Assembly: GCA_041987425.1 (NCBI GenBank)
Contig: JBHIWP010000002.1
Span: 18,608-82,607 of the forward strand
Length of the DNA: 64,000 bases
DNA from: Candidatus Promineifilaceae bacterium
GTDB lineage: Bacteria; Chloroflexota; Anaerolineae; Promineifilales; Promineifilaceae
Reading direction: 5' to 3'
Part shown: piece by piece, positions 1 through 64,000 of the stretch
Position numbering within the stretch: the stretch's first letter is position 1
How the letters are laid out: each line of letters begins with the position of its first letter
Made by a program: the position numbers and the translations under genes
The notes under the pieces: model-generated
What the model saw: the letters and a program-made list of their open reading frames with translations, nothing else
Told to the model about the DNA's origin: nothing
The model's database searches: none

Positions 1-384
1 AGAAGCGGTGTAACTGGTGTCAGTTGGCCCGTATTGGTCGTAGTGGTTCCACCCCGGCCCCTTTGCCACATAGGTAACGTGGCGTGTGCCTTCTGGCCGC
101 AGGTTGACAATAAACCCGCTTACGCAGTTGTAAACAAGGTTATCGAACACGGCCAAGCGCTGCATAGCCGCGCCGGTTCCTCCAAAGTGGTTATTCATTC
201 TGTCGTATTGGTCAAGCCTGCTTTTGGCCTTGACAGTGACTTCAATGCGTTCCACTCCGTAGGTTTCAACATTCCAACGAATACCGATTCTTTCCGGCCG
301 TTCAAACGCCTCGGACATCGTGCCCCCGGTAATGTGATACCCTGTAAAACTCGTCGTGAATCGCCCTGCAAATAACTCGCTCAT
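1..384 (-). CDS. Phage tail structural protein, N-terminal part only (gene continues past the window edge)
   Basis: Hand translation shows the minus-strand frame open from the ATG at 384-382 to base 1 (128 codons). It is absent from the ORF track. The ATG overlaps the TAA of the upstream tail gene as TAATG. Confidence 0.5.
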   Translation of the reverse strand, partial: MSELFAGRFTTSFTGYHITGGTMSEAFERPERIGIRWNVETYGVERIEVTVKAKSRLDQYDRMNNHFGGTGAAMQRLAVFDNLVYNCVSGFIVNLRPEGTRHVTYVAKGPGWNHYDQYGPTDTSYTAS

Positions 385-2351
385 TATGTTGTCCCTAACA
401 GGTGGCGAGTGCGGGGGGTAACATAAAATGTAAAGTTTCCTGTTTCTGTAAGTGTGAAAACCTCGTCATCTGACGAGGTGCCAAATACAAACAGGACAAA
501 TCGGGTCATCTTGTTACCCGCGACTACTGAAGTTATGTGACCGCTAGGATTAAGCAATACGCCTTGGGGGGTTTGCACCGTGGGGGGTACAGCAGTAGTA
601 TAAAACCCTGCAACGCTGTAATCATCACTCCGGCATATCACAATTTCTTTCCCTGCCGGGAAAAGCCAAACCCCGTCTATTTCAAACGTAGCCGAAGATG
701 TCGGAATATCCTCAATCGTTATTCTGTATTCAGCATTCCCGCTTCCTGGATAGGTATCAGGATCGAATATATCATCTGGGTAAAGCCCCCTCGCATCTAT
801 CAATCCCAAGTCTATAATTTCCCAATTCCCCCCGGTATTAGGTAGGCTCTGCGTTGTCTCCTGGTGTGACACAAACCCACGATACAGAGCAGATGCAATA
901 GTAGGCGTTGTGTTGTTGTTTCTGATAAGCCCAAACGCACGTAATGGGGTGCCCCACTGTAGGCGTGCGGCGTCTGTAGAAAAGCGGTAATAAATTGTTG
1001 TTGTATTTGTTGCGCTGGATGGTGACGTAAGTCTGATGTAATTTCCACCCGATACAGTCCCGCTTTGCGTGGATATGGTAACTCCACCACTTACGGCACT
1101 GGTTGAAAATTCATCACTATCAATAAAATGCTTGTAGTCAGCGACTAGGTATTTACCATCTGACAACGTGCTTAATATCATGGTTTTAGGCGACGTTGCA
1201 TAACCTGCTGGATTATTGTAAATCTTTACCAACGCATCACTATCCCCCGGCACGCCCCACACATCGACGTAGTTAATCCGCTCCTCATTACTGCTGGTTG
1301 GATCGTAACGATTACGGATTGCCGACGTGCTACACCACGCATCCGGCGCGGTGGTGGTGCCGGTTTGCAAGTACGCCCCGTCAATCACAAAATTGCTTAC
1401 CTTTGTGGCGCTGCTTGCCGTCCGTGATATGTAAAACCTGAAATTCGCGTTGGTATTGGTTCCGCTCAACACATAGCGATACCATGTACCAGATGCCCCC
1501 GTCGCTGTTTTGTCGTAGCCTGTTGGCGTGGTCGGGTTAAATGTCTTGCTCTGTATGCTTACGTCGCTGCCATCGGTCAAGTTGATTGTCACCGGGTCGC
1601 CAAATAAACCACCGCTGGTCAACCCCCTTAACCACACATAGGCTACGGCCTGAGTGCTTGATGACGCCGTAACAGATGCGCGTATTCCCTCATTGGTACT
1701 GGTGTCTGTAGCGATTTGCTGCGCTTTACCACCGATCAGGTAATTCACCACGCTGATATTTGTTGTAGGCGTCCCTACGGCCGTCCACCCGTCGGCCAAG
1801 CCGTCGCTATTAGAATCCTCTAGGAAGTGTGGCGAGCTTGCTAAATCGTTACGCAGGGTTATGGCCGCCCCCTCGCCTAATGGCTCCACAACGAGCATAA
1901 TCACCACGCCCAAAGCCCGCTTGTTAAGGATTGACGCAGGAGTGTAGTAACTGCCTGAATCATCCACATCGCCATAGATAACGGTGGCGTCGGTGTAGTT
2001 GGTCATGCCGTCTAACTGTATGCGTAAATAAATCTTATCTACATCACCATCAGCATGATAACGTGCGGCCTGTTGGTCCTCTCCGTCAATCCATCGTTTA
2101 ATGGGGGCAATGGTATTAATCACGTCGTCCCAATCATCCCCGTACACGTTCTTTGTTAGAAAGACCGTCCGCGGCTGGTTTTTCAGGCGTATCAACTTCG
2201 GTGATCCATTGTCCGGTCTATGCCATAAAACATCAGGCTCCCCGGCTTCCACTTTTAAGCCGTAATGTAGTTTAAAATCGGCCTGGCTTGCCGCATCATA
2301 AACAAATTCGTAATCCGTGGTTCCGTCGCTCAGTATGACGCTATCGGCCAT
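384..2351 (-). CDS. Phage tail protein directly after the tape measure (distal-tail / baseplate-like, Ser/Thr-rich C-terminal half)
   Basis: 655-aa ORF whose start abuts the tape measure stop. The position is typical of Dit-like proteins. No motif was recognised by eye. Confidence 0.5.
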   Translation of the reverse strand: MADSVILSDGTTDYEFVYDAASQADFKLHYGLKVEAGEPDVLWHRPDNGSPKLIRLKNQPRTVFLTKNVYGDDWDDVINTIAPIKRWIDGEDQQAARYHADGDVDKIYLRIQLDGMTNYTDATVIYGDVDDSGSYYTPASILNKRALGVVIMLVVEPLGEGAAITLRNDLASSPHFLEDSNSDGLADGWTAVGTPTTNISVVNYLIGGKAQQIATDTSTNEGIRASVTASSSTQAVAYVWLRGLTSGGLFGDPVTINLTDGSDVSIQSKTFNPTTPTGYDKTATGASGTWYRYVLSGTNTNANFRFYISRTASSATKVSNFVIDGAYLQTGTTTAPDAWCSTSAIRNRYDPTSSNEERINYVDVWGVPGDSDALVKIYNNPAGYATSPKTMILSTLSDGKYLVADYKHFIDSDEFSTSAVSGGVTISTQSGTVSGGNYIRLTSPSSATNTTTIYYRFSTDAARLQWGTPLRAFGLIRNNNTTPTIASALYRGFVSHQETTQSLPNTGGNWEIIDLGLIDARGLYPDDIFDPDTYPGSGNAEYRITIEDIPTSSATFEIDGVWLFPAGKEIVICRSDDYSVAGFYTTAVPPTVQTPQGVLLNPSGHITSVVAGNKMTRFVLFVFGTSSDDEVFTLTETGNFTFYVTPRTRHLLGTT

Positions 2352-4744
2352 TATTTAAGGCTCCCTATTCTTTCCACTACCATTGTGGAAACGCGATCAG
2401 CAAAGCGCTGGCCGCTTTCCCCCGGCCGTTGCACCACCTGCCCTATCAATGGCGCGTTAATGTTTATACCGCCCATGCCCCCGGCCTGTGACGATGGAAT
2501 AACATTCCCCTGATCGCCGGGGATAAGAAAAAGACGGCCGTTTTGTTTAAATAATTCTGGCTGGTTGAATTCCCCCACCTGTGACATTTCGCCGGGTAGC
2601 AAAAAGTTCCCTAGTGCGCTTTGCTTGCCATGCTCTTTTACGTCACCGCTACCGCTGCCTAAATCGCTGGCAGATGAGGTGTTAACGGTTACACTGGCAG
2701 AAGCGTGACGGCCGTCAACACTATCTAGCAGCCCCTTCACTTCTCGGAGGCGTTCAATAGAATCGCCCATCATAAGCGTATAGGCCGTTTCTACTTTCTG
2801 CGGCGTGGCATTAAACAGGTCAATAAGCTGCTGCTGCTTTTCGGCCGCTGCTATAGCCGATTCAGCAGTTCTAAATGTCCCACTGGCAAGCAAATCAAAA
2901 GCAATGCCTGCAACCTCGGCACTCACACCACCGTCAACAACTATCTGATTTAGTTCCTCAATGGCGATACGCGCCTCAGCCGCCTGTAATCGCATGTCGG
3001 CTTCTGCCTGCGTCAATTCCCCAATAGCAACGGCGTAATCTAGGGTGCGCTGTACGGCGTCTGGGTCTGGCGACAATTCGGCCAATGCCAGCGCCCCTTC
3101 AAATGCAAGGTCTCTGTATGAATCAATGATTGCTTGATTAGCGGCGTCTATGGCTTCCTGTGCGGCTTCTGCGTCCTCTATGCTGCCTGTATAAGCCGAT
3201 CCCACCGCGCCCTGTGAGGCTTCAAGGTCGGCACGCTGGGCAATAAGCGCCTCCCGCTGGCTGTCGCTCAAATCACCTTGCAGGGCTTGATACGCTGCCA
3301 GCCATTCCGCGCTGCCCTCATTGACAGTATTGAGAATTTCACGCATAGCCCCCTTTTGCTCATCGCTCAAATCGGCGGCAAGCTGGGAATTAATAGAGGC
3401 AATCTGCCCGCTATTATCGCGTGTGGTCTGTACCCACTCCCCTTGTGCCCCGGCAAGCTGTTGCTGGGCTTCTAGCAGTTGGCTAATCGCATCGCCAGCC
3501 CCGCCTAAATTTTGCAGTTGCCCTGCTATGGCCTGGCTGTAATTGCGTGCGGCGTTGGCAGCCTCTTGCAAATGTGCGTAGTTCTGGATTAATACCCGGT
3601 CGTAGGATTCACCCTGCGCTACGGCCGCTTCATACGCAGCGGCGGCGGCTAAATTCTCTGCTGAATTGGCTTCAGCAGCGGCGGCAACATCCCGATTGTA
3701 TTGTGCCATCCGATCCATTTGCTCATTAAGCTGCTCGGCTTCCCCTGTTGCTTGCTTTAATGCAACAGCCTGATCGTACCATGCCCGCGTGGTCATGATG
3801 TCAAAGGTATGCACCCCGGCAGCATGTAGCATCTGCTGGTACTCTTCAAAACTACCAGCAGTACGGCCGATGGACTCCATCACCTTTTGCTCACCCTCAA
3901 TTGTGCGGGTTTGCGCTTTGGTGTAATCGCCTGTGGCTTCTGCCATAGCAAGGTTTCTAGCCTCTACATCCTGAATGGCTTTGGAAAAGTCACCGTTTAT
4001 CAATTGCACCCAAGGTAATAACCCTTCTGCTAGATGTTGCTTAAAAGCATCGGTAGATTCCCCCACCTTTACTTCTAAGCGTGCCCAGGCGTCCGCTTGG
4101 CTGTCAACATTGCCTCCCACCTGCTGAATAAGCTGATCGCCAGATTCAAGGACGGCGTTAAGTAACGCAACCTGCTTTTCTTCTGCCGTCAATGCCTCTA
4201 CTGTTTTGCCTAGCTGCTGCGCGTATTTTTCGTTAGCCTCGCCAACCTTGACCACGATACCCAGGTTGTCAAGAATGAGGGGAGAAGCGCGCTTGATACC
4301 TGTAGCGATACTGTCATACAGGAAAGCGGTATCGCCTAATTGCGGATTAAGTTTGTTGGATGCTTTGGCGATTTCTAGCAGCTGCGGCGCATTGGCGGCT
4401 AGTTTCCCGGCAAGCTCATCACTCGCCCCGGCCGTGAGCTTAAGAAGCCCGGCCATAAGGTCAGCTTCCTTGATCGTGCCGCGTGCGGCCGCGCTCATGT
4501 TATCCAGCAGTCCAGGCGTCTTAAAAACTTCCTGATTCATTAGCTCAAATGAATCACGGAGCTGGTTCAGGTTGGCTCCCTCGCGTGATAGGTCAAAGGC
4601 TTTTTTGAACGTGGCCCCCATTGCTACCATGCCAGCAGTTACATTCTTGGCAGTGCCTAGCAAGTCATCAAGGCGTTGCCCGATACCCTTGATAGCATCG
4701 CTCCCTTGATCAACCTGTTTGACAACTAACCTAACTTCTGCCAC
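2351..4744 (-). CDS. Tail tape measure protein
   Basis: 797 aa, Ala/Gln/Glu/Leu-rich and helical. It is the longest tail-module gene and lies immediately downstream of the G/GT chaperone pair. Confidence 0.85.
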   Translation of the reverse strand: MAEVRLVVKQVDQGSDAIKGIGQRLDDLLGTAKNVTAGMVAMGATFKKAFDLSREGANLNQLRDSFELMNQEVFKTPGLLDNMSAAARGTIKEADLMAGLLKLTAGASDELAGKLAANAPQLLEIAKASNKLNPQLGDTAFLYDSIATGIKRASPLILDNLGIVVKVGEANEKYAQQLGKTVEALTAEEKQVALLNAVLESGDQLIQQVGGNVDSQADAWARLEVKVGESTDAFKQHLAEGLLPWVQLINGDFSKAIQDVEARNLAMAEATGDYTKAQTRTIEGEQKVMESIGRTAGSFEEYQQMLHAAGVHTFDIMTTRAWYDQAVALKQATGEAEQLNEQMDRMAQYNRDVAAAAEANSAENLAAAAAYEAAVAQGESYDRVLIQNYAHLQEAANAARNYSQAIAGQLQNLGGAGDAISQLLEAQQQLAGAQGEWVQTTRDNSGQIASINSQLAADLSDEQKGAMREILNTVNEGSAEWLAAYQALQGDLSDSQREALIAQRADLEASQGAVGSAYTGSIEDAEAAQEAIDAANQAIIDSYRDLAFEGALALAELSPDPDAVQRTLDYAVAIGELTQAEADMRLQAAEARIAIEELNQIVVDGGVSAEVAGIAFDLLASGTFRTAESAIAAAEKQQQLIDLFNATPQKVETAYTLMMGDSIERLREVKGLLDSVDGRHASASVTVNTSSASDLGSGSGDVKEHGKQSALGNFLLPGEMSQVGEFNQPELFKQNGRLFLIPGDQGNVIPSSQAGGMGGININAPLIGQVVQRPGESGQRFADRVSTMVVERIGSLK

Positions 4745-5093
4745 TGTTGATACCTACCTTTAATAGCCCCTGTTCTTGCAAGTCGCCTAACAACAAACGC
4801 TCATTGACAGTTAGGCCGGTATTGACCGCTTCTCCCTGCAATGAGCGAAATTTACTGACTACCCGGTGGATGTTTCTCAAGGCTCTCATGCGGGTAAATT
4901 CTGTGTAATCTTGTTCATGTACACCACCGCTACGCGGTAGATGATAATCACCACAGAGCCAGGCCAATTCTAATTCGGGCGGCGGCGTGGCCTTGCTGTT
5001 TACTACACACTGCACCGTCGCCTCTATGAGTTTTTTGGCACGGCCTCCGCTTCTAGGCTGTTCATGTGCCGGGCGGTTTGGTTCCCTACCCAC
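4731..5093 (-). CDS. T-frame ORF of the tail assembly chaperone, expressed as a G-T fusion by -1 frameshift
   Basis: The ORF overlaps the 3' end of the G ORF in the -1 frame and has no convincing start of its own. The slippery A AAA AAC lies in the overlap. Confidence 0.65.
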   Translation of the reverse strand: MGREPNRPAHEQPRSGGRAKKLIEATVQCVVNSKATPPPELELAWLCGDYHLPRSGGVHEQDYTEFTRMRALRNIHRVVSKFRSLQGEAVNTGLTVNERLLLGDLQEQGLLKVGINSGRS

Positions 5094-5335
5094 ATCACAA
5101 CATCAGCAACCTTAGGGCCGGTTTCTTTTTCAAGGTCTAGCTCTTTCGGATTAGGAACGGCTTCGCACTCCCATTCCTGATAAAGCGCCAAAAAGCCCAG
5201 CCATGTGCGAATGTAAACATCCTCACTGAAAAACCCGGTGGCATACACGCGCCCTCTGTACCGTAGCTGCTGCCCTACTGTGGGCGCGTCCGGTAATGTG
5301 AAGCGTACGCCTAAATCTTCGTTGGTAAATTCCAT
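5024..5335 (-). CDS. Tail assembly chaperone (gpG-like)
   Basis: Lies between the major tail protein and the tape measure. The start was moved to the ATG at 5335 (MEFTNEDLG...), just after the major tail stop at 5353. Confidence 0.65.
   Translation of the reverse strand: MEFTNEDLGVRFTLPDAPTVGQQLRYRGRVYATGFFSEDVYIRTWLGFLALYQEWECEAVPNPKELDLEKETGPKVADVVMWVGNQTARHMNSLEAEAVPKNS
5030..5036 (-). promoter_or_regulatory. Programmed -1 ribosomal frameshift slippery heptamer A AAA AAC
   Basis: The minus strand reads GTG CCA AAA AAC TCA TAG in the G frame. A -1 slip gives GCC AAA AAA CTC ATA GAG, which matches the 4731..5093 ORF (AKKLIEATV). Confidence 0.65.
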
Positions 5336-5352
5336 TTGTGCCCCCTGATTGA

Positions 5353-5769
5353 TTACAGCGCCACGCTGGTATAGTCGAATCCATCGCCGCTCGTGCTGCG
5401 ATATTCGGCCGTCCATGTTTGCAAGCCTACGGGAATGGATACGCTTACCGTCCCAATATTGGCCTCACCGGTGATGTACTGCCCACTTGCCAGCGTTACC
5501 TCAATCGTTTTGGTGGCACTGGTTCCTGCGGCTGCCAACGGCCCATAAATGCCGCGCGTGGTGCTGTTCATCATGCCCGTAAGCGTGATGCCCTTCACAG
5601 CGCCAATATCACGTTGTTCTGTTCTGTTGCTGTCACCCAGCCCGGTATCTTCCACCAGACCATTACCGCCGTTAATCGTGGCGTTGGTTACATCTCCCGA
5701 AATGGTTGTCAATGTACCGGATGCGTTATCTACCCGGACGCCTGCTACATCACTTAATGCATGGCTCAT
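5353..5769 (-). CDS. Major tail (tube) protein
   Basis: 138 aa, Gly/Thr/Ser-rich and beta-type in composition. It lies immediately upstream of the chaperone pair. Confidence 0.65.
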   Translation of the reverse strand: MSHALSDVAGVRVDNASGTLTTISGDVTNATINGGNGLVEDTGLGDSNRTEQRDIGAVKGITLTGMMNSTTRGIYGPLAAAGTSATKTIEVTLASGQYITGEANIGTVSVSIPVGLQTWTAEYRSTSGDGFDYTSVAL

Positions 5770-5954
5770 TCGTTCACCTCATCACTTTGTTCATATTCGG
5801 CTACGGCCGTTTCCAACCGTGCCAGCTTGGTATGATCGTATGTATCAAAGTGCCCCCCGCGCTCCTGTTGTGCCACAAGCGCCTGTTGTTTCTCTAAAGC
5901 TGCCAAAAGGTCAGCCGGTGCTTTACTCCTGGAAGCTGATCGTGATTTCTTCAT
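5766..5954 (-). CDS. Small phage protein, unknown function
   Basis: 62-aa ORF translationally coupled to its neighbours in the head-tail joining block. Confidence 0.4.
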   Translation of the reverse strand: MKKSRSASRSKAPADLLAALEKQQALVAQQERGGHFDTYDHTKLARLETAVAEYEQSDEVNE

Positions 5955-6369
5955 TTACCGTTCCTATCATCGTCGCTACCAACCACTGCGGCGCGTCCGC
6001 TGGGTTTTGTGTAACCTCATTAACGGCCGTTACCTGTCCCTGCTGTACCGTGTTGCCCGTATCGCCTAAGCGGGGATACTGGTCAAGGTTACTCAGAAGC
6101 GTGTTGTAATTGGCCTCTAAGTTGGTCAAGGTACTGCCATCGTCACGATACTTCTGCCACACCTCAATAATGGTTTGCCATACGTTTTGACGGTTCTTAA
6201 AGGTCAACATCTCCCGCGTATGGCTCCCCGGCTTAAGGATGACATAAACAGAAGCCTTGCCATTATCCAGAATGCGCCAATCTCCCCGGCTGGTGTTGTT
6301 CTCATCGTAGCCACTAATGGCCCGAATGCGCGTCAACCAAAGCGCCTCTACATCACTGTAGCCACTCAC
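5923..6369 (-). CDS. Head-tail joining / tail completion-like protein
   Basis: 148-aa ORF assigned by position only, between the connector and the major tail gene. Confidence 0.4.
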   Translation of the reverse strand: MSGYSDVEALWLTRIRAISGYDENNTSRGDWRILDNGKASVYVILKPGSHTREMLTFKNRQNVWQTIIEVWQKYRDDGSTLTNLEANYNTLLSNLDQYPRLGDTGNTVQQGQVTAVNEVTQNPADAPQWLVATMIGTVNEEITISFQE

Positions 6370-6875
6370 GGATTGAACATCCTCCGTCTAAACATTGGCT
6401 GCTCTCTCACGGTGCTATCCGGGTCCGTGCGTTCGCCGTGCTTATTCATGGCCGTAAACGTCAAGGCGGCGCTGGCATCGTCGGCAACCGGCACGCCCTG
6501 ATCGGCCCATGACGTTTTACGCTTCTGTACCCATTCAAAAGGGTCATCACCTAACAGTTCCCACAGTGACTTGTAGCGGCTATCCTCAGAGCCATCAAAA
6601 CCTGTGGAGCGGGCGGTAAGCTCTACCATTGCCGCCGCCCGCGTCCTTACCCACAGGTCACAAGAGCGTTTTGGACTGGCAACCGAAACGGGAATAGAGA
6701 AGCCGCAAGCGCGTATAGCGTCGTTTAAATCGGATGAAATGTCGTCAATAAATGCTTCCACTTCTGACAGGCTGGGACGGCTGGCCTCATCAAATGTTGA
6801 TTCGCCGTCCAAAAAGTGCCGGGTCAATGCCAGCACATCAGCCACAGAAGAGTAAGAACTCGCTTCAATCGCCAT
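6366..6875 (-). CDS. Head-tail connector/adaptor-like protein
   Basis: 169-aa ORF with 4-nt overlap coupling. Assigned by position in the module. Confidence 0.4.
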   Translation of the reverse strand: MAIEASSYSSVADVLALTRHFLDGESTFDEASRPSLSEVEAFIDDISSDLNDAIRACGFSIPVSVASPKRSCDLWVRTRAAAMVELTARSTGFDGSEDSRYKSLWELLGDDPFEWVQKRKTSWADQGVPVADDASAALTFTAMNKHGERTDPDSTVREQPMFRRRMFNP

Positions 6876-7078
6876 TATTTCTTGCCGCTGCCCCGCTTGC
6901 TCTTGCTGCTGCTTTTGGCCTTAGGCGTTACGTTTTCCTCTACAATGACGCCCTGTCGCCACATGCGGCGGTGGGCTTCGTTACCTGCCTCAAAAGCGAA
7001 TAGATCGCCTGCTTTGTATTCTTTGCCGTCAATTTTGGCCGTCTGGTGTGCTACTCGGAACTGAACGTAATCACTCAT
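6875..7078 (-). CDS. Small phage protein with a Lys/Ser-rich basic tail
   Basis: 67-aa ORF coupled to its neighbours. Confidence 0.4.
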   Translation of the reverse strand: MSDYVQFRVAHQTAKIDGKEYKAGDLFAFEAGNEAHRRMWRQGVIVEENVTPKAKSSSKSKRGSGKK

Positions 7079-7334
7079 TTAGATACTTGCCCCTTGCCTC
7101 TTGTTTGGCGATATGCGCCGCCCGGTTGGCATCGTAGTTATCTAGTACCTCGCGTGCGGCTGGTCCTATGTTGTGTTCTTTGTGCGGTGGCAATCCACCC
7201 CACACCACGCTAGGCACCTGTGGCACGCGGCTCATGGCCTCGCCACAGTCGCACACGATACCCGTAGAATAGAGCATCCTATGTAAAACCTCTTTGTAGT
7301 GAGATTCAGGGCACTTGTATACGTAAGTCGGCAT
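7071..7334 (-). CDS. FmdB-type zinc-ribbon protein
   Basis: The N-terminus MPTYVYKCPESH...CDCGE has the paired Cys pattern typical of the CxxC_CxxC_SSSS zinc-ribbon family. Confidence 0.55.
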   Translation of the reverse strand: MPTYVYKCPESHYKEVLHRMLYSTGIVCDCGEAMSRVPQVPSVVWGGLPPHKEHNIGPAAREVLDNYDANRAAHIAKQEARGKYLNE

Positions 7335-7849
7335 TACCTTATCGCCTCCACTCTAAAATCACGCCAGGGCCAATGGTGTAAGGCTGGCTTGACGTGTATG
7401 TTTCCCGCTTTAAATCCCGCGTCGATGAGCATTTGCGTCATGGTGTGCGGTGTGTATCCCCATAGATGTTGATAGTGCGGGTTGCCGTTTTGGTGTCCAT
7501 AAATGGCGTACATATCATGAAACGGCCGTGGCTGCTGCGTAGTTGGAACCATCCCCAGCAGCGCCCTGGCTGCGTACTCTAAATTAGGCTGTTCGGTAAT
7601 CAGCACCCCGCCCGGTTTCAATATCTGGTACACGGCCGTTACAAGCTTTACCGCGTCCCTGTGGTAAAGAAGCTCAATAAAGTGAATCATCTCTACACAA
7701 TCCCACTGTTGCCCTGTTATCTGTTCGGGCAACGGCAAAGCAGGCGCGGCAATGTCGGCTCCCGCCTGTGGGTCAGCATCCAACGTCACCCAGCCCGCCG
7801 CGCGTAATCGGCTTGTTTCTCTCCCGCTGCCAATGTTAAGCCGGTTCAT
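7334..7849 (-). CDS. Class I SAM-dependent methyltransferase
   Basis: LNIGSG glycine-rich loop and the ILKPGGVLI motif. Small Methyltransf_11/23-like size. Confidence 0.6.
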   Translation of the reverse strand: MNRLNIGSGRETSRLRAAGWVTLDADPQAGADIAAPALPLPEQITGQQWDCVEMIHFIELLYHRDAVKLVTAVYQILKPGGVLITEQPNLEYAARALLGMVPTTQQPRPFHDMYAIYGHQNGNPHYQHLWGYTPHTMTQMLIDAGFKAGNIHVKPALHHWPWRDFRVEAIR

Positions 7850-8846
7850 TAAGGATTCTCTTTACCAATGCCATGCCGTTGCCTATGGCCTGATGCATGT
7901 CCATGTAACGGTACGTCGCCAGCCGCCCGGCGAACAATAAGCCATCAGCTTTGGCCCGCTCTGCATACCGCTTGTGTAGCTCATTATTTTCCGGCGTGTT
8001 TATGGGATAAATGCGGTAGTTTGTGCCGTCGTAGGCTTGTGGGTATTCGGTGGTAACGGCCGTTTCCCGCCGGGGCTTCTGTCGATGTCCAAAGTATTGC
8101 CATTCCATTTGACGGGTATAGGTTGGCGTGTAATCGGTGTAATTCATGGTGGCACAGCCAATGCCATGCTGTACGTGTTCTGTCTTCCAGGCGAGTGAGC
8201 GATAGGGCAAACGGCCGTATTCGTAACCATACAATGCGTCAAGTGAGCCGGTGTAAATCGTTCGCTTTGCGGTGGGGCAGTCATCGGGAAACGTTACGCC
8301 TAACTCCACTGGAATGCCCTTTAGCATGTTCTTTATCCATGCCGTGTATCCATGTTTAGGCATGGCTTGATAGCGGTCTGAAAAGTATCTGTCATCGTAA
8401 TCGCTGCGAATAGGGATTCGGGCCAATATGCCACCGGGCAAATCGTCAATATCCATCCCCCACTGCTTGAATGAGTAACCAGCAAAGAACGATTGCCGAA
8501 TAACGGCCGTTGCGTGTTGTTCGTCGCCATTTAAGCCTAGTTGGTGCAGAGTTAGCCTGTTCGGTGGCAAGCTGTACACGTTGCCCCGGTAATGCGCCTT
8601 GACGCGGTGTTCGTATGGTTCCCACTCGCTAAAGCGATTCACGAAGTTCCATATCGGCTTGTTGTTCGTGTGGAAGATGTGGCCCCCGTAGCGATTGATA
8701 AAATAATCCTCGCACGGATCATCATGGCAGTTGCCGCCAATATGATCGCGCTTGTCCACTACCACGCAGGAAGCCCCCGCCTCAGTGAGCAACCTTGCCA
8801 CTGTTGCCCCGGTCAATCCCGCCCCCACAATCAAAAAGTCAGTCAT
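7836..8846 (-). CDS. glf: UDP-galactopyranose mutase
   Basis: N-terminal FAD fold FLIVGAGLTGATVA, IGGNCHD, and GGHIFHTNNKPIWNFVNRF. Length and signatures fit Glf. Confidence 0.85.
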   Translation of the reverse strand: MTDFLIVGAGLTGATVARLLTEAGASCVVVDKRDHIGGNCHDDPCEDYFINRYGGHIFHTNNKPIWNFVNRFSEWEPYEHRVKAHYRGNVYSLPPNRLTLHQLGLNGDEQHATAVIRQSFFAGYSFKQWGMDIDDLPGGILARIPIRSDYDDRYFSDRYQAMPKHGYTAWIKNMLKGIPVELGVTFPDDCPTAKRTIYTGSLDALYGYEYGRLPYRSLAWKTEHVQHGIGCATMNYTDYTPTYTRQMEWQYFGHRQKPRRETAVTTEYPQAYDGTNYRIYPINTPENNELHKRYAERAKADGLLFAGRLATYRYMDMHQAIGNGMALVKRILNEPA

Positions 8847-9595
8847 TAGAAACGATGTCTAAACGCTATCGGCTCGTTGGCATACCACGCTACGCCGTCG
8901 GACATCCACACCCCAAACGGCAAACCGTAATGCTGGTGTGTATGAAACGTGAACGGCAATACAATGGAACTGTAGCCCTGTGCGGCAATCTCATAGCACA
9001 CTAGCCACTGTTGCCGGGCGCGGTGTGCGAGTGTGTCACATGCCTTCTGCCAGTCTTGCATATAGGCGCTGTACAGCCGTCGCCACGTTTTTGCTCTGGC
9101 TACCGTTACGCCAATGTTAAAGCACGGCTCACGGTAAATTTGCTCCCCCCAAAAGTTAGCTAATAATTTTTCGTCAACCTTTGGATGTAACCGCCGCGCT
9201 TCATCTATGAGCTTTTCATTAGGGCCGCTATTCCAGGCTACGCCTACTTCGTTATCTTCCCACGCCTCTAGCCAGCCCATTTCCTCAGTGGTAAACGGCC
9301 GTTGCAAGATAATGTCACCATCGCTGTAAATGATTAAATCGTCATCCTGCACACCGGGCAGTACCCGCAAAAAGGACCCATGCTGTACGCTATTGGTTCC
9401 CTCTGGTGCTCCGTCGTTCTGTTCGTGGCTAATGGTCAATGCCTGCACTTTGGGCAGTTCGTCAAGGTAGCCCGCTGGCACTTCACAGGCTACAGTAATG
9501 AGATAGACATCACCGGGAAAGAAGGCATTCACTGTCTTAAGGAACGGCCGTATTTTCTCTAGATAATCCTCTGTGGAGCTGCATACCAATTTCAT
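8846..9595 (-). CDS. Putative glycosyltransferase (DxD-type)
   Basis: YSDGDIIL DxD-like motif. The start was set at the ATG at 9595, which forms an ATGA overlap with the upstream stop. Confidence 0.4.
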   Translation of the reverse strand: MKLVCSSTEDYLEKIRPFLKTVNAFFPGDVYLITVACEVPAGYLDELPKVQALTISHEQNDGAPEGTNSVQHGSFLRVLPGVQDDDLIIYSDGDIILQRPFTTEEMGWLEAWEDNEVGVAWNSGPNEKLIDEARRLHPKVDEKLLANFWGEQIYREPCFNIGVTVARAKTWRRLYSAYMQDWQKACDTLAHRARQQWLVCYEIAAQGYSSIVLPFTFHTHQHYGLPFGVWMSDGVAWYANEPIAFRHRF

Positions 9596-10464
9596 GTTAA
9601 TAACCTCTCCCATTCGATAGCGGATTGAGCAACCGTGCCCAGTTTGTCTATTTGCCGTTCGCCGTAGCTTGCACCGTCAAGCCTTGTCAGCATCTCACCT
9701 GCGAACAAATCGCACATTCGATAGTCCAGGCCGTCAACCATCGGCAAACCACAGGCCCACGCCGTGAGCGCCTTGTTGTTGCTCTTAACCTCTCCCCACG
9801 GTCCAGGGTAGGGGGGCAGCAGAGCAATATCATGAGAGGCCAATACCTCTACCTCTTTTTCTAGCGACCATTTAAGGTGGTAAATAGGGAATACATCGGA
9901 GAATTGAAAATACAAGTCAGGGCGATTGTCAAAGATGGTCAGTTCTATCTTGTACCCATTGGCTACTAATCTTTCCATGTTGGCTTTTGCCGCCCATAAC
10001 GCTACTCGGTTAGCCGCAATGCCAAACCAGATAAAGCGCACAGGTGAAACGTCATTATGTTGTCGCTGCGTGTGAAAGTGGGACAGCTTCAATCTGTCGG
10101 GAATGCAGGTGGCTAAGTCTTCCCCGTACCATTGATTAAAATCAGTAGCCAGCGCTTCTGTACTGGCAACAACGGCCGTCATATGCCGGGCAATCTCTTT
10201 ACACTCATTAGGTTGCCACCACCATGACGGGTCGCATACGTCCCAATAATGACGCACGTGTGGACTCGCTTTAATCAACGGCAGATTCGCCGTCTTTTGC
10301 CATATGCAAATATCCCCCGGGTTGTCGTAAACCTCCGTCAGGTATTTCATCTCCAAATTACCAACATCGTGCCCCCGCTCCCTTAGCGCCTCTGCTACCC
10401 AATATGCTCGCATCCGTGACGAAGCCCATTCAATAGGCCCGGCGGTTACAAAACAGATATTCAT
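9592..10464 (-). CDS. Putative glycosyltransferase (GT-B-like)
   Basis: Begins MNICFVTAGPIEWASSRMRAYW, a Rossmann-like start typical of GT1/GT4 enzymes. The start at 10464 forms an ATGA overlap with the upstream gene. Confidence 0.4.
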   Translation of the reverse strand: MNICFVTAGPIEWASSRMRAYWVAEALRERGHDVGNLEMKYLTEVYDNPGDICIWQKTANLPLIKASPHVRHYWDVCDPSWWWQPNECKEIARHMTAVVASTEALATDFNQWYGEDLATCIPDRLKLSHFHTQRQHNDVSPVRFIWFGIAANRVALWAAKANMERLVANGYKIELTIFDNRPDLYFQFSDVFPIYHLKWSLEKEVEVLASHDIALLPPYPGPWGEVKSNNKALTAWACGLPMVDGLDYRMCDLFAGEMLTRLDGASYGERQIDKLGTVAQSAIEWERLLT

Positions 10465-11213
10465 TGTGACCCCTGGTGCTCTTGCCGCGCTTTTTGTACC
10501 TGCTCTCGTAAATGGTTCGACCACTCCCGCCGGATGCTTTCGGGTGTGCCGGAATAGTCATCAGGTGACAACGGGTAACTAACAATGTGCTTAGGTCTCA
10601 CATCAGGATCGCCCCACAGCGTAAACCCGGCACGCTTGCACAGCAGCGGATAACGAATATCAGACCCCACCGGGTCTTTTGTCCCTCGCAATGGCGTGCC
10701 ATCCGGCCATGTGTCCATGTCATCTTCGATTACTTCATGCTCCCCACATAAAGACGGCCGTACGGCTTCAATCATGGCCCGGTGCATGAGCATACAGCCC
10801 CAACCGCTTGCCCCCAGCTCGTGCAAGCGCCCGCGTTCGGGGTCATCTGTGAACGGCATAAGCGGCCATTGCCCATCAAATGGCTCGAACCAAACGCTAA
10901 ACATAGGGGCAAACCGACGTCGCATATACAAGCCGCTAACGTAAGGCAGGCCATGCGAACGTAGCCGCTCTAATGTGTCGGCTTCAAATATCATGTCATG
11001 GTCAAGCAGTAGAATGTAATCGTGTTCGGAGGATAGAAATTCGTTAATGTGGAGCTGCCGCGCTTCGTATCCCTTTGTCGCCATTTTGAAGCGGGGGATA
11101 CTGTCCCCATCACGGCGCTGCAAATTCATGATAGATAGTACAGAGTGTACGGGGATTGTGTCAGGCCCAACAACGCCAATATAGGCGCTGCCGGTGTAGG
11201 TCTTTTTCATCAT
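10461..11213 (-). CDS. Putative family-2-like glycosyltransferase
   Basis: ILLLDHDMIF DxD motif. The start was set at 11213 (MMKKTY) and is preceded by a GGGGG Shine-Dalgarno sequence. Confidence 0.45.
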   Translation of the reverse strand: MMKKTYTGSAYIGVVGPDTIPVHSVLSIMNLQRRDGDSIPRFKMATKGYEARQLHINEFLSSEHDYILLLDHDMIFEADTLERLRSHGLPYVSGLYMRRRFAPMFSVWFEPFDGQWPLMPFTDDPERGRLHELGASGWGCMLMHRAMIEAVRPSLCGEHEVIEDDMDTWPDGTPLRGTKDPVGSDIRYPLLCKRAGFTLWGDPDVRPKHIVSYPLSPDDYSGTPESIRREWSNHLREQVQKARQEHQGSQ

Positions 11214-11222
11214 TGTGCCCCC

Positions 11223-11280
11223 TATGCCCTGGGGAAGGAAGCGAACGGGGGCACCAGTCCGCCGCCCTCCCCAGGGCATA
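11223..11280 (-). promoter_or_regulatory. 13-bp perfect inverted repeat (TATGCCCTGGGGA / TCCCCAGGGCATA) just downstream of the capsid gene
   Basis: Arms at 11223-11235 and 11268-11280 with a 32-nt loop. There is no clear U-tract. Confidence 0.3.
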
Positions 11281-11298
11281 AGTAAAAGTCAGAATCGA

Positions 11299-12234
11299 CT
11301 AAACGATGTCAGAGAAGAAAACGCCAGTGCTGGCAGCGACCAATTTCTGGTCCCATTGTTCCGTATGCTGCAACACGCGGCTGTTACGCCGTGCCGGGTC
11401 GTTGTATGTGGCAATCTCGCCCTCACCGCTGTCCCATGCGAACGTTTTCATGCTGGAAACGCTCATCATGTCAGCGCCGGGGGAAACAATGCACAGCAAG
11501 GCATCATCATCAATAACCGGTGACAGGCTGGCCGTTTGTCCAGTGTTGGCAGTGTTGTAAATAGCTCGGCTAACACCCAGAATGTCAATGCCCAAAACGG
11601 CCGCAAGCAAGGCCTCTACCCGCGTTACGGTTTGCGTTTCGGTGTACTGAATCAAGGTCTTAACTTCTGCATTAACAACCAGTGAATCATAAACAATCTC
11701 ACCAACAAACAGAGCATTAGGTGATTTACCCGTCAACTGGCGTACAACCCGCTTCTGCGTGCGGATGTCCTGAACGGGTACACCGCTGGCGTCATCCCAA
11801 TCGGTAGGCGTTGGGTTTGTGGTCCATACACCCGTCGTCATGAAATCAGCCGCAAAAGCGATCTCTTTACGCAGGTTGCTTTGGTGTGCCAACCACTCAA
11901 GCCCCACCTGGTCAAGGCGCATGTGTACCTGGCTGGTACGCTCGTGTTCTACAGGGATCACGTGCTCCAGACCCCATTGCAGCGTCTTGTAGGTGTCAGA
12001 CCCGAACGTATAGCCGCCCTGTGCGTAGGTATCGCCATAGGCGCGGCGTTCCAGCTTGTCAGCAAACCAATGCTTTTGTTCGATGGTTAGATACGTGCCC
12101 GATTCCTCGTTCACCGGCACCACAGGGGCAGCACGGCGGGCGATGAAGTCGTTGTCATCATTCATGTAAGCAATCAGCATATTGGTCAATAGCGGATTGG
12201 CTACAGGTCGTAGTTGTGCAACTGTTGGTCTCAT
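11299..12234 (-). CDS. Major capsid protein (lambda gpE-like family suspected)
   Basis: 311 aa, following the decoration and protease-scaffold genes. The gene order fits the Mu-I protease / DUF2190 / capsid-E type head module. Confidence 0.7.
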   Translation of the reverse strand: MRPTVAQLRPVANPLLTNMLIAYMNDDNDFIARRAAPVVPVNEESGTYLTIEQKHWFADKLERRAYGDTYAQGGYTFGSDTYKTLQWGLEHVIPVEHERTSQVHMRLDQVGLEWLAHQSNLRKEIAFAADFMTTGVWTTNPTPTDWDDASGVPVQDIRTQKRVVRQLTGKSPNALFVGEIVYDSLVVNAEVKTLIQYTETQTVTRVEALLAAVLGIDILGVSRAIYNTANTGQTASLSPVIDDDALLCIVSPGADMMSVSSMKTFAWDSGEGEIATYNDPARRNSRVLQHTEQWDQKLVAASTGVFFSDIV

Positions 12235-12246
12235 TTGGCTTCCCCC

Positions 12247-12609
12247 TTAGTACAGAATGGCCCGCAGCTCGTCACCGATGGCGCTTTTTGATTCGAGCAA
12301 TTGACCAAACGTTTGCCCAGAGGCGGCGATAGCACGGCCGGTAGTATCGAATTGAATCTCAGTACCACGCGTTAGCGTGCCCGTACCAGCAACTACCGTG
12401 ACAACGCCCAAACGGGCAACGGTAGCAGCTTCATTCGCTGCGTCTGGTGCATCCATTAACACGCCCGCAATCACTTCTGTGGTGGCTGTTAAGGCTACGA
12501 TTACATCGGCCGTACTGGCGTGCTTCACAGCATGGTATTGCTTGCTGCTTAGATCGCCCTGAACGTACAGGCCGGGAATGGTCGTGTAATTTCCATGTGT
12601 ATCGCTCAT
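12247..12609 (-). CDS. Head decoration protein (DUF2190-like)
   Basis: 120 aa, Ala/Gly/Thr/Val-rich, lying between the protease-scaffold and capsid genes. Confidence 0.55.
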   Translation of the reverse strand: MSDTHGNYTTIPGLYVQGDLSSKQYHAVKHASTADVIVALTATTEVIAGVLMDAPDAANEAATVARLGVVTVVAGTGTLTRGTEIQFDTTGRAIAASGQTFGQLLESKSAIGDELRAILY

Positions 12610-13595
12610 TTCGTCACCGCCTCAAATAGTTCTGGACGCTCCATTGCCAGACGGGAAACGGCCGCATTAAAGCTAACTTTATGCTCTGCTGCGTATTCCG
12701 TTGCCAGCTTGACGATTGTGTCCTGGCTAGGTGGGTTGCCGTCGCCTACTACCCCTACGTCGCCAGTCAAGGCGGCTTCGTTAATCTGTGCAGACAGGGC
12801 CTTGAATTTCGTCACCAGCTTGTCAGCATCCTCTTGCGGGAGCCGGGCAAGAATGGTGTGTAATTCGTGGTCGTCTGCTACGGCCGGGGATTCGCTTAAC
12901 GCAGTGCTAAATTTAGCGATACGTTCAGCAGCAGCGGCGGCGGCTTCCATCTTCTCTACTTTTGCTGCGTACTCTGCCACTTTTGCCCGTTCCGCTTGCA
13001 ATTCGGCTTCAAACTTGCTTACCTCTGGCTGCGGTTCAGGCTGTGGAGCTGGTTCACCTTCACGGTTAAGAATATTCTTAACCCATGCGTTGAACTGCTC
13101 AAACAGCGGCGTCGGTACTTGTGTCATTTCAGACATATTGTTACCTCCGTATTTCTCAACATGATAAAAAGCCGCAGCCTCCCCCAAAGCCGGGTTATGC
13201 AGCAGCGCATCACCCATAATGATGGGTGGGTAAATCTTTTCTCCAGTTAATGAATTGAGTAAATAACCTTCTGTGATTATTTCCGGTGAATGGTATCTAA
13301 ATGACCCCTGATTGACGGCTGCTGTGCCATTGTCATTCCATTCGGGGATTACATACAGACCGTCCGCTCGCACCTCAAGCCCTAGCATGTGCCCACCTGC
13401 GGGCGTTTCATCCCTGTGGCTACCCAGTTTAATTGGGGGCTTAAAGTGGGGGAGCTTGACGGTGGCTGCATATTCAGGGGTGAGGTTTATCGTCTTACCG
13501 TTTTTGTGAATCAATCCAAAGGGAAACAAGCGGTATGGCTCCCCCACCCGCGTATTCACAAAACGGTCGATTAAATAGATAGATTCTGCACCCAT
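12606..13595 (-). CDS. Capsid maturation protease with C-terminal scaffold region (Mu protein I-like)
   Basis: N-terminal globular domain (FPFGLIHKNGKTINLT, GSHRDETPAGGH) followed by an Ala/Glu/Lys coiled-coil tail. Confidence 0.55.
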   Translation of the reverse strand: MGAESIYLIDRFVNTRVGEPYRLFPFGLIHKNGKTINLTPEYAATVKLPHFKPPIKLGSHRDETPAGGHMLGLEVRADGLYVIPEWNDNGTAAVNQGSFRYHSPEIITEGYLLNSLTGEKIYPPIIMGDALLHNPALGEAAAFYHVEKYGGNNMSEMTQVPTPLFEQFNAWVKNILNREGEPAPQPEPQPEVSKFEAELQAERAKVAEYAAKVEKMEAAAAAAERIAKFSTALSESPAVADDHELHTILARLPQEDADKLVTKFKALSAQINEAALTGDVGVVGDGNPPSQDTIVKLATEYAAEHKVSFNAAVSRLAMERPELFEAVTK

Positions 13596-13634
13596 GCTGA
13601 TAACTTACAGCATGGAATGTAAAACCTCTTTGTA

Positions 13635-13838
13635 TTAGGTGTGATTAAACCGCCGCCAGCGGCTTTCCTCTGTACGGTAGATAGGGGTTACACGGCTTAA
13701 GCCGTGTAATATGTATGACGCGGCTTGATGCGTGATGTCAAACTGTAACATAATATCGCGGGGGGTTAGCTCCTCACCTACTGCTAACTGCCAGGCAACC
13801 CACGCCGCTTTTTCTTGCGGTGTGAAGTCTGTTGTCAT
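13635..13838 (-). CDS. Small phage protein, unknown function
   Basis: 67-aa ORF in the head module. Confidence 0.35.
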   Translation of the reverse strand: MTTDFTPQEKAAWVAWQLAVGEELTPRDIMLQFDITHQAASYILHGLSRVTPIYRTEESRWRRFNHT

Positions 13839-13852
13839 TGTCCTTTGTCCTG

Positions 13853-14320
13853 TTACCTGCCGTCAAGCCACCTTGCCAACTCATCAACGGCCGTATCATG
13901 CAGCCTGATAATGCCTGCCATTGCCCGCTTGGCAACGGTCTTAAGTGTCCACCACCTGCCAACAAACATTTCTTTCTGCGTGCCCTCGCCAATAACATCA
14001 GGCGCATAACTCAGGCTTGACCCAAACTCGCCTTGATACGCTGCCCCCACTTTGCGCGTGGTCTGTATGGTAGCCCGGCCAATAGGCCCGCCCGATTGCG
14101 TTACACCCAGGCTACGGCCTAACGTGCCGGTACGTCTGTATGACTGATTAGGGCGCGGCTTGGGATAGCTCGGCACGCTGCTTTGTACATGCAATAATGA
14201 CGCTTGCATGGTCTTTTCCATTACCCGGCTAAACTCATTCGGGTAACGGCTAAACCGCTGCATTAAATCACGCGGGGTCATGATGACTTCGATACTTGAA
14301 TCAGCCATACGCCACCTCAA
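13853..14320 (-). CDS. Phage structural/morphogenesis protein, unknown family
   Basis: 155-aa ORF coupled to the upstream head morphogenesis gene. Confidence 0.4.
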   Translation of the reverse strand: MRWRMADSSIEVIMTPRDLMQRFSRYPNEFSRVMEKTMQASLLHVQSSVPSYPKPRPNQSYRRTGTLGRSLGVTQSGGPIGRATIQTTRKVGAAYQGEFGSSLSYAPDVIGEGTQKEMFVGRWWTLKTVAKRAMAGIIRLHDTAVDELARWLDGR

Positions 14321-15068
14321 ACTTACCCGCCTTCACATCAGCAAAGAATTGCCCGGCTAACACGTCGCCAATGGACTGCCGTAACAACTCCTCACTTACA
14401 AACGGCTGTAACCAACAGCGGCAACGGGGATGAAACGGCGGTGCTATGGCGCTGGTGCCCACGTTGGCAAGCATCCCATTGGCCCGCATTAATGCCGCCT
14501 CTGGATTCCACCTGTCACCCATGAGCGCCCGCATAGCATCGCTTTGGGCCATTGTCTCAGGCGATAGGGTAAAGCTGCTGTTGAGTTCCACTACTGTGCC
14601 GTGTAGCGGCTGGCAGAAGGGGCAAACAAGCTCATCATTGGCCGTTTGCCAACGTTTACCGCTTACTACCCGCGTCCCTTCCCATAGCATCATATTGCCC
14701 TGAGCAAACACGCGGGTAACTTCTGTAATGGCTATCATTTCGGCACGCTTAGGGCCAAAGATAGGCGTTAAACGTGTAATGAGGCTGGGTAACGGATCGC
14801 CGCTTTGCATCCACTGGCGTATTGCTTCGATGGTTTGCTGGCGTGTGGTCTCTGTAATCCCTGCCACTGTGGAGAGGCGGTATTGGTCTAAGAACTGGAG
14901 AGCCGCCCGGTTCACAAAGTCCCAATCAACAAGGTTTTGCAGTGCCGGGGGAAGCTGGGCAACGGCCGTTTCTATCCCTTGCAATAGGGCAATCATCGTC
15001 AAGCCTTCCAACGATTCCCAAAATACGGCATCTTCGTTACGCCAGAATGAGAAGTCCAATGGGGTCAT
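14301..15068 (-). CDS. Head morphogenesis protein (SPP1 gp7 / Mu F-like)
   Basis: Follows the portal gene. Carries the CPFC ... HPRCRC cysteine/histidine signature seen in this family. Confidence 0.7.
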   Translation of the reverse strand: MTPLDFSFWRNEDAVFWESLEGLTMIALLQGIETAVAQLPPALQNLVDWDFVNRAALQFLDQYRLSTVAGITETTRQQTIEAIRQWMQSGDPLPSLITRLTPIFGPKRAEMIAITEVTRVFAQGNMMLWEGTRVVSGKRWQTANDELVCPFCQPLHGTVVELNSSFTLSPETMAQSDAMRALMGDRWNPEAALMRANGMLANVGTSAIAPPFHPRCRCWLQPFVSEELLRQSIGDVLAGQFFADVKAGKFEVAYG

Positions 15069-16591
15069 AGCTTACGCGCCCCCCGCTCTACACGCTTCAG
15101 TGCATCCTTGAAATAGCCGTTTGCCGTGCGATACCAGCGTCGCTCCAGTTTGCGCCGTTCGTTATCATCCGGCGCGTTACCAGCCTCAAATAGCGTTACG
15201 GCATTGTCGTCACGTTCGGGCATGTCGCTATCGTCGTTTTGTTGGTTACGGCCGTTTGGTGGTTGCCCGCGCTGCATGGCCTCTTGTATCATGCGCTGTC
15301 TTTCTTCTGCTTTGCGGTCGGCTTCCTCTTGCAGTTCTGTGATTTCATCCTCAGTCTTTTCCGGCATACCGAAGATTGACCGTATCTGGACCTCATCTTC
15401 TGGTGTCCAGTTCACACCACCGCCCACGGCCTTGATAAAGTCAATCATCATGTTTGTGTCTACATCACCCGCCGGGCTATGTTCTAGCTTGATATTGTCC
15501 GGTTCACGGCCGTTCAGTTCTAGCAATCGCTGTACGGCGTGCTTGGTGAACGTTTCCGCTATCGTATCGGCAAAGGCATCTACTGCCATCGTGAAAAATG
15601 ATACGTCGCTTTCTGCCTTTGACTGCGTGCCCACGCCATTAATACCTAAGATGGTAAACTGTGCCAATGCAGCCAGCAACACCTTTTGGTCATAGTCGCT
15701 TATAGTCGTGTTCAATGCCATAAACACCTGAGCATTGCCCGCGCTCATCAGGTCCACCTCCCACATGTGCATTTCGCCCTCACCCGTCGGTGGGGGAATG
15801 ACAATGCCGCCCTGTTCGTCAACACGAATGTTACGGGCGATCTCTTTTGCGCGGGTATGATCGTCACTTCCCTCGCTGCCGTCGCTGCCATAGGGCATAC
15901 GCACCTTAGGCATACCCGCCGCATGTCGTTCGTAACCTATGGCGCGTATCTCTTCCAAGTTTGTGCCATAGTAAAAGCTAGTCCAGGCGGGCCGCAAGAT
16001 GCTCTCCCCCTCTGGATTGCCCCCGGCATGACGAAATCGGATGACTAGCATCCGTTCTACAGGTATCGGGTCTCTCCACAGGTGCGGGTATTGCTGCAAG
16101 CCAAGTAACCCGCCGTCTTGTGCAAATATCCAGTCCATATGGGTTTCATGGCCCAGCATCTTGAACTTACGCCATAGCAAACGGCCGTCTTTACGCTCGT
16201 ACTTATTTGTGAACGTGGTCCAGCCATAGAAGGCGCTCAGCACCGCATCACTGATAAAATCTGCCCATGAATGCGTAAGGTTATTAAACGCCTCATTGAC
16301 TAACTCTAAATCAGGGTCATCTTGCCCCAATTCGCTGGTGAAAAACCAGTCTACCTTACGTATGGACATCTCAATAGCCAGGCGTAACGCGCCGCCAATA
16401 AGCGGGCTATTCTTGACCATCCGGTCAACCGTCTTGACCTTCTTTTGCGTCGTTTTCCAATCGTCAAGAAAATCATCCATGACGATACCAAACCGCTCAC
16501 GCTGCCCACTGGCTCCGATGTCCTTTGTCAATGAACCAGTTGGCAAACGGCCGTTGCTGCCATTCACTCTATATTCTGCTACTTGTTCCAT
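15065..16591 (-). CDS. Portal protein
   Basis: 508 aa, immediately downstream of TerL, with an acidic/basic C-terminal tail. Confidence 0.8.
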   Translation of the reverse strand: MEQVAEYRVNGSNGRLPTGSLTKDIGASGQRERFGIVMDDFLDDWKTTQKKVKTVDRMVKNSPLIGGALRLAIEMSIRKVDWFFTSELGQDDPDLELVNEAFNNLTHSWADFISDAVLSAFYGWTTFTNKYERKDGRLLWRKFKMLGHETHMDWIFAQDGGLLGLQQYPHLWRDPIPVERMLVIRFRHAGGNPEGESILRPAWTSFYYGTNLEEIRAIGYERHAAGMPKVRMPYGSDGSEGSDDHTRAKEIARNIRVDEQGGIVIPPPTGEGEMHMWEVDLMSAGNAQVFMALNTTISDYDQKVLLAALAQFTILGINGVGTQSKAESDVSFFTMAVDAFADTIAETFTKHAVQRLLELNGREPDNIKLEHSPAGDVDTNMMIDFIKAVGGGVNWTPEDEVQIRSIFGMPEKTEDEITELQEEADRKAEERQRMIQEAMQRGQPPNGRNQQNDDSDMPERDDNAVTLFEAGNAPDDNERRKLERRWYRTANGYFKDALKRVERGARKL

Positions 16592-18105
16592 TAGAATTTA
16601 CCCCACCTGCCCCCATTGTTACCGTTGCTAAAGCTGCCCCACCGTGAATTATACTCGCTTTCTGTCTGAATTGAACCGGACGCCACATGAGGCAGATACT
16701 TAAAGCCACCGGATGCGGCATCTACCGGGTCTTTGATGCCATTAGGAAAAGATGTCAAGATGTTTAACAGGCGTTCATTCCAATGCCCCTTAATAATCTT
16801 GACGTTACGCGCCTCACACTGCGCGGCTAATGGCTCGGCTCTCAATACCTTGTCACCCGTTGGCTTATCTGCCTGAATCACATAGCCTGGATTGCGAATG
16901 ATGGTCGCCTGTGCCGATTCCTTGCCGCCGCTCCCCGGCTCCTGTTCGATGTAGGTGTAAACACGGCCGTACTTTGCCGCGTCTATCTCCAAGGTCTGAC
17001 TAATTATCTTCTCGCGTTCAGCAGCTTCCCACTGCCCCATAATCATGTCACAAATAAAATAAGTGCCCTTGTATGCAGCCAGTAAGACGCCCGCCGTGTA
17101 TGCGCCCGCGTCTTTTGTCCCTGCTTTGTCCCAATAGCGCACATAATGAGACTTTGACGGCACCTGATTAACAATATCAAACCATTCACGCTTAAACATG
17201 CCGCCCTCGCGTGGTGACGGCCGTTGCTGGTAAAGCGCCGCCCAAAAGTATGAGCCTATGCGCTTCTTTATCTTTTCTAGCTTTTCAATTGTGTAGCGTT
17301 CAGCAGCTAATGGCTCCCCCACTTTTCGGCTATCATGTTCTACCGTACAAGAATCGGCATATGCTGGCCTGTCTGGTTCCTTAATGGCTTCAAAGTCCAC
17401 AATATGCCAGTTCTCCGGCTCTTCCTCGTATTCCTTATTGAGTAGGTACCCGCTTAAGTCATCCTCATGCCAGCGCGTTTGAATCACGATAATTGCCGCG
17501 CCCGGTTCCTCTCTGGTGTAAAAGGTTGAATCGTACCAGTCCTTTTGTTTGGCCCGTATCGTTTCACTGGCTGCTTCTTCTGCGTTCTTAAGCGGGTCGT
17601 CGATGATACCCAGGTGGAAGCCCTTACCCGTGATAGGCCCGCCCACGCCAGCCGCCCACAGCCCGCCGCCCTGGTTGGTTTCCCAATGCTTGACGGCCGC
17701 TGCGTCATGCTTCACTTGCCCACCTGCGCGGGTATAGTTGTCTCGTGAATTGCGGGAGAAGGTATAGGCCAATTCAGCAGCGTATGAATTAATACCCACC
17801 CAGCGCCCAGGGTGCTTTAGCAAATAGTAAGCAGAGAATAAGCGGCTAACTAATTCGCTTTTCCCATGACGCGGCGGCATGAATATCATGAGCCGGTCTA
17901 TTTCACCGTCTGCCACCTTTTGCAGTACGGCCGCTAGTTGCTTCACATGGGGATACCATTGGTAACGGGGATTAACTGAGGTAACGAAGTCGATGAAAGA
18001 ACCGGCCGTCGCCTGGGTCACAGATTCTTCGGCCTCTATCCTGTCGGCTTCGGGCCATAAATGTTTGTACCTCAGTGAAGGGGGAAGGTTAGTCGCTACG
18101 GTCAT
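16591..18105 (-). CDS. terL: Terminase large subunit
   Basis: 504 aa. Walker-A-like PPRHGKSE, IIDDP Walker B, and a C-terminal nuclease-type acidic region. Lies between TerS and the portal. Confidence 0.85.
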   Translation of the reverse strand: MTVATNLPPSLRYKHLWPEADRIEAEESVTQATAGSFIDFVTSVNPRYQWYPHVKQLAAVLQKVADGEIDRLMIFMPPRHGKSELVSRLFSAYYLLKHPGRWVGINSYAAELAYTFSRNSRDNYTRAGGQVKHDAAAVKHWETNQGGGLWAAGVGGPITGKGFHLGIIDDPLKNAEEAASETIRAKQKDWYDSTFYTREEPGAAIIVIQTRWHEDDLSGYLLNKEYEEEPENWHIVDFEAIKEPDRPAYADSCTVEHDSRKVGEPLAAERYTIEKLEKIKKRIGSYFWAALYQQRPSPREGGMFKREWFDIVNQVPSKSHYVRYWDKAGTKDAGAYTAGVLLAAYKGTYFICDMIMGQWEAAEREKIISQTLEIDAAKYGRVYTYIEQEPGSGGKESAQATIIRNPGYVIQADKPTGDKVLRAEPLAAQCEARNVKIIKGHWNERLLNILTSFPNGIKDPVDAASGGFKYLPHVASGSIQTESEYNSRWGSFSNGNNGGRWGKF

Positions 18106-18442
18106 TCAAGAGGTTAAGCAGGTCCAGCTTTATACCATCTGTCTCGCCCTGCGAATATTTGAGCCAATCTAACAAGTCTTTTTCAGTTTTGATATCAGGG
18201 GTATTTTCTTTTACAAACTGGCGTATAACACGGTTCGCAATTCGCAATCTCTCCGCACGGCTGGCAATGCCTACCATGTGAGAAAGACGGTCAACCTCTT
18301 GGCTAAATTCGGGGATGTCAAGCCAACGGCGTACCGTTCTGTCGGTTACACCACCGTTGTCCGCTGCCTCTTGCTGGGTAAGTCCCTTTGCAAGAGAGAG
18401 CGCAACCTTTTCTTTTGCGTCAGTCCACTTTAATTCGGACAT
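18089..18442 (-). CDS. terS: Terminase small subunit (HTH)
   Basis: 117 aa with a helix-turn-helix (LTQQEAADNGGVTDRTVRRW). Overlaps the terL start. Confidence 0.65.
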   Translation of the reverse strand: MSELKWTDAKEKVALSLAKGLTQQEAADNGGVTDRTVRRWLDIPEFSQEVDRLSHMVGIASRAERLRIANRVIRQFVKENTPDIKTEKDLLDWLKYSQGETDGIKLDLLNLLNDRSD

Positions 18443-18582
18443 TTCTAGGACACCTAGCCCCCGATTGCACCATCTGTCATCATCCTGCCTCCTGCCACGC
18501 TAACAATACTATCAACGTTACCTTACAGTATACATAAATTGGCTCTATGTGTACAGAGGTAAGGCGGGGGCAGTGGGGCCAA

Positions 18583-18864
18583 TTAGTCAAAACCATACGC
18601 CTCACATACGGCGTTATGCAATTCCTCAATCGTAGGTGCTGCTATCGTGTCAACATGAGTACGATACTGTTTCACCATTGCTTTAAATAGATTGTCGTTT
18701 GTGTCATACCATACCGCTGCGTGAAAGTTCCAGCCAGGATAATCAGCATAGCAATCGCCGCCTTTTAATCTCTCTGCAATTTCATAATCAATCGCATGGT
18801 CAAAGTTTGATACTACACTCACCCCCAAATATTCAAGGTTCTCTGGTCTTATTGCAATGCTCAT
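18583..18864 (-). CDS. Phage protein, unknown function
   Basis: 93-aa ORF. Confidence 0.4.
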   Translation of the reverse strand: MSIAIRPENLEYLGVSVVSNFDHAIDYEIAERLKGGDCYADYPGWNFHAAVWYDTNDNLFKAMVKQYRTHVDTIAAPTIEELHNAVCEAYGFD

Positions 18865-18906
18865 TCACTCACCATCCCGGCATCTATCGCCAATTCTAGT
18901 ATCTTG

Positions 18907-19542
18907 TCAAGCCAGAGGCGCTGGGCTTTGGTCAGAAGATAGTCGCCCGGCTTTGCACCATCTCCCAACGTGCGCGTTCAATCCTTGCACAGTACCAAAT
19001 TTACGGCCGCACTTTTCGCATTCATGCTCTGCACTATTCGCACTCATGCCAGCATCCTTTTGCATAGTGCTAGCATGTGCAAATTTTAATTCTAGCTCTT
19101 TTGCTTTAAGCTGTCGCTTTGCTTCTTTATCCAAAGCCTTTTGCTTAAGGTCAAATGATAGCATTATACCGTCCTGCCTGGTGTCTTGCTTAACCAATTC
19201 CTGCAAAGCAACCAGAACATAAACCAATGGTGCGATCCAGAACACCACCGCGCCAATGCTATCACGTAGCTCATAGGAGCCTATGCCAACATACGCCACC
19301 ATGATAACAACCGCAATAACGGCCGTTCTGTTATCGTTTCGTTTCCATGCTGTCATGCCCACGTGCCCCGCCAATATACCCACCGCCTCCAAGCCTAGCG
19401 CCGTCAATGCGCCAGCGGGAATGGCTAACCACGCCTCATTTGTCATAGTTAGAACAGCCGAATAAACACGCCAGCCGAAAAAGATGACGGGTGCAATGGG
19501 TACAAAAATCGGTGCCGTGATAGACAAGAATTGATAAATCAT
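18907..19542 (-). CDS. Multi-pass membrane protein with a coiled coil and a C-terminal C2H2-type zinc finger
   Basis: About 4 hydrophobic helices, then a Lys/Glu coiled coil, then CEKCGRKFGTVQGLNAHVGRWC. The start was set at 19542 (MIYQF), 2 nt after the upstream stop. Confidence 0.5.
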   Translation of the reverse strand: MIYQFLSITAPIFVPIAPVIFFGWRVYSAVLTMTNEAWLAIPAGALTALGLEAVGILAGHVGMTAWKRNDNRTAVIAVVIMVAYVGIGSYELRDSIGAVVFWIAPLVYVLVALQELVKQDTRQDGIMLSFDLKQKALDKEAKRQLKAKELELKFAHASTMQKDAGMSANSAEHECEKCGRKFGTVQGLNAHVGRWCKAGRLSSDQSPAPLA

Positions 19543-19544
19543 AC

Positions 19545-20006
19545 TTAACTGTCCCTTCCCTTTTTGTATCCCCACAACCAAATAACAATCAAGGGGGTCG
19601 CAATCAATGATATTTTGTAAAAAGCATTCGGAGAAAGTGCATCTCCAGAGATGCCGCTAACAATATAAGCAGACTGTGTATACACGTACGCAAGAAAACC
19701 AATGGTTGCAATAATAATGACGTACGCCCTGACAGGCATTACTAATCTGAAAGGGCGAGGATCAATCTCTCTAGTTGCCTTCCCTAAATTGCAATCACAA
19801 CATGCAACAACAAGATTGTCTACTGAATCTGTGCCACCTTTTGAAACAGGTAATACATGGTCAATATGCAGCTTAACATCTGGGGCGCTTCTGCCACAAT
19901 ACCTACACGTAAAATGGTCTCTGCTCAATATTTTCCATCTTTTTTTCTTCGATAAGTTTCTACGCATTGTAAAGTCCCCAGCGCGGCATGGACACAACAA
20001 CCGCAC
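19545..20006 (-). CDS. HNH endonuclease fused to C-terminal transmembrane helices
   Basis: CRYCG...HIDHVLPVSKGGTDSVDNLVVACCDCNLGK, followed by about 3 hydrophobic segments. The start may instead be the internal ATG at 19967. Confidence 0.6.
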   Translation of the reverse strand: MRLLCPCRAGDFTMRRNLSKKKRWKILSRDHFTCRYCGRSAPDVKLHIDHVLPVSKGGTDSVDNLVVACCDCNLGKATREIDPRPFRLVMPVRAYVIIIATIGFLAYVYTQSAYIVSGISGDALSPNAFYKISLIATPLIVIWLWGYKKGRDS

Positions 20007-20036
20007 TCCACATTAAGAGCTTGCCGTAATCAAGTC

Positions 20037-20612
20037 TCATCCGTTGTTACTCCAATGCCACGCCTCAGCCGCGTAGCAATAATGCACAATTTCTTTAACG
20101 GGCCAGCCGCTATCCGTCAATGTCATCAGGTGACTATCTAAGGATACCAATTGCCCCTCATTAACGTGTTCATTTGTAAGGACGGCGGGCGCGGTAATGC
20201 GCTTGATGTTTCGCCCTGTCATCCGCACAATGCCGAAATAGATAGCATCAAGGTCTAACAGTCGGCACTGCTCTATACTATCCCCGCTTAAGGCCAGGTA
20301 GATTGCAGCCAGGGCACAAGCGCGATAAGTTGTTCGCCGCTCATAGGCATAGTAGCCCTTCTCTGTGCGCTCAATGAATTGCTTTCTTGCAATGCCGTAC
20401 ATCTGCCAGCCCATAGCCAGGAAGTGCCCTAACGGCTCCCGCCTTACCGGCTGCGGCTGGTATATTTCTTCCCAGGTGCGCGGGCGATCTGGAATCGTCA
20501 CCCGCTGCGGCTGCATAACGCTATACGACTGTTGCACCGCTGGCAGGTTAGCACCGCTCTGTTGCCATTGGTCTTGTAACACGATACGGCCGTTGTTCGT
20601 TCTCACACTCAT
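20037..20612 (-). CDS. Phage protein, unknown function
   Basis: 191-aa ORF. Confidence 0.45.
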   Translation of the reverse strand: MSVRTNNGRIVLQDQWQQSGANLPAVQQSYSVMQPQRVTIPDRPRTWEEIYQPQPVRREPLGHFLAMGWQMYGIARKQFIERTEKGYYAYERRTTYRACALAAIYLALSGDSIEQCRLLDLDAIYFGIVRMTGRNIKRITAPAVLTNEHVNEGQLVSLDSHLMTLTDSGWPVKEIVHYCYAAEAWHWSNNG

Positions 20613-20699
20613 AATATACTCCTCCGTTGACCCGTCGTCGTCGTCGTCGTCTCGAGGTAGACGGGCGCATACGGGTAAACTAGCCTGTGGGGAAGGGTG

Positions 20700-21344
20700 C
20701 TAAACTTCAATATCCAAAACCTCTCTTAACCCCTTATCCGTCCACTGCCCTTGTTCTGTGATGTATTCCTTATCCTTCATAATCTTCGTGGCAATCCCAA
20801 AGTCAACAGAGCTGATACCAATGCCGTTATCTTTATCGCCCCACCCTATCCCCTTTGCCGACGTGTCCCGTCGTACGAACATATCCCCGCCTTCGTAAAT
20901 GGATTGAATCCTATCTAGTTCCTTGCCGGTAAATTTGTGGCGCAGGCTGCCGTATGCGATGGTGAGAGACGGCCGATCTAATGCAATCGTTCTGTTCTTG
21001 ACTTCGACCATTCGGCTTTGTGCTTGCGCTGGCTGTATCGTTGCTTCGTACTCGCTACGGCTTTGGGTACGTTCTGGCTGGTATTCGCTTAACCGTCGCT
21101 GCAACATCAGCCAACCAAACGCGCCGTATGTAGCACACGGCATCCCCAGCAATAGCAGGAAAAAACCGTGTTCAATTGAACCGATGCACAGCGCCCCGCC
21201 TAATCCCATCAGTGCCCCAAAGCCAGCATTGGAGAATGAGGGTGTGATAACAAACGTTTCCAGCGATTGCAAGAAACGAACGCTTTCACGCTCCTCTATT
21301 AATGGCTTTAAGCCTACGGCCGTTTGGTGGTACTTCTCGCTCAT
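20700..21344 (-). CDS. Phage membrane protein, unknown function
   Basis: 214-aa ORF with two central hydrophobic helices. Confidence 0.45.
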   Translation of the reverse strand: MSEKYHQTAVGLKPLIEERESVRFLQSLETFVITPSFSNAGFGALMGLGGALCIGSIEHGFFLLLLGMPCATYGAFGWLMLQRRLSEYQPERTQSRSEYEATIQPAQAQSRMVEVKNRTIALDRPSLTIAYGSLRHKFTGKELDRIQSIYEGGDMFVRRDTSAKGIGWGDKDNGIGISSVDFGIATKIMKDKEYITEQGQWTDKGLREVLDIEV

Positions 21345-21403
21345 GCTGTCTAGCGATACTCCTTTGCCCCGGCCATTGCGACCGGGGCATGTTGGGAAGG
21401 GAG

Positions 21404-21871
21404 TTAACCAAAAATCACAGTCAAATTTTCCTTGTCAGAATGAACCTGCAAGAAATTGATAAAGCCGATTACGTCACGAACACGGCCGCAAAAGGCCACA
21501 AACTCTCTATAAGCCTCGCCATCAAGTGTGTGACGGATTTCTCCTGTAGAAGCCAGCCAGGGAATAAGCGTTTCATCACGAAAGGCAATTACCTTTTCAA
21601 GAGTGCCATTGTTCATTTTCAATTCCTCACCATTGCTACCCTCCCAACCAGGGAAAAAGTCATACGGCATTGGCGCGTCAAGCTCTCTTGCTTTATTGCC
21701 CACCCATGACAAACTACCCCATGATTCACGAAGATAGCCGCTCTCTGGCACACTTTCAAAACCGGTAATGGAGTTTTTGTAATAATTTCTCCATTGGCCG
21801 TCTGATTCATGCCAGCCTATAAACTCATCTTTTTCAACTTTTCCCCATCTGCAATAAATATCTAATCCCAT
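21404..21871 (-). CDS. Phage protein, unknown function
   Basis: The start was moved to the ATG at 21871 (MGLDIYCRW), with GGAGG 7 nt upstream. The longer ORF-track start would run through the terminator. Confidence 0.5.
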   Translation of the reverse strand: MGLDIYCRWGKVEKDEFIGWHESDGQWRNYYKNSITGFESVPESGYLRESWGSLSWVGNKARELDAPMPYDFFPGWEGSNGEELKMNNGTLEKVIAFRDETLIPWLASTGEIRHTLDGEAYREFVAFCGRVRDVIGFINFLQVHSDKENLTVIFG

Positions 21872-21882
21872 CTCAAACCTCC

Positions 21883-21920
21883 ACAAAACAAAAATGCCCG
21901 TCTGCTTGCACAGAACGGGC
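21883..21920 (-). terminator. Intrinsic terminator upstream of the late-region genes
   Basis: The minus strand reads GCCCGTTCTG tgcaag CAGACGGGC followed by ATTTTTGTTTTG. Confidence 0.5.
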
Positions 21921-22010
21921 ATTCATGGCTAGAATGATACTAGCCTTATCACAGAAGTCCCGTTCTGTGCTTGGGTTAGCAGGTGGTATGTATTGCGAGT
22001 ACTGCCACCT
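21908..22010 (-). promoter_or_regulatory. Two stem-loops preceding the terminator. The second competes with the terminator stem
   Basis: Stem I: AGGTGG 21981-21986 / CCACCT 22005-22010. Stem II: 12 bp, 21908-21919 / 21959-21970, with an inner GGCTAG/CTAGCC hairpin. Its 3' arm overlaps the terminator 5' arm. Confidence 0.35.
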
Positions 22011-22028
22011 GCGTTTACCTCTGATAAA

Positions 22029-22427
22029 TTAACTCAAAATAATCTTCATATTCTGCCCTATACCTGCGGCAAGATTGCGATCTCTGACCATCAATAGAAT
22101 CTCTCTTCTTAACCCCTTCTCTAGTTCCTTTCTGCCTTTCTGTATATTGCACGAATAGCAAGCAGTAACTAAATTCCACGATTGGTTTAATCGGCTTGTG
22201 GGGCTAAATCCGTTTGTTGGCACAACATGATCGACATGTAACTTAAAATCATACGGGTCATAAGATACAGCACAATAAATACATGTGTAGTTATCACGTC
22301 GCAAAATCACGTCTTTGCAGCGATTTACATCCTCACCCAAAGCTACTGCTCTGCATGTAGTACTACAGTATTTTCTCGTTTTGGGGAATCGCTTAACTGT
22401 TCTACCGCATACTGCGCATTCAATCAT
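22029..22427 (-). CDS. HNH endonuclease
   Basis: CAVCG ... HVDHVVP ... WNLVTACYSCNIQKG. Confidence 0.75.
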   Translation of the reverse strand: MIECAVCGRTVKRFPKTRKYCSTTCRAVALGEDVNRCKDVILRRDNYTCIYCAVSYDPYDFKLHVDHVVPTNGFSPTSRLNQSWNLVTACYSCNIQKGRKELEKGLRREILLMVRDRNLAAGIGQNMKIILS

Positions 22428-22599
22428 CGTTAACCTGCTCCCACTCTATCTTTTGACTTGCCACCTGCCACACCTCACGCTCGATCTTTTCCATAACCGC
22501 ATCGTGAATAAATCTAACCATTGGCACACGGAGTAGGGCGGCGGCGAGTTTGGCGTTGTTTCTGGTGGCTGTGTACAGTTTTACGGTTACAAATTCCAT
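22420..22599 (-). CDS. Small ribbon-helix-helix-like protein (59 aa, not in the ORF track)
   Basis: Hand translation gives MEFVTVKLYTATRNNAKLAAALLRVPMVRFIHDAVMEKIEREVWQVASQKIEWEQVNDD. Its stop overlaps the HNH ATG (GATGATTGA). Confidence 0.45.
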   Translation of the reverse strand: MEFVTVKLYTATRNNAKLAAALLRVPMVRFIHDAVMEKIEREVWQVASQKIEWEQVNDD

Positions 22600-22605
22600 G
22601 TAGTA

Positions 22606-22634
22606 AGTTTAGCAAATTTACAACCTGCCGTCAA
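22606..22634 (-). promoter_or_regulatory. Sigma-70-like promoter TTGACG-17-TAAACT. The ATG of the small RHH gene lies 6 nt after the -10, so the mRNA would be leaderless
   Basis: Minus-strand reading: -35 at 22634-22629 and -10 at 22611-22606. Confidence 0.35.
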
Positions 22635-22708
22635 CCCCTAATCCCCGCCCCACTGCCACGCCTGCTGAATCACAATAACCTCATCTGCACGGCCGTTGCG
22701 GGCCGTGT

Positions 22709-23527
22709 CTAGCCTATAACCAGTAGTGGCGGATTAGCCCAGGCTACGCGCTTTTTGGCCAGTGCCACGTATTCAGGGCTAATATCAAAGCCCAGGTATT
22801 TGCGGCCGTTTTGGTACGCTATCTTTGCCGTTGTGCCGCTGCCCATAAACGGGTCAAGTACAATATCGCCGGAATTGGACCACGAGAGGATATGATCGTG
22901 CGCCAATTGTTCAGGGAAAATCGCCTCATGCTCAAAAGCGTACCGGTCCTTTGTTGTTCGCCCGGCCCCGATTGCGTATTTCCAAATGTTTCCCCTGTAT
23001 CCTTCTTTCTTTGTAATAAACGGTTTGCGGCCGTCACGCTGTAGCGAGTTGCCATTAATAGCAATAGACCTATTATTGTTGTTTAGTTCGCCTGCATACT
23101 TATTCTTTTTGAGCAACGGATTGAACGTACTCGGTGCGCCCTTTGAAAACACAAACATATATTCAAAATGTTGTTCATATCGGTTGTGCGTCATGGGAAG
23201 GCCTTCACGCCAATACACCATCGTATCGTGTAAATTAAACCCACATTCCATTGCAAAAAGCGCCTGCTTAAAACTTGTGCCAGTTTCAGAACCATCAATA
23301 GTGGCATCAGCTACAACCCAAACGACTACCCCGCCCGATTTTGTCACCCGGTAAAGCTGCTCGATGACTGGCCTGTAATCAAAAATAAAGCCGTTGTACT
23401 TTCGCAAATTATCGTAAGGCGGGCTAGTCACTGTCAAATCAATACACTCGTCAGGCAACCGGCTCATCATTTCGCTACACTCGCCGCAGTAGATTTCGTT
23501 TGCCTCATATGGTCCTAAATCTTTCAT
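22709..23527 (-). CDS. DNA methyltransferase (N4-C/N6-A, N6_N4_Mtase family)
   Basis: DLTVTSPPY catalytic motif near the N-terminus and a C-terminal FMGSGTT AdoMet motif (beta-class order). Confidence 0.8.
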   Translation of the reverse strand: MKDLGPYEANEIYCGECSEMMSRLPDECIDLTVTSPPYDNLRKYNGFIFDYRPVIEQLYRVTKSGGVVVWVVADATIDGSETGTSFKQALFAMECGFNLHDTMVYWREGLPMTHNRYEQHFEYMFVFSKGAPSTFNPLLKKNKYAGELNNNNRSIAINGNSLQRDGRKPFITKKEGYRGNIWKYAIGAGRTTKDRYAFEHEAIFPEQLAHDHILSWSNSGDIVLDPFMGSGTTAKIAYQNGRKYLGFDISPEYVALAKKRVAWANPPLLVIG

Positions 23528-23737
23528 CGTCCTACCCTCTCTCGCGTGATACGGCCGTTGCCCACGAATCCATTAACGCGGGTCAAAACGGCAGCTCCTC
23601 ATCATTCGCAACGCTATCAACCTTACCAAACCCAAACATTGCCCACGCTGCCAGCCGACAATGAATACGGAAGTACAGACCGCCGCTGCTGGGTAACGGT
23701 AAACAAGAAACAAGCCAGTCAAAGGTTCTGTATAACA

Positions 23738-24361
23738 TCACGCGCCGCCTTCGCTGGTTAGTGCCTCGCCTGATTTCGCCGCTATTCGATTCAGTTTATG
23801 TTGTGCCCAATTCTCACCACTGTACCCAGTGGGCGGCAATCCTGTACGCGCCAAATCACGGATGTACTCTAAATCCCCCTCCAGCGCCGCTACCCGTTCG
23901 CGTAGCGCGGCGATTGTTTTCTGGTCCTCGCTGTACTGGTGCTGGTAATAGTCTAAATCGTCTTTCGTTACCCGTTCGCGCAGGCGGGAAGCCTCTGCAA
24001 AGTTCGCCGCTCGTGACCGTTCCGTTTCGTCATACTGCTTTTGCAGCCTCGTGATTTCCGCGTGTAGCAGGTCGTTTTCCTCGCGTAAGCTGGCGTTTTC
24101 TTGCATGGCCTCGTGTATCTCCAGCCCTTCGTATTGAGCCACCACGCGGCCGCTTTCCAGGCTGTACACGGTGATACTGCCATCTGCCTCTAATGATTCT
24201 TTATTCGTGATAAACTTCGGTGGTATTGTTGCCATCGCGTTAACCCTCACTGTTTTTGTAGACATTGATTCTGTCGGTAATTTAATGCCCTGATTGGTTG
24301 TGACCATCGCGTCATCCTCCCGCCGGTCGCCCGGCTTATCTCTTGCTAGTTTTGTTGCCAC
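23738..24361 (-). CDS. Phage coiled-coil protein, unknown function
   Basis: 207-aa ORF, Glu/Leu/Arg-rich in the centre. Confidence 0.45.
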   Translation of the reverse strand: MATKLARDKPGDRREDDAMVTTNQGIKLPTESMSTKTVRVNAMATIPPKFITNKESLEADGSITVYSLESGRVVAQYEGLEIHEAMQENASLREENDLLHAEITRLQKQYDETERSRAANFAEASRLRERVTKDDLDYYQHQYSEDQKTIAALRERVAALEGDLEYIRDLARTGLPPTGYSGENWAQHKLNRIAAKSGEALTSEGGA

Positions 24362-24534
24362 TTATGCCCTGCGTCACATATGCAGCCCTTAGCGGTTGGC
24401 GGTGCACCACAGTTGCGACAAATCAAAACCGTATGCTTGCACTCTTCCGCGCCGCCTCGAGCCTTGCAAGTGGGACAGTCGCCATAAATGTACTGCCCAA
24501 AACTCCCGTCAATTTGTATGTAAATATCGCTCAT
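24346..24534 (-). CDS. Small Cys-rich protein
   Basis: 62 aa with CPTC...CRNC...CIC. Confidence 0.4.
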   Translation of the reverse strand: MSDIYIQIDGSFGQYIYGDCPTCKARGGAEECKHTVLICRNCGAPPTAKGCICDAGHKWQQN

Positions 24535-24543
24535 GGTGTCACC

Positions 24544-25452
24544 TTAAAACCAATCATTCTCAGCCAGCAACGGCCGCATATCGCGTATGCCTGTCATGTT
24601 AATTCGATACCGCTTAGGAACCATTTGCAGTAGGCGAGACCATGACGCGCCGCCTAAAAATGTCGCCATTTCCCGACTGGTTAGATTGCTAGTAACAATC
24701 ATGCTGATTCCATTTTCATAGCAGTGATTGATTAGGGAATAGTATCTATCCTGCTTTTCCTGTAGCTGCATATCCAGATCGCGCTTTTCCCATTTGAGCG
24801 TGCCCTCGCGTCCCAAATCGTCAATAATCACTACCTTGCCCAAATTCTGGAAGGTGTACCGTTCGCTAAAGTTTTCAGCATCAAATAAGGCCATAATTTC
24901 ACGTGCAGAGTAGAAGCGCCCCACAGGATAGACTTGCAAGCTATCAGGCATACCATGTGCATAGGTGTACCTTACGTTGGCATAGTAGGCGGCTTGGGCC
25001 AATGTTGTTTTGCCGCAGCCGTAGCCAGTGCGATCCATATCGCCGTCAACAGGATTGGCAACCATAATCAATGACAATCCATGCGCCCCGCTCTTAATTT
25101 CCTTCACGAAATCTTTAACCGTCTGAACGGCCGTTTCCAGCTTTTGCCGCTCGGCTTCATCGTCGATGTGGTCAAAAGTGATTTGGTCAAAAGTGGGCCA
25201 GCCCTTTTCTGCAATAACGGCAGCAACTTCTTTTTCCGACGGTTCCCACCGCGCCTGCTCTTCCCGCTCAATTTCATATTGCCGGTCAAGCTCTGCTAAT
25301 CGTTGCGCTGCCCCAGGATGCTTGTCAGCAAAATAGTGGTTAAACGTTGGGTGCTTTCCCCGGTCTACTTCTCTGCTCTTTTCCAGGCCAACATATTCGC
25401 TTAACGCTTCGCTCATTAAATCAAAATCTGATTTATCTTGAACAATTTCCAT
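24544..25452 (-). CDS. DnaC/IstB-like AAA+ helicase loader
   Basis: Walker A GYGCGKTT and Walker B VVIIDDLG. Lies directly downstream of the initiator gene. Confidence 0.75.
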   Translation of the reverse strand: MEIVQDKSDFDLMSEALSEYVGLEKSREVDRGKHPTFNHYFADKHPGAAQRLAELDRQYEIEREEQARWEPSEKEVAAVIAEKGWPTFDQITFDHIDDEAERQKLETAVQTVKDFVKEIKSGAHGLSLIMVANPVDGDMDRTGYGCGKTTLAQAAYYANVRYTYAHGMPDSLQVYPVGRFYSAREIMALFDAENFSERYTFQNLGKVVIIDDLGREGTLKWEKRDLDMQLQEKQDRYYSLINHCYENGISMIVTSNLTSREMATFLGGASWSRLLQMVPKRYRINMTGIRDMRPLLAENDWF

Positions 25453-25454
25453 TG

Positions 25455-26225
25455 CTAAAACTCTCCTTGAACTTGCCTAACTTCGCGGGTCTTTAACGCA
25501 TGGTGTGTGCCGTTTGATTGACGGCCGTTTTGACTGAGTAAAGAATTGTCTTTAAGCGGGAAAATACCCGTCCACTGATTCATGATTGATTGCTTCACCA
25601 TTGCCGTTGCCATAGCGGGATTGTATTTAGCCAACTCCCTTAACTGCATATCAACAGCCCTTTGCGTCAGCTTTTTGCGCTGCTCTTGCCGCGCCGCAGG
25701 CCACTCTTGCGTAAATACCCGAACAAACTCAGGTGTGTTTAGTTTTTCTGGTATGTTGAATTCAATTTCTTTTTTCTGCCGTTTCTTTTGCGCGTGTGCT
25801 TTTGGTGGTTCTTTTATGGTTCTTGATGGTTCTTGATGGTTCTGGGTGACTGGTGTGTCACCTTTTTGCGCTGGTGTGTCACCTTTTATGACCGTAGTGT
25901 CACCTTTTTGCGCTGGTGTGTCACCTTTTTCTGTCTCATTAAAGGTGACTGGTGTGTCACCTTTTTGAACGCAATTAATCACGTATTCATTGGTATTTCC
26001 GCGCCCTGCGTTACGTTCTATTGTCAGCTCGCCATCTGCCTCGGCCTGAGCAATCAACCGCTTAACGCTGCGCGGCTTCACGTCGATACGGTTAGCCAAT
26101 GTTTCTATAGCAGGCCAGCAACGGCCGTCAGCATCGGCAAATTCAGCCAGGGCAAGCATAAGCAGTTTCCCGTAGCCTGTTTGCTTTGAATGTTCCCAAA
26201 CTGCTTTTGTCGCCTGCCAACTCAT
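25455..26225 (-). CDS. Replication initiator-like protein (N-terminal winged HTH, repeat linker)
   Basis: The N-terminus resembles phage replication/DnaD-type HTH proteins. The central KGDTP(A/V) 7-aa repeats are encoded by 21-bp iterons. Confidence 0.55.
   Translation of the reverse strand: MSWQATKAVWEHSKQTGYGKLLMLALAEFADADGRCWPAIETLANRIDVKPRSVKRLIAQAEADGELTIERNAGRGNTNEYVINCVQKGDTPVTFNETEKGDTPAQKGDTTVIKGDTPAQKGDTPVTQNHQEPSRTIKEPPKAHAQKKRQKKEIEFNIPEKLNTPEFVRVFTQEWPAARQEQRKKLTQRAVDMQLRELAKYNPAMATAMVKQSIMNQWTGIFPLKDNSLLSQNGRQSNGTHHALKTREVRQVQGEF
25738..25966. repeat. Candidate phage replication origin: iterons plus an adjacent A/T-rich tract inside the initiator gene
   Basis: GGTGTGTCACCTTTT-type 15-mers start at 25852, 25873, 25894 (variant), 25915 and 25951, spaced 21 bp. 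ATGGTTCTTG occurs three times (third copy ATGGTTCTGG) at 25817-25846. An A/T-rich tract spans 25738-25790. Confidence 0.5.
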
Positions 26226-26404
26226 CTCAAATCACCATTTTCGGCAAAACTACAATCGCCGTTTTCGGCCGTGAATGGTAGAGGGAGATCGTCTACCGCT
26301 GTCAGGCTGCTAACTATCGCTTGAAGCTGTTCAACCTGCCTCTTTAGCTGCTCATTCTGTTTGATGTAATAAATAGTTGGCTTTATCGTGTACTGGCTTG
26401 TCAT
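26222..26404 (-). CDS. Small phage protein
   Basis: 60-aa ORF coupled to the initiator gene. Confidence 0.35.
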   Translation of the reverse strand: MTSQYTIKPTIYYIKQNEQLKRQVEQLQAIVSSLTAVDDLPLPFTAENGDCSFAENGDLR

Positions 26405-26503
26405 TGTCCTATCCTGCTATCCTGCCGTGGCTATCATTTTTTCCACGTGCTTACGTCCCTTGTCCTACCCCGCCCGGCGTCCTGGTCCAGGCGGGGGATG
26501 GTG

Positions 26504-26782
26504 CTAGTCGGTCTGCTCCCTGTAGTTTTTTGCGTACTCCCCCTCAGCGCGAATTGCTAGTATCATCCGCGTTTCGTCAAGTTTCTTGGCAAGTTCGGGG
26601 GTCCTTGCCCATCTCTCGCCAGAAACAATCAGACTGTGCAGAATGTCGCCACACTCTCCAAGCATCTCCCGCGCCTCATCCAGCTCCCGCCGCAGCCGCT
26701 CGTTTTCTGCCAGCAAGTCAGCCAACGTTTCCTCTAGCCCTTCTATGGTCAGTGCTTTAATGTCGTGTTCGTGGTTTGCCAT
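26504..26782 (-). CDS. Small coiled-coil phage protein
   Basis: 92-aa ORF. Confidence 0.4.
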   Translation of the reverse strand: MANHEHDIKALTIEGLEETLADLLAENERLRRELDEAREMLGECGDILHSLIVSGERWARTPELAKKLDETRMILAIRAEGEYAKNYREQTD

Positions 26783-26808
26783 GTCACGCCTCCTCTGGGG
26801 TGGGGGAA

Positions 26809-27276
26809 TTAAACCTCCACAATACTGACTGCCACTCTTTCTAATTCGTCTAATGGAACCAACAAACCAACCGTGTTGTAATCCTTGTTTGGTATGCTAC
26901 GCGTTTGGTATTTTCGGTTCCAGCGGGATAACTTCTTACGTAAATCTCGCGGCCGTATCACGTATATTGGGCCACTGTCATCAATGTAGTAAAAAATATA
27001 ATCAGCCTGACAGGTATAGGCCCAGCCCTGGATATTTGCCCGGTCTACGCTTATGGTTTCAATGAAGGCATTCCCTGTGCGGCTTGCCGTTTTGTCAGCT
27101 TTGTATTGGATGGCAAATTTTTTACCAGTTTCGTACTCTGTAAAAAACCGGTCAATGCCGCGTCGTTCGTCGTTACGCGCCGCCTCTTTTATTTGGAATC
27201 TGTCAGCAAAAACAGAATCTAAGAATTTTTCGGCACGTCGCCCGCGCTGGAGCTGTCGCTTAAATGAGTATTTCAT
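26809..27276 (-). CDS. Putative PD-(D/E)XK-type nuclease
   Basis: GIDRFF ... AIQYKAD resembles a D...(E/Q)xK core. The start at 27276 forms an ATGA overlap with the upstream stop. Confidence 0.3.
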   Translation of the reverse strand: MKYSFKRQLQRGRRAEKFLDSVFADRFQIKEAARNDERRGIDRFFTEYETGKKFAIQYKADKTASRTGNAFIETISVDRANIQGWAYTCQADYIFYYIDDSGPIYVIRPRDLRKKLSRWNRKYQTRSIPNKDYNTVGLLVPLDELERVAVSIVEV

Positions 27277-28196
27277 TTCCACTCCCACCAGATAACATCT
27301 GGGCTACCCCCACGAAACACCACGACCGCAGACGGAAACGGGGCGCTATTTTCAGCGTTACCAAACTTTAGACGGCCCCGCAAAAAGCGAATTTCGCCAC
27401 GTATGCAATAATCCCACCACCAGCCGGTATCTGTTCTGGCTGGGATAAGGCATACAACCGTCGCACCTTGCATCGATGCCTCCCACGCCTTTGCCATCCA
27501 GTTTTTAATACCATCGCCGTAGGGGGGATTCATCCAGCACACGGCCGTTCCCCAGTCTTGGGACAAGCCATCATCCTCTGGAGAAAAGAATTGCTCACAT
27601 TTGGTATTTGTCACAAGGGCGCAAACGTCAAGATTGAAACCAAATTCAACGTCTAGCAAATCAAATAAATCTTGTGGGGTTTCCCATTCACCTTTTTCGC
27701 TGCTGTAATGAACATCCATATAACGGCCGTTGCTTGCCGGTGGTGTCCATTCATCATCTTCGTATGGTTCAGGATCGGCACTTTCGCCGTCTGCGCTCCA
27801 TAAAGGCGCAAGGTATTCCCGCTTCGTGGCTTCTACGTGCGCGGCCGTTACCTTGCCGTTTGGGGCACTCTCTACGGCCCGCTGCCACACTTCGCGCTGT
27901 TGCTCTGGCTTTAGACTGGTTAAGGGGCGTATTTGACTTTCGTTCTCTGGTTTGGAACCAATTGGTTCCAATACCAAAACCGTTTCGCTAGCGGCAATAA
28001 GCCTATTAGCGTTTTGCCGTGTCATCCCCCACCGCTCCCGGCAATACTCCTCAAACGTGCCGTATTCTTGCCGGTACAAACGGCCGTCACGGATAGCCAA
28101 TAACGCATTGCCAACGTCAACGAACGTTTTTAACCCACGCTCAATCGTTGCTTCGTATTGTTGTAATTCTGTCTGCTCTGTTAACGAGAGTTGCAT
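27273..28196 (-). CDS. Phage DNA N6-adenine methyltransferase with an N-terminal ParB/KorB-like HTH domain
   Basis: WMNPPYG catalytic motif in the C-terminal half. The N-terminal 90 aa are the RDGRLYRQEYGTFEEYCRERWG type. Confidence 0.7.
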   Translation of the reverse strand: MQLSLTEQTELQQYEATIERGLKTFVDVGNALLAIRDGRLYRQEYGTFEEYCRERWGMTRQNANRLIAASETVLVLEPIGSKPENESQIRPLTSLKPEQQREVWQRAVESAPNGKVTAAHVEATKREYLAPLWSADGESADPEPYEDDEWTPPASNGRYMDVHYSSEKGEWETPQDLFDLLDVEFGFNLDVCALVTNTKCEQFFSPEDDGLSQDWGTAVCWMNPPYGDGIKNWMAKAWEASMQGATVVCLIPARTDTGWWWDYCIRGEIRFLRGRLKFGNAENSAPFPSAVVVFRGGSPDVIWWEWK

Positions 28197-28215
28197 TTTG
28201 AACCATAAAAAGTAA

Positions 28216-28279
28216 AAGGCTTCTGCCGGTTGCCGTTAGCGGGTGTCGAGACCGTAAACGAAAACTTAGCAGAAGCCTT
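28216..28279 (-). promoter_or_regulatory. Hairpin plus U-rich tract in the leader of the leftward early operon
   Basis: 11-bp arms AAGGCTTCTGC / GCAGAAGCCTT. On the minus strand they are followed by TTTACTTTTTAT just before the ATG at 28196. Confidence 0.35.
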
Positions 28280-28361
28280 GCGGCTAGTATATTAAGAATC
28301 TTGAAAATAGGGTAGGACTTGCGGCCAACCTGTTTTCGTTTATTACGATCTCGACAATGGG

Positions 28362-28390
28362 ATAATACCACAAACCTTTTTTGGTGTCAA
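28362..28390 (-). promoter_or_regulatory. Near-consensus sigma-70 promoter for the leftward early operon (TTGACA-17-TATTAT)
   Basis: Minus-strand reading: -35 at 28390-28385 and -10 at 28367-28362. Confidence 0.55.
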
Positions 28391-28396
28391 TAAACG

Positions 28397-28425
28397 TTGT
28401 GATATACTTTGCACCAAAATACAAT
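28397..28425 (+). promoter_or_regulatory. Promoter for the RHH gene (TTGTGA-17-TACAAT). The transcript would be leaderless
   Basis: -35 at 28397-28402 and -10 at 28420-28425. The ATG at 28433 lies 7 nt after the -10. Confidence 0.4.
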
Positions 28426-28440
28426 TTGCCATATGGCAAA
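28425..28440. promoter_or_regulatory. 16-bp perfect palindrome TTTGCCATATGGCAAA (candidate operator)
   Basis: Seen directly. It is centred on the start codon of the RHH gene and abuts its -10. Confidence 0.4.
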
Positions 28441-28624
28441 AAGGAAAGGTAATTACGTGGCTGGTCCTGGTCGTGATCCATTGTTCGATGAACCTATGGT
28501 AAGAATCCCCGGCACAATACCGGAATCATATAAAGAGCATTTGAAAAAAAGAGCCAAAGAAGAAGGTATTAGCATGGCCGAATACCTGCGCCGCCTCATT
28601 GACGCCGATATGCGGGAGGGTTAG
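28433..28624 (+). CDS. Ribbon-helix-helix (CopG/Arc-like) DNA-binding protein. Candidate prophage repressor
   Basis: MAKRKGNY...VRIPGTIPESYKEHLKKRAKEEGISMAEYLRRLI has the RHH pattern. Apart from int it is the only plus-strand gene in the prophage, and it is divergent from the early operon. Confidence 0.55.
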   Translation: MAKRKGNYVAGPGRDPLFDEPMVRIPGTIPESYKEHLKKRAKEEGISMAEYLRRLIDADMREG

Positions 28625-28818
28625 GGCTTATCGAACGCCTTCACAATGTCAACGGCCGCACACCACGCGAAGAACTCAATACACTGATTAATCACAGGTA
28701 AAAAGTGTTCATATTGCTCCTGTGACAATCTGCCGTCCTCTATTTCCTTTTTGATTTCGTCACGAAAGAGCTTTTCGTAATACCCGATTATCCTGTCTGA
28801 TGCTTCACTGGTATCCAC
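28621..28818 (-). CDS. Small phage protein
   Basis: 65-aa ORF with a GTG start. Confidence 0.35.
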   Translation of the reverse strand: MDTSEASDRIIGYYEKLFRDEIKKEIEDGRLSQEQYEHFLPVINQCIEFFAWCAAVDIVKAFDKP

Positions 28819-28971
28819 TATCTCACCTTATCCTTTACCCTTCGCTGCGGCCGTTCCTGTTGCCGCGTTTCCTTCTGAATCAATTCGGCTTCCAAACACG
28901 GCCCGCACAATTGGCGCTCAGGCGTTGCGTAGTAAAACGCGCCGTTTCTGCGTAGCGGCTGCTGGCAATGG

Positions 28972-29448
28972 TCACAGCGTTCCGTTAAGGTACTCAACTA
29001 CTAACTGCTTTACGCTATCCAAATCGCGGCACACGGCCGTTTTGTAACCCTGCGCGGCTAATCTATCCAACCAATCCCGCTGCGCCTCTGTGGGCTTGTT
29101 GTAGCCCACTTTCAGCTCTACATAGAGACCGTGATACCCGCTCCGAGCAACAGCAAGAAAGACATCCGGCACACCGGCTTTTAATCCCGGTTCCGGTCGC
29201 TGCCCTGGTCGGTATTGCCCGTTTGGGATGGCGTACATCATGGCGAGTTCTGGTAGGTCATAGACGGCCGTTTCTGCCCATTCAAATACCGCCGCTTGTA
29301 AGTCGTGTTCGGAGCCTTGCCACTGGCTGCGCTTCCCGCGCTCATCGACCTGCTGAACCGTCACAGCGCGGCGACCTGGGCCGCGTCCAAATAGTTCAGG
29401 ATTCAAAGCGACGGTATCAGGGGAGTAATTGCTAGGGTCAAGGGTCAT
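28972..29448 (-). CDS. VRR-NUC domain nuclease
   Basis: GVPDVFL...GLYVELKVGYNKPTEAQRDWLDRL matches the VRR-NUC D...ExK core. Confidence 0.7.
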   Translation of the reverse strand: MTLDPSNYSPDTVALNPELFGRGPGRRAVTVQQVDERGKRSQWQGSEHDLQAAVFEWAETAVYDLPELAMMYAIPNGQYRPGQRPEPGLKAGVPDVFLAVARSGYHGLYVELKVGYNKPTEAQRDWLDRLAAQGYKTAVCRDLDSVKQLVVEYLNGTL

Positions 29449-29454
29449 TATTAG

Positions 29455-29697
29455 CTACTCACTATTAACTGGCTCAAGAACACATAATAATGACTTCAAG
29501 ATAGATTCATCGCTCAAACCGTCGATGGAATACCACCCACAAGCATAGTATTCCTCGCTATAGATTTCATATGCTTGAATAATGGTTTTGATACCAACTA
29601 CATACCCCGCCTCATGCAAAACTCCTTGCATTTTATAGGCATCATTTACCTGGAATGTTTCCGGCCCAAATTCCTGTTTTAGCTGCAATTCAATCAT
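29455..29697 (-). CDS. Small phage protein
   Basis: 80-aa ORF. Confidence 0.4.
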   Translation of the reverse strand: MIELQLKQEFGPETFQVNDAYKMQGVLHEAGYVVGIKTIIQAYEIYSEEYYACGWYSIDGLSDESILKSLLCVLEPVNSE

Positions 29698-29699
29698 AT

Positions 29700-29903
29700 T
29701 TACCGTCGCTTATTAATTTTCCTTAGTCTGTTTAGCTTGTCTCTTTTTGGTTGTTTTCCAATGTGCCAGCCACCGCAGAAATTGCAGCTATAGCTATGTA
29801 ATTTTGCGCCTAGTTGAATCATGGCAGCCACAGCACTGGTCTGACTTTCATATCTCTGCTTGCGCTTGCAGCTCTTTCGCCTTAGTCTGCGCTTACTCGC
29901 CAT
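29700..29903 (-). CDS. Small basic protein
   Basis: 67 aa, Arg/Lys-rich, containing a CNFCGGWH element. Confidence 0.35.
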   Translation of the reverse strand: MASKRRLRRKSCKRKQRYESQTSAVAAMIQLGAKLHSYSCNFCGGWHIGKQPKRDKLNRLRKINKRR

Positions 29904-29991
29904 TGTTTATTAAAAAGGCGGCGGTTCATACGCCGGTATTGCCTGCGGTTGCCAGATTGCACAGAGTACGCGCAGGCAACCGGCGCATAAA

Positions 29992-30225
29992 TCACGCGCC
30001 GTTATGGGTTCGCTGTACGGCTCTGCTTTCGTTGTGCGGCCACACATCAAGCCGCTTGCCGTTCTGATGTGAATGGCTCCCGTTTTGGTCTGGACTGGTA
30101 GTTTGGTTGTGTGCATTGTTAGCCTCTTTTGCAGCTTCGATAATGTCATCGTTGAAGCCCCAGGGGGCAACGAAGATGGGTTTGTAAATGTGCCAACGGC
30201 CGTCGATGCGAACGAAGGCGTTCAC
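29992..30225 (-). CDS. Small phage protein
   Basis: 77-aa ORF. Preferred over the overlapping 29910..30170 frame because its N-terminus looks like an ordinary protein start. Confidence 0.3.
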   Translation of the reverse strand: MNAFVRIDGRWHIYKPIFVAPWGFNDDIIEAAKEANNAHNQTTSPDQNGSHSHQNGKRLDVWPHNESRAVQRTHNGA

Positions 30226-30390
30226 AATATCTCACCATACGGCCCGCGCACCACGCCCTGCGCCCGTTCGTGTTTGGGTTTATTTCGGCTTAAGCGACTG
30301 GACAACCTGAGCGCGGCAACTACCAACACACTCGCCACAGCTGACAAACATGTAAATATTAGAATGGCTGTCATTATCATTGCCCTTTGC

Positions 30391-30425
30391 GCCCGGTGGG
30401 GAATTACCCCTAAACCCCACCGGGC
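30391..30425 (-). terminator. 11-bp perfect GC-rich hairpin after the 30451..30651 gene
   Basis: GCCCGGTGGGG at 30391-30401 and CCCCACCGGGC at 30415-30425. There is no strong U-tract. Confidence 0.35.
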
Positions 30426-30450
30426 ACATAGAAAAGGAGAAAGATGAAAC

Positions 30451-30651
30451 CTAGTCGTCTTTTAAATCTTGCATCTTTTCGATAAATTCTTTTTTGGTGC
30501 TTTCTGCACAGCGGTATATATCTGCCAGCGCTTCCTTAAGCTCAAGGTCATCCGTAGTTTGGAAAAGTATTCGGGTCAGTCGCATGATCCTGTTTTGACA
30601 GGCTATCGTGTTTTCCAAGTACTCAAGGTCCTTATAGGCTATTTTCGGCAT
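30451..30651 (-). CDS. Small phage protein
   Basis: 66-aa ORF. Confidence 0.4.
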   Translation of the reverse strand: MPKIAYKDLEYLENTIACQNRIMRLTRILFQTTDDLELKEALADIYRCAESTKKEFIEKMQDLKDD

Positions 30652-30952
30652 CGAAAATCTTTTCTAACTCAATACGCTTTTGGCGCTGTTGCTCATGCTC
30701 TAATGCCACAAAAAACAGCTTTGCCCCGCCAGCGCATAAAAATCCACCGCATATTACGAGGTACGTGGTCGGGTCAAGCCATTCGGTAAAGAACACAAAC
30801 GGCGCGGCTATGCCAAGTACAGTGGCAATTCCAATACCGCGCCGTGCTAATTCGTTGTGCTTAAGCCATCGGCCTATTGTGAAATGCTCAATACTGACCA
30901 CAGTGCCGACGATAAATAAATACAGCGTTGTTAAAAATTCGGTTTCGTTCAT
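30632..30952 (-). CDS. Small phage membrane protein
   Basis: 106 aa with 3 hydrophobic helices. It is the first gene of the leftward block next to int. Confidence 0.45.
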   Translation of the reverse strand: MNETEFLTTLYLFIVGTVVSIEHFTIGRWLKHNELARRGIGIATVLGIAAPFVFFTEWLDPTTYLVICGGFLCAGGAKLFFVALEHEQQRQKRIELEKIFDAENSL

Positions 30953-31063
30953 TTTTGAAATTTGGTCACAAACTGCGAGTGATGTGCTACCATGTGGTTA
31001 TCATTGTCCTGTGGTGCCTGGCTTGCCGCTTTGGTGAGCCGGGCACCTGCCCTATTAGCTGAC

Positions 31064-31101
31064 TGTAAACTGTTTGTAAACTATCCGTAAACCTTGCAAA
31101 C
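31064..31101. repeat. Four phased (T/C)GTAAAC / GCAAAC direct repeats between int and the leftward block
   Basis: TGTAAAC at 31064 and 31075, CGTAAAC at 31086, GCAAAC at 31096. Spacing is 10-11 bp. Confidence 0.3.
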
Positions 31102-31124
31102 GTTGGACAAATTTGTCACATTTT

Positions 31125-31177
31125 GGTCATGGAACCAGTTCCATTAAAACTTTAGTACCATGACCCCTGTTTTTTTT
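31125..31177 (+). promoter_or_regulatory. Nested dyad followed by a T8 run upstream of int
   Basis: Outer arms GGTCATGG at 31125-31132 and CCATGACC at 31158-31165. Inner dyad ATGGAAC-ca-GTTCCAT. TTTTTTTT at 31170-31177. Confidence 0.3.
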
Positions 31178-31255
31178 GGCGAATCTGTCCACTGTTTGTA
31201 CACTTGTCGGGCTGAACTGTAACCGCTTTCATCCAAAAAAAAGCAAGGCCCACAA

Positions 31256-32221
31256 GTGAATATTTTTGAATCCCTAAAGCGCCGGATGCTATCCACTTCT
31301 GTTCTATATCTCTCTGATGTACCAGAGTTCATAGCGCTTGTCCCTGGCACAAAAATGCGGGATGTTGCCCCCAGCACTCAGAAAAAGTACAAAGACTGTA
31401 TAGCCAGATTCATAGAGTTTATGGGTGAGGATGTGCCGGTTGAAACCATCGACCGGGAGACCTACGCCGCCTTTCACGAATGGCTTGGCACTCGTGGCAC
31501 ACGTGCCATTACCTGCAACGGCTACCGACGAAGGCAGCGGGCCATCTGGAACCGATTACGGGAGCGGGGCATAGACGTTTGTGATAACCGGGGGATATTT
31601 AAAGAGCAACTAGAACCGGCACAAAAATCTAAGGCCACGATGTACGGTCACATGCAATCTATGCTGCAACTCTCTAATGTGAGAGATACGGCCGTCATCC
31701 TCTACACCGCTTCCGCTGGCTTTCGTCGCCAGACGATCCCGCGCTTACGTGTGGACAATACGCGTATATGGCTATCAGATTCAGGCCAGTACCGTATCGC
31801 CTCAAAAATTCCACAGGAAAAGACAAGCCCGCCGCGTCTTATCATCGGCGACGAAGCCGCCGCGCTTGCCGTTAAATTGTGGTTGGAGATTCGGGAGTTC
31901 CAGGATTCGCCCTGGCTGTTTTACGAGATGCACAACGGCGACCAAATGAGCGAGTTCAACGTGTCGGACATTTTCGGACGCCTGCGCCGCGCTGCCAATA
32001 TTCCCGCATGGTCTAACGCTTCTGCACATGGCCTGCGTCACCGTTTTGCTCAGGAGCAACTAAACGAACACGATCAGAAAATAGTTGCTCAGTGGATGGG
32101 AATTAGCGTTGAAACTATGTTGAAGGTTTACGCACACCGTGACGAGGAATCATTAATCACGGCCCGGCTAGGGGATAAAGACTTTCCCAAAGAACTACTA
32201 AATGGTAATGGCAAATCTTGA
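31256..32221 (+). CDS. int: Tyrosine recombinase / phage integrase
   Basis: C-terminal HGLRHRFA ... VYAHRD (R-H-R-Y family) and an N-terminal SAM-like domain. Lies next to tRNA sequence. The start is uncertain (GTG at 31256, or the internal ATG beginning MLSTS). Confidence 0.8.
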   Translation: MNIFESLKRRMLSTSVLYLSDVPEFIALVPGTKMRDVAPSTQKKYKDCIARFIEFMGEDVPVETIDRETYAAFHEWLGTRGTRAITCNGYRRRQRAIWNRLRERGIDVCDNRGIFKEQLEPAQKSKATMYGHMQSMLQLSNVRDTAVILYTASAGFRRQTIPRLRVDNTRIWLSDSGQYRIASKIPQEKTSPPRLIIGDEAAALAVKLWLEIREFQDSPWLFYEMHNGDQMSEFNVSDIFGRLRRAANIPAWSNASAHGLRHRFAQEQLNEHDQKIVAQWMGISVETMLKVYAHRDEESLITARLGDKDFPKELLNGNGKS

Positions 32222-32224
32222 CGC

Positions 32225-32274
32225 TGGACTCAAGCCCGGTACAATTGGACTCTATAGCCGCAATTCGTGGACTC
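32225..32274 (+). repeat. Three direct TGGACTC repeats immediately after the int stop (candidate arm-type integrase sites)
   Basis: Copies at 32225, 32246 and 32268, spaced 21-22 bp. Confidence 0.3.
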
Positions 32275-32307
32275 GAACCCCCCAAACACGCCTTCCAAGC
32301 TCTTGTC

Positions 32308-32332
32308 ACGGGTTCGAATCCCGTCTGCCGCT
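32308..32332 (+). pseudogene. tRNA 3' fragment (T-arm plus 3' acceptor strand). Candidate att core / displaced tRNA end
   Basis: ACGGG-TTCGAAT-CCCGT followed by CTGCCGC-T. No matching 5' acceptor, D arm or anticodon arm is present upstream. Confidence 0.5.
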
Positions 32333-32366
32333 CTATCCAGCGCAGCAACGGTAGCAAACAGTAATA

Positions 32367-32438
32367 GGGCCTGTAGCTCAACGGCAGAGCAGTCGGCTCA
32401 TAACCGATCGGTTTCAGGTTCGAATCCTGGCAGGCCCA
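32367..32438 (+). tRNA. tRNA with CAU anticodon (elongator Met type, or Ile2)
   Basis: Hand-folded cloverleaf of 72 nt. Acceptor GGGCCTG/CAGGCCC, D stem GCTC/GAGC, anticodon loop CTCATAA, T arm TCAGG-TTCGAAT-CCTGG. G1-C72 is paired, so it is not an initiator. Confidence 0.85.
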
Positions 32439-32456
32439 TTTTTCCTACGCGTTAAA

Positions 32457-32837
32457 TCAATTGAGCAGATAGTAAGCTAATGTCCGCTGTAGGCTGATGA
32501 TATCGATTCCCTTTTTCAGCTCCTTTTGGATCGTTGGTTCAGGCCGGTTTCCAACCCAAATTTTCAGCTCTGCATCTCTGTCAAAGCGCCCTGCAGTCTC
32601 TACCGAAAAATATTTGATCGACTTATAAGGTACTGATAAGTATTCTACTTTCTTACCAGTTAAACCCTGTTTGTCGACCAAAATTAACCGCTTGTCAGTA
32701 AAAATAAAAAGGTCTCTAATCAATCTGAAGGCGGCCTTAACTTCTTCATTGGGTATAAAGATTTCCTCGTGCTCTTTTTGAACTTTTTTTGCGTCGGCCT
32801 GGGAGGCGTTTCCAAATACGGCATCGATAATACTCAT
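32457..32837 (-). CDS. Bacterial PH-domain protein (YokE-like)
   Basis: LFIFTDKRLILVDKQGLTGKKVEYLSVPYKSI pattern. A/T-richer than its surroundings. Confidence 0.6.
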   Translation of the reverse strand: MSIIDAVFGNASQADAKKVQKEHEEIFIPNEEVKAAFRLIRDLFIFTDKRLILVDKQGLTGKKVEYLSVPYKSIKYFSVETAGRFDRDAELKIWVGNRPEPTIQKELKKGIDIISLQRTLAYYLLN

Positions 32838-32861
32838 TGTTCTCTCCTATAGTTAGCTTAG

Positions 32862-35747
32862 CTATTCCTGAATAGTTATTTCGCCAAGTGGGATCCAACT
32901 ATAAACGGCCGTAATCCGCTCATCTAATATTGTCAGTGGACGGTTGGTAAATGCGTCGTAGAGACGCAATATTCCGCTTATGGTTTGCCCTGTGGTTGCC
33001 TTATTATCTACCAAGAGGACAGGGGCGCCCGGAGCTGGCTTTTCGCTCTGACAAAAATCACTAAATGCAGCAGGCTGCGTGCGCGGTGGAAAAACTACCG
33101 TGCGTGGCGACTGCACGCGTGAGCCGTGAATCCATTTAAGAGTGGGAATGCCGCCCATCGCCGGTACACCGTCTACCAGATCGCACCAGGCCCAGGTGAA
33201 GTTGTCTGCCTCCAGCCCCACCAGACGTGTAGAAACCACATAGTCGCGCAGGAGAGGACGGCCGTTTATGAACCGAATCGGCATGGCAAACGCGCCTCCT
33301 GCGGCAAGTGCATCTCGTCCATCAGAGAGGGAATCGCCAAGCCAAACAAGGCCCTGCCCCAAAGGCACATAATGCTCAACTGCGGCAGGCTCGGGTACCA
33401 GCCACCCCGCTTGCGGCACGCCCCAGGGACCAAGCGTCGGCGGCAGCAGGTTGCTCAGCTCTGTTTTTGAGAGGTTGTCGTGGGTGCTGCTCCAATAGCC
33501 GTTTTCATTTCGCCAGTGCAAATAAAGTCGCGTCTGATCTGGCAGCGTTTGATCCCAATCGTAGCCAATGAGCGTCTGCATAGGGTGCGGAGCCACTACT
33601 GGGCGATGCACCGGATTTTGGGTGGCGGGCGGCATGGAGGCCAACGTGACGGGCAGCGTGCCAATTTCGCTAAATTCAGCCCCGCTGCCCAGCCGCAGCG
33701 TGTAATTTCCCGGCCCCTGACGCGGCGTCAGGCGGAACTGAGTGAGCGTAATGCCCTCAACCTGCGGCATTGCCAGGACATCTGCCTGGGCTACAATGCT
33801 GGCTGATTCATCGAGGAGATGGACAAAAAATTGTCGCGGCTGGCTCCCTTGCCAGGCAACTAATAGACGTGATTCCAAACCAATTTCTACTTCAGATTGG
33901 GCCAGGTGATAGCCTAAAATCTTCGCCTCTCCCAGCGTGAGGGTGAGGGGGAGATATTCAGCGGGCAGCTCTGTAAGCGGTGCCTGGCGGAAGAGCAGCG
34001 CTTCACCGAGCGGCTCTGCGCGGGGCAGGGCGCTGTAGGCAGCCTCATCGACGTAGGTGGCAACGACAGAACGGCCGTTTGCCAACCCGGCATTAATCTC
34101 TTCTATCCAGGTCAGACTATATGGGCCTTCACCGGGCGCAACGTATTCAATGTGCACATCCGGCCGGGCGCCCTCTACCGTTTGTAAATACCACAGTGGT
34201 GTGGCCCAGTGCCAGTTAGCCAGAATCAGGCTGTCCGGTGGCGCGTCCTCCAAGATTGTTGTGGCGTAGTCACGTGCGTCTTCCGTATGGTGGAGCCAGC
34301 GATAGCTGGGCCAATGCTGCCACCCCTGCCACACGGCCGTTGTGAAGAGAACGGCCGTCGCCGTGAGCGGAAGCCAGCGTAGAACCACTGGCTGCTTCCA
34401 GGCAGACGTTCCCAGGTGGCCACTGGCTACACCGAGGCAGACGGCCAGGGGTACATAGACTGGCAGCATGTACTCCACCGTTTGCGGAGCGCGGTAGGTG
34501 GCTGTTACGAGCGTGTGCAGCGCAAAGGCGCCGCCCAGCAGCAGCCCCACGCGCCACTGGCGCCGCATCAGAAGCAGCCAGCCTAAAGCCGCCCCAGCCA
34601 GCAGCCAGGGCGAGAACTGAAAGGTAAGCACATTGCCCATTACCTTTAGGCGTGGCCACAGCACGGCAGGATGTACGTAATAGAAGAAGTCTCCCTGAAA
34701 GCCCAGCGCCAGAAAGTGGTTCAAGAAGCCGGAAGCCGTGCTGAGCCCGGCGCTTGCCCCCGGTACATTGGCCCCAGCGCGTAGGGGCAGGTAGAGCAGA
34801 GGCAATAGACCAAGCAGGGCAGCAAGGAACGGCCGTTTCCAACGAGCTGGCGTCTTAATAAAGCCAGGGTCCATGAGCAGCAGGCTCAGGCCAAAGACAA
34901 GCCCCATAAAGGCCAGCGACAGATGGTGCGTAAAGCCGAAGCCGAGGGCAGCGGCGAATAGGATCAGATAACGATCGGTTTGATCCTTTTTTTGCCAATG
35001 GCGCACAAGGGCATAGATAGCCAGCACGGCAAACAGGGCCGTCAGGCTGCGAATGTTGGCGGTTGTGGCCTGTGCCCAAAAAGTGGTGGCGGTTCCCAGG
35101 GCAACGACGGCTGTTACCGCCGCCAGATACCGCTCCGTGAGCCGATACACCGTCAAATAAACCAGTCCCAGGGTGATTGCGCTGGTCAGCGCGGAGAGGA
35201 GATTTATTTTGTATGCAGCCGTAGCCGCCAGGGGCAACCAGGTGCTCAGCTTGCCGAGCAGGGTATAGAGTGGAAAACCAGGTGGGTGCGCCACCCCCAG
35301 CGTGGCTCCCACCAGCTGAAATTCTCCGTTGTCAGCCGGTAGCAGGCCCGGCGCCAGGGTAAGCACATATAGCACAAAAAACAGACCCATACTGCCGTAC
35401 AACCCTAGCTGTAGGGCCTGTTTAGGCGTCAGGATTCGCTGGGGAAAGGGGAGGAACTGGGCCAAAACGGCCGTTACTAAAAGAAGTACGGCGGCAGCGG
35501 CAGACAGGCTGGGATGTGGATAAAAAACGTAGGCCAACAGCAAGAGGAGCGGCCACGTCTGGCTTAGCGGGTGACGGCGTAAGCTAAAAATAGCCAGTAA
35601 CGACAGGCTTGCCGTGAGCAAAATTGCAGCAGCAAGGCTGGCTTCATAATGGATAGCCCACTGTTCGCTCAGAACGCGCCCGCCAAACAACCCCAGCACC
35701 AATGGAGCAAGCAGTGGGGCAATCTTTTCTTTGAGGTTTTGCCACAT
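32862..35747 (-). CDS. DUF2723 / GT-C-fold membrane glycosyltransferase-like protein with a large C-terminal extracytoplasmic domain
   Basis: More than 10 hydrophobic helices in the first 450 aa. A PADNGEFQ acidic loop motif follows early helices, as in PMT/ArnT-like GT-C enzymes. Confidence 0.6.
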   Translation of the reverse strand: MWQNLKEKIAPLLAPLVLGLFGGRVLSEQWAIHYEASLAAAILLTASLSLLAIFSLRRHPLSQTWPLLLLLAYVFYPHPSLSAAAAVLLLVTAVLAQFLPFPQRILTPKQALQLGLYGSMGLFFVLYVLTLAPGLLPADNGEFQLVGATLGVAHPPGFPLYTLLGKLSTWLPLAATAAYKINLLSALTSAITLGLVYLTVYRLTERYLAAVTAVVALGTATTFWAQATTANIRSLTALFAVLAIYALVRHWQKKDQTDRYLILFAAALGFGFTHHLSLAFMGLVFGLSLLLMDPGFIKTPARWKRPFLAALLGLLPLLYLPLRAGANVPGASAGLSTASGFLNHFLALGFQGDFFYYVHPAVLWPRLKVMGNVLTFQFSPWLLAGAALGWLLLMRRQWRVGLLLGGAFALHTLVTATYRAPQTVEYMLPVYVPLAVCLGVASGHLGTSAWKQPVVLRWLPLTATAVLFTTAVWQGWQHWPSYRWLHHTEDARDYATTILEDAPPDSLILANWHWATPLWYLQTVEGARPDVHIEYVAPGEGPYSLTWIEEINAGLANGRSVVATYVDEAAYSALPRAEPLGEALLFRQAPLTELPAEYLPLTLTLGEAKILGYHLAQSEVEIGLESRLLVAWQGSQPRQFFVHLLDESASIVAQADVLAMPQVEGITLTQFRLTPRQGPGNYTLRLGSGAEFSEIGTLPVTLASMPPATQNPVHRPVVAPHPMQTLIGYDWDQTLPDQTRLYLHWRNENGYWSSTHDNLSKTELSNLLPPTLGPWGVPQAGWLVPEPAAVEHYVPLGQGLVWLGDSLSDGRDALAAGGAFAMPIRFINGRPLLRDYVVSTRLVGLEADNFTWAWCDLVDGVPAMGGIPTLKWIHGSRVQSPRTVVFPPRTQPAAFSDFCQSEKPAPGAPVLLVDNKATTGQTISGILRLYDAFTNRPLTILDERITAVYSWIPLGEITIQE

Positions 35748-35853
35748 AAAGGGGATTATAACGTGGTTATGGCAACCAACACCAAGCCAGGTATTATATC
35801 TGACATAAGCTGGCAGGATATGGGGAAATTTACTGTATTAAGGCGACCAAACG

Positions 35854-36036
35854 CTATTGTTCGGCCTGTCGCGGGTACATCTCTTGCGCAATCTCGCTTT
35901 CTTTTGCTTCCCACTCGTCGTAGCTTTCAGACAAACCTTCTTGCCGACTTAATCGGGAAGAAAGCATGAGTGCTGCAACGACTAAAATTGAAGCTAAAAG
36001 CGACAATATAAGCCATACAATGATGATGGTTTGCAT
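35854..36036 (-). CDS. Small single-pass membrane protein
   Basis: 60 aa with an N-terminal hydrophobic helix and an acidic tail. Confidence 0.35.
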   Translation of the reverse strand: MQTIIIVWLILSLLASILVVAALMLSSRLSRQEGLSESYDEWEAKESEIAQEMYPRQAEQ

Positions 36037-36278
36037 ATACTCATTCTTCCAATTTGTTTGGTGCTTTCTCTTCCTATTTTGCAGCGATGCAGATTAAATT
36101 GTATCCTATTTTCTCAAAAAAAAGATTAGTAAACTAAAATTGATCCAATTTGGGGGCGATCTTGAGACGATGACAAGATTGTATACTCAATGTTATACTT
36201 AACTGGACAAATTTTATTAACGGCCGTATTCCTGTAATCGGCTTCTGCTCACACCAGGCAGCTAAACAAAACCAACTC

Positions 36279-38939
36279 ATGACAGAAACTGCGACCCGGT
36301 CTCCACTGGATGATCTGTCTAAGCCAACGTCAGACCGCAAGCCCAAACGATACATTGCCGAGCGATATGAAGTAGTAAACGTGCTGGAAGGCGGCATGGG
36401 GCTCGTCTATCTCTGCCGGGATCATTTTACTTCACAGCTTGTTGCTCTAAAAACATTTCGGCCGGAATTTTTGTCCCATCGCACGGCTCGTGACCTTTTT
36501 TTGCGCGAAGGCACAATGTGGGTAGAAATCGGCCGCCATCCTAATGTGGTGCAGGCGTACCGGGTTGAACGCGTGGGAGACGGCCGTGAAGTTTATTTAG
36601 TGCTGGAATGGATCGTACAGCCGCAGGGTAAAAAATCACCGTCGCTTCGCTCCTGGCTAAAGAAGGGGCACCCCCTGCCTGTGGAGCAGGCTATTTTGTT
36701 TGCCTTGCACGTTGCCCGGGGGATGCGCTTCGCCACTCAGAAAATTCCCGGTCTGGTGCACCGCGATCTAAAGCCAGAAAACATTCTAATTGGGTACGAT
36801 GGCTCGGCCAGGGTAACAGACTTTGGTCTGGCCAGCACCTTATCGGGCCACAGCCCCGGCTCTACCATTGGTTCGTTAGAAAACAGCCGCGAAAATATTG
36901 GCCGAACCCAGCTAACGCAGGGCGTGGCGGGCACGCCGCTTTATATGGCTCCGGAGCAGTGGCGGCACAAGGCGCTGGATGCGCGCGCCGACATTTATGC
37001 TCTGGGCTGTATTTTGTACGAGATGGTGACCGGCCATTTTGCCGCAGAGGGCGAAACGCGTGAAGATTTACGAGAGGTGCATCTACACGGCCGTATCCAA
37101 CCCCTTGATGCTGAACTTCCCCTGCCTCTACGCCAATTTATTGAGCGCTCCCTTTCTATCCCCAAAGAACAGCGCTATCGCGACTGGGCAGAAACGGAAA
37201 AAATGTTGGCGACTGTCTACACGCGCGTTACGGGCAAACCCTCGCCTGCCGAGTGGGATGGGGCTGAAGTAACGCCAGACGAACGCCGGGCTGCTGGTAA
37301 CTCCTACAACACGATGGGGCTTTCTTATCTGGACATTGGGAAGTTAGACGTGGCTGTTATGTACTTTGAGCAGGCTGTCAATGTGGCCCGCGCAGAAAAC
37401 ATCCGTGATCTGGAAGGCAATGGGTTGGGCAATCTGGGGCTGGCCTATGCTGCTTTGGGCTATATTGAGCGTGCCATTGAATTTCATGAGGAACATTTAG
37501 CCATCGCCCGAGAGCTAGGCGACCGGGCGGAAGAGGGACGGTCGCAGGGTAACCTGGGCCTGGTCTATCGCCAAAAAGGCGAGCCTGAGCGGGCGGTGCG
37601 GTATCACGAAAGGGAGCTGCAAATCTTCCAACGTTTGGCCAATCGTTTTAAAGAAGCCGAAGCACTGCATAATTTGGGGGAAACTTACAGGGAGCTGGGC
37701 GAAGCGGCGCGGGCAGAAGATTATTATAAACAGTCGCTGGCAATTGCCCGGGACATTGGCGACCGTACGCGCGTGGAGCGTATTTTGAACAGTATGGGCA
37801 AAGTGTACCTTGATTCTGGCGAGCACAAGGAAGCTGCCCAGCTGTTTAAGCAAACCTTAGTCATTTCGCGCCAGATTGGGGATCGCGTTGGCGAAGGAGA
37901 AGTGCTGGGCAATCTGGGCGAACTGTACCAGGCTTCCGGCTTTACAGATCGGGCCATAGAATATTACAACTACGCCCTGACCATTACCAAAGAAAGCAAT
38001 GATCGGCGGAAGATGATCAAAAATCTGCTGCGTTTGGGAGACCTTTATCTGGTGCAGGAAGATATTGATGCAGCCCTGGCCCATTATGACAAAGGCCTGA
38101 CTGCTGCCCAGGAGATCTCTGACCAGGTGCAGGAGCTGGCAGCTTTTTATAAGCTGGGGATTGCCTTTGATGCGCAGGGCAACTACACGGAATCTGGCCG
38201 GATGTATAAACGTGCTTTGTTGCTGAGCCGAGAGCGGAACAACCGCGAGACGGAACAAATCATGCTGACGAAGCTGGCGAAAGCCTACGAGATGTGGGGA
38301 GATTTCAGCCGGGCCATTACCTACCTGGAGCAAAGTCTGGCGATGGTTCAGGCGCAAAAGGATATTGCTGCACAAAGCTGGCACTGGCGGGAATTGGCTC
38401 ACCTATATCGCAAGCTGAACCAGGTGCGCCCTGCCTTAGATGCCTTTGAGTCTGCACTAAAATTGGTGCGCTCTGTTGAGGAACACAGTGGTGAAGCGGA
38501 GATTTTGGCTGAACTGGGCGATTTGTACCGTGTTATCAATGATCAGTCGCAGGCCATGGATCAATATAAGCTGGCGCTGGATCTCGTTCAGGAACATAAC
38601 TTGCCACTGCAAGAGGCCAACGTTTTGAGCGGCATGGGGATGAGCCAGCAAGAAATGGGAAAAAAGCGGCAGGCATTGCGGGAGCTTGAACGGGGGCTGG
38701 AGGTGGCGAAGAAGGTACGCTCTAGCCGCATGGTGGCTTTGGTGAGCTATCGCCTGGCGCTGGTGTTGTGTAAGCAGGGGCGATGGGATAAAGCAAAACC
38801 ACATGCGCAACTGGCTGCACGTCTATACGGCCGTCTTGGTGACACCACAATGAAAGACCATGCCGAAACGCTTCTCAGCCGCATCCAGCAAAATAAGGGC
38901 AAATCAACCGGATTCTTCCACAACCTGCTAGAGTCTTAA
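36279..38939 (+). CDS. Ser/Thr protein kinase with a long C-terminal TPR array
   Basis: GGMGLVY...VALK, HRDLKPENIL, DFGLA, and APE-like PLYMAPEQ. About 500 aa of 40-residue TPR-like repeats follow. Confidence 0.85.
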   Translation: MTETATRSPLDDLSKPTSDRKPKRYIAERYEVVNVLEGGMGLVYLCRDHFTSQLVALKTFRPEFLSHRTARDLFLREGTMWVEIGRHPNVVQAYRVERVGDGREVYLVLEWIVQPQGKKSPSLRSWLKKGHPLPVEQAILFALHVARGMRFATQKIPGLVHRDLKPENILIGYDGSARVTDFGLASTLSGHSPGSTIGSLENSRENIGRTQLTQGVAGTPLYMAPEQWRHKALDARADIYALGCILYEMVTGHFAAEGETREDLREVHLHGRIQPLDAELPLPLRQFIERSLSIPKEQRYRDWAETEKMLATVYTRVTGKPSPAEWDGAEVTPDERRAAGNSYNTMGLSYLDIGKLDVAVMYFEQAVNVARAENIRDLEGNGLGNLGLAYAALGYIERAIEFHEEHLAIARELGDRAEEGRSQGNLGLVYRQKGEPERAVRYHERELQIFQRLANRFKEAEALHNLGETYRELGEAARAEDYYKQSLAIARDIGDRTRVERILNSMGKVYLDSGEHKEAAQLFKQTLVISRQIGDRVGEGEVLGNLGELYQASGFTDRAIEYYNYALTITKESNDRRKMIKNLLRLGDLYLVQEDIDAALAHYDKGLTAAQEISDQVQELAAFYKLGIAFDAQGNYTESGRMYKRALLLSRERNNRETEQIMLTKLAKAYEMWGDFSRAITYLEQSLAMVQAQKDIAAQSWHWRELAHLYRKLNQVRPALDAFESALKLVRSVEEHSGEAEILAELGDLYRVINDQSQAMDQYKLALDLVQEHNLPLQEANVLSGMGMSQQEMGKKRQALRELERGLEVAKKVRSSRMVALVSYRLALVLCKQGRWDKAKPHAQLAARLYGRLGDTTMKDHAETLLSRIQQNKGKSTGFFHNLLES

Positions 38940-38952
38940 GATTGACAGTTTG

Positions 38953-39954
38953 CTACTGTGTGAAGACTGAGCGCAAGTTAGGTACCAGCTCTGCGGCCGT
39001 TTCAAACCGCTCCCGAATATTGAACAACAAATAAAGACCGGCTTCTCTTGGCGACGCGTGTTTGGCACTGGCCACGCGCAGCTGGTGCGGATTAACGACC
39101 GTGTGCCCGCCTGTACAATCAATGTGCCCCGTCACCAGCACAGATTGGCGGGCAAACCCGTCTGAGAGGGCTTGCAGCATCGTGGTTAGCAATATCTGAT
39201 AGCTGTTGCTGCCGTACTCTTTCTCATTGCGAGAAAACATGGCAGGCCACAATAGCTCAAAATCCTGGTCAGACGTTGCCAGCGTGCCAACTAGAAAATC
39301 GTCGTAGCGAGGATCGTCCAGACCGGTGACGGCAAACCATTTGCGGGCCATCTCGTTGTAGGTACGGCCGTGCATTTTGCGCATGGCCCGAATGAGAGAC
39401 GGCCGTTCTTCCTGGGTAATTTGGGCGCGGGTGCGGGTCAAAATGCTCTGGTGAGAGAAGTTAAACAGCCGCTCTATGCCATTTGTCTCGCCCAGCGCGG
39501 TGCTGGCCCCAGCATGGCAGATAGACACACCACCCGGCGTGCGCACGTAGAAAGGCAGGCCATCGAAAAAGGAGACAATTTTTTGCCGATCGTCCCCCAT
39601 GGCAAATTCAAAGCGAGGCGTAAATAGCTCATCCCCTTTTTGCAGGGTAATGGTGTAAATATGGGGCAGTTCGTGGTTGCCCAACAAATAAATCAGCCTG
39701 TCGCCCAGCTCTTTTTTTAATTCGATAATGTCCAGAACAATCTCAACTGACTTATCTTGGGAGGCGGGGGCACTGGCATGGATCATATCCCCGGCCAAGA
39801 TTAATATATCTGCCTGACCCAGCGAGCGAAGTTGAAAAAAGGTGTCGCGGTACCGCTGGTACGCGTCCCAATCCCCATGAAGATCTGTTACAACCATTGC
39901 CTGACCTTCCGCGAGGTCGGTAATCCGCGTCCAACTTTTATCCGCTATGCTCAA
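38953..39954 (-). CDS. Metallophosphoesterase (PPP-family Ser/Thr phosphatase-like)
   Basis: DLHGD, GDMIH and GNHE motifs in the canonical order. Confidence 0.7.
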   Translation of the reverse strand: MSIADKSWTRITDLAEGQAMVVTDLHGDWDAYQRYRDTFFQLRSLGQADILILAGDMIHASAPASQDKSVEIVLDIIELKKELGDRLIYLLGNHELPHIYTITLQKGDELFTPRFEFAMGDDRQKIVSFFDGLPFYVRTPGGVSICHAGASTALGETNGIERLFNFSHQSILTRTRAQITQEERPSLIRAMRKMHGRTYNEMARKWFAVTGLDDPRYDDFLVGTLATSDQDFELLWPAMFSRNEKEYGSNSYQILLTTMLQALSDGFARQSVLVTGHIDCTGGHTVVNPHQLRVASAKHASPREAGLYLLFNIRERFETAAELVPNLRSVFTQ

Positions 39955-40088
39955 TGCCTACTCCCTGTTCTTGCAATGGCCAAATTTTAGCACATCTCCC
40001 CAACATTTCCCTGGAACCTGAAGTCGAGGTAGCTGTCCAGGCGTAAACTCTTAGGGATGGTTGGCACTATTTTTGGGCAGGCAGATGA

Positions 40089-40370
40089 CTATCGCTGCCG
40101 CTGCTCAAGCTCTTTTTGAATGTCGCTCCAGGAGAGGTCGCGCGATACTAGCAAAACGAGCATATGGTAGAGCAGATCGGCCGTTTCTTCCACAATGCGC
40201 TGATTTCCCTGGCCCTTGGCAGCCAATATTACTTCCACCGCTTCTTCACCAATTTTTTTGATGATCTCATCCTCACCGGTGGTGAGCAGGCTGGCAGTAT
40301 AGCTGTTTGGGGTCGGGTTTTGCTTGCGTTCTTGTAGGGTGGCGAATAGCGCTTCTATAAAATCACTCAT
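40089..40370 (-). CDS. hisE: Phosphoribosyl-ATP pyrophosphatase
   Basis: 93 aa of MazG-like HisE type (SYTASLL...KIGEEAVEV...EETADLLYH). Confidence 0.85.
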   Translation of the reverse strand: MSDFIEALFATLQERKQNPTPNSYTASLLTTGEDEIIKKIGEEAVEVILAAKGQGNQRIVEETADLLYHMLVLLVSRDLSWSDIQKELEQRQR

Positions 40371-40420
40371 TGGCTTACTCTCTCAAGGTGGTTCTGTAAT
40401 TGTGAAAACGAGACTGGATC

Positions 40421-40457
40421 TTGGCGATTGGAAAAGTCTTTAATCTCCAATCTCCAA
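40421..40457. repeat. Heptamer-repeat hairpin (unit TTGGAGA) spanning the hisI stop codon
   Basis: TTGGCGATTGGAAAAG tc TTTAATCTCCAATCTCCAA. The last hisI codons (LEIGD) and the stop lie inside the right arm. Confidence 0.6.
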
Positions 40458-40766
40458 TTGCCTATGAAAACAGCTCATCTCCCCCGTGTGGCAGGCCGGT
40501 CCAGCAGGCTCCACCTGCAGCAGCAGGGTGTCGCCGTCGCAGTCTACGTGGATGTCCTTGACGCGCTGCACGTTGCCGGAGGTACCGCCCTTGTGCCACA
40601 GCTTCTGGCGGCTGCGGCTCCAAAAGTGGGCCTCGCCCGTTTCCAGCGTCAGCCGTAATGCATCGGCGTTCATCCAGGCCACCATCAATATTTCGTGGGT
40701 GGTGTGATGTTGGAGAACGGCCGTAATCAGACCCTTCTCATCAAATTTTAGGCCGTTGAATAACAT
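40440..40766 (-). CDS. hisI: Phosphoribosyl-AMP cyclohydrolase
   Basis: [17 protein letters not shown] and DCDGDTLL motifs. Confidence 0.9.
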
Positions 40767-40804
40767 GCTTCACTTAGAAATTGTTTCTATTCCTTTAAAT
40801 TATT

Positions 40805-41173
40805 TTATATGTTTGGTTGCTGATACCTTTGAATTTCTAAAACATCCCCATTTCGATCTGTCCACTTTTTTGGTTGCAGAGTAATATTTTCAATCATTCC
40901 TGCTGCATACTGTGCCCAGTTGTAAAGTATGCCACCTTGCTTCTCAGCAAGCCAACCTTGTTGCCAAAATTCCTCGAAAAACTCTAAGAACTGTTGTGCA
41001 TCAATGAGATATTCATCTTCGCCGTTATCATCTTGTAGACCACTAGAACATTCAAGAAATTGAAGCTCGATTAGGTGGGTAATTTTGTAGAATAACTTTG
41101 CTCGCCCATTTGACATGCTGGCCGCGAAACGCTTATTTCCATCTTTTAACAAAGCTATAAATATTTTTCCCAT
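40805..41173 (-). CDS. Orphan protein inserted between hisF and hisI (A/T-rich)
   Basis: 122-aa ORF with no motif recognised. Its composition is clearly more A/T-rich than the flanking his genes. Confidence 0.5.
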   Translation of the reverse strand: MGKIFIALLKDGNKRFAASMSNGRAKLFYKITHLIELQFLECSSGLQDDNGEDEYLIDAQQFLEFFEEFWQQGWLAEKQGGILYNWAQYAAGMIENITLQPKKWTDRNGDVLEIQRYQQPNI

Positions 41174-41203
41174 GATTTAATATCGACTAGTTTCCATATT
41201 TAG

Positions 41204-42031
41204 CTATTGTCTAACTGGGATATTTTGCAGCGCCAGGTAATCCTTCACTTCGGCGATGGTGAGCTGTTTGTAGTGAAACAGCGAAGCGGCGAGAGCCGCA
41301 TCCGCGCCGCCTTCCGTCAATGCCTGGGCAAAGTGGTGCAGCGTGCCAGCACCGCCGGAGGCAATGACGGGGATGTTGACCGCGTCGGCAATGGCACGAG
41401 TGAGTTCGATGTCATAGCCTTCTTGCGTGCCGTCCCCGTCCATGCTGGTGAGCAAAATCTCGCCCGCGCCGCGCCGCTCGGCCTCCTTGGCCCATTCGAC
41501 AGCGTCCAGCCCGGTGGGGGTGCGGCCGCCGCTGACGTACACTTCCCAATGGTTAATGGTTAATGGTAAATTGTTAATGCTTAATTGCTGTTCATTCAAC
41601 TGATCACTGCTTACCGAAGCCCGCTCACCAACCCGTCGCGCGTCAATTGCCACCACCACCGCCTGGCTGCCAAAGGCTTCGGCGCCCTGGCTGATGATCT
41701 CCGGGTTGCGCACGGCCGCAGAGTTGATGCTGATCTTGTCTGCCCCGGCGCGCAAAATGCCGCGCATGTCTTCCACCGTGCGGATGCCGCCCCCGATGGT
41801 AAAGGGAATGAACACCTGCTCCGCCACGGCGCGCGCCAGCTCCATCACCGTGTTGCGCGCCTCATGGGTGGCCGTGATGTCTAGAAAAACCAGCTCATCG
41901 GCCCCGGCTTGATCATAAAGCCTGGCCTGCTCCACCGGATCGCCCGCGTCGCGCAGCTCAACAAAGTTGATGCCTTTGACCACACGGCCGTCTTTCACGT
42001 CTAAGCAGGGAATAATGCGTTTGGCTAACAT
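41204..42031 (-). CDS. hisF: Imidazole glycerol phosphate synthase, cyclase subunit
   Basis: [37 protein letters not shown]. Carries a 21-aa repeat-derived insert. Confidence 0.9.
41549..41611 (-). repeat. Nine tandem heptamers (63 nt) in frame inside hisF
   Basis: The coding strand reads CAGTGAT CAGTTGA ATGAACA GCAATTA AGCATTA ACAATTT ACCATTA ACCATTA ACCATTG, encoding [21 protein letters not shown]. Confidence 0.75.
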
Positions 42032-42044
42032 AAAAGCTCTCTTG

Positions 42045-42785
42045 TCAGTCGGCGCGCACGGTATTGAACGCTTCTTGCAGGTCTAAACGGCCGTCATAAA
42101 TGGCACGTCCGGTAATCACCCCAACCACACCATGTTCCGCCTGGGCGTGACAGCGGCGAATGTCTTCCATTGAGGCCACGCCCCCGGAAGCGATGACCTG
42201 CAAGCCCGTCACCTGGCTCAGCTGCACCGTCGCCTGCACATCTACACCGCTTAACACGCCATCACGACCAATGTCGGTGTAGATAATGGTTTTGACCCCG
42301 CGCTCTTTCATATCCTTGCCCAGATCAACGGGATTCATGGCCGTATCGCGCTGCCAGCCTCTCGTCTTAACACGGCCGTTGCGCGCATCTATACCCACCA
42401 ATATTTTACTCTTGCCAAACTTTTCCACGGCTTTGCTAACCAGGTCTGGCTTTTCGATGGCCACCGTGCCCAAAATGACCCGGTTAGCGCCAGCGTCCAG
42501 GGCTCGCGCCACATCATCCAGGCTGCGGACGCCGCCGCCAAACTGCACCTTCACGTCTAGCTGGGCGATGGCAGGCAACGCAGCCCAGTTAGCTGCACTG
42601 GCTTCGTCCAGAGCGCCGTCCAGGTTGACCACGTGCAGCCACCTGGCTCCGGCGTCAACCCATTTTTGGGCCATTTTGACGGGATTATTGCCAAACACGG
42701 TTTCTTTTTCAGGATCGCCATGCTCCAGCCGCACGACACGGCCGTTGCGTAAATCAATAGCGGGGAATATCGTGAACTTACTCAA
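42045..42785 (-). CDS. hisA: ProFAR isomerase
   Basis: [34 protein letters not shown]. Confidence 0.9.
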
Positions 42786-42803
42786 TGGTACCTCTTGGGA
42801 TGA

Positions 42804-42862
42804 GGTAATTGTGTAATTAAGCGATTGGGTAATTACCCAGTTACTCAGTTACCCAATTACAC
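42804..42862. repeat. Octamer-period repeat hairpin in the hisA-hisH spacer
   Basis: GTAATTGT GTAATTAA GCGATTGG GTAATTAC CCAGTTAC TCAGTTAC CCAATTAC, with a central palindrome GGGTAATTACCC. It overlaps the hisH stop. Confidence 0.6.
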
Positions 42863-43528
42863 TTTTTCTACAAAGTTTCTCAAAATCGTTAAACCTACAC
42901 TCTGGCTCTTTTCCGGGTGGAATTGCAGACCATAGATATTATCCTTAGCTACCACAGATGCAAAGGGAAAACCATAGTCAGTCCAGGCAAGAACGGCCGT
43001 TGCATCGTCCGCATCGCAGTAGTAAGAATGGACAAAGTAAGCGTAGTCGCCCGTTTTTACGCCATTCAGCAGCGGATTGTCCCAGGCGGGTTCCAACTGG
43101 TTCCAGCCCATGTGGGGAACTTTTAAATGGTTAATGGTTAATTGTGAATGGTGAATGGTTAACGGATTGGCTTCATTACCCATTAGCCCTTTCTCTGGAA
43201 ACCGCACCACCTTGCCCGCCAGTAAATCCAGGCCCTCGTGGACGCCCATTTCATGCCCTTCCGTGAACATGAGCTGCATTCCGACACAGATGCCCAAAAA
43301 AGGAACGCCGCGCTGCACGGCTTCGTGAATGGCTTCGGGCAGGTTGTGCCGTCGCAGGCCATCCATGCCAGAGCCAAAAGCGCCCACGCCGGGCAGCACC
43401 AGCTTGTCGGCACGGCGCACTACCTCCGCGTCGTCCGTCAGGTGCACCTCGGCCCCAATATACTCAAATGCCTTCTGCGCCGAGCGAATGTTGCTGGCGC
43501 CGTAGTCGATCATGGTGATTTTGGTCAT
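42857..43528 (-). CDS. hisH: Imidazole glycerol phosphate synthase, glutaminase subunit
   Basis: GVGAFG, ICVGMQL, PHMGWN, HSYY, FHPEKS. Carries a repeat-derived insert before PHMGWN. Confidence 0.9.
   Translation of the reverse strand: MTKITMIDYGASNIRSAQKAFEYIGAEVHLTDDAEVVRRADKLVLPGVGAFGSGMDGLRRHNLPEAIHEAVQRGVPFLGICVGMQLMFTEGHEMGVHEGLDLLAGKVVRFPEKGLMGNEANPLTIHHSQLTINHLKVPHMGWNQLEPAWDNPLLNGVKTGDYAYFVHSYYCDADDATAVLAWTDYGFPFASVVAKDNIYGLQFHPEKSQSVGLTILRNFVEKV
43121..43162 (-). repeat. Six tandem heptamers (42 nt, unit TTAACCA) in frame inside hisH
   Basis: The coding strand reads TTAACCA TTCACCA TTCACAA TTAACCA TTAACCA TTTAAAA, encoding LTIHHSQLTINHLK. Confidence 0.75.
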
Positions 43529-43533
43529 ATTTT

Positions 43534-43617
43534 GGTAATCCGTTAGCGGTTATCGGTATTCAGTGAATCAGTATTCAGTGAGTCAGTTACTGATTACCGA
43601 CCACTGACCACTGGTTA
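43534..43617. repeat. Twelve tandem heptamers forming an imperfect dyad. They fill the hisH-hisB spacer
   Basis: GGTAATC CGTTAGC GGTTATC GGTATTC AGTGAAT CAGTATT CAGTGAG TCAGTTA CTGATTA CCGACCA CTGACCA CTGGTTA. Confidence 0.65.
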
Positions 43618-44211
43618 CTCCGTCAGCGTTCCCTTCGTCGAAGCCACGTCCAGCCGTCGTGGGTCAATGGCTACGGCCGTTCTCAGCGCCCTGGCAAATG
43701 CCTTAAACAGGGCCTCGGCCTGATGGTGATCGTTACGGCCGTATTCAATGCGGGCGTGCAGGTTCATTCTGGCGTGAATGGCTACCGATTCAAAGAAGTG
43801 CTGCACTAGATCAGTGGGCATCTGGCCGATGGCTGGCGTGTGCCAGGTACCGTGGAAGACCGTGTACGGCCGTCCGCCCAAATCAATCGCCACAAAGCCC
43901 AGCGCCTCGTCCATCGGCACGTAGGCATGCCCCACGCGGGTGATGCCCTTGCGGTCGCCTAAAGCACTGTTGATGGCTTGCCCGAAAACAATGCCTACGT
44001 CCTCAATGGTGTGGTGCGTGTCGATGTGCAGGTCGCCCGTGGCCACCACCGTGAGATCAAACAGTCCGTGGATGGAAACGGCCGTAAGCATATGGTCAAA
44101 AAAGCCAACGGCCGTACTGATGTCGTGCTGCCCTCTGCCTTCCAAATTGATGGAGACAGAAATGTCTGTTTCGCTGGTTTGCCGATGAATGCTTGCTGTT
44201 CGTGTCATCAT
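43615..44211 (-). CDS. hisB: Imidazoleglycerol-phosphate dehydratase
   Basis: [26 protein letters not shown], and [11 protein letters not shown] are typical IGPD motifs. Confidence 0.9.
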
Positions 44212-44234
44212 GAATCGTTTTGTTGAAGTTTATA

Positions 44235-44325
44235 CAAAGGAACGAAGATAGAAAGGAACCAAGAGGATTAGCAACTAATTGATTATCTTACTTCTTTGTT
44301 TCTTCCGTCCCTTTGTCTCTTCGTC
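44235..44325. repeat. Purine-rich octamer-period hairpin in the hisB-hisC spacer
   Basis: The left arm AAAGGAAC GAAGATAG AAAGGAAC CAAGAGGA faces a pyrimidine-rich right arm, CTTCTTTGTTTCTTCCGTCCCTTTGTCTCTTCGT. Confidence 0.55.
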
Positions 44326-44332
44326 TAATTAA

Positions 44333-45481
44333 TTACTGCTCTTCTAAACGACGCAGTTCGGCAAGCAACTGGTCTGTCTCCTCTGGCCGTCCGGCGCTGA
44401 TGCGGATGCAGTTGTCTACGCCGGGCTTATTAAAGTAACGCACCAGAATGCCTTCTTTTTCCAGATCAAGTTTGAGTGCCTGCGCACTGCGGCCAATGAC
44501 CCGGCATAATATAAAGTTTGAACGGCTGGGGAGTGGGTTCAGGTAGCTAATTGTACCCAATTTTGTAAAAAGGCGCTCTCTTTCTGCAACCAAAAGCTGC
44601 ACTTTCTCATGCAGCCACGCCTGATCGGCCAGTGAGGCCAGCGCCGCCAGCGAAGCGGCGACGTTAATGTTGTACGGCTGCTTGATTTTCCACAGGTGCG
44701 GCAGCAGCCATTCCGGGAACGCGCCGTACCCCACGCGCAGCCCGGCCAGCCCGGCCAGCTTGCTAAACGTCCGCAGCACCGCCAAATTGTCATATTCCAA
44801 GGTCCAGTGAATGCGGCTGGCTGAATTAAAACTGACCGTGGAGTTTTCCTCTTCTTTTTCTCTGCGTTCTCCGCGGTTCAAATCAAAATCGACGTACGCT
44901 TCGTCAAGAACAACGAGGACGGGTAGTTGGAGCAAACGTCGTAGGTCGGCGTCATTGATGGTGCTGCCGTCCGGATTGTTGGGCGAGCAGATGAAGAGGA
45001 CTTTGGCGGTGGGGTGCTTGGCTACGGCCGTTTCAATGGCGTCAACGTCCAGGCTGAAATCTTCTTTGCGCCACACCTGCACGTAACGGCCGCCGTTAAC
45101 GGCCGTGCTGAACGGATACATGCCAAACGACGGTGGGCAATCTATCACCACGTCGTCTGGCGAGAGCACCACGCGCAGCACCAGGTCGATCAGCTCATCG
45201 GCGCCCATGCCCGCCAGCAGCCGCGCCTTGGGCATCTGCACATAGCTGCTGAGCGCATCGCGCAGTTCGTTGGATTCGGGGTCGGGGTAGATGTGGAAGA
45301 AACGGCCGTTGCGTAAAGCCTCCAAAGCCTTCGGCGACGGCCCATAAGGATTCTCGTTGGCGTCCAACTTCACAATTTCCTCCGGCGCCCGCCCCAGCCG
45401 TGCCGACAGCACCTCAAACGGCACAATTGGAATGTAAGGCTCCATCTCAGCAATATCAGGTCGTACAAATCTGTTGGTCAT
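44333..45481 (-). CDS. hisC: Histidinol-phosphate aminotransferase
   Basis: KLDANENPYGPSP, DEAYVDF, and LRTFSKLAGLAGLRVGY (PLP lysine). Carries a repeat-derived insert between DEAY and RTFSK. Confidence 0.9.
   Translation of the reverse strand: MTNRFVRPDIAEMEPYIPIVPFEVLSARLGRAPEEIVKLDANENPYGPSPKALEALRNGRFFHIYPDPESNELRDALSSYVQMPKARLLAGMGADELIDLVLRVVLSPDDVVIDCPPSFGMYPFSTAVNGGRYVQVWRKEDFSLDVDAIETAVAKHPTAKVLFICSPNNPDGSTINDADLRRLLQLPVLVVLDEAYVDFDLNRGERREKEEENSTVSFNSASRIHWTLEYDNLAVLRTFSKLAGLAGLRVGYGAFPEWLLPHLWKIKQPYNINVAASLAALASLADQAWLHEKVQLLVAERERLFTKLGTISYLNPLPSRSNFILCRVIGRSAQALKLDLEKEGILVRYFNKPGVDNCIRISAGRPEETDQLLAELRRLEEQ
44843..44878 (-). repeat. 36-nt repeat-derived segment in frame inside hisC
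   Basis: The coding strand AACCGCGGAGAACGCAGAGAAAAAGAAGAGGAAAAC encodes NRGERREKEEEN. Its first 20 nt match the inverted repeats flanking the GxxExxY gene. Confidence 0.65.
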
Positions 45482-45501
45482 AGTTAGTTGCTTCCTTATT
45501 A

Positions 45502-45532
45502 TTAACCGCGGAGAGCGCGGAGAACGCTGAGA
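45502..45532. repeat. Left inverted repeat flanking the GxxExxY gene
   Basis: TTAACCGCGGAGAGCGCGGAGAACGCTGAGA, with a 9-nt periodic unit GGAGAGCGC. Confidence 0.65.
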
Positions 45533-45540
45533 TTTGGCTG

Positions 45541-45936
45541 TTAGAGGTTGAGAGCCACACGCTTGATGCCACCAACTTTTAGTCGGCGCACGTTGAAATT
45601 TAGTAGCAACCCTAGCTTTAGATTTGCCAGCTTTAAGTAGGACATTAATTGTGCCTGGTGTATGGCTTCAAATTTTTTGATAGCTTTTAGCTCCACAACA
45701 ACAAGATTTTCTACTACAAAGTCCGCTCTATAAGCATTCTCCACAGGAAGTTGTTTGTAGATTAACGGGATGGTTCTTTCGCGCTCATATTCAATGTTTC
45801 GCAATGCCATCTCATGAGCCAAACAGGCCTGATAAGCTGACTCTAGCAAGCCAGGACCGAGATGTTTATGTACTTCAATGGCCGCCCCGATAATCTTTCC
45901 CGTAATCTTGTCTTCTTCTCGCATTGGCTCTCTCAT
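45541..45936 (-). CDS. GxxExxY family protein (PD-(D/E)XK-like, PDDEXK_3)
   Basis: KIIGAAIEVHKHLGPGLLESAYQACLAHEM contains the GxxExxY signature. The start was set at the first ATG (45936), because the ORF-track start is a TTG. Confidence 0.75.
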   Translation of the reverse strand: MREPMREEDKITGKIIGAAIEVHKHLGPGLLESAYQACLAHEMALRNIEYERERTIPLIYKQLPVENAYRADFVVENLVVVELKAIKKFEAIHQAQLMSYLKLANLKLGLLLNFNVRRLKVGGIKRVALNL

Positions 45937-45942
45937 ATTCAA

Positions 45943-45977
45943 TCCTCCGCGCTATCTCTGCGCTCTCTGCGGTTAAA
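45943..45977. repeat. Right inverted repeat flanking the GxxExxY gene
   Basis: Its reverse complement TTAACCGCAGAGAGCGCAGAGATAGCGCGGAGGA matches the left repeat at 20 of the first 22 positions. The hisD stop lies in its outer TTAA. Confidence 0.65.
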
Positions 45978-47295
45978 TCCTCTTCCTTGCAGCGTTGGCA
46001 TGGGCGTCGAGGGCTTCCGCCTGGGCGATGCGGGCGGCGGCGGCGCTGAGTTGGGCAGACGTGGCGTCGTCTAGCTGCACGATGCTGCTGATTTTGACGA
46101 AATCAAGCACGTTGAGCGGTGAGGCAAAGCGGGCGGTGCCGTTGGTGGGCATCACGTGGCTGGGACCGGCCACATAGTCCCCCAACACTTCAAAGCTGCG
46201 CTCGCCAATGAACAGGCCGCCTGCGTTAGGGATTTTATCTGCATAGGCCGCCGGGTTTTGCGTGGCGATGCAGGTGTGTTCGGCGGCAAAGTCGCTGGCA
46301 AGCTGGCAGGCTTCGTCCAAATCGGAGGTTAGCACAATGCCGCCCCGATTAGCCAGCGACACGGCGATCACCTCACTGCGGGTTAGCGATTCCATCTGGC
46401 GGGCAATCTCTACCTGCACGGCCTCGGCCAGCGAATTGGAGGGCGTAAAGAGGATGGCGGTCGCCAGAACGTCGTGTTCGGCCTGTGCCAGCATGTCGGC
46501 GGCAACCCAGGCGGCATCGGCCGTTTCGTCGGCAACGACCGCGGTTTCGGTTGGGCCATACAGGCCGTCGATACCCACAATGCCGTAGACCTGCCGCTTG
46601 GCCAGGGTGGTAAAGAGGTTGCCTGGACCCACAATTTTGTCCACGCGGGGCACGCTTTCCGTGCCAAAGGCCAGCGCGGCGATGGCCTGAGCTCCGCCCA
46701 GCGTATAAATTGTGTCGATGCCAGCAATGGCCGCTGCGGCCAGGATCACGTCCGGGATACGGCCATCTTCCCGTCCTGGCGGGGTTGCCACCACAATCTC
46801 CGGCACACCTGCCACCCGCGCCGGAATTACCGACATGAGCAGCGAAGACGGCAGCGGGGCCGTGCCGCCGGGCACGTAGACACCCACGCGCTGAATCGGC
46901 GTGACGCGCTGGCCGAGAAAGCCGCCCATTTCAGTGGTTTGCCAGTTGGGCAGCGGCTGCCGCTGATGGAAGTCGGCAATGCGATACGCGGCCAGTTCTA
47001 GGGCGTGTTTTAGCGCTGGTTCAATACGCGTGAGAGCCGCAGAAATCTCATCCTTATCCACTCGCAAACTTGCCACTTTCACACCATCTAGCGTTTCCGT
47101 CCAGCGGCGCAGGGCGGCATCGCCTCTCTGGCGCACGTCACGCAAAATGGTGGAGACGGCCGTTTCTGGCGTAGCGCCCTCACCAAACAGTTGGTTTAAG
47201 CTGGCCTGTAATGCCGGGGGCACGTCAGGCTCCAGGGACGTTTCTCGCCGCAGGATGGATTTTTGAGCATCGGGGATTGTGTATATTCTTATCAT
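45973..47295 (-). CDS. hisD: Histidinol dehydrogenase
   Basis: Typical HisD throughout (GGAQAIAALAFGTE, AQAEHD, GDYVAGPSHVMPT). The start was moved to the ATG at 47295 (MIRIYT), because the longer ORF-track N-terminus is encoded by a repeat hairpin. Confidence 0.9.
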   Translation of the reverse strand: MIRIYTIPDAQKSILRRETSLEPDVPPALQASLNQLFGEGATPETAVSTILRDVRQRGDAALRRWTETLDGVKVASLRVDKDEISAALTRIEPALKHALELAAYRIADFHQRQPLPNWQTTEMGGFLGQRVTPIQRVGVYVPGGTAPLPSSLLMSVIPARVAGVPEIVVATPPGREDGRIPDVILAAAAIAGIDTIYTLGGAQAIAALAFGTESVPRVDKIVGPGNLFTTLAKRQVYGIVGIDGLYGPTETAVVADETADAAWVAADMLAQAEHDVLATAILFTPSNSLAEAVQVEIARQMESLTRSEVIAVSLANRGGIVLTSDLDEACQLASDFAAEHTCIATQNPAAYADKIPNAGGLFIGERSFEVLGDYVAGPSHVMPTNGTARFASPLNVLDFVKISSIVQLDDATSAQLSAAAARIAQAEALDAHANAARKRI

Positions 47296-47306
47296 GGTCT
47301 TTTGGG

Positions 47307-47377
47307 AGGAAGTGAAGAGTGAGAAGTGAAAAGTAAAAAGAACCCACTTATCACTTTTCACTTTTTACTTATCACTC
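47307..47377. repeat. Heptamer-repeat hairpin (unit AAGTGA[A/G]) filling the hisG-hisD spacer
   Basis: GAAGTGA AGAGTGA GAAGTGA AAAGTAA AAAG aaccca CTTATCA CTTTTCA CTTTTTA CTTATCA CTC. The arms pair over about 30 bp by hand and overlap the hisG stop. Confidence 0.65.
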
Positions 47378-48390
47378 TGTAAAGCTGTTAGCATGGCGCG
47401 GTACCGCTCCGGTTCTTCTTCAAAAATGTAGGTGCAGGGTGAGACGACCACACCGCTGCCGCCAATGGCTCGTAGTTCAGCAATGGCCTGGAACAAATTT
47501 GCTTTTTGCACAACAATATTAACGGCGAACCAGTTGGGGTCGCCAGGCGTGTGGTGCCGGGCGACGACCGGGGCAATGGTGGGGCCGCGCAGGCCGCGCA
47601 GGTGAGGCTGGCTCAGCATCTTTTTGGCAATATCTTCGGGAGAATCCCCGCGTACGTTTGTGACAACCAGGAAGGAACTTTCGGCGCGCAGGTAGGCTTC
47701 GATGTATTCAATGAGCTGGCGGGCCACGGTGAGCACGTCCGGACGCGTTTTCAGCGTTTCTTTGTTGGCGATCAGGCAGGCTTGCGAGCGCAAGATGAGA
47801 CCATCTTCAATCGGGCGCAAGTGATTGTCGCGCAGGGTGATGCCGGAGGAGACCAAATCGGAGATGACGTCGGCATAGCCGATTGTGGGGGCAATTTCCA
47901 GCGTGCCCTCTACGCTAATTAGCTTGACGGGGGCCACACCGTGCTGTTCCAGGAAAGCACCGGTGACTTTGGGGAACTTAGTCGCCACGCGTAGGGCACG
48001 GCCGTTTTCTCCCAGTGCCTCAGCCCAGGCCGCCAGATCGCCCATCGTGCGGGCTGGCTGATCTTCCGGGATAGCCAGGTTGAGGGTGCAGGGGCCAAAG
48101 CCAAGCGCGTCGTGGAGGGTGAGGATGGATTGCGAACGGCCGTAAGCCTTTTCAGCCAGGATATCCAGGCCCGTAATACCAAAATCAATGCTTCCTTGCC
48201 GTACCCCGGTAACAATATCGCCTGGCCGCTGAAACATCACCGTAAGCTGAGGCAGGCTAGGAATGATGGCTTCATACTGGCGGGGATTGGGTCTAAAAAT
48301 CTTTAATCCACACGCTTCTAAAAAATCAAACGCGTCTTTGTGCAAGGCCCCCTTACTAGGCAGGGCCAGCCGGATATCTGATCGTAGCAT
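47365..48390 (-). CDS. hisG: ATP phosphoribosyltransferase (long form with C-terminal regulatory domain)
   Basis: LRLALPSKG, DIVTGVRQGSIDFGITG, DLVSSGITLRDN. The start was moved to the ATG at 48390, preceded by GAAGGAG. The ORF-track extension is repeat-encoded. Confidence 0.9.
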   Translation of the reverse strand: MLRSDIRLALPSKGALHKDAFDFLEACGLKIFRPNPRQYEAIIPSLPQLTVMFQRPGDIVTGVRQGSIDFGITGLDILAEKAYGRSQSILTLHDALGFGPCTLNLAIPEDQPARTMGDLAAWAEALGENGRALRVATKFPKVTGAFLEQHGVAPVKLISVEGTLEIAPTIGYADVISDLVSSGITLRDNHLRPIEDGLILRSQACLIANKETLKTRPDVLTVARQLIEYIEAYLRAESSFLVVTNVRGDSPEDIAKKMLSQPHLRGLRGPTIAPVVARHHTPGDPNWFAVNIVVQKANLFQAIAELRAIGGSGVVVSPCTYIFEEEPERYRAMLTALQSDK

Positions 48391-48410
48391 ACAATACTCC
48401 TTCAAGATAG

Positions 48411-48455
48411 TTGAACGCAGAGGCGCAGAGAACGTAAACCGCAAAATCTCTGCCT
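48411..48455. repeat. GCGCAGAGA-type repeat element in the hisG 5' UTR
   Basis: GAACGCAGAGGCGCAGAGAACGTAAACCGCAAAATCTCTGCC uses the same unit type as the GxxExxY flanks and the hisC insert. Confidence 0.5.
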
Positions 48456-48500
48456 TAAGTTTATCTTATACGGGAAGGGTTTCACCCGTTATTACAGAAT

Positions 48501-48537
48501 ACAAACAAAAACACCCTCCTCTGGCTTGAGGAGGGTG
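48501..48537 (-). terminator. Intrinsic terminator of the his leader (attenuator)
   Basis: The minus strand reads CACCCTCCTC aagcca GAGGAGGGTG followed by TTTTTGTTTGT. It lies 34 nt after the leader-peptide stop and about 110 nt before the hisG ATG. Confidence 0.7.
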
Positions 48538-48570
48538 CTAAAATGCATCCCAGTTAGAATTAAAGCTGCC

Positions 48571-48651
48571 TCAACCCAAAGTAAACCATCGCCAACTTGC
48601 ATGGTGTGCGTGATGATGCTTCAGATGGGTTGCAGCAGGAATGTTTTTCAT
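48571..48651 (-). CDS. His-rich leader peptide of the his operon (26 aa)
   Basis: Hand translation gives MKNIPAATHLKHHHAHHASWRWFTLG, with six His including HHHAHH. It is followed by the terminator and is absent from the ORF track. Confidence 0.6.
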   Translation of the reverse strand: MKNIPAATHLKHHHAHHASWRWFTLG

Positions 48652-48670
48652 GACGCTAAAAGTCTAGCAC

Positions 48671-48699
48671 ATACTACGTGGTGTGCAATCTATTTCCAA
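48671..48699 (-). promoter_or_regulatory. Candidate his operon promoter TTGGAA-17-TAGTAT
   Basis: Minus-strand reading: -35 at 48699-48694 and -10 at 48676-48671, about 20 nt upstream of the leader ATG. Confidence 0.3.
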
Positions 48700-48808
48700 T
48701 ATCCCTTCTGTAAAGAGCCTTTTAACAGTTTGTTATCAATTCGATTTATGCCCTGATTGATGTGTATAATGTGCGAAAAATTCTTGCTAAATTTAGGTAG
48801 GTTGCACC

Positions 48809-50536
48809 GTGTCTATTCCTGGAACAGTTGTTTACAATTCGGCAGTAGAAGATTTTAAGCGGGCCCGTCGCGCCGCGGCCATGCAGCAAATGATGGCCCG
48901 GCTCACCGGCAAGTCGGCCGATCTTTTGGCCTATGAGGATGTTTGCCGCTATGTGAAATCTGCTGACGAGGTGAAGCAGGGCGTGCGGGAGATCCCACTG
49001 GACGCCATTGTGGGCAGCGTAGGCCGGTACAAGGATTTTACGCGTACTTTCTGGCCCAAGAACGATAGTGATGAGGAGCGTTGGGTGCGGGTGAAAACGG
49101 CCGTTCACGATATGTCTGGTATGTCGCCCATTGATGTGTATAAAACCGGCGACGTTTACTTTGTTATTGACGGCAACCACCGGGTCTCTATTGCCCGGCA
49201 GCTGGGCAGCGACACGATTACCGCCCGCGTCACGGAAGTGCCGCTGCGCGTGCCCCTGTCGCCCGATGATGATCCTGAAAAAATTATTTGTAAAGCGCGG
49301 TATGCTGAGTTTTTGGAGCAAACGGATCTGGACAATTTACGACCTGGAGCAAATCTGCTGATGACTTTTTGTGGCCAGTACCAGCTGCTGCTGGACCAGA
49401 TTGCGGCGCATGCTGCGCTTTTGGCGGAGAAGGGTGAAGCGGTTGATGATAAAACGGCCGTTTGCCGCTGGTATGATGAGGTGTATCTGCCTGTCTTGCG
49501 CCACATTCAGGCGCAGGGCATCATGCGCCTCTTTCCAGACAGGACCCAGGCCGATATGTACATCCTTTTTTCTGAACGGCGGGCGGAGCTGGAAGAGGCT
49601 TTGGGTTGGAAGATTGATGCGGAGACGGCCGTATCTCAATTAGCCAGCGAAGAAAGCGACCGACCAAAAGGGCTGGCGGGCTGGCTGCGCCAGACGCTGG
49701 TACCCGCAGAGCTGATTGAAGGGCCGCCCCCAGGGCGCTGGCGGGAATTTCAGGAAACGCGAGAGCGAGGTTGCCTGTTTGCCGATTATTTGGTGGCTAT
49801 AGAGGGCAGCGAAACAGATTGGCAAATGCTGGACCAGGTGGTAAAGATGGCGCTGCGCGACAATGACCGTCTGCTGGGCCTGCACGTGGTGGCGCGTCAG
49901 GCGCAGCGAAACAGCGCGAAAGTAGAGCGGATCCGAGAAAGATTTCTGCGCACCTGCCGTGAGGCTGGCCTTAGATGCGAGTTTGCCGTTGAAGTGGGCG
50001 CTGTTGTGGATGTTATTATTAAACGGGCCATCTTTGCTGATTTGGTCGTGCTCAATTTAGAGCATCCCCCGGGGCCACAGGCTCTCGCCAGGTTGGGCAA
50101 CCGCTTTAGCCAGCTGGTGCAGCGCTGCCCACGACCCATTTTAGCCATTCCTTGTGGGGCAGAGACGGCTATGGACCGGGTGCTATTGGCTTACGACGGC
50201 AGCCCCAAGGCAGATGAAGCGCTGTTTGTGGCTACCTACCTGGTAACGCGCTGGCCGCTGTCCTTGACGGTGGTTACGGTGGAGACGGAGCATACGGCGG
50301 CCAATGCCCTACAGCGCGCCAAAGAATATTTGGAGGCGCACGGCGTTACGAAAGCGCGGTACGTGTTGGGCAAGATGCCCATTGCAGAAGCGGTTTTACA
50401 AACGGCCGTTGACGAAGATATTAATTTTCTCATCATGGGTGGCTTTGGTTTTAGGCCCATGATGCACTTTGTGCTCGGCAGCACTGTGGATGAGATTTTG
50501 CGGCGGTTTAAGCATCCAATTTTAATTTGTCGATGA
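48809..50536 (+). CDS. ParB/Srx-like N-domain protein with a DUF4032-like middle region and tandem C-terminal universal stress protein domains
   Basis: YFVIDGNHRVSIARQLG (ParB/sulfiredoxin-type), then WYDEVYLPV...RTQADMYIL. Two USP-like halves follow, ending GGFGF...VLGSTVDEILR. GTG start. Confidence 0.6.
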   Translation: MSIPGTVVYNSAVEDFKRARRAAAMQQMMARLTGKSADLLAYEDVCRYVKSADEVKQGVREIPLDAIVGSVGRYKDFTRTFWPKNDSDEERWVRVKTAVHDMSGMSPIDVYKTGDVYFVIDGNHRVSIARQLGSDTITARVTEVPLRVPLSPDDDPEKIICKARYAEFLEQTDLDNLRPGANLLMTFCGQYQLLLDQIAAHAALLAEKGEAVDDKTAVCRWYDEVYLPVLRHIQAQGIMRLFPDRTQADMYILFSERRAELEEALGWKIDAETAVSQLASEESDRPKGLAGWLRQTLVPAELIEGPPPGRWREFQETRERGCLFADYLVAIEGSETDWQMLDQVVKMALRDNDRLLGLHVVARQAQRNSAKVERIRERFLRTCREAGLRCEFAVEVGAVVDVIIKRAIFADLVVLNLEHPPGPQALARLGNRFSQLVQRCPRPILAIPCGAETAMDRVLLAYDGSPKADEALFVATYLVTRWPLSLTVVTVETEHTAANALQRAKEYLEAHGVTKARYVLGKMPIAEAVLQTAVDEDINFLIMGGFGFRPMMHFVLGSTVDEILRRFKHPILICR

Positions 50537-50542
50537 GGATTT

Positions 50543-52282
50543 ATGAGTGCACACAATCAATATCACTACCATGCAGCCCTGGAGGACTTTCACCAGGCGC
50601 GGCGACAGGCGGCAATGCAGCAGCTGCTGGCCCGATTTACCGGCGAGCAAACTGAACTACTATCGTATGAGGATGTGAGGCGAAAGCTGAAGGTCACCAA
50701 CGTACGCGAGCGTGGACTGCAAGAAATCCCTGTAAATAAGATTATTGGCAGCGTAGGGCGCTACAAAGATTTTACCCGGAGCTTTTTGCCCAAGAGCGAC
50801 AGCGACAGCCATCGCTGGGCCCGGGTTAAAGCGGCCGTTTCAGACCTGGCTGGCGTACCGCCAATTGAGGTTTATCAGCTGGGCGATGCTTATTTTGTCA
50901 TAGACGGCAACCATCGCGTCTCCATTGCCAGGCAGCTGGAGACTCCCACCATCTCCGCGTATGTGACTGAGGTGAAGACCCGCGTTCCCCTGACGGCAGA
51001 CGATGATCCCGAAGAGCTGATTTGCAAAAGCCGCTATGCGGAATTCCTGGAAAATACCGATCTGGATAATCTGCGGCCTGAAGCTGATTTAATGATGACC
51101 TTCTGTGCCCATTACTCTGTTTTGCTAGACCATATTGAGGTACATCGCTATTACATGGGGCTGGATCTGAAGCGGGATGTCTCTTACGAAGAAGCTGTGG
51201 CCCACTGGTATGACGAGGTGTACATGCCCGTGGTGGAACTGGTGCGCGAGCAGGGGATTATGCGAGACTTCCCCGAGCGCACCGAAGCGGATATGTATAT
51301 TTTGCTGGCAGAACATCGCGCTGAGTTGGAAAGTGCTCTGGGCTGGGATGTGGATGCCAGTACGGCCGTTAGCGAGATGCAGCGCAAGAGCAGACCGGGG
51401 CCTGCGCTGGCGCGCGTGTTGGAAGCCGTGCTGCCCGATGAGCTGGAGTTTGGCCCGGCTGCTGGGCAGTGGCGGCAAGAGCGGCTAAGCCAGCGTAATC
51501 TGAGCCGCCTTTTTGAAGAAACAATGGTGGCTATCTCGGGTCAGCCAGATGACTGGCGCGTGTTGGACCAGGCGATAGTGATGGCACAGCGGGAAACCGG
51601 CCGTTTACGTGGCGTTCATGTATCTGATGCCAGCGATGAGGAAGCCGCTGAAGAGAGTGTGTCATCCATACGGGGAGAATTTTACCGCAGAACGGAGTCC
51701 GCCGGAGTCCAGGCAAATTTTACCGTTGAGTTTGGCAACGTAGCCCGCCACATTGTGGCCCATGCCGCCTACTCCGACCTGGTAATGCTGGCTTTGAATC
51801 GCCCCCCTGGCCTCTCGATTTTGGAGCGCCTGGCCTCTGGCCTGCAAACCATACTTAAGCGAACGCCGCGACCGGTGATGGTTGTGCCTACGGCCGCATC
51901 CCCCATGCAGCACGCCTTACTGGCTTATGACGGCAGCCCCAAGGCAGAAGAAGCGCTGTTTGTGGCTACTTATCTGGCCAGCCGGTGGCAGATACAGCTT
52001 ACAGTTGCAACGATTAGCAGCAGCGCCAACGGTAAGCTGGATGCTTCCAGGCGCATTCAGGCAAGGGCCAAAACATACCTTGAACTGGCCGGAGTTTCTG
52101 CCAACTACTTGCTTTCTGTGGGGCCACCCGCGCAATCCTTGCTGGAAACGGCCGTTTCGCAAAATGTGGATTTTATGATCATGGGCGGGTTCGGCTTTAG
52201 TTCTATGAAGAGCCTGGTGTTGGGCAGCACGCTCAACCGCGTTTTGCTGGAGTACAAGCAGCCTGTATTGATATGCAGATAA
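50543..52282 (+). CDS. Paralogue of the preceding gene (ParB/Srx-like + DUF4032-like + 2x USP)
   Basis: Collinear similarity to 48809..50536 along the whole length (YFVIDGNHRVSIARQL, WYDEVYMPV, GGFGF...VLGSTLNRVL). Confidence 0.6.
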   Translation: MSAHNQYHYHAALEDFHQARRQAAMQQLLARFTGEQTELLSYEDVRRKLKVTNVRERGLQEIPVNKIIGSVGRYKDFTRSFLPKSDSDSHRWARVKAAVSDLAGVPPIEVYQLGDAYFVIDGNHRVSIARQLETPTISAYVTEVKTRVPLTADDDPEELICKSRYAEFLENTDLDNLRPEADLMMTFCAHYSVLLDHIEVHRYYMGLDLKRDVSYEEAVAHWYDEVYMPVVELVREQGIMRDFPERTEADMYILLAEHRAELESALGWDVDASTAVSEMQRKSRPGPALARVLEAVLPDELEFGPAAGQWRQERLSQRNLSRLFEETMVAISGQPDDWRVLDQAIVMAQRETGRLRGVHVSDASDEEAAEESVSSIRGEFYRRTESAGVQANFTVEFGNVARHIVAHAAYSDLVMLALNRPPGLSILERLASGLQTILKRTPRPVMVVPTAASPMQHALLAYDGSPKAEEALFVATYLASRWQIQLTVATISSSANGKLDASRRIQARAKTYLELAGVSANYLLSVGPPAQSLLETAVSQNVDFMIMGGFGFSSMKSLVLGSTLNRVLLEYKQPVLICR

Positions 52283-52292
52283 AGAAAGACGC

Positions 52293-52667
52293 ATGAACCC
52301 ATTTACCCGCTTTCTCACGCAGTGGTCCAGAAATGCCTCGCTTGCCGATTTTATCGCGCACTGGGATCGGCTGGAGAAGCTGGTGGTCCAGGTGCATCGG
52401 GAAAAGATTACGCTGCTGGAAGCCAGGCAAGAGTTCGAGGCGGTTTGGGCCTGGCTGCGGCGGCATTACGGCAGCTGGGAAGAAGCGTTACGGCCGTATT
52501 GGCAGCAAACAAAAGCCGCAGGTGAACTTACCCAAACCGATCCCTTTCAGCTGCTGCTTTCTTTAGAAGCCCCCGCTGCCATCTTAGGCAACTGGCCTGC
52601 CATGCAGCACCTGCCCGCTGCCCGCGAAGCCCTTAACCTCTATCTACGTGACCAGCAAGAAGCATAA
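52293..52667 (+). CDS. Hypothetical protein
   Basis: 124-aa ORF following the USP pair. Confidence 0.4.
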   Translation: MNPFTRFLTQWSRNASLADFIAHWDRLEKLVVQVHREKITLLEARQEFEAVWAWLRRHYGSWEEALRPYWQQTKAAGELTQTDPFQLLLSLEAPAAILGNWPAMQHLPAAREALNLYLRDQQEA

Positions 52668-52679
52668 CCAACTCACCCT

Positions 52680-55600
52680 TTACCGCTTCACAAACGGCAA
52701 ATAGATGAAATAGTCTGCACCACTGCCGGGGTCCACCGTTGGCGTCATCTCCGGAGTTGGTGATGGGCCAGGAGTTGGCGAAGGCCCCGGGGTAGACGTA
52801 GGCGGAATGGGTGTATTGGTCGGCGTTGGCGTGTTGGTCGGCGTCGGTGTGTTCGTTGCCGTCGGCGTATTTGTTGGCGTTGGCGTGGGTGTATTCGTCG
52901 CTGTCGCTGTTGGCGTGGGCGTAACGGACGGCGTCGGCGTGGGGCTTAGATTCTCGGTGGAATCGGCCGCGTAGGTGCCTCGCGTCAGGCTGGCTGTGGT
53001 AAGACCAACCAGGCGGAACATTTGTCCCTGTGCCGTGACATTGGAGGCCAGGTCCCAGCAGGCGGCGCTGCCCGGTACGGTACAGTCGGCCGTGTCGCTA
53101 ACTTCCATTAGCCGCTGCTGGTTGAACACGTCGGCCAGGCATTGTGAATTGTTATCTACCGGCAGCTGCAATGTCCACGTTGTGCCGGTTGTGGGCACGC
53201 CTCGCACGAAATATTCGTAGTAATCAGAGCACATGCTGGTGCTGCTGGTATTGAGCGGCGTGCTGAAAGGGGCGTTGGTGAGGGAACGGCCGTAGCTCAC
53301 AATAACCGGTGTGCCAGAGCGATTGTTACTTTCTAACGTAGCGTCACCCAACTTGGCGCGGCCTGTCCGGCTAGAAAGGTCGGTCCAGGCAACGACGTTG
53401 GCCGCCAAACGGGCATCCCAGGCAGCCTGGGGGATACCGGAACCAGCGGGAGGCGTCTCGCCCAGGGCTACGCCCCAGAAGTTGTTGTTCAGGTTGGCCG
53501 TGCCGCTAATGGACTGGGTGTAAGCAATCGTAGAGTCTGTAATATTGTTGGCATAGGCGTCAATAATACCTTCATTTTGCTGGATAGCGGTTGTATTATC
53601 GACGAGCGTATTGCCCTTTATGATGACATCACTGGGGCCAGTAATACTAACGGCCTGGTTGAAACCGGTGATGGTGTTATTTTTGATGAGGATACGGCCG
53701 TTGCCCGAAGCGCGTACGGCCGTGGTCGTCTCACAGTTGGCCGAGCAGGTCAGGTTCAGGTTCAGAATGGTCATGTTGCCCACACTCTGAGCCGAAATCA
53801 TGCGGCTGTTAGCACCGCCCACCCAGTTCAGCGTGGCGTTATTGCTGCCGTACAGCACAACGCTGCCGGTCCCGCTGCCGCTGGCTACCAGGGGAGCAGA
53901 AATATTGAAGTTGCCAATGATTGTGAGCGAATCCCCGCTGGGTATGGTGTTTAAAGCCGTTTGAATGTTGTTGAAGTCACAGCCGGAGGCGCACACGGTC
54001 CAGGGTTCCACCAGGGCTTCTAAAAAGTCCAAAATGCGCTCTGCATTTTCTGATCCCGCCACCACGGAGGGGCGGCCTACCAGCCCAAACGACGGCGAAT
54101 CCTGGAACTCTGGCCCACCGTAGAAGGTAATGGCCCGGCGCAGGTCTACTCGAGTGTGGTTGTGGAAGAATGGCGCTGTAAGATCAGTACCGAACAGGCC
54201 GGGTGTGCTGTAGGCGCGGGTGCTGACGCCGTTGCCGTCGGGCTCCTCCGGCGGCATGCCATCGGCGGCGTTGACGGCGATCTCGTCTGTGCCGGTGTCA
54301 AAAACCCCGTTCTCTCCTTCGGCAAAGCCGCGCACCGTGCCGTCGGTGGTCGCCAACACCGGGCCAGAGTGGCAGCGAGAGCACTTGGCCGCCGGGCCAA
54401 AGAAAATCTCACGGCCCAAAATCTGCTCATCGGTCACCGCAAAGCGGTCCAGGTCATAGTTGCCATCGGCAGGCAGGCGGATGGTGAACTGGAAGGCTTC
54501 CAGGGCAGCCCGCTCGTCCTCCGTGGGCAGGCGGAAGTCGATGCCCTCGCGCCGCAGCAGGCTGCGCGGCGCGTGCTGCTCCACCGCTCCGGCGGAAAAG
54601 TCACCCAGGTCGGCAATCTCAGAGCTGAAGCCGTAGGGAGCGGTGTGCTCCAGGTTAAACAAAGCGGGCGAGGCGCGAAACACCTCAATCTGGTCGAAGC
54701 CATCGATATTTTCCAGGATCAGGGCACGGCCGTCTGGGAAGCTCACTGTGTTGGCAGAGGGGCCGTGCATCAGCGTGAAATTCTCCAGCCCGTTGGCACT
54801 GCCGTTGACTGGGTTTGGTCCGGCCAGGTCGCCATTGGTAAAGGAAATAAAAGTGGCGCTATTGCCCAAGCTGTCCGTGATGGTGCCTGAAAGGTCATCA
54901 CCACCATAAATTAGATACGTATTGCCATAGCCAGCCAGAACGGTGGCCGAGCCAGTGGTGCCGCTAATATCCCCGCGCAGGTCGCTGGGCTGGGCAAAGC
55001 CGCTGGGGGCGCTGGAGGTAACCACCAGCGTGTTGACGTTGTACTCATTGACGAAGAGCACGTCATGGGCGGGCTTGTTGAGGACCTGGTCGGGGGAGAG
55101 GCCGAAGTCGCCGTTGTCGGGCACGTGGCAAGAGCCGCAGGTACGGCCGTTGCCCAGGAAAGTCTCCTGGTTAAACAAAATCTCGCCCTGATCTGCCAGG
55201 GGAGCCACGGAGGGCACAACGGTAAAGGTTTGCCCGGCTGTGTTTACAGGATTGGGCGGTCCCATAGCAAAATCACTATTATTTTGCGTACCAGTGCCGA
55301 AGCCGCTGCCGCTCACTCGCTTGAGAGCGGCGGTGTTTAAAATGGGCAGTTCGGCGCTGCTAGGGCCGTCATTGGCGCCTGCGGTGCTGCCGCTGTAGCC
55401 TGCACCGCCGTAAGAAAGGGCCACGTTGACGCTGGTGCTATTGATATTGTCCGGGTTGTTTTGGAAGGCAACTTTACCGGCGACGGGAATGATATCGGCA
55501 GGCATGATGAAGTCTGGAGCGGGAGCGCCGGGCAGGGCGGCGAACTTCTCTGTGGCTACCAGAACGGTGCTTTCACCAGAGGAGGGATCGTTGGGGAATA

Positions 55601-55910
55601 CAAATCGGCCGGTTTCTGCACCCAGTGAATTATAAAATACCAGCATTGCGCGACCCGGCGAGCCAGCAGGGTCTTCTGCTTGTGGTCCCCACGCTTTTTG
55701 CGAATTGCTTGATGCTTCCAGCACCACATACTGTACCTGAGAATCGCCGTTCATTCCGGCCATAACCTCATTGATACGTACTAAATGATGATCGGCGCTG
55801 GCCTGGCGCACCGTGGTGAAAACAGCCACGGTTGCCATTAGCAAAAAAGCAAAAAGGGTTATCAGCAGATGCAATCTTCTAACTGGGACGAGCATATACA
55901 ATTCCTCCAA
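52680..55910 (-). CDS. Large secreted protein: LTD-like N-domain, di-haem cytochrome c (peroxidase-like) region, parallel beta-helix repeats, Pro/Thr linker, short C-terminal YLPFVKR tail
   Basis: Signal-anchor N-terminus. Two CxxCH motifs (CGSCH, CSRCH). [15 protein letters not shown] plus NNTITG/GNTLVDN PbH1-like repeats. A (T/N)TPTP linker. Confidence 0.65.
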
Positions 55911-56037
55911 AATACTGCTGCCTGGCTCCTAACCTCGAACGATTAAGTGATGAATTTGCACAAGGATAGTGCCCAAAAATATAGATGGCAGCACTTACAT
56001 ATGCGCTTACGAGAAGATGTTTTGGAGGGGTGAAACG

Positions 56038-56084
56038 TGATGCGTGAAGCGCAAGAGATGAGGTCTGTTACGCTTCACGCATCA
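56038..56084 (-). repeat. 14-bp perfect hairpin built of GTGAAGC-type heptamers, after the multihaem cytochrome gene
   Basis: TGATGCGTGAAGCG at 56038-56051 and CGCTTCACGCATCA at 56071-56084. Preceded by GTGAAAC GTGATGC GTGAAGC phasing. No U-tract. Confidence 0.55.
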
Positions 56085-56095
56085 GGCAGGAATTG

Positions 56096-57970
56096 TTATC
56101 TATGAATGAAAGGGAGGTAGGTTTCTAGCCCAATAGCTTTTTGAGCCATGATGGTTGGTTGAGAACGGCCGTTTTCCGCCCACAGATCATACAAAATCTG
56201 GCCGTTGCTGCTGGCGTCGCCAAAAAAAGGACTCTCATTGCGTAAAAACTCAATGTACTCGCGTGAAGCCACCTGATGCACCAGCCGCACTATCACAACT
56301 TCGGGTTCGGCAGGCAGGGAGTAGGTGACCGTGTCCCAGTACTGACCATCAGCGTAGCGGCTGGGGTCTGGCGCGCCGTTGGTGTATGGCGCAGCCCCAG
56401 CCGCGGCAAAGGCAGCAAACTCGTAGCCACGCGGTGGGATGCGGTTGTCGTGCAAGATCTCGTTGTTCAGAATGAAGTGGAACGATTCGCCTGCGGGAAC
56501 GCCAAGCTGAGCCGCCAGGTCCGCCGAGATGCCGTGCTTGGCTTCGTATAGCTGAAGGTCACCGTCTTCAGTGAGAAGGCCAGTGGCTGCATCGTATGCG
56601 CCGGAGCTATAAATGAGGCTGCCGGCGGCGTCGTATGCTTCTACCTGCAGCCACATGCGTCGGCCTTCAATGTAGCCAGTGGGCAGCTTATGGCCGCTGT
56701 TGTTGGTCACCGTCACCACGAGCTGTGTGCCCGTCAGGGAAATGTCTAGCTCCGCGGCATTTTGCAGCATGGCCGTGGCCCGGTCAATACCGGCGTTAAG
56801 TGCCTCCAGCCGCTCCTCGGCGTAGGGGCCGGTGGTGAAGGTTGCGCTGAACACGGGATGCTGCGGAATAATTTGCGGCACCCAGTTGTTGGCGCCAGTG
56901 AGATCATGTAGGGGCAGATCACTGCGCTCTGGAACGCTGGTGGCATTGCCAAAGAATGCCGCGCCAACGCCGGTGACATCCTGCATGTGGCAGTCCTGGC
57001 AGGTGGAGACGCTGCTTTTGTTGCCGCCAAACTGCGGCAGGGCAACACCTTGCGGCGTGTTGAAGTCACTGAGCCGCCACTCGCTGTAGGTGCGCTCAAC
57101 GGGGAACATGCTGGTGGTGTCGGTGAACGGCTGGTTGACGTCGTTAAGAACGTAGCTTTGGCTGGGCTCATCCCAGGTGAGCAGCGGGTTGCTGATGTCG
57201 TGGCAGCTGCCGCACAGGGCAGCATCCTGGTGGAAGGGCGATTCAAGGGTATCCAGGGCGCCTGCGGCCGGGTTGTGGGGGTCGAAGCCGTTGTCGGTAA
57301 CGACGTCAAAGGGGCCGCGCCGGTAATCGGCCGTATCCACGATGAGGCTAGCGTTGCCGGGAATGGTTACCGGGCTGGTGATGGCGGCCAATACGGTCAG
57401 GTCGCGGTCGGGGTTTTCGCTGCTGTACAGCGGATCGACCATGCGGTGACACACTTCGCACTGCACGCCCTCCTGGTCAACGGCCGTCATTGCCGAGCCG
57501 TCTGTGGTGGAAGAACGGCCGTCTAGCCAACCGCGCGGCAAGTGACAGCGCAGGCAAAACTCCCCAGCAAAGGCGGCATCGGCATTGGCAATATCTAGCG
57601 CGGCATAAAATACGGGGTCGCGGCCCGATTGAGCCATCATGCTGCCCGCCCAGCCGGTCCACGGCTCATAATCAGCAGGCTGGTTTACCTGGCTGCTGTA
57701 GTTGGCGTGGCAGCCAATGCACTGCTCTGGCGAGTCGATGTCGAAGGTACCAGTGTGCAACGGCTGCGTGCCGGGCTGGAAAAAGTCTAGCATGGTGGTA
57801 GTAGAAAGCGTGGGGGTAGGCCCGGTTCCATTAGGACTCAATTGTGGATGATTTGCAGGCAGTGCGGCCTGTGCGGCGGGCGTGCTGGTTTGTTTTAGCG
57901 TGGCAAAAAGGGCGGCAATGATGGCGAGCGTGAGGCTGGTGGAAAAGAAGATAATTAATATTTTACGCAT
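56096..57970 (-). CDS. Secreted multihaem c-type cytochrome (five CxxCH) with a C-terminal YLPFIHR tail
   Basis: Signal peptide. CIGCH, CLRCH, CEVCH, CGSCH, CQDCH. Confidence 0.75.
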   Translation of the reverse strand: MRKILIIFFSTSLTLAIIAALFATLKQTSTPAAQAALPANHPQLSPNGTGPTPTLSTTTMLDFFQPGTQPLHTGTFDIDSPEQCIGCHANYSSQVNQPADYEPWTGWAGSMMAQSGRDPVFYAALDIANADAAFAGEFCLRCHLPRGWLDGRSSTTDGSAMTAVDQEGVQCEVCHRMVDPLYSSENPDRDLTVLAAITSPVTIPGNASLIVDTADYRRGPFDVVTDNGFDPHNPAAGALDTLESPFHQDAALCGSCHDISNPLLTWDEPSQSYVLNDVNQPFTDTTSMFPVERTYSEWRLSDFNTPQGVALPQFGGNKSSVSTCQDCHMQDVTGVGAAFFGNATSVPERSDLPLHDLTGANNWVPQIIPQHPVFSATFTTGPYAEERLEALNAGIDRATAMLQNAAELDISLTGTQLVVTVTNNSGHKLPTGYIEGRRMWLQVEAYDAAGSLIYSSGAYDAATGLLTEDGDLQLYEAKHGISADLAAQLGVPAGESFHFILNNEILHDNRIPPRGYEFAAFAAAGAAPYTNGAPDPSRYADGQYWDTVTYSLPAEPEVVIVRLVHQVASREYIEFLRNESPFFGDASSNGQILYDLWAENGRSQPTIMAQKAIGLETYLPFIHR

Positions 57971-58061
57971 ACGATCCCTCTACGATTTGAGTTGAGAGTA
58001 CCCGGATGAGTACGGCCGTATTATAATCCCCCGCGCAAATCATGACTATTAAGGGAAGAAT

Positions 58062-59849
58062 ATGTCTATAACGAATCATAAACATGGACTAAAGTTGCTA
58101 ATTTTGTTTTTGCTGGTTGGCGTGTGGGCGTGGCCGGAAACGGCCGTTTCCTCTGTAACTGCTCAGTCGGCCCGCGACCCCCGCTTTGGCGCGGTAGAGT
58201 CGTTTTGGGCACCGGGCGAAGCGGCCGAACTGGGCGTCGGCTGGGAGCGTATCCTCTTTTACTGGAACGAAATCCAGCCTACCGGCCCCAACGACTGGAA
58301 CACCCTGCATGTCCACGAAGAGTGGCTGGCAGAAGCGCGGGCGCAGGGGCGGCAGGTGACGGGATTGCTCAAAAATACGCCCACCTGGGCCACGGACGGC
58401 ACGCCAGCCTCCGGGGTGCCGCGCGGCCTCTATTTGCCAATTGATGATCCCGGCAATCTGTGGGCCAACTACGCCCGGCGCGTGGCCTCCTACTACAGCG
58501 CGCACGGCGTGCACAACTGGATTATCTGGAACGAACCAGACATTGCCCCAGACGTCTATGGGCATGAGTTCAGCGGCTCGATGGCCGATTACTATCAGCT
58601 GGTGAAGGTGGCTTACCTGGCTATTAAGCAGGTGGACCCCAACGCCAAGATTCACCTGGGCGGCATGACCTACTGGCACGACCCAAGCTGGCTGGGCCGC
58701 TTCCTAAGAATGGTTGCGGAAGATCCTGATGCGGCGGCCAACAACTACTATTTCGACATCATCTCGCTGCACATCTACTTTCGCCCGGAGACGGTTCCCC
58801 AAATTGTGGGCAACGCCTTTGCTGCGCAGCAGCAGGCTGGTATTCCGCTGAAGCCGGTGTGGATTAATGAGACGAATGCCCGACCCAGCACAGACCCGGA
58901 GTGGCCGGTGCAGGTGCAGGCGTTTGAGCTGGATTTGGAGCAGCAGGCGTGGTACATCGTGCAGGCGTACGCCCTTGGTTTTTACTCGGGCGCGGGGCGA
59001 ATTTCGGTGTACAAGTTGATTGATATCAATATTTCGCCCGGCGAAGAGTCGTGGGGGTTGATACGGCCGTATGACTTCAGCAAGCGCCCTGCCTTTTTTG
59101 CCTATCAGAACACAATCAAATACCTGGCCGGGTTTACCTACCCGGTGCAGCGAGAGCAGGCGGGTAACTACACCATTGTGCGCTTTAACCGGCCAGAGGG
59201 CACCACGCGCGTGCTCTGGGCGCGCACGGCCAGCAGCGCGACGCTCAACGTGCCGGCTTTGGCGGACGCGGCCGTTTTGGTTGACCCGATCACCGGGGCC
59301 GAAACGCCCATAACTCCAACCGGGGGCAGCTACGAGATTCGTTTGAATGGCGCGCGCTGCGCTGGAGAGTGCTACATGGGTGGCGCGCCGGTCTTCCTGG
59401 TAGAAGCCGGGGTTGGCGGTGAAGGTGGCTCTACCGCGCCGCCGGTAGTGTCGGCGGCAAGCACGCCAGCGGCTGGGGCAACCGGTACCGATGGGTCCCA
59501 AACGGCGGCCGGGACGCCTATTCCCACCGAGCCGTCTGCCCCAACCGAAACGCCGTATCCGACGGCCACAAACATGGTGCCCGTGCCTAAACCTTCCAGC
59601 ACGCCGACCGCAACGAATACGGCCGTACCACCCACAGAAACAGCACCCGCCACGCAAGAGGCGGCCATAGTGCCTACGGCTACGGAAGCGGTTGTTTCGG
59701 CTGCTGGAGATGATGGCGCAATTGTAGAAGCTGGGGAAGAAGAAACGGCCGTAATCGAGGCTCCAGCACCTAACCTTGGCATTTGGCTGCTGGGGGGCGC
59801 AGGTCTTGCTGCGCTGCTGGCTGGTTTCGTTTGGCTCCGCCGCCGCTAG
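58062..59849 (+). CDS. Secreted glycoside-hydrolase-like TIM-barrel protein (clan GH-A-like) with a Pro/Thr/Ala linker and a C-terminal TM anchor ending RRR
   Basis: Signal peptide. IIWNEPD and WINETN motifs resemble the acid/base and nucleophile strands. C-terminus LGIWLLGGAGLAALLAGFVWLRRR. Confidence 0.5.
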   Translation: MSITNHKHGLKLLILFLLVGVWAWPETAVSSVTAQSARDPRFGAVESFWAPGEAAELGVGWERILFYWNEIQPTGPNDWNTLHVHEEWLAEARAQGRQVTGLLKNTPTWATDGTPASGVPRGLYLPIDDPGNLWANYARRVASYYSAHGVHNWIIWNEPDIAPDVYGHEFSGSMADYYQLVKVAYLAIKQVDPNAKIHLGGMTYWHDPSWLGRFLRMVAEDPDAAANNYYFDIISLHIYFRPETVPQIVGNAFAAQQQAGIPLKPVWINETNARPSTDPEWPVQVQAFELDLEQQAWYIVQAYALGFYSGAGRISVYKLIDINISPGEESWGLIRPYDFSKRPAFFAYQNTIKYLAGFTYPVQREQAGNYTIVRFNRPEGTTRVLWARTASSATLNVPALADAAVLVDPITGAETPITPTGGSYEIRLNGARCAGECYMGGAPVFLVEAGVGGEGGSTAPPVVSAASTPAAGATGTDGSQTAAGTPIPTEPSAPTETPYPTATNMVPVPKPSSTPTATNTAVPPTETAPATQEAAIVPTATEAVVSAAGDDGAIVEAGEEETAVIEAPAPNLGIWLLGGAGLAALLAGFVWLRRR

Positions 59850-59871
59850 GTTTCGTTTAAAAGTAATGGAC

Positions 59872-59946
59872 GCAGATTCTCCTGATTGACCTGATTTTGA
59901 TCGCTTTTCAATCAGATCTATCAGGAGAATCTGCGTTTTATTTTTT
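59872..59946. terminator. Bidirectional intrinsic terminator between convergent genes
   Basis: 15-bp perfect arms GCAGATTCTCCTGAT at 59872-59886 and ATCAGGAGAATCTGC at 59920-59934. GTTTTATTTTTT follows on the plus strand. An inner CTGATT/AATCAG pairing is also present. Confidence 0.65.
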
Positions 59947-61528
59947 ACAGCGTGATCAGTTTTACCTGGGTGATGGCCGGGATTTTTACCAGGGCATCAA
60001 TAACCTCTTTGCCAGGTTGGCTGTCCAAATTGATGAAGGAAAGGGCGTGACCGCCGGGCCTGTCTCGGCCCATGCGCCATTCGGCGATGTTGACTTCGTA
60101 GGCGGCCAGGATGGTGCCCACCTGCCCAATGACGCCGTGCACGTCTTTGTTTTGCATCACCAGCACGTGGCCGTCTGGCCGGGCATCTAGCTTATAGTCA
60201 TCCACCTGCACTATGCGCGGCTCCACACCGCCAAATAGCATTCCGGCCAGCGTGCGTTCCCCGCCGTCCCAGGTGACCCGGCAAGAGATGAGATTCGAGT
60301 AGTCGAGCGAGCTGGCTGCCTTGGTTTGGGCCACGCTGATGCCGTTTTCTTCCGCTAGCAGGGGGGCGTTGATGTAGTTGACCTGCTCGCTGATTGATTT
60401 TTCGAGAATGCCTTTTAGCAGTCCAGCGGCGATGGGCTTGATTAGCTCATTAACCGTGTCGCCTCGTGCCTCGATCTCAACGCGGCGAATGGCGCCATCG
60501 GCCAAATAGCAGTGCAGGCGACCCAGCTTTTCACTGAGTTCCATATACGGCCGTGTCTCGGCAAAGTCTGGCCCGGCCTGGAAGGGCAAATTAATGGCGT
60601 TGCGGAAGTCGGTGCCGCGCAGCGCATCCAGCACCTGATCCACGATTTGGGTGGCGACATCGCGCTGAGCTTCCTCAGTGCTGGCGCCCAGGTGGGGCGT
60701 GTGCAGCACGTTGGGCAGGCCAATGAGCGGACTGCTTTCCGGTGGTTCCTTTTGATAGACGTCGAGAGCGGCCGTTCGAATGCGTCCATTTTTCAAGCCT
60801 TCAGCCAGGGCTTCTTCATCGACGAGCTTGCCACGAGCGGCATTGATCAAAATGACGCCCGGCTTCATCTGGCTAATCGTTTGGGCATTGATTATTTTCT
60901 CGGTTTCTGGCAGTAGGGCGGTATGCAGGCTGATGTAGTCAGACTGGGCCAATAGATCTTCCAGGTCAACGAGCGTCACGTTTAACTCTTGCCCCACCTC
61001 TTCAGATACATATGGATCAAAGGCCAGAATTTCCATGCCAAATGCCTGGGCTCGCTTGGCTACCAAACGACCGATTCGGCCAAATCCGATAATGCCCAGC
61101 GTTTTACGATATAGCTCGGTGCCTACAAATTGTGAGCGTTTCCACTCACCTTCTTTCAGTGAGGCGTGAGATTGTGCCGTGTGGCGGCTGGCGGCCAACA
61201 TTAAGGCAATCGCCTGCTCGGCGGTGGCAATGCTGTTGGCCTGTGGCGTGTTCATCACAATGATGCCGCGCATGGTTGCCGCGCGTACGTCCACGTTGTC
61301 TACGCCAATTCCCGCCCGACCAACCACCTTGAGATTGGTACCAGCGGCCAAAATTTCTGCATCTGCCTTGGTGCCGCTGCGAATGATAAGCGCATCGTAT
61401 TCCGGCAGAATGGCCATAAGCTCTTCTTTGCTCAGGCCAGGTTTCATGTCGTATTGGGCGTCTTTGGCCAGATCAAGCCGATCTAGCCCTGCTTGCCCTA
61501 GCTTGTCTGAGATTAATATTTTGAACAT
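59945..61528 (-). CDS. serA: D-3-phosphoglycerate dehydrogenase (long form with ASB/ACT domains)
   Basis: GIIGFGRIGRLVA NAD fold, the HTPHLGAST catalytic His region, and a C-terminal ACT-like domain. Confidence 0.9.
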   Translation of the reverse strand: MFKILISDKLGQAGLDRLDLAKDAQYDMKPGLSKEELMAILPEYDALIIRSGTKADAEILAAGTNLKVVGRAGIGVDNVDVRAATMRGIIVMNTPQANSIATAEQAIALMLAASRHTAQSHASLKEGEWKRSQFVGTELYRKTLGIIGFGRIGRLVAKRAQAFGMEILAFDPYVSEEVGQELNVTLVDLEDLLAQSDYISLHTALLPETEKIINAQTISQMKPGVILINAARGKLVDEEALAEGLKNGRIRTAALDVYQKEPPESSPLIGLPNVLHTPHLGASTEEAQRDVATQIVDQVLDALRGTDFRNAINLPFQAGPDFAETRPYMELSEKLGRLHCYLADGAIRRVEIEARGDTVNELIKPIAAGLLKGILEKSISEQVNYINAPLLAEENGISVAQTKAASSLDYSNLISCRVTWDGGERTLAGMLFGGVEPRIVQVDDYKLDARPDGHVLVMQNKDVHGVIGQVGTILAAYEVNIAEWRMGRDRPGGHALSFINLDSQPGKEVIDALVKIPAITQVKLITL

Positions 61529-61685
61529 ACGTCTCCCTTTGCTTGGTAAGTTGTTTGGTGCCAGGCGATTTGGGAATTATTGATTGTGGGTAAAAGTACA
61601 AAGGAATTATAGTCGGGGTTGGTTGTGCGGCAAGCAGCGCGTGGAATTGGGAAATCAACGTCTGCTTTACGTTACTTCCAGTTGA

Positions 61686-62210
61686 TCACAATGTTTGTAA
61701 GAGTTGCTTACACTGCTCTACAGTTAGGGAAACCAGAGCGCCACCAGTAAAGCGGACATCCTCAGTAACTTCACGTAGGGCGAATAAAGGATGGGGTACT
61801 GACATTAGGAGGCTGACGTCTGGCTGCTCAATTTCAGCCAAGATCAGCCCGGTGAGGTGACCCATGAACTGATCAATGCTGAATTGGAAACGGCCGTCTG
61901 CTAACTTATACCGCTTCTTGACCAGTTTTTGAGCAGGCAGCGTTTCTAACAGTGTATAGCTGGCGTCGTCCAGATAAAAGTTGGTGATAGTCGTGGCATA
62001 AGCGGTTTGATCTTCGGCCTGGTATTTTTGCGTTAGCTTGCGGGCGGTCACCTGTCCGTCGGCATTGGTCATGCGGCGCAGGCGCAGCGGCGTGCCAGAA
62101 ATATAGCGATCTTCAATGAGCTGATAATCCTGGCTGTTCTCGAGCGCATTCGGCAGGGTGGCCAAAAGCCAGCGCCGTTCGCATTCGATCTGGGCATATT
62201 TGTGGGCCAT
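61686..62210 (-). CDS. CYTH-domain protein
   Basis: The N-terminal IECERRWL (ExExK-like) start is typical of CYTH/CYTH-like triphosphatases. Confidence 0.55.
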   Translation of the reverse strand: MAHKYAQIECERRWLLATLPNALENSQDYQLIEDRYISGTPLRLRRMTNADGQVTARKLTQKYQAEDQTAYATTITNFYLDDASYTLLETLPAQKLVKKRYKLADGRFQFSIDQFMGHLTGLILAEIEQPDVSLLMSVPHPLFALREVTEDVRFTGGALVSLTVEQCKQLLQTL

Positions 62211-62257
62211 TTAGCAGGTCCAAGTCGTTTATGGTGACAAAGTGCGCCGATTCTACC

Positions 62258-62779
62258 TTAGGCGCTACTGAACAAAGGATGATAAAAAACAGTGCCGCGC
62301 CTGTCTTTCAAGGCGCCAGGCACCAACTCTTTGACCATAAACACGTCATCTGGGACGTCGAACTGGCTGCGCAGCCCATATGGGGATGAGGGCGAAAAGC
62401 CGAAGCGTGGGTAATAGGTTGAATGCCCCAGAACAAACGCCAGTTTGTACCCCACCTGCTCGCAGGCAGCCAGTCCGGCCCAGCAAAGCTCTGAACCAAT
62501 ACCTTTATTTTGATGTTCTGGGGCAACTGCCACCGGGCCCAGGGCAACGGCCGTAAACTCCCCCTCGTCATTTTTTACCGTCACGGGCGAAAACAGGATG
62601 TGCCCCACGATTTCACCGTCCAGCTCAGCCACGAGGGAAATGAGGTCTACACCGCCCTGCTGCAAATTTTGCACCAGCTCTGCTTCGGATGGACGATTGG
62701 CTGCTGCTTCTACTGCGAATACCTGGTCGGCGTCTGCGGCCGTTTCTGGTCGAATTTTTAGCGTCATAGAAGCAATCAT
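62258..62779 (-). CDS. GNAT family N-acetyltransferase
   Basis: VAVAPEHQNKGIGSEL acetyl-CoA binding motif. Confidence 0.8.
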   Translation of the reverse strand: MIASMTLKIRPETAADADQVFAVEAAANRPSEAELVQNLQQGGVDLISLVAELDGEIVGHILFSPVTVKNDEGEFTAVALGPVAVAPEHQNKGIGSELCWAGLAACEQVGYKLAFVLGHSTYYPRFGFSPSSPYGLRSQFDVPDDVFMVKELVPGALKDRRGTVFYHPLFSSA

Positions 62780-62815
62780 ACTGCATTGGCGGGCATGGGG
62801 CGAGACAACTCCTGC

Positions 62816-63352
62816 TCATCGAACAAAAGAGCGTTTGCCAATGCTTCTTTCTCGCTTGGGCCTCAATAGCTTCGGAGCATTTTTGCGCAGCAGCCATTGC
62901 GTACCGATCATCGTCCCGAGCATAGCCAGGAGCAAGACGGCCGTGTAGCCAGCTAAAATTTGGGCATACCCCAACGCCAGGCTGCGCCAGGCACCCAAAA
63001 CCAGCGCCGTGTACCAGGAAACGGCCGAAACCGCGCCAAAGACGGAAATGCGTGGCAGCTTTTGGGCCAGACCATTTATATGAAACGGCTGGTGCCTGAA
63101 GGCAGCTTTTTGCAGCAAGGGGAACAGCTTTACGTGCATAATGCCGCCGTTTAACGTGGCGATGAGCACAATGGTCATTTTGGCAAAAAAGCGCTGATTG
63201 ACGCTGCCGCTCAAAATGATAAGCCCCAGTCCGGTGGCCGTTAACAGCATCAGCCCACCAATCACAATGCCCGAAGCCACTTTTAGCAAGCGAAATTCAG
63301 CTTTTTCGATACGGCCGTTTCGCGGTAGTCCAGTGAGATTATCTCCAACCAT
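62816..63352 (-). CDS. Integral membrane protein, unknown function
   Basis: 178 aa with 4-5 hydrophobic helices. Confidence 0.5.
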   Translation of the reverse strand: MVGDNLTGLPRNGRIEKAEFRLLKVASGIVIGGLMLLTATGLGLIILSGSVNQRFFAKMTIVLIATLNGGIMHVKLFPLLQKAAFRHQPFHINGLAQKLPRISVFGAVSAVSWYTALVLGAWRSLALGYAQILAGYTAVLLLAMLGTMIGTQWLLRKNAPKLLRPKRERSIGKRSFVR

Positions 63353-63406
63353 CCGGCGGATAAACCGGAGTGAGGAGAACCTCGCGAATGAATAAGATTG
63401 AATTCG

Positions 63407-64000
63407 CTAAACCAATAGCCATCGCCGGTGACCGCTGTTCATACTTTTTTTACCCACCAGCTCAGGCAGCAACCGCTTAAGACTACGATGCTCACGACAC
63501 CAGTTGTAAACTGTCATGCCCCACCAACCCATCGCCGCTTTGGTTTCGCCTTTTTTGGCAAAAGCCAGAGTTTTGCGCACCTGCGCCGCACTCATCAAGC
63601 GGGCCGTGCCGTTGCGCCGCTCGATAGCCGAGGTGTTAGGCACATGGTAGCCCAGTCGGTCCAGAGCTTGCTCAATCCGCTTTTGACTGCCATGGACATA
63701 GCGGATTTCCACTTCTTTGAGTCGATAACCACTGTGGTGCTTGATGATTTGCACGTGAGCCGCCGTCCGAGGAATGCGAAACCGCGCTTTAGGATACGGA
63801 CCGCGTGTGCCTTGTCGCGGTGGGTAGTAGGCAGTGCCGAATATCTCCGGGAACAAGGTACGATACGCCGCCACCCCATCAGTGAACAAGGCAATCTCAT
63901 GACGATTGTGCAGACGTACCGCGCCATCTTGGAGCAAACAACGAATCAAGACCTCGTCTCGCGTTCCCTGGACGTGCGCCAAAATGAACTTGCTTGCCGG
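63407..64000 (-). mobile_element. DDE-type IS transposase gene, C-terminal part (open to the window edge)
   Basis: NTSAIERRNGTARL ... YNWCREHRSLK is typical of the C-terminal part of DDE transposases. The frame stays open past the TTG that the ORF track used as a start. Confidence 0.55.

Follow-up and report, generated by a model that had tools for sequence, protein, structure and literature searches.

The extra segment of hisF in the window, the 64,000-nucleotide stretch of DNA analysed here, is probably an old pair of heptanucleotide arrays lying in frame, one of a population of such arrays spread across the lineage and most likely a passenger neutral to the enzyme. A G-rich arm of the GATCAGT/AATCGGT type on the 5′ side and a C-containing ACCATTA arm on the 3′ side would together make up the tip of the beta-hairpin downstream of the catalytic Asp130. 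The array may have arisen in this loop, or have been copied into it, before the species diverged, displacing a native turn of 1-5 residues, and later change would have come through gains and losses of 21 nt (three units, 7 aa) together with point substitutions. Across the lineage (Promineifilaceae/Ardenticatenia), arrays would occupy mostly spacers beside stop codons, often as hairpin-forming convergent pairs, and would also often be tolerated inside genes at permissive surface loops or linkers. Selection on HisF would act as a filter only, as is partly shown below: the total length would have to stay a multiple of three, the in-frame TAA of the ACCATTA unit would have to mutate away, and the peptide would have to remain disordered and harmless, projecting from the catalytic face and clear of the one that docks HisH.

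Judged from its sequence, the window hisF is a functional gene under strong purifying selection, a view that rests on its full-length Pfam domain, its invariant catalytic residues and the far higher conservation of codon positions 1/2 than of position 3. Residues 5-257 match profile positions 1-227 of 228 of PF00977 (E 4e-83), giving a complete His_biosynth (beta/alpha)8 domain that carries the catalytic Asp11 and Asp130, both invariant across 39 HisF sequences. The PDB HisF match has an E value of 2.6e-105, and the AF2 model compares with PDB HisF structures at TM 0.91-0.96. Identity to relatives is 0.95-0.98 at codon positions 1/2 versus 0.54-0.66 at position 3. The gene lies in a his operon on the minus strand, with hisH and hisA in its context (order hisG-D-(PDDEXK_3)-C-B-H-A-F-(orphan)-I-E), and this synteny is kept in the related loci L081-L085. 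A pseudogene with a second, functional hisF elsewhere, the case that the original prediction had named against itself, does not agree with the intact ORF, the codon-position bias and the conserved D11 and D130; no other hisF is present within the 64-kb window, in which only part of the genome is visible.

Comparison with PDB HisF and with orthologues that lack an insert (loop TSSGS) puts the extra segment at about 23-26 codons; it separates Gly135 from Trp162 and sits at the hairpin tip of beta-alpha loop 5 (Table 1). PDB HisF sequences align to window residues 1-135 and 161-275, skipping the insert. In the AF2 barrel (pTM 0.82), residues 137-157 have pLDDT values below 50 and are flanked by strands 125-134 and 161-166, so the insert is predicted to be a floppy, disordered surface loop, in agreement with the loop placement proposed earlier. 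The GC content falls to 0.33-0.37 in the insert versus about 0.65 across the gene, or to 0.40 in the loop from RR to W (residues 134-162) versus 0.62 in the hisF core. The reading frame is uninterrupted through the insert and, with selection and catalytic residues retained, the central claim of the original prediction stands: a repeat-derived segment is tolerated in frame within a functional HisF.

Table 1 Heptamer arrays of the window and the genes that carry them.
Feature	Position	Strand	Description	Basis
hisF	41204-42031	minus	Imidazole glycerol phosphate synthase cyclase subunit, 275 aa, intact ORF, in his operon	
hisF, whole extra segment (E136-H161)	41549-41626	minus	26 codons, 78 nt, between native RVG and WEVY	
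hisF, right (3′) arm	41549-41584	minus	About 5.4 units of TTAACCA/ACCATTA, C-containing, G-free; encodes L150-H161 (12 residues)	TRF, pattern search
hisF, left (5′) arm	41588-41629	minus	Degenerate relic, G-rich GATCAGT/AATCGGT type, 14 residues, starts at G135	DNA alignment with orthologues
hisH	42857-43528	minus	Glutaminase subunit, Pfam GATase; own in-frame heptamer insert	
hisH insert	43124-43185	minus	Right arm TTAACCA/TTCACCA x5.3 and decayed inverse left arm (TAATGGG TAATGAA)	
Intergenic palindrome	47311-47376	minus	(AGTGAAA)~5 + (TTTCACT)~5, starts at the hisG stop codon and ends shortly before the hisD ATG	Lag-7 scan
GGAGATT array	40440-40460	minus	2.4 units; HisI C-terminal tail QLEIGD and its stop codon	TRF 40442-40458

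The insert consists of two adjoining arrays. TRF resolves the right arm at period 7 (41548-41585) with the unit AATGGTT on the plus strand, corresponding to ACCATTA on the coding strand, in 5.4 copies with 83% matches; the lag-7 scan agrees with this head-to-tail tandem arrangement, which is typical of heptameric SSR/STRR arrays. With up to two mismatches, ACCATTAACCATTA occurs seven times in the window, always inside the hisF and hisH arrays; 0.51 occurrences are expected, and none of 100 shuffles reaches seven. The left arm is degenerate in the window and well preserved in L081, L082 and L085, where it forms 6-7 units of AATCAGT/AATCGGT. The two arms belong to different unit families that match at only five of seven positions. 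The original prediction had counted nine heptamers of one repeat, equal to 63 nt and 21 residues. Its reading of the segment as in frame and heptamer-coded is upheld; the count is replaced by about 5.4 units of the ACCATTA family within 23-26 codons, next to a second, distinct array, whose decayed tail supplies the heptamers CAGTGAT, CAGTTGA and ATGAACA that had been counted with the rest, as seen in the orthologue alignment.

Every reading frame of the ACCATTA unit contains a stop, which had to be edited. Stops have been removed exactly where perfect arrays would put an in-frame TAA, the genes reading TTA, TCA or the native TGG instead. In the right arm of hisF the in-frame TAA of a perfect array reads TTA and the array terminates at the native TGG, and in hisH both positions are altered, to TCA and TTA. 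The longest perfectly periodic runs span 20 nt in the hisF array and 17 nt in that of hisH.

In the window copy, the left arm has decayed as fast as neutral sequence would, and no RNA or DNA hairpin is left. The minimum free energy of the hisF insert has a z of +0.26, with 115 of 200 shuffles folding as well, and the hisH insert has a z of +0.35. A hairpin or RNA-structure role was considered for these two copies and rejected, since neither folds better than shuffles. A scan of the whole window at Rfam gathering thresholds matches a single tRNA (32367-32438), and the inserts match no known RNA family.

Further arrays accompany the hisF insert; the lag-7 scan finds four period-7 arrays in the window versus 0-1 for periods 4-14. 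The hisH insert occupies the loop RFP...LKVPHMGWN, which is hypervariable among relatives, and TRF reports an ACCATTA-type unit in 5.3 copies (43126-43162), confirming that hisF and hisH share the unit as first noted. The orthologous hisH insert of L082 is a well-preserved (AATGGTT)n/(AACCATT)n palindrome that folds at −35.1 kcal/mol (z −5.3). The palindrome between hisG and hisD forms an RNA hairpin of −27.5 kcal/mol (z −3.8) and has an orthologous array pair in L083 (3011-3080). In relatives, an intergenic heptamer hairpin also lies between hisF and hisI. The array at the end of hisI lies beyond the PRA-CH domain, which stops at residue 101 of 108, and GGAGATT arrays occupy the same place in L001, L081 and L083.

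Among HisF orthologues from Promineifilaceae/Ardenticatenia, 115 of 120 have, at the insert site, a loop of 9-43 aa that is encoded by heptamers and hypervariable; the other five have the short loop TSSGS without an insert, at a core identity of 92-93%. The loop peptides read as translated heptamers (QFTIHNS, SVISDQ, LTINH.P, DWRLEIG/SPISNLQ). A conserved ancestral loop unlinked to repeats, the outcome that would have spoken against a repeat origin, is not what the alignment contains. All 120 are in frame, a figure biased by a search that returns predicted proteins. Scanning genome contigs with a back-translated HisF pattern returned mostly Clostridia HisF and about ten usable Chloroflexota loci. 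At the DNA level the window loop is homologous to the loops of L081, L082, L085 and L001, from which it differs in length by 21, 42 and 24 nt; from RR to W the loop measures 45 nt in L001, 87 nt in the window and 108 nt in L081/L082. By these alignments the insert is neither recent nor private to this genome, being orthologous to inserts in relatives near synonymous saturation.

Insert length ranges from 45 to 132 nt among orthologues. It had been proposed that unit number should vary between strains in multiples of three. Steps of 21 nt do appear over deeper divergence, but loop length is constant within three clusters at 90% identity (4, 6 and 10 sequences), and across the 120 orthologues a quantisation in 7-aa steps gives partial series (14/21/28/35, 22/29 and 16/23/30/37) with no clean rule. 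The two arms evolve at different rates. Left-arm identity to orthologues is 0.57-0.66, equal to the identity at synonymous sites, so this arm looks neutral. Right-arm identity to L081, L085 and L001 is 0.78-0.89, somewhat slower than synonymous change. In five orthologues (L083, L223-L226) the hisF site holds a perfect (GGAGATT)n/(AATCTCC)n palindrome with folding energies of −34 to −50 kcal/mol, and the arms of these copies are 0.84-0.96 identical versus 0.72-0.81 at synonymous sites, which indicates some constraint or homogenisation on such inserts. A pure passenger may therefore be too simple a description for the family, though it fits the decayed copy of the window, for which the most likely assignment is that the insert does nothing for the enzyme.

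Equally related orthologues hold different unit families at the hisF site (D+B, D+E, A+A′ or none), and these are not easily explained by simple in-situ slippage of one ancestral insert; replacement or repeated insertion is hinted at. The D+E-type insert of L082 has a folding z of −0.89 and no palindrome. Array edges merge into native codons in the orthologue alignment. The L085 array is interrupted by a GC-rich stretch of 27 nt that has no further copy in the DNA examined, which does not support a dispersed small element. Insert classes are interspersed on the HisF core tree (250 aa, 80-95% identical), which is too weakly resolved for independent gains to be counted.

The hisF insert belongs to a population in which period 7 is over-represented, in the window as in related DNA. 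In related loci, 20 kb can contain as many as ten arrays of period 7, with other periods nearly absent (ten versus zero in L082), and 80 metagenome loci contain 180 period-7 arrays versus 0-32 for any other period. The 12.9 kb of L084 contain no array. Units recur dispersed, ACCATTA in hisF and hisH and the GGAGATT, AGTGAAA and AATCGGT families across loci and genomes. Inside long ORFs lie 63 of 140 arrays (about 45%) versus 62% of random windows, a depletion short of exclusion in a sample picked through a search for GGAGATT, a unit without a stop in any frame. Nine of ten tested ORFs encode conserved proteins in which Pfam domains surround the array, among them CarB, ValRS, a molybdopterin oxidoreductase, FemAB, PrmC, GT4 and an ABC ATPase. 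ValRS orthologues likewise possess a hypervariable, heptamer-coded linker, and the types of insert peptide recur in unrelated proteins. Literature searches returned no heptanucleotide repeats for Chloroflexi, no heptamer tandem repeats for Anaerolineae and no mention of the peptide strings SPISNLQ, DWRLEIG or QFTIHNS.

Paired arrays follow a polarity rule. Where two arrays of opposite skew adjoin, the G-rich arm lies 5′, making the pair convergent, in 44 of 47 cases (44 versus 3, non-complementary pairs included), and among non-complementary pairs alone the ratio is 10 versus 1. The hisF insert itself, G-rich then C-rich, shows the same strand asymmetry. Paired arms are unequal, with variable unit numbers, and their centres are unconserved. 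The convergent polarity implies that the process generating the arrays is directional.

Cyanobacterial STRR sequences were reportedly described by Mazel and colleagues in 1990, and small dispersed repeats are said to have been found within Nostoc heptamer arrays by Elhai and colleagues in 2008. The heptameric SSR/STRR arrays of Nostoc and Xanthomonas, rather than Rickettsia palindromic elements (RPEs), are the closest known kind. Rehm et al. (2015, PMC4692102) report heptameric SSR arrays of GGGAATC and GGGGA(T/C)T from Xanthomonas and Nostoc, with convergent pairs in Xanthomonas, positions near stop codons and intragenic copies amounting to 7-11% in Xanthomonas and 32% in Nostoc. Heptamers form the one over-represented class of longer SSRs in many bacteria, their origin and role being open (PMC4692102), and a general over-representation of heptamer SSRs is the finding for which that paper cites Mrazek et al. 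(2007). The Chloroflexota arrays resemble these in their dispersed tandem 7-nt units of variable array length with only period 7 in excess, in their strand-asymmetric, G-rich and C-poor units with frequent convergent inverted pairs, in favouring sites right after stop codons, with a minority intragenic in the sample examined, and in conserved sites at which array length and sequence turn over from one related species to another. Their GGAGATT/GGAGACT units are one base from GGGGATT/GGGGACT of Nostoc.

The differences are the host, Chloroflexota (Promineifilaceae); the ACCATTA unit, whose stops needed editing; the position of copies in the coding frame of conserved housekeeping enzymes, as orthologous hypervariable loops; and the perfect palindromes of about 60 nt formed by some coding copies. 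A G-quadruplex requires at least four tracts of three or more G per array, and GGG is absent from ACCATTA/AATGGTT, GATCAGT and GGAGATT; the case that Rehm et al. make for G-quadruplexes is thus inapplicable to the Chloroflexota units.

The hisF insert resembles RPEs in that repeat DNA lies in frame in an essential gene, adding a surface peptide with the fold intact, and in that selection filters where copies survive. The intact ORF, the confident barrel and the low-pLDDT loop place it at a surface position that spares the fold. RPEs, reportedly described by Ogata and colleagues in 2000, are well-defined palindromic elements, about 100-150 bp long, whose family members share a consensus. The hisF insert, in contrast, is two short tandem arrays without an element consensus or a hairpin; the hisF and hisH inserts share the 7-nt unit only and show no consensus of about 100-150 bp, and length varies over 45-132 nt among orthologues. 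The likeness to RPEs drawn in the original prediction holds as a concept, and for the palindromes at orthologous sites (the inserts of L083 and L223-L226 fold), but not for the window copy, which has neither hairpin, element consensus nor boundaries. No evidence of transposition was found for the hisF insert.

Two other systems share single features. The neuO poly-psi heptanucleotide VNTR of E. coli K1 is a perfect, highly polymorphic phase switch at the 5′ end of its gene. As in neuO, the tandem heptanucleotides are part of a coding sequence, each 7-aa peptide repeat takes three units, and protein is made only if the unit count keeps the frame; the hisF tract is instead degenerate and lies in the gene interior, and its length does not vary among close relatives, with a perfect run of 20 nt where neuO has a long polymorphic one. 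REP/REPIN sequences are mobilised by RAYT transposases and extragenic; their palindromic consensus is fixed, spans 20-40 nt and has GTAG or CGTC as its head (PMC3116915). The Chloroflexota arrays are likewise short dispersed hairpin repeats, mostly between operon genes, and the hisG-hisD palindrome looks functionally similar; their stems, unlike those of REP/REPIN, consist of variable numbers of 7-nt units, no GTAG or CGTC head is visible in the arrays examined, and no RAYT was seen in a non-exhaustive search.

It is unlikely that the hisF insert is a decayed small mobile palindromic element, of the RPE, REPIN or MITE-like kind, that landed in frame in the loop. Such an element would suit the perfect GGAGATT/AATCTCC palindromes of five orthologues and the AATGGTT/AACCATT palindrome in hisH of L082, the recurrence of a few unit families at many unrelated loci in many genomes, the different families held at one site by equally related orthologues alongside an empty site, and array edges that blend into native codons. 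The window copy, however, is unfolded, its arms come from different families, and arms generally differ and vary in unit number around unconserved centres. Non-complementary pairs share the polarity of complementary ones, which is unexpected for a hairpin element, and no terminal consensus, target-site duplication or, in a non-exhaustive search, associated transposase was seen. A functional, lineage-specific extension of HisF, acting as a lid on the PRFAR site or in partner binding or regulation with the repeats incidental, is quite improbable. The loop does lie on the catalytic face, five residues past Asp130, and is symmetry-related to the functional loop 1 of HisF; an enlarged loop is kept in 115 of 120 relatives, and the right arm is conserved somewhat above synonymous sites. 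Against this stand a length of 5 to 43 aa with unrelated peptide families at one site, the low complexity and predicted disorder, the entire absence of the loop from five orthologues with 92-93% core identity, and like peptide types in unrelated proteins.

Because seven is not divisible by three, slippage by a single heptamer unit would shift the frame, and two genes of one enzyme complex share the unit; both points would fit a contingency locus switching hisF and hisH off and on by ±1 unit. This reading is nevertheless very improbable, given degenerate arrays with perfect runs as short as those above, constant loop length in all three clusters, 120 in-frame orthologues of 120 (a sample biased to predicted proteins) and a tract in the middle of a housekeeping biosynthesis gene. 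An assembly or annotation artefact, or a hisF pseudogene, can practically be discounted: the window does come from a metagenome-assembled contig (the only exact protein match is of NCBI source, on an 85.7-kb contig) and the composition of the insert is atypical, but homologous inserts exist in more than 100 independent assemblies (NCBI, ENA, JGI, Logan), including a 6.36-Mb Candidatus Leptofilum contig, and the ORF is intact under strong purifying selection.

Within the preferred reading of the insert as an old heptamer array pair, one speculative account of how such arrays arise, to which we give only an outside chance, regards them as scars of directional repeat addition at DNA ends and not as products of slippage or of a transposon. 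G-rich heptamers would extend both 3′ ends of a break before joining, and the joined ends would read 5′-(G-rich)n(C-rich)m-3′ on either strand, a polarity like that of a head-to-head telomere fusion. This would account for the 44:3 polarity, including unequal or mixed-family arms as in hisF, and also for the unconserved centres, the replacement of native loop codons and the all-or-none distribution of arrays among related genomes. If it were correct, protein loops of Promineifilaceae would record past break repair, and conserved enzymes would receive a steady supply of new peptide segments.

The permissive loops of HisF, HisH, ValRS and other proteins constitute a natural experiment across hundreds of public assemblies. 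Their states include empty sites, perfect palindromes, mismatched convergent arrays and decayed copies, and the host gene supplies a built-in molecular clock. This material allows the polarity rule to be measured, and also how fast arrays arise, homogenise and decay, and phylogenetic profiling could be applied to the responsible enzyme. For protein structure, a hairpin on the catalytic face of a TIM barrel accommodates 9-43 residues whose low-complexity sequence is essentially arbitrary. For annotation, strings such as SPISNLQ, DWRLEIG, QFTIHNS and LTINH in Chloroflexota proteins are to be interpreted as heptamer arrays in translation and not taken for domains.

The hisF insert of the window is an in-frame pair of heptamer arrays, orthologous across the family and placed in a disordered loop of an intact HisF under selection; its stops are removed, its left arm evolves neutrally and the window copy has no remaining structure. 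The reading frame stays open through the insert, as the original prediction had claimed, and the loop peptide is the one it gave. Tandem Repeats Finder detects a period-7 array of 5.4 copies (83% matches), whose unit AATGGTT on the plus strand reads ACCATTA on the coding strand, and reports the same unit in hisH, confirming that the two inserts have it in common. The 14-mer ACCATTAACCATTA, with up to two mismatches, matches seven times in 64 kb, always within the hisF and hisH arrays, while 0.5 matches are expected per window and none of 100 shuffles reaches seven. A lag-7 autocorrelation scan of the window yields four arrays and every other period from 4 to 14 none or one, and GC content falls from about 0.65 to 0.33–0.37 over the hisF insert.

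The expected composition, nine heptamers of one array totalling 63 nt, holds for the period but not for the exact length. Because solved HisF structures align only with residues 1–135 and 161–275, the extra segment spans approximately E136–H161, or 26 codons; measured against insert-free orthologues (loop TSSGS), it is 23 codons. The ACCATTA array is limited to residues L150–H161, and the first three heptamers (CAGTGAT, CAGTTGA and ATGAACA) belong to a second array, starting at Gly135, of which they form the degenerate 3′ end. This left array is well kept in the related loci L081 (Candidatus Leptofilum), L082 and L085 (AATCAGT, ATTCAGT, AATCGGT, GATCAGT and others), whose loops align with the window loop at the DNA level, so that the insert is bipartite, with a G-rich, C-poor 5′ arm and a C-containing, G-free 3′ arm.

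Features of the his operon and of the surrounding window
Feature	Positions	Strand	Remarks
hisG–hisD intergenic palindrome	47311-47376	minus	(AGTGAAA)~5 then (TTTCACT)~5; hisG stop region to ~40 nt before hisD ATG
PDDEXK_3 nuclease-superfamily gene	45541-45942	minus	133 aa, E 3.5e-42; between hisD and hisC
hisH	42857-43528	minus	
hisH insert	43124-43185	minus	in-frame ACCATTA-type array (PLTIHHSQLTINHL) and decayed inverse left arm
hisH array (Tandem Repeats Finder)	43126-43162		AATGGTT/ACCATTA
hisA	42045-42785	minus	
hisF	41204-42031	minus	
hisF extra segment	41549-41626		against solved structures
hisF array (Tandem Repeats Finder)	41548-41585		AATGGTT/ACCATTA
Orphan ORF	40805-41173	minus	122 aa, AT-rich (GC 0.35-0.40); between hisF and hisI
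GGAGATT array	40440-40460	minus	hisI 3′ end; encodes last HisI residues QLEIGD and stop codon
tRNA	32367-32438	plus	68.9 bits; sole Rfam match at gathering threshold in the window
Tandem repeats	25802-25930		period 10 (x4.1) adjoining period 21 (x3.9)
Tandem repeat	52816-52887		period 18 (x4.0)

The gene itself appears, judged from its sequence, to be a working one. The Pfam His_biosynth profile aligns over its full length without a break (E 4e-83), Asp11, Asp130 and about 130 further positions are invariant in a 39-sequence alignment, and the core is 95–98% identical to six relatives at codon positions 1 and 2, with 54–66% at position 3. The other HisF match inside the window is the paralogue hisA only (25% identity); with the ORF intact and positions 1 and 2 conserved, the window does not hold the pseudogene, backed by a second hisF, that had been named as an alternative. 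An AlphaFold2 model built with the same alignment (pTM 0.82) fits HisF crystal structures with target-normalised TM-scores of 0.91–0.96. Residues 137–157 have pLDDT below 50, forming a loop, as anticipated, that is predicted to be disordered, and since they lie between strand 125–134 (β5 and its extension, bearing Asp130) and strand 161–166, the insert is predicted to occupy the tip of a β-hairpin in β-α loop 5, on the catalytic face of the barrel. In the HisH-HisF complex (e.g. 1GPW), HisH docks on the opposite, N-terminal face.

Were a (TTAACCA)n array perfect, each reading frame would meet a TAA every 21 nt, and the hisF frame would give LTINH*PLTINH*. The internal TAA position of hisF is TTA, and the array stops where the next TAA would come, at the native Trp162 codon. 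In hisH, both in-frame TAA positions are altered, to TCA and TTA; these changes are old, because L082 has both as well.

Among 5.8 billion proteins searched, 120 came back as close HisF orthologues (77–100% identity), named, where names are given, as Candidatus Leptofilum, Promineifilaceae, Ardenticatenaceae, Anaerolineae or Chloroflexota. Their lengths of 252–296 aa differ mostly in the insert loop, which measures 9–43 aa in 115 of them and is a short TSSGS/TSIGS in the other five; more distant Chloroflexota HisF proteins have ordinary short loops. The loop peptides are heptamers translated through all three frames, with QFTIHNS from (AATTCAC)3, SV(I/V)S(D/E)Q from (CAGTGAT)3, LTINH.P from (TTAACCA)3, and (R)LEIGDW then SISNLQSP from (GGAGATT)n and the inverse array after it, which sets aside a conserved ancestral loop. 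The insert is old and lineage-wide. Measured as DNA between the RR and W codons, the loop is 87 nt in the window (unit-family pair D+B), 45 nt in L001 and 108 nt in L081 (both window-like), 108 nt in L082 (right arm TTCACAA), 132 nt in L085 (108 plus a 24-nt non-repeat interruption) and 72 nt in L083 (another unit family), these relatives being about equidistant from the window (position-3 identity 0.62–0.66); the more divergent L084 (0.54) has 18 nt. In the window hisF insert, the right arm is 78–89% identical to orthologues with an ACCATTA-type arm (L081, L085, L001), and the left arm is 57–66% identical to orthologues, the neutral level.

The GC-rich non-repeat segment that breaks the L085 array (1593–1619, 24–27 nt, peptide NVAARPLRVQSP) has no second copy in the DNA examined. 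It recalls the small dispersed repeats that are nested inside Nostoc heptamer arrays. L084, whose hisF (protein P0078) is without the insert, has no period-7 array in its entire 12.9-kb contig, and its hisH loop, though long, does not resemble heptamers; genomes may have or lack arrays as a whole.

In L083, the hisF loop consists of (GGAGATT/GGAGACT)x5, a 6-nt centre and (AATCTCC/AGTCTCC)x4, forming as RNA a hairpin of −51.6 kcal/mol (z −8.2), and four more orthologues (L223–L226) retain a hairpin of −34 to −42 kcal/mol. The palindromic arms are 84–96% identical to each other and synonymous sites in those genes 72–81%, with the 11-nt centre just 18–73% identical (one near-identical genome pair excepted); selection for pairing or homogenisation appears to hold the arms near the unit consensus. 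For the window inserts of hisF and hisH, folding is no stronger than in shuffled sequence (z +0.26 and +0.35). The hisH loop preceding LKVPHMGWN is hypervariable in relatives, and in L082 it holds an (AATGGTT)n...(AACCATT)n palindrome (−35.1 kcal/mol, z −5.3), orthologous to the window insert, which lost part of the left arm. The palindrome between hisG and hisD folds as RNA into a hairpin of −27.5 kcal/mol (z −3.8), has an orthologous pair at L083 3011–3080, and may stabilise the mRNA between the two cistrons or mark a processing site there. The PRA-CH domain ends before the hisI array, which is at the same position in L001, L081 and L083.

When arrays of opposite G-C skew are neighbours, at most 40 nt apart, the G-rich arm is nearly always 5′ of the C-rich arm (34 vs 2 complementary pairs, and 10 vs 1 pairs with arms from different unit families), an order that is strand-independent because a palindrome is its own reverse complement. 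Arm lengths are unequal and centres unconserved. The window hisF insert, GATCAGT type then ACCATTA type, is a mismatched convergent pair, and mismatched arms following the polarity argue against a purely hairpin-based explanation. Convergent GGGAATC array pairs are on record in Xanthomonas, with 70–75 cases per genome (PMC4692102); the polarity is therefore a trait common to the class, not new in itself.

Across syntenic loci of relatives, no period but 7 is in excess. There are as many as 10 arrays in 20 kb, and stop codons mark the beginning of many arrays. Scanning metagenomes for (GGAGATT)3 yielded 120 stretches; the 80 analysed (434 kb) contain 180 period-7 arrays, the other periods between 4 and 12 having 0–32 each. 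Of the arrays, 140 are not near a contig end; 63 of these (45%) are read through in a frame that stays open for 70 codons or more to either side, compared with 62% of random windows. GGAGATT and its inverse AATCTCC are stop-free in all six frames, which fits their frequency in genes. Nine of ten array-bearing ORFs are conserved proteins with Pfam domains flanking or around the array: carbamoyl-phosphate synthase large chain, valyl-tRNA synthetase (ValRS) of Anaerolineae/Chloroflexota, a NuoG/formate-dehydrogenase-like molybdopterin oxidoreductase, FemAB, PrmC, a GT4 glycosyltransferase, an ABC ATPase, an NrfD-ferredoxin fusion and a GFO/ADH oxidoreductase. ValRS orthologues, like HisF, have a hypervariable heptamer-coded stretch, here the linker that joins the catalytic domain to the anticodon-binding domain. 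Several further insertion hot spots in Anaerolineae ValRS (L115 1183–4059; P0121–P0240) hold repeat-like, non-heptamer peptides (SPPLAGGTKGG-type, LVLSEAEG, PSTGSGHR); the G/C-rich DNA of the SPPLAGGTKGG type is probably palindromic, and other small repeat families appear to lie in frame in these genomes as well. Seventeen IMG/VR viral contigs (L206–L222) contain (GGAGATT)3 and, over 168 kb, 42 period-7 arrays drawn from many unit families. Unless these are host contigs classified wrongly, the arrays therefore also occur in phage or prophage DNA of these hosts.

The hisF insert is most likely a passenger of the lineage's array-generating process, changing through 21-nt indels and point substitutions, and selection on the enzyme probably filters it without using it. 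Some weight goes to a mobile palindromic element, given the palindromic orthologues and the replacement of unit families at one site, which unrelated families fill in equally related genomes; the proposed likeness to Rickettsia palindromic elements holds in concept only, as the insert has neither hairpin nor defined element consensus, two of the three features. A functional loop is an unlikely reading, with a length that ranges from 5 to 43 aa, unrelated peptide families at one site and five orthologues that lack the insert. As for a phase switch, the predicted change of unit number in threes does appear as 21- and 42-nt steps between relatives, but the members of a 90%-identity cluster share one loop length (35, 35 and 23 aa) and differ in the loop by substitutions, so the tract is not a fast-switching locus, and it lacks the features of the neuO-type phase-variable tract. 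An artefact sits poorly with homologous inserts in more than 100 independent assemblies.

The insert stands closest to heptameric simple-sequence (SSR/STRR) arrays, with which it shares a 7-nt tandem unit, a period-specific excess around it, units common to dispersed sites and asymmetric units with convergent pairs; it differs from the Xanthomonas/Nostoc class in lacking the G-quadruplex feature. Intragenic heptamer SSRs make up 7–11% in Xanthomonas and 32% in Nostoc PCC 7120 (PMC4692102). A literature search, confined mostly to papers outside subscription, gave no report of intragenic heptamer SSRs in Chloroflexota and no account of heptamer peptide products or heptamer-built orthologous hypervariable enzyme loops. 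Seen as a member of its class, the single hisF insert is ordinary; the lineage-wide pattern makes the origin of heptamer repeats directly measurable.

The operon runs hisG, hisD, PDDEXK_3 gene, hisC, hisB, hisH, hisA, hisF, orphan ORF, hisI, hisE. The orphan ORF has no Pfam match; its slot holds unrelated ORFs in L083 (313 aa), L085 (318), L225 (326), L224 (115) and L223 (116) and none in L081, L082 and L226, and is a variable insertion slot. The PDDEXK_3 gene, present in L082 and L083 and absent from L081, looks like a small gene coming and going within the operon.

Follow-up and report, generated by a model that had tools for sequence, protein, structure and literature searches.

The window, a 64,000-nucleotide stretch from a marine Chloroflexota bacterium, carries a histidine operon with the gene order hisG-hisD-(cassette)-hisC-hisB-hisH-hisA-hisF. 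The cassette is a small gene of the GxxExxY family enclosed by terminal inverted repeats. Its neighbour hisC, an essential histidine-biosynthesis gene, contains an extra segment related to those repeats (Table 1).

Table 1. Features of the hisC region and of the hisG leader (window coordinates)
Feature	Position	Strand	Remarks
hisC, histidinol-phosphate aminotransferase, 382 aa	44333-45481	-	host gene; ORF intact, in frame across the insert
Decayed 3' arm of the hisC element	44826-44842	-	TCCACGGTCAGTTTTAA
Purine-rich loop of the hisC element	44843-44858	-	AAAAGAAGAGGAAAAC; predicted translation K-E-E-E-N
5' arm of the hisC-borne palindromic element	44859-44881	-	TTGAACCGCGGAGAACGCAGAGA; two 9-nt units; predicted translation L-N-R-G-E-R-R-E
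Cassette terminal inverted repeat, 3' side (next to hisC)	45502-45535	-	three 9-nt units; ends GCGGTTAA on the his-sense strand
Cassette cargo: GxxExxY / PDDEXK_3 gene for a small nuclease-fold protein	45541-45942	-	same orientation as the his operon
Cassette terminal inverted repeat, 5' side (next to hisD)	45942-45977	-	TTAACCGCAGAGAGCGCAGAGATAGCGCGGAGGATT
Degenerate pyrimidine-arm copy, 8-nt unit, hisG leader	48411-48432	-	TTCTCTGCGCCTCTGCGTTCAA; read directly

The extra segment of hisC and the cassette beside it

The hisC product matches PF00155 (E 1.1e-57), the solved HisC homologue 8bj4 in the PDB (E 3.7e-113) and TIGR01141, the last over its full length and above the curated cutoff despite the insert (302.7 bits, cutoff 276.55). 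The DEAY motif (D193-E194-A195-Y196) and the RTFSK lysine K241 are invariant (alignment A1). The 37 residues from DEAYVDF to RTFSK that the original prediction had counted are confirmed, against 19-23 in relatives at about 60 other Chloroflexota/Poribacteria hisC loci (31-35 aa when counted from LDEAY through RTFSK). The excess had been put at exactly 16 residues, which is too precise, since the insert adds about 15-19 compared with uninserted homologues. Alignment to the solved HisC places an 18-residue gap in 8bj4 at the insert position, between the conserved motifs. In the AF2 prediction, which is moderately confident only (mean pLDDT 73.8), residues 197-220 have pLDDT <50 and lie between strand 189-193 and helix 223-228. 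The orthologue alignment and structural mapping suggested earlier thus point to a loop position compatible with the fold and predicted to be disordered. In all relatives the insert length is divisible by 3, and the ORF is uninterrupted. The insert lies in frame within a functional gene and is predicted to be translated.

The stretch 44878-44843 on the minus strand reads AACCGCGGAGAACGCAGAGAAAAAGAAGAGGAAAAC and encodes NRGERREKEEEN within the hisC ORF. It had been taken for the repeat; the sequence is as described, but it covers the 5' arm and loop only of a remnant that in full spans 44881-44826 (minus strand). The pattern AACCGCRGAGARCGCRGAGA has exact matches here (44859-44878, minus strand) and in both of the terminal inverted repeats proposed to flank the GxxExxY gene (45504-45523, plus strand; 45955-45974, minus strand), with an additional overlapping match at 3 mismatches. 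These 4 matches in the window compare with 0.02 expected, and 4 were reached in 0/100 shuffles. The start of the hisC insert and the repeats bounding the adjacent gene therefore share 20 nt of exact identity, far beyond chance, and, as had been claimed, hisC holds an in-frame copy of the same repeat. Its 5' arm equals the cassette repeat at 45504-45532 minus one 9-nt unit, with one mismatch.

A further copy had been placed upstream of hisG, and a degenerate pyrimidine-arm copy does lie there at 48432-48411 (minus strand), with about 20 nt between it and the hisG ATG (48390); it is built of an 8-nt unit, however, and strict pattern searches of the window did not recover it. An inverted repeat of short tandem units is found in every intercistronic spacer of the his operon, where such repeats of the window are concentrated. 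The family is dispersed through coding and non-coding DNA, with four copies or arms in the window and a further copy on a different contig from the same samples. An Rfam scan of 40500-49000 at E <= 1 returned no match for the repeat, giving chance miRNA and CRISPR-DR matches only, on the hisG-hisD spacer hairpin. A scan of the whole window for strong perfect hairpins found 7, against 0 in shuffles. Intact elements do not saturate the window, and the inserts in his genes are missing from these 7 because they have decayed.

Profile searches assign the cassette cargo to PF13366 (E 3.5e-42) and TIGR04256 (149 bits, cutoff 35). GLLESAY and ADF...VELK can be read in its translation, the D...E-x-K nuclease motif is present, and G29, E32, Y35, D72 and K84 show little or no variation in alignment A2 (D72 and K84 numbered as in P0121). 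Translation probably starts at the ATG at 45936, because the database copy (P0121, 131 aa) is 2 aa shorter than the ORF. The hisD stop codon TAA (45973-45975) falls inside the tip of the 5' cassette repeat, and TRF reports 2.9 copies of period 9 at 45507-45532. Foldseek matches of the AF2 model (pLDDT 84.9) to Cas4 SSO0001, lambda exonuclease and Bax1 are all weak (best E 2.9e-3, TM 0.45-0.56); they confirm the PD-(D/E)XK superfamily and carry no clue to the substrate. Foldseek gave no Holliday-junction-resolvase-like match, a sequence search of the PDB gave no match, and PADLOC gave a marginal Cas4 match only, with no defence-system assignment. Few families of small, uncharacterised proteins with a nuclease fold are larger than GxxExxY, which has at least 7981 matches at E <= 1e-10. 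Its members are best known from 23S rRNA intervening sequences (IVS). Literature searches for 'GxxExxY' found nothing concerning repeats or mobility, and searches with the repeat sequence gave primers only.

Palindromic elements in relatives

Relatives, compared as 13-kb loci, have a complete, near-perfect hairpin at this position in hisC, with DNA-fold z values of -6.46 (L001), -4.75 (L003), -8.11 (L204) and -6.50 (L005). L005 and L002 share a CAC/GTG variant in which both arms have changed compensatorily. The hisC loop of the window occupies the position of the A/G-rich loops of intact hairpins in L001, L003, L202, L203 and L204. Compared with the intact 3' arm of L003 (TCCGCGTTCTCCGCGGTTAAA), that of the window looks, when read by eye rather than from a tool alignment, to have lost a 9-nt unit, undergone a G-to-A change and gained a 3-nt insertion. 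Folded as DNA, 44820-44895 (minus strand) gives -4.9 kcal/mol (z +0.79), and the hairpin of the window no longer forms. Owing to later decay of the 3' arm, only the 5' arm is still repeat-like. The extra segment of hisC is very probably the eroded remnant of a palindromic element of about 57-78 bp and not a solo repeat arm.

Versions of the insert occur in more than 70 of 120 HisC cluster representatives, interleaved with insert-free ones in a tree built with the insert masked. The insert predates the window genome. Its presence differs between close relatives. L202 has a clean 69-nt (23-codon) insert compared with L007, their HisC proteins being 89% identical. Similarly, a 62-nt hairpin follows hisB in L043, where it belongs to the AGCAGATT family of the cassette in that genome, and is lacking in L053, at 92% HisC identity. 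Conservation of the extra residues in relatives devoid of the repeat family had been named as the observation that would speak against a repeat origin; relatives that keep the insert carry the family, their insert DNA is the hairpin itself, and L007 is a close insert-free relative of L202. No consistent target-site duplication was found between filled and empty sites (L202/L007, L043/L053). A nested cassette in L208 has a possible ATAT direct repeat, and the TTAA at element tips is itself palindromic, hence uninformative on this point. A TTAACCGCGGTTAA-type footprint is visible in L002.

The insert peptide differs among relatives in length, frame (RGER... vs RDAEDAE...) and family. Some relatives have an unrelated hairpin at the same hisC site (L006, 'GINHLGIN'), and the loops of hisH and hisF hold hairpins of unrelated families with no cassette adjacent, so that several unrelated unit families use the same loop sites. 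Unrelated hairpins at the hisC site fit a structural hot spot as well as they fit repeated transposition. An RNA-level G-U logic for the arm mismatches was considered and rejected on inspection, as the G/A versus C/T direction is not consistently wobble-compatible on the sense strand.

The cassette is a discrete unit found in several operons. GxxExxY genes with unit-repeat inverted repeats lie between hisD and hisC in 14 genomes; others are part of crt and rnf operons (L206, L208). Every one found has the orientation of its host operon. The hisD-hisC site has no such gene in L002, L004, L006, L013 and more. Two GxxExxY subtypes largely track the repeat subtype (exceptions L203 and L204) and conflict with the HisC tree. 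Between the window and L001, HisC is 87% and GxxExxY 58% identical; between L001 and L008 the values are 79% and 80%. The repeat remnant in hisC, with the same ends as the cassette beside it, suggests that the widespread GxxExxY cassettes are mobile.

In metagenomes the 20-mer repeat family occurs on at least 120 contigs, in hairpin-only form as well as around cargo genes; cargo other than GxxExxY, including toxin-antitoxin pairs, is flanked by the same repeats. A broad metagenome sample with about 39 hairpin-only copies contained no convincing in-frame insertion in a real gene, and coding insertions may be peculiar to the clade of the window. The six hairpin-only metagenome copies that lay in long ORFs were rejected, as either the ORF was a spurious high-GC one or the hairpin stood upstream of the real start. 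The locus itself is present in four seawater/marine metagenome runs. Their contigs, which drop rare variants, contain no excision or insertion joints and one extra repeat copy only, elsewhere. RNA runs from the same study contain none of the locus sequence.

How the insert may have arisen

We consider it very likely that the insert is a cargo-less, MITE/RPE-like derivative of a mobile GxxExxY cassette family that is tolerated in hisC. In the intact element, an A/G-rich loop lies between two arms of tandem 9-nt units (CGC-R-R-AGA-R); the element is of the same family as the cassette repeats and effectively a cassette without cargo. The two arms of the complete hairpin in relatives correspond to the two inverted repeats of the resident cassette, which they match in L001 at 29/30 and 30/31 nt. 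The hairpin subtype in hisC (GGAGA or AAAGA) is that of the resident cassette in 6-7 of 8 genomes, which are not phylogenetically independent; the match fails in L202 and is mixed in L203. It would have entered, or been repeatedly re-created at, the stretch of hisC that codes for the loop leading from the DEAY strand to the helix ahead of the PLP-lysine strand. The purine-rich arm and its pyrimidine-rich complement are almost without stop codons. The resulting charged, disordered peptide (NR-G/K-ER...SASSAV) would sit in a predicted-disordered loop that the solved homologue lacks. The insert would be read through because its arms are nearly stop-free, the 9-nt period keeps the frame and the site is a disordered loop. 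The suggestion that 9-nt periodicity explains survival in coding DNA agrees with the open frames of the hairpin family, 3.8 of 6 per element compared with 1.9 of 6 in composition-matched shuffles. We infer that the element arrived by mobile-element insertion rather than by local copying, and that HisC presumably tolerates it without cost.

Local copying is the strongest of the competing accounts, and an improbable one. Ectopic gene conversion or template-switching with the cassette repeats some 0.6-1.1 kb upstream would supply the arms, and quasipalindrome correction would keep them complementary, with no trans-acting mobilisation. The hisC arms are indeed closest to their own adjacent cassette repeats in L001, L003 and L204 and nearly closest in the window, L008 and L021. 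The compensatory changes of L005 and L002 are those expected from template-switch correction, and the lack of a visible target-site duplication agrees with the same account. In-frame deletions the size of an arm exist as well, with a 39-nt arm absent from L203 hisH, and a 9-nt unit is gone in the window. However, L202 has an AAAGA-type hairpin beside a GGAGA-type cassette, L002 and L005 carry the hisC hairpin and no cassette with matching repeats, and the hisH and hisF hairpins have no neighbouring cassette to copy. The same family also sits at unlinked places, in other operons and on the metagenome contigs, and therefore dispersal somehow occurs.

A selected function is less probable still. 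It would hold that the stem-loop acts in the polycistronic his mRNA (affecting its processing, stability or translation, as REP elements or RNase III sites would) or that the charged surface loop is useful to the protein. Such a role would account for hisC arms that are highly conserved in DNA although the HisC proteins are 78-93% identical (L001, L203, L008, L202), for stems kept by compensatory changes, and for the inverted repeats that fill the intercistronic his spacers and concentrate in that operon. Against this, the hairpin is lost in the window and many close relatives have no insert, which is therefore dispensable; the peptide varies in length, frame and family, and the Rfam scan yielded no family.

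De novo low-complexity expansion, in which 9-nt slippage within hisC would have produced a likeness to the cassette by coincidence or convergence, is in keeping with tandem 9-nt units and the unit-sized indels that occur, and is effectively refuted by the palindromic structure in relatives, whose opposite arm is a reverse complement, as well as by the 20-nt identity with the neighbouring repeats, the whole-element indel between L202 and L007 and the arm-for-arm identity in L001, which leave it hardly any credence.

Relation to known repeat systems

Rickettsia provides the textbook example of palindromic repeats that lie in frame in essential genes. The Rickettsia RPEs (2000, 2002, as summarised in PMC10969869) are palindromes of about 100-150 bp that lie in frame in unrelated housekeeping genes and are translated at fold-compatible positions. 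The his elements share with RPEs a multi-copy family with intergenic members and a presence that differs between related genomes. They are palindromic in relatives (z -4.75 to -8.11), and the exception is the window copy with its decayed 3' arm. They differ from RPEs in several respects: (i) inspection of RPE-1 to RPE-10 reveals no sequence relationship, and the host is a chloroflexotan (Ardenticatenaceae / Ca. Leptofilum), making them an analogue and not a member; (ii) they are smaller (about 57-78 bp), with arms of tandem 7-9-nt units; (iii) several unrelated unit families share their loop sites; and (iv) small cargo genes (GxxExxY and others) are also enclosed by their repeats. We know of no RPE counterpart to repeats that bound cargo genes.

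Multiple copies per genome are usual for GxxExxY genes, whereas RAYT is usually single-copy. In the REPIN/RAYT system, REP doublets form hairpins that are mobilised by a REP-associated tyrosine transposase whose own gene is REP-flanked (PMC3116915). The likeness lies in a gene flanked invertedly by repeats that also occur as cargo-less, polymorphic hairpin doublets. The flanked gene here, however, encodes a PF13366 / TIGR04256 protein of PD-(D/E)XK fold and not an IS200/IS605-type Y1 transposase, its family is very large, and other cargo genes are flanked by the same type of repeat. REP elements are moreover defined as extragenic, whereas the GxxExxY-type hairpins are also found inside genes.

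Intervening sequences of 23S rRNA with a small ORF between inverted repeats were reportedly described by Ralph and McClelland in 1993 and in TIGRFAM notes. The ORFs of such IVSs belong to the four-helix-bundle '23S rRNA IVS protein' and GxxExxY families, and excision by RNase III is the hallmark of the class. Our cassettes resemble them in having a small ORF of the same family between stem-forming inverted repeats, in sense orientation and with no promoter of its own. Unlike IVSs, they occupy his, crt and rnf mRNA operons, and their repeats a protein-coding sequence, rather than a 23S rRNA helix.

Bacterial MITEs such as Correia, ERIC and Nezha (reviewed in PMC10969869) are likewise small and present in many copies; they have inverted repeats at their ends, encode no transposase and now and then form in-frame fusions with host ORFs. 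The hairpin sites differ in having no recognisable target-site duplication, and the element ends are internally tandem-repetitive. The partner with the same ends is the GxxExxY cassette, whose PD-(D/E)XK-fold protein is not known to transpose. With integron cassettes and attC sites the GxxExxY cassettes share promoterless small cargo, imperfect palindromes, co-orientation with an upstream promoter and diverse cargo that includes toxin-antitoxin pairs. They have inverted repeats on both sides instead of one attC, and lie singly in housekeeping operons rather than, as far as the ORF lists show, in an integrase-adjacent array.

No transposase was linked to the elements in our analysis. By analogy with RAYT and REPINs, it is conceivable, and speculative, that the GxxExxY PD-(D/E)XK nuclease mobilises both cassettes and cargo-less hairpins. 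A wider and doubtful proposal is that GxxExxY genes with unit-repeat inverted repeats form a very widespread, undescribed class of small mobile cassettes, kin of ORF-bearing 23S rRNA IVSs, that insert promoterless and co-oriented into operons. Their own nuclease would recognise the hairpin or cruciform and drive its spread, and in Ardenticatenaceae the hairpins would repeatedly land in loops of hisC, hisH and hisF and be translated.

Repeats of this kind can mislead programs that call genes or look for CRISPRs or repeats, and the inserts make proteins look more divergent than they are. The pairing of cargo-less hairpins with GxxExxY cassettes offers a testable hypothesis for the role of GxxExxY proteins and for how IVS-like cassettes move. 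If our reading is true, free-living Chloroflexota show the phenomenon of in-frame palindromic repeats independently of Rickettsia, with several repeat families and at least three his genes involved, and it would represent a general way for selfish DNA to make protein loops longer.

The in-frame repeat copy in hisC and its place in the protein

The hisC gene of the window carries an in-frame copy of the repeat that flanks the neighbouring GxxExxY gene. On the minus strand, positions 44878-44843 read AACCGCGGAGAACGCAGAGAAAAAGAAGAGGAAAAC, coding for NRGERREKEEEN. The degenerate 20-mer AACCGCRGAGARCGCRGAGA has three exact occurrences in 64 kb, one in hisC and two forming the inverted repeats that flank the GxxExxY ORF, together with a fourth, overlapping match; 0.02 would be expected by chance. 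The DEAYVDF and RTFSK motifs are 37 residues apart, against 19-23 in about 60 other loci. Both the shared repeat and the unusual spacing of the original prediction are thus confirmed. The further copy it placed upstream of hisG was found in part: a degenerate opposite arm lies at 48432-48411, the unit there is of 8 nt, and no other form of the copy was seen upstream of hisG.

Window HisC scores 302.7 bits against the NCBIfam equivalog TIGR01141 (cutoff 276.55), and its closest proteins are labelled as Chloroflexota (Ardenticatenaceae, Anaerolineae, 'Candidatus Leptofilum'); the exact window sequence is present in seawater and marine metagenomes. Alignment with the nearest solved relative (8bj4/8bj1, E about 1e-113) shows an 18-residue gap in 8bj4 that coincides with the insert and is framed by the invariant DEAY and RTFSK. 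In the AlphaFold model of window HisC (mean pLDDT 73.8), residues 197-220, flanked by strand 189-193 and helix 223-228, score below 50. The predicted structure fits a surface loop that HisC tolerates.

Features of the histidine operon and of related cassettes (window positions unless a relative's locus is named)
Feature	Position	Strand	Description
Histidine operon	41204-48390	minus	order hisG-hisD-(small ORF)-hisC-hisB-hisH-hisA-hisF
hisC	44333-45481	minus	382-aa ORF
GxxExxY / PDDEXK_3 small ORF	45541-45942	minus	between hisD and hisC
Heptamer CCATTAA/TTAATGG in hisH	43119-43162	minus-strand gene	in-frame runs ('LTINH...')
Heptamer CCATTAA/TTAATGG in hisF	41541-41598	minus-strand gene	in-frame runs ('LTINH...')
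Intercistronic his spacers	42805-42860, 43552-43587, 44212-44332, 47310-47376		inverted or tandem short-unit repeats
Cassette in rnf operon	L208 2404-2972		between rnfG and rnfE
Cassette in crt operon	L206 2420-2993		between phytoene-desaturase-like gene and lycopene cyclase

Hairpins at the hisC site among close relatives

Comparison of hisC neighbourhoods from 80 species-level genomes and 4 further contigs revealed a complete, near-perfect hairpin at the same site in many relatives. In L001 (L-numbers denote loci of relatives) it reads TTGAACCGCAAAGAGCGCGAAGAACGCAAAG-(loop)-CTTTGCGCTCTCTGCGTCCTTTGCGGTTCAA, with equivalents in L003, L008, L021, L202, L203 and L204; relative to shuffles, the relatives' hairpins have z-scores of -4.75 to -8.11 when folded as DNA. 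Once translated, the two arms yield the protein signature NR(K/G)ER(E/G)ER... and ...SA(S/P)(S/F)AV. In L005 and L002 a CGC to CAC change in one arm is matched by GCG to GTG in the other, and the stem is therefore kept. The window insert, in contrast, has an intact 5' arm and loop followed by a 3' arm, TCCACGGTCAGTTTTAA, which when compared by eye with intact arms appears to lack one 9-nt unit and to carry one substitution and a 3-nt insertion; folding of this insert as DNA gave no hairpin (z +0.79).

More than 70 of 120 HisC cluster representatives have the 9-mer-type insert, a few have a different hairpin ('GINHLGIN', as in L006) and the remainder have none. On a HisC tree computed with the insert masked these three states are interleaved, and L202 and L007, whose HisC proteins are 89% identical, differ at the site by a clean indel of 69 nt (23 codons). 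The element has therefore been gained or lost several times at this position. The extra residues proved not to be conserved in relatives devoid of the repeat family, since all insert-bearing relatives have it. Separately, in L017 (4525-7200) hisD and hisC seem to form one continuous stop-free frame, and in the same loop its HisC has an insert of another kind, longer at about 40 aa (RNA fold -79 kcal/mol).

GxxExxY cassettes and the dispersed repeat family

The GxxExxY gene occupies the hisD-hisC junction in the window, L001, L003, L005, L007, L008, L012, L021, L043, L053 and L201-L205, and is absent from that site in L002, L004, L006, L013, L016, L018, L020, L022-L026 and others. Gene and repeats form a unit: except in L005, inverted repeats of about three tandem 8-9-nt units bound the gene, and in most Ardenticatenaceae cassettes, the window's included, the repeat tip TTAACCGC contains the TAA stop codon of hisD. 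The repeat unit varies by lineage (CGCGGAGA, CGCAAAGA, or AGCAGATT in Thermoflexus). GxxExxY proteins fall into two subtypes, largely paired with repeat subtype (exceptions L203 and L204), which conflict with the HisC tree; identities are 87% for HisC and 58% for GxxExxY between the window and L001, and 79% and 80% between L001 and L008. Cassettes with TTAACCGCAGAGAACGC... ends also sit inside the carotenoid (crt) operon of L206 and the rnf operon of L208, and cassette and host operon are co-oriented in every copy examined. The two nested pairs of inverted repeats in L208 suggest a cassette inside the loop of a hairpin-only element (arms and loop, no cargo gene). At the cassette-free junction of L002, positions 5965-5985 read TTAACCGCGGTTAA, two fused repeat tips, possibly an excision or deletion footprint.

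Other small ORFs, antisense, occur in the hisD-hisC spacer of L009 (4826-6000), L011 (5327-6000) and L021 (5244-6000), bracketed by short-unit inverted repeats of GGAGATT and CGCGGATT types. By eye they look like a YoeB/YefM-type toxin-antitoxin pair, with a possible acetyltransferase gene as well in L009.

The same architecture recurs in other his genes. Relatives L001 and L006 have full CCATTAA-family hairpins at the hisH and hisF loop sites; at these sites L003 and L005 carry instead the GGGGGAGGG family in hisH, L005 has a GGAGATT hairpin (-49.6 kcal/mol) in hisF, and insert-free relatives occur as well (loci compared: L001, L003, L005, L006 and L007). Translated palindromic inserts are so found in at least three his genes. 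The window's short-unit tandem repeats are concentrated in the his operon, most of whose spacers contain GTAATTAC-, TCAGTGAA-, AAGGAAC- or AAGTGAA-type repeats, the unit differing from spacer to spacer; Rfam miRNA matches to the 47310-47376 hairpin are spurious. Thermoflexus L043 has a 62-nt hairpin of its own AGCAGATT family 3' of hisB that is missing from L053 (HisC 92% identical).

An exact-pattern scan of metagenome contigs found at least 120 loci, from environments that seem diverse to judge by contig and record names. Among the matches listed, some 39-43 consist of the hairpin alone and some 20 surround a cargo, which includes GxxExxY genes and other small ORFs; none lies convincingly in frame within a real gene. 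Family elements leave 3.8 of six reading frames open, against 1.9 in shuffles, a surplus that supports the predicted codon compatibility of the repeat: stop codons are rare in the purine-rich arms and in their complements.

Other repeats of the window were also recorded. In the 64 kb the 8-nt palindrome ACGGCCGT has 92 copies (0.98 expected; reached in 0 of 100 shuffles), mostly within genes and window-wide (e.g. 1777, 2534, ... 63311); it is highly iterated like cyanobacterial HIP1, in a member of the Chloroflexota. A tandem array at 25802-25986, of 10-nt (TTGATGGTTC x4) and 21-nt (CTGGTGTGTCACCTTTTTGCG x3.9) repeats, might serve as binding sites for protein. Strong isolated hairpins lie at 59870-59936 (27-nt arms, 93% complementarity, 13-nt loop), within or just upstream of the 5' end of minus-strand ORF 58707-59996, and at 56038-56084 (19-bp stem, 5-nt loop). 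The adjacent long plus-strand ORFs 48809-50536 and 50537-52279 share DNA segments of 72-86% identity (50184-50484 and 51918-52230) and look like a tandem gene duplication.

Origin of the hisC insert and comparison with known systems

We propose that the segment in hisC derives from the cassette family, as a form without cargo that would have inserted and then been tolerated. In L001 the hisC hairpin arms match that locus's own cassette repeats at 29 of 30 and 30 of 31 nt. The hisC hairpin and the resident cassette share a repeat subtype in 6-7 of the 8 genomes compared, which are not independent, and the match is for this reason only suggestive; L202 clearly departs from it and L203 shows a mixture. 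Such agreement would point either to homogenisation within the genome or to elements re-inserting from the resident family. Alternatively, the segment may have arisen by local copying from the adjacent repeat.

As to how a derivative might insert, the lack of an evident target-site duplication speaks against a classical DDE transposon. The D...ExK motif of the GxxExxY protein is intact and its fold is of the PD-(D/E)XK type; Cas4, lambda exonuclease and Bax1 are the nearest structures, each matching weakly. The analogy with RAYTs and REPINs (PMC3116915) makes this protein the natural candidate for a nuclease that would act on the repeats in a structure-specific way, a role we regard as rather doubtful; against it, other cargo genes have the same repeats.

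The known systems differ in their defining features. REPIN/RAYT systems have a Y1 transposase, which the GxxExxY cassettes lack; rRNA intervening sequences are located in 23S rRNA, where these cassettes are not; and the element resembles MITEs in some respects but shows no evident target-site duplication. Searches of the accessible, incomplete literature turned up no account of GxxExxY cassettes bounded by inverted repeats of such units, nor of their hairpin derivatives. In Rickettsia, palindromic elements are inserted in the reading frame of housekeeping genes, where the protein fold can accommodate them (PMC10969869). The hisC insert behaves likewise and has no sequence or host relationship with them; it is thus an analogue, not a member.

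The original interpretation of the hisC repeat is therefore supported and extended. The insert belongs with protein-coding palindromic repeats, an already known phenomenon, and may plausibly be linked to nuclease cassettes that form a very large, uncharacterised family.

Follow-up and report, generated by a model that had tools for sequence, protein, structure and literature searches.

A GxxExxY nuclease gene enclosed by phased heptamer arrays between hisD and hisC: a candidate member of a widespread class of small DNA elements

The histidine operon of a Candidatus Promineifilaceae bacterium carries, between hisD and hisC, a small gene of the GxxExxY family enclosed by inverted repeats. This raises the question of whether the insert is a mobile cassette, a structured segment of the message, or a gene kept for the benefit of its host. 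The question was addressed for a window of 64,000 nucleotides (the whole stretch of DNA analyzed, GCA_041987425.1 JBHIWP010000002.1:18608-82607), together with related loci from other assemblies. The reading put forward here, to which we give even credence, is that the segment of 476 bp at 45502-45977 is a copy of a widespread and apparently undescribed class of small DNA element, ancient and vertically kept, REP/RAYT-like or MITE-like in character, and having a minimal PD-(D/E)XK nuclease as its driver. The features of the window that are relevant for this discussion are the following:

42857-43528, minus strand: hisH
43615-44211, minus strand: hisB
44333-45481, minus strand: hisC
44819-44884, minus strand: decayed gene-less hairpin in frame in hisC, encoding DLNRGERREKEEENSTVSFNSA
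45502-45532, minus strand: 3' arm of the element, whose reverse complement is TTAAC CGCGGAG AG CGCGGAG AA CGCTGAG A
45541-45936, minus strand: GxxExxY/PDDEXK_3 gene, 131 residues from the ATG, with profile matches
45943-45948, minus strand: GGAGGA, the inner end of the third 5'-arm unit, 6 nt before the nuclease ATG
45943-45976, minus strand: 5' arm of the element, TTAAC CGCAGAG AG CGCAGAG ATAG CGCGGAG GA
45973-47361, minus strand: hisD
47365-48444, minus strand: hisG
48411-48455, no strand assigned: remnant in the hisG leader, GAACGCAGAGGCGCAGAGAAC, with two units and a weak hairpin GCAGAGA...TCTCTGC

In the gene map of the window, the GxxExxY ORF has the same orientation as both hisD and hisC, and an upstream TTG offers an alternative start that would give 133 residues. 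In profile searches, the 131-residue product matches PDDEXK_3 (PF13366; E 3.5e-42, 143.9 bits for a cutoff of 22) and GxxExxY (TIGR04256; E 6.5e-44, 149 bits for a cutoff of 35). On the strand of the gene, the element contains no promoter-like or terminator-like site, and the nuclease gene should therefore be co-transcribed with the his operon. Also, an Rfam search of positions 42000-50000 returned no meaningful matches.

The inverted repeats described around the gene in the first-pass annotation are borne out, the segments 45502-45523 and 45955-45976 (22 nt each) being complementary at 20 of 22 positions. Each arm is built from a short terminus and three tandem heptamers. The arm length of about 31 bp given before needs a qualification: three units are present per arm, but pairing in register is limited to the outer 22 nt, the innermost units of the two arms being 2 nt out of register (spacers ATAG and AA). 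The hisD stop codon TAA (45975-45973) is part of the outer TTAAC of the 5' arm, and the ribosome-binding site and ATG of hisC follow immediately after the 3' arm. Moreover, the GGAGGA at the inner end of the 5' arm is likely the ribosome-binding site of the nuclease gene, the third heptamer thereby doubling as a Shine-Dalgarno sequence, and the same kind of overlap between unit and Shine-Dalgarno sequence is found at loci L003, L008, and L095. At a tolerance of 3 mismatches, four matches to the 18-mer CCGCGGAGAGCGCGGAGA occur in the 64 kb, all of them within the his operon; the expectation is 0.05, and 0 of 100 shuffles reached four. Both outer ends of the window copy read TTAA, as had been noted; as the terminus of the element, however, TTAA does not stand, because the family consensus is TT[C/A/T]AC and TTAA is specific to this lineage, in which it belongs to the palindromic end of the element. 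A piggyBac-like target duplication of TTAA was discarded for this reason, and because the tetranucleotide overlaps the hisD stop codon.

Regarding the protein, an alignment of 19 homologues shows that G27, E32, Y35, D72, and K84 are invariant and E82 nearly so, the residues of the GxxExxY motif (G27, E32, and Y35) sitting within a block of invariant columns. As read from its sequence, the 131-residue product is a minimal PD-(D/E)XK nuclease with an intact active site. A structure prediction had been suggested as a check, and the resulting AF2 model (pLDDT 79.8, element order H-H-E-E-E-H-E-E) presents the PD-(D/E)XK alpha-beta core fold, at modest TM scores. The best PDB fold match is the Cas4 protein SSO0001 (4ic1; E 8.7e-4, TM 0.45-0.53); Bax1 and alkaline exonuclease are further matches (TM of the top matches modest, 0.42-0.53), and splicing endonucleases appear among the weak ones. 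No sequence relative of the GxxExxY protein was found in the PDB, where the family has no solved structure. Natural two-domain GxxExxY fusions occur whose second domain appears to be catalytically degenerate, and this hints at a dimer as the working unit.

The family is large, with 34,545 clusters at 50% identity for E <= 1e-3 and 15,511 for E <= 1e-10. No transposase of a known class was found in the element, which gave only PDDEXK_3 and weak Cas4 profile matches; likewise, a PADLOC search for known defence genes gave a weak Cas4 hit and nothing else. A role as plasmid or phage cargo was considered and rejected, given that the family appears in just seven plasmid records and has no match in the PHROGs (phage) search.

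To establish the age of the insert, its orthologues are informative. The closest homologues (~58-89% identical) all lie at the hisD-hisC junction in Ardenticatenaceae or Anaerolineae-type Chloroflexota assemblies, and both arms are kept in all of those for which both flanks were recovered. The identity of the GxxExxY protein is 86-89% where that of HisC and HisD is 87-90%, and 69-71% where theirs is 75-79%; that is, it tracks the identity of the flanking enzymes, and vertical inheritance follows from this. For the pairs where it could be computed, the dN/dS of the gene is 0.035-0.043, whereas the synonymous difference pS is 0.52-0.86 and at least 0.65 in nine of ten pairs, so that synonymous sites are saturated or nearly saturated. 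The non-coding arms are nevertheless almost identical between orthologues, TTAACCGCGGAGAGCGCGGAG being found in five lineages, for example. Such constancy next to saturated synonymous sites implies that the arms themselves are under purifying selection. The window copy is thus old and no recent insertion: strong purifying selection has acted on it during its vertical descent alongside hisD and hisC. Long persistence of this kind at a single locus is unlike what is predicted for a purely selfish homing gene.

Eighty loci gathered in a HisC-anchored metagenome scan provided the comparison with empty sites that had been proposed for this junction, and three states are observed at it. The gene is present at L091, L093, L095, L099, and L114, and a distant version (41% identical) occupies the junction at L159. 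At L096, the exact junction site holds a 23-nt palindrome, TTAACCGCGGAGGGCGCGGTTAA, with a 3' flank homologous to that of the filled sites; judged by this sequence and position, the palindrome represents the solo state of the orthologous site. Finally, in many more distant lineages hisD abuts hisC and the site is empty, L092 being an example. The gene is also missing from the L088 junction though its HisC is 85% identical to that of the window, the spacer there being 335 nt long with unrelated palindromes, and in other lineages a YoeB/YefM pair is located at the junction, with or without a GxxExxY gene.

Gene-less versions of the repeat had been annotated in hisC and upstream of hisG. The first is real, but all that survives there is one arm of a hairpin that has otherwise decayed; the second consists of two units and a weak hairpin. 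In hisC, the left arm CCGCGGAGAACGCAGAGA is intact at 44859-44876, the right arm is eroded, and the window copy no longer folds (z = +0.5), the HisC protein retaining ~18 extra residues after DEAYVDF. The hairpin of the hisG leader has a folding energy of -7.4 kcal/mol (z = -1.8). An intact hairpin in hisC is present at L003, L004, L007, L088, L089, L095, and L099. For example, L003 has, at the same hisC position, a perfect hairpin composed of CACCGCGGAGAGCGCGGAGGACGCGGAG, a loop, and CTCCGCGATCTCCGCGTCCTCCGCGGTTAA; at L004, every unit of both arms is CACAGAG/CTCTGTG, and the units at L007 are CGCAAAG/CTTTGCG. HisC inserts encoding NR(K/Q/G)ER...FAPSA.FAV occur in the window and at L003, L004, L007, L008, L088, L089, L095, and L099, and in the rest of the HisC sample, L006, L091, L093, L094, and every more distant sequence lack the insert. 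A clean filled and empty pair is given by GAGGTT[AACCGC...63 nt...GCGGTT]CAA at L099 and GAGGTT followed directly by CAT at L094. The unit period of 9 nt explains why inserts of this type stay in frame. Separately, the identity between L003 and L004 drops from ~99% to ~82% exactly at the hisC hairpin.

Whether other GxxExxY copies are flanked by repeats of this type was a check proposed in the first-pass annotation, and it was addressed with a genome scan using the GxxExxY profile. The sample of 80 loci spans Chloroflexota, Acidobacteriota, Planctomycetota, Bacteroidota, Gemmatimonadota, Chlamydiota, Proteobacteria, Nitrospinota, and others. By the motif definition used, a tandem CRCNRAG bracket is full in 53 of the 80 loci, partial in 21 (with only one side carrying units, or with the units in a different orientation), and missing in six, several of which carry variant units. 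Copies elsewhere therefore do have flanking repeats, just as the junction does vary between filled and empty, so that neither of the two findings named beforehand as fatal to the cassette hypothesis was obtained. When the elements are aligned on the first heptamer, both arms show a consensus TT[C/A/T]AC terminus; two to four CRCRRAG heptamers (about three) follow, at a period that ranges over 8-11 bp and is most often 9. In 773 kb of sequence, 306 clusters of units were counted, and the shuffled sequence gave 13.

The distance from a forward arm to the next reverse arm is bimodal, with 44 pairs at 0-100 nt, which are hairpins, and 51 pairs at 350-600 nt. All the family-matched brackets of 350-600 nt hold a GxxExxY gene, the exception being a bracket at L052 around an unassigned 154-aa ORF; this ORF and a doubtful DUF5615 case are the only other cargo in CRCRRAG brackets. 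The same association emerges from a scan blind to the motif, in which 44 of 3443 ORFs of 70-260 aa have strong flanking inverted repeats and 40 of these 44 are GxxExxY genes. The description of the gene as sitting in the loop of a long hairpin applies to one of two layouts; in the other, a complete hairpin stands on each side of the gene. Additional hairpins concentrate around the gene, with a density of 1.55/kb at 150-300 nt from it that falls to 0.24 in the range of 0.5-1 kb and to 0.05-0.14 at distances above 2 kb, the HisC-anchored control contigs with no detected GxxExxY gene having ~0.06 clusters per kb.

Units are not identical in all members of the family. More distant copies use different ones, such as CACGAAT at L032 and CATCCGTT at L159, and in the close subfamily all the CRCRRAG units of an element have the same purines. 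The link between protein phylogeny and unit variant is faint (identity 0.580 versus 0.571), and GC content was rejected as the explanation of the variant (rho = 0.22, p = 0.07). The purine positions may represent tolerated variation. Across phyla, the only partner conserved with the heptamers is the GxxExxY protein, the members in other phyla being located in unrelated genomic contexts. In the sampled loci, genes of another family, the four-helix bundle (PF05635/TIGR02436), are bracketed by other tandem units (for example, ACGTAAA, GCGTGGA, GGACTGATT, and GACGAGG). The parallel with the ORFs of 23S rRNA intervening sequences (IVS) that had been drawn from the window alone is upheld by this observation, and also by the Coxiella 23S IVS, where RNase III cuts a 28-bp terminal stem and the ORF is preceded by tandem heptamers (PMC4990558).

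This parallel leads to a different explanation of the his insert, namely, that it acts at the RNA level as an IVS-like segment within an mRNA: RNase III or a similar enzyme would cut the stem and uncouple the ORF from hisD and hisC, the heptamers would be mere stem material, and the nuclease would be a passenger or an RNA-acting enzyme. The Coxiella IVS is a precedent for it, and the predicted RNA fold of 45495-45985 does close with an arm-arm stem (-151.9 kcal/mol, z = -3.25). Co-transcription, as expected from the lack of an internal promoter or terminator, would also fit, PD-(D/E)XK folds include RNA endonucleases, and splicing endonucleases are among the weak fold matches of the model. However, the arms give no sign of being a selected RNA stem. 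Among the arm mismatches in 51 elements, 46 are of G·U type and 38 of A·C type (p = 0.45), and the 84 of transversion type make up half of the total; selection for an RNA stem, under which G·U types should outnumber A·C types, was rejected on this basis. Also, at the his locus the spacers differ between the two arms and do not pair (AG/GG versus AT/AT at L093, GA/GA versus GG/GG at L168) while the heptamers are kept, and the inner units of the orthologues are often out of register. Given the absence of a G·U bias and the persistence of units between drifting spacers, the heptamers have the appearance of DNA sites recognized by a protein, which fits the sequences better than a selected stem. 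RNase III has little sequence specificity and would not account for one heptamer across phyla, and cleavage at the in-frame hairpins within hisC would wreck the message. In addition, no conserved 16S or 23S motif, and hence no rRNA gene, was present in the loci examined up to the rRNA-motif search, and a link to rRNA genes was rejected for those loci. We consider an element acting solely through RNA improbable, an insulating role in transcripts alongside the DNA role being possible.

In another alternative, the gene has been domesticated. The nuclease would then serve the cell, for example in repair or in the processing or policing of DNA hairpins and cruciforms, the heptamers would be autoregulatory operators, and no mobility would be left. 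Such a gene would be expected to stay at a single locus in lineages whose synonymous sites are saturated, with a dN/dS of ~0.04 and conserved arms, as is observed; moreover, identical GxxExxY proteins recur solely in the same genomic context, and the scarcity of the family on plasmids and its absence from PHROGs point in the same direction. Nonetheless, the unrelated contexts in other phyla reveal no common host pathway, autoregulation provides no explanation for gene-less hairpins that lie in coding sequence and vary between relatives, and the gene is lost or absent at L088, in a close relative. Also against it, L179 contains four GxxExxY copies in 15 kb of an IS-rich contig. Domestication thus seems to us an unlikely account of the gene. 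As for a chance inverted repeat or an assembly artefact, the sequences do come from metagenome-assembled genomes, and the switch in identity between L003 and L004 could be a chimeric join at a repeat; but the recurrence of gene, arms, and location across independent samples and their assemblies already refutes this explanation, and the pattern count far above shuffles and the recurrence of the architecture across phyla leave it with practically no weight.

The element reading is thus preferred, and within it the family is probably mobile or was once mobile. The filled, solo, and empty states at orthologous sites (in hisC and at the hisD-hisC junction) support mobility, as do a planctomycete member for which numerous closely related versions occur, on metagenome contigs that are very short, and the four neighboring copies at L179. 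Against this, no transposition event was caught in the loci compared, and no target-site duplication was found either in the alignment of termini or in the L099/L094 pair, which shares only GGTT, matching the element's own end. Similarly, no recent duplicate bounded by the arms was found in the two sets examined: L038 and L039 are near-identical inside a larger repeat, with similarity running past the arms, and at L179 the near-identical copies c1-c3 share similarity that extends ~50 nt 5' and 130 nt 3' past the arms. Hence, the original proposal of a mobile cassette with solo-hairpin derivatives is partly supported: the relation between cassette and solo hairpins, like the IVS parallel, holds and extends across phyla, whereas the mobility of the cassette is putative. 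We know of no strand-transfer activity for a 125-aa PD-(D/E)XK protein. We infer that the nuclease binds and cuts at the heptamer arrays and that it has a role in mobility.

A sequence of events can be proposed on these grounds. The element would have entered the gap that separates the stop codon of hisD from the ribosome-binding site of hisC, in the ancestry of an Ardenticatenaceae-like Chloroflexota clade, and would then have passed vertically, co-transcribed with the his genes, selection preserving both the ORF and the heptamers. The nuclease, probably as a dimer, would bind the phased heptamers on double-stranded or cruciform DNA and cut at or near the TTNAC ends, after which repair, gene conversion, or excision would copy, shorten, or remove the arms. 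In this way hairpins would be seeded mainly near the gene, as REP sequences are around RAYT genes, and the gene-less hairpins built from the same arms would be short relatives of the gene-bearing element. The paired arms in RNA may isolate the insert, as in rRNA intervening sequences, and so allow its tolerance in operons, and within coding sequence the copies tolerated would be those whose length is a multiple of three.

A broader proposal, more tentative and in our judgment rather less probable than its negation, is that GxxExxY nucleases and phased CRCRRAG hairpins constitute unrecognized self-propagating DNA across phyla, with the four-helix-bundle 23S IVS proteins and their own heptamer hairpins as a sister system, and that such DNA colonizes operon junctions, rRNA, and, in frame, coding genes. 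Its way of working would be akin to that of REP/RAYT or MITE systems, with a minimal PD-(D/E)XK nuclease as the driver. If this is true, a function could be assigned to two very large families, and the role of the IVS ORFs, a matter of debate for 30 years, would be explained. In any case, the phased heptamer array is a concrete DNA or RNA substrate to test for the GxxExxY family, and the finding ties this family to the unexplained IVS ORFs of rRNA. In-frame hairpins would also account for odd low-complexity stretches within enzymes (in HisC, RKEREERKE...FAPSASFAV), and similar peptides may be present in many predicted "hypothetical proteins." Moreover, the hairpins may be points of recombination or mis-assembly in metagenome-assembled genomes.

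In the searchable literature, where coverage of subscription journals is thin, no prior description of the heptamer-bracketed GxxExxY architecture was found and almost nothing on GxxExxY/PDDEXK_3. The closest known systems are of several kinds. With insertion sequences, transposons, and MITEs the element shares terminal inverted repeats with several sub-terminal repeated sites, the bimodal division into gene-bearing and short lengths, and presence or absence that varies between relatives. It differs from them in having no known class of transposase and no target-site duplication, and in the recent duplicates examined the similarity runs past the arms. The Rickettsia palindromic elements are similar in being in-frame palindromes translated as an extra peptide, as occurs in HisC with NRKEREERKE...FAPSASFAVN, but they are longer (~100-150 bp), are not built from heptamers, and have no known associated nuclease gene. 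Nucleases of the Cas4/RecB type give the best fold match and weak profile matches below the family cutoffs, whereas the GxxExxY protein lacks the Cys/Fe-S cluster region, is ~70 residues shorter, and has no cas gene nearby.

The 23S IVS with an S23p or four-helix-bundle ORF (Leptospira, Coxiella) resembles the his element in having tandem heptamers and a small ORF that lies within a pair of closing terminal inverted repeats (PMC4990558). The two differ in location, the his element lying in an mRNA operon between hisD and hisC and the IVS in an rRNA helix; in the ORF, which encodes a nuclease in one and a helical bundle in the other; and in the heptamer, CRCRRAG as opposed to GACAGAT and others. 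In addition, the evidence at the his element points to constraint at the DNA level and not to an RNA stem. Mobility of the 23S IVS has long been suspected and, to our knowledge, never shown.

Finally, the system of REP/REPIN sequences and RAYT also consists of a nuclease gene between its own inverted palindromes, including the hairpin-gene-hairpin layout, with gene-less palindromes elsewhere, repeats that accumulate near the gene, and long vertical inheritance at one locus. The differences lie in the enzyme and in the repeats: RAYT (TnpA-REP) is an HUH/Y1 (IS200-like) single-strand transposase and the GxxExxY protein a PD-(D/E)XK protein of 125 aa, REPs carry GTAG or CGTC tags and no phased heptamers, and GxxExxY genes, unlike RAYT genes, can be multi-copy. 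A REP/RAYT genome has hundreds of dispersed cognate repeats, to be set beside the local enrichment of hairpins near the GxxExxY gene. The vertical persistence of the his element with its conserved flanking repeats resembles RAYT/REP more closely than a classical transposon.

Operon junctions of the window's genome seem to be occupied by several hairpin families, with these features in the window:

42805-42860, hairpin of tandem short units (GTAATTG/GGTAATTA), immediately 3' of hisH
47311-47376, solo hairpin of tandem AAGTGA / TCACTT units, exactly at the hisG-hisD junction
59870-59936 (59.9 kb), hairpin of tandem short units (CTGATT)

The hairpin at the hisG-hisD junction differs in unit type from the heptamers of the GxxExxY element, the PD-(D/E)XK-type gene bracketed by inverted arms between hisD and hisC, and its fold has an energy of -14.6 kcal/mol (z = -2.85). 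As listed, the hisD ORF starts with a stretch (MKSDKWVLFTFHFSLFTSS) that probably is no protein but a read-through of this hairpin.

At the hisD-hisC site of relatives, the occupant varies. A minimal palindrome of 23 nt, TTAACCGCGGAGGGCGCGGTTAA, lies at the orthologous position in locus L096 (~2645-2690), being either a gene-less precursor of the GxxExxY element or its deletion footprint. The junction also carries an inserted YoeB/YefM toxin-antitoxin pair; in one lineage the pair follows the GxxExxY gene, and in another it is present although that gene is absent:

L168-L177 (e.g. L168 3445-3971), YoeB/YefM pair
L094 2354-3001, YoeB/YefM pair

Within hisC, the hairpin insert occupies a surface loop of HisC, after DEAY(V/I)(D/E)F, where unrelated inserts of 13-40 residues are found in other lineages (L162, L118, L109, L132, L105, L106, and L115). 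This loop is a general hot spot at which insertions are tolerated. Moreover, a comparison of L003 with L004 shows an identity of ~99% before the hisC hairpin and of ~82% past it (L003 ~5000-5100), and this switch, placed exactly at the hisC repeat, corresponds either to a chimeric assembly join or to a recombination breakpoint.

Additional copies of the element are found elsewhere. A planctomycete contig rich in IS66, IS91, and integrase genes (L179 4945-20080) holds four GxxExxY copies inside 15 kb, one of which has lost its 5' arm; the repeat common to three of the four runs ~50 nt 5' and ~130 nt 3' past the heptamer arms. In L015 (~4860-5000), the 5' arm and the first ~70 nt of the GxxExxY ORF are duplicated in tandem, which looks like a slipped or nested copy. 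Also, a 154-aa ORF in its own CGCAGAG-type bracket adjoins a GxxExxY element (L052 717-1181); it contains an IVEAKGE stretch and has no Pfam or NCBIfam match. At the protein level, three members of the representative library (P0241, P0242, and P0244) are natural fusions of two GxxExxY domains, of 270-295 aa, with the E-x-K residues lost from the second domain. This architecture suggests a dimer as the working unit.

Finally, inverted arms also bracket genes of the four-helix-bundle family (PF05635, TIGR02436), that of the 23S rRNA intervening-sequence proteins:

L074 6799-7176, four-helix-bundle gene
L029 637-1221, four-helix-bundle gene
L105 2537-3064, four-helix-bundle gene, ACGTAAA arms
L147 2029-2442, four-helix-bundle gene, GCGTGGA arms

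The tandem units of these arms are not those of GxxExxY, examples being GTGACGAGG, TTGGACTGA, and the two motifs listed. At the hisD-hisC junction, L157 has a solo hairpin whose AACGTCA units resemble the arms of L105, and in L147, GCGTGGA-unit hairpins match the arms of its own 23S intervening-sequence-type gene.
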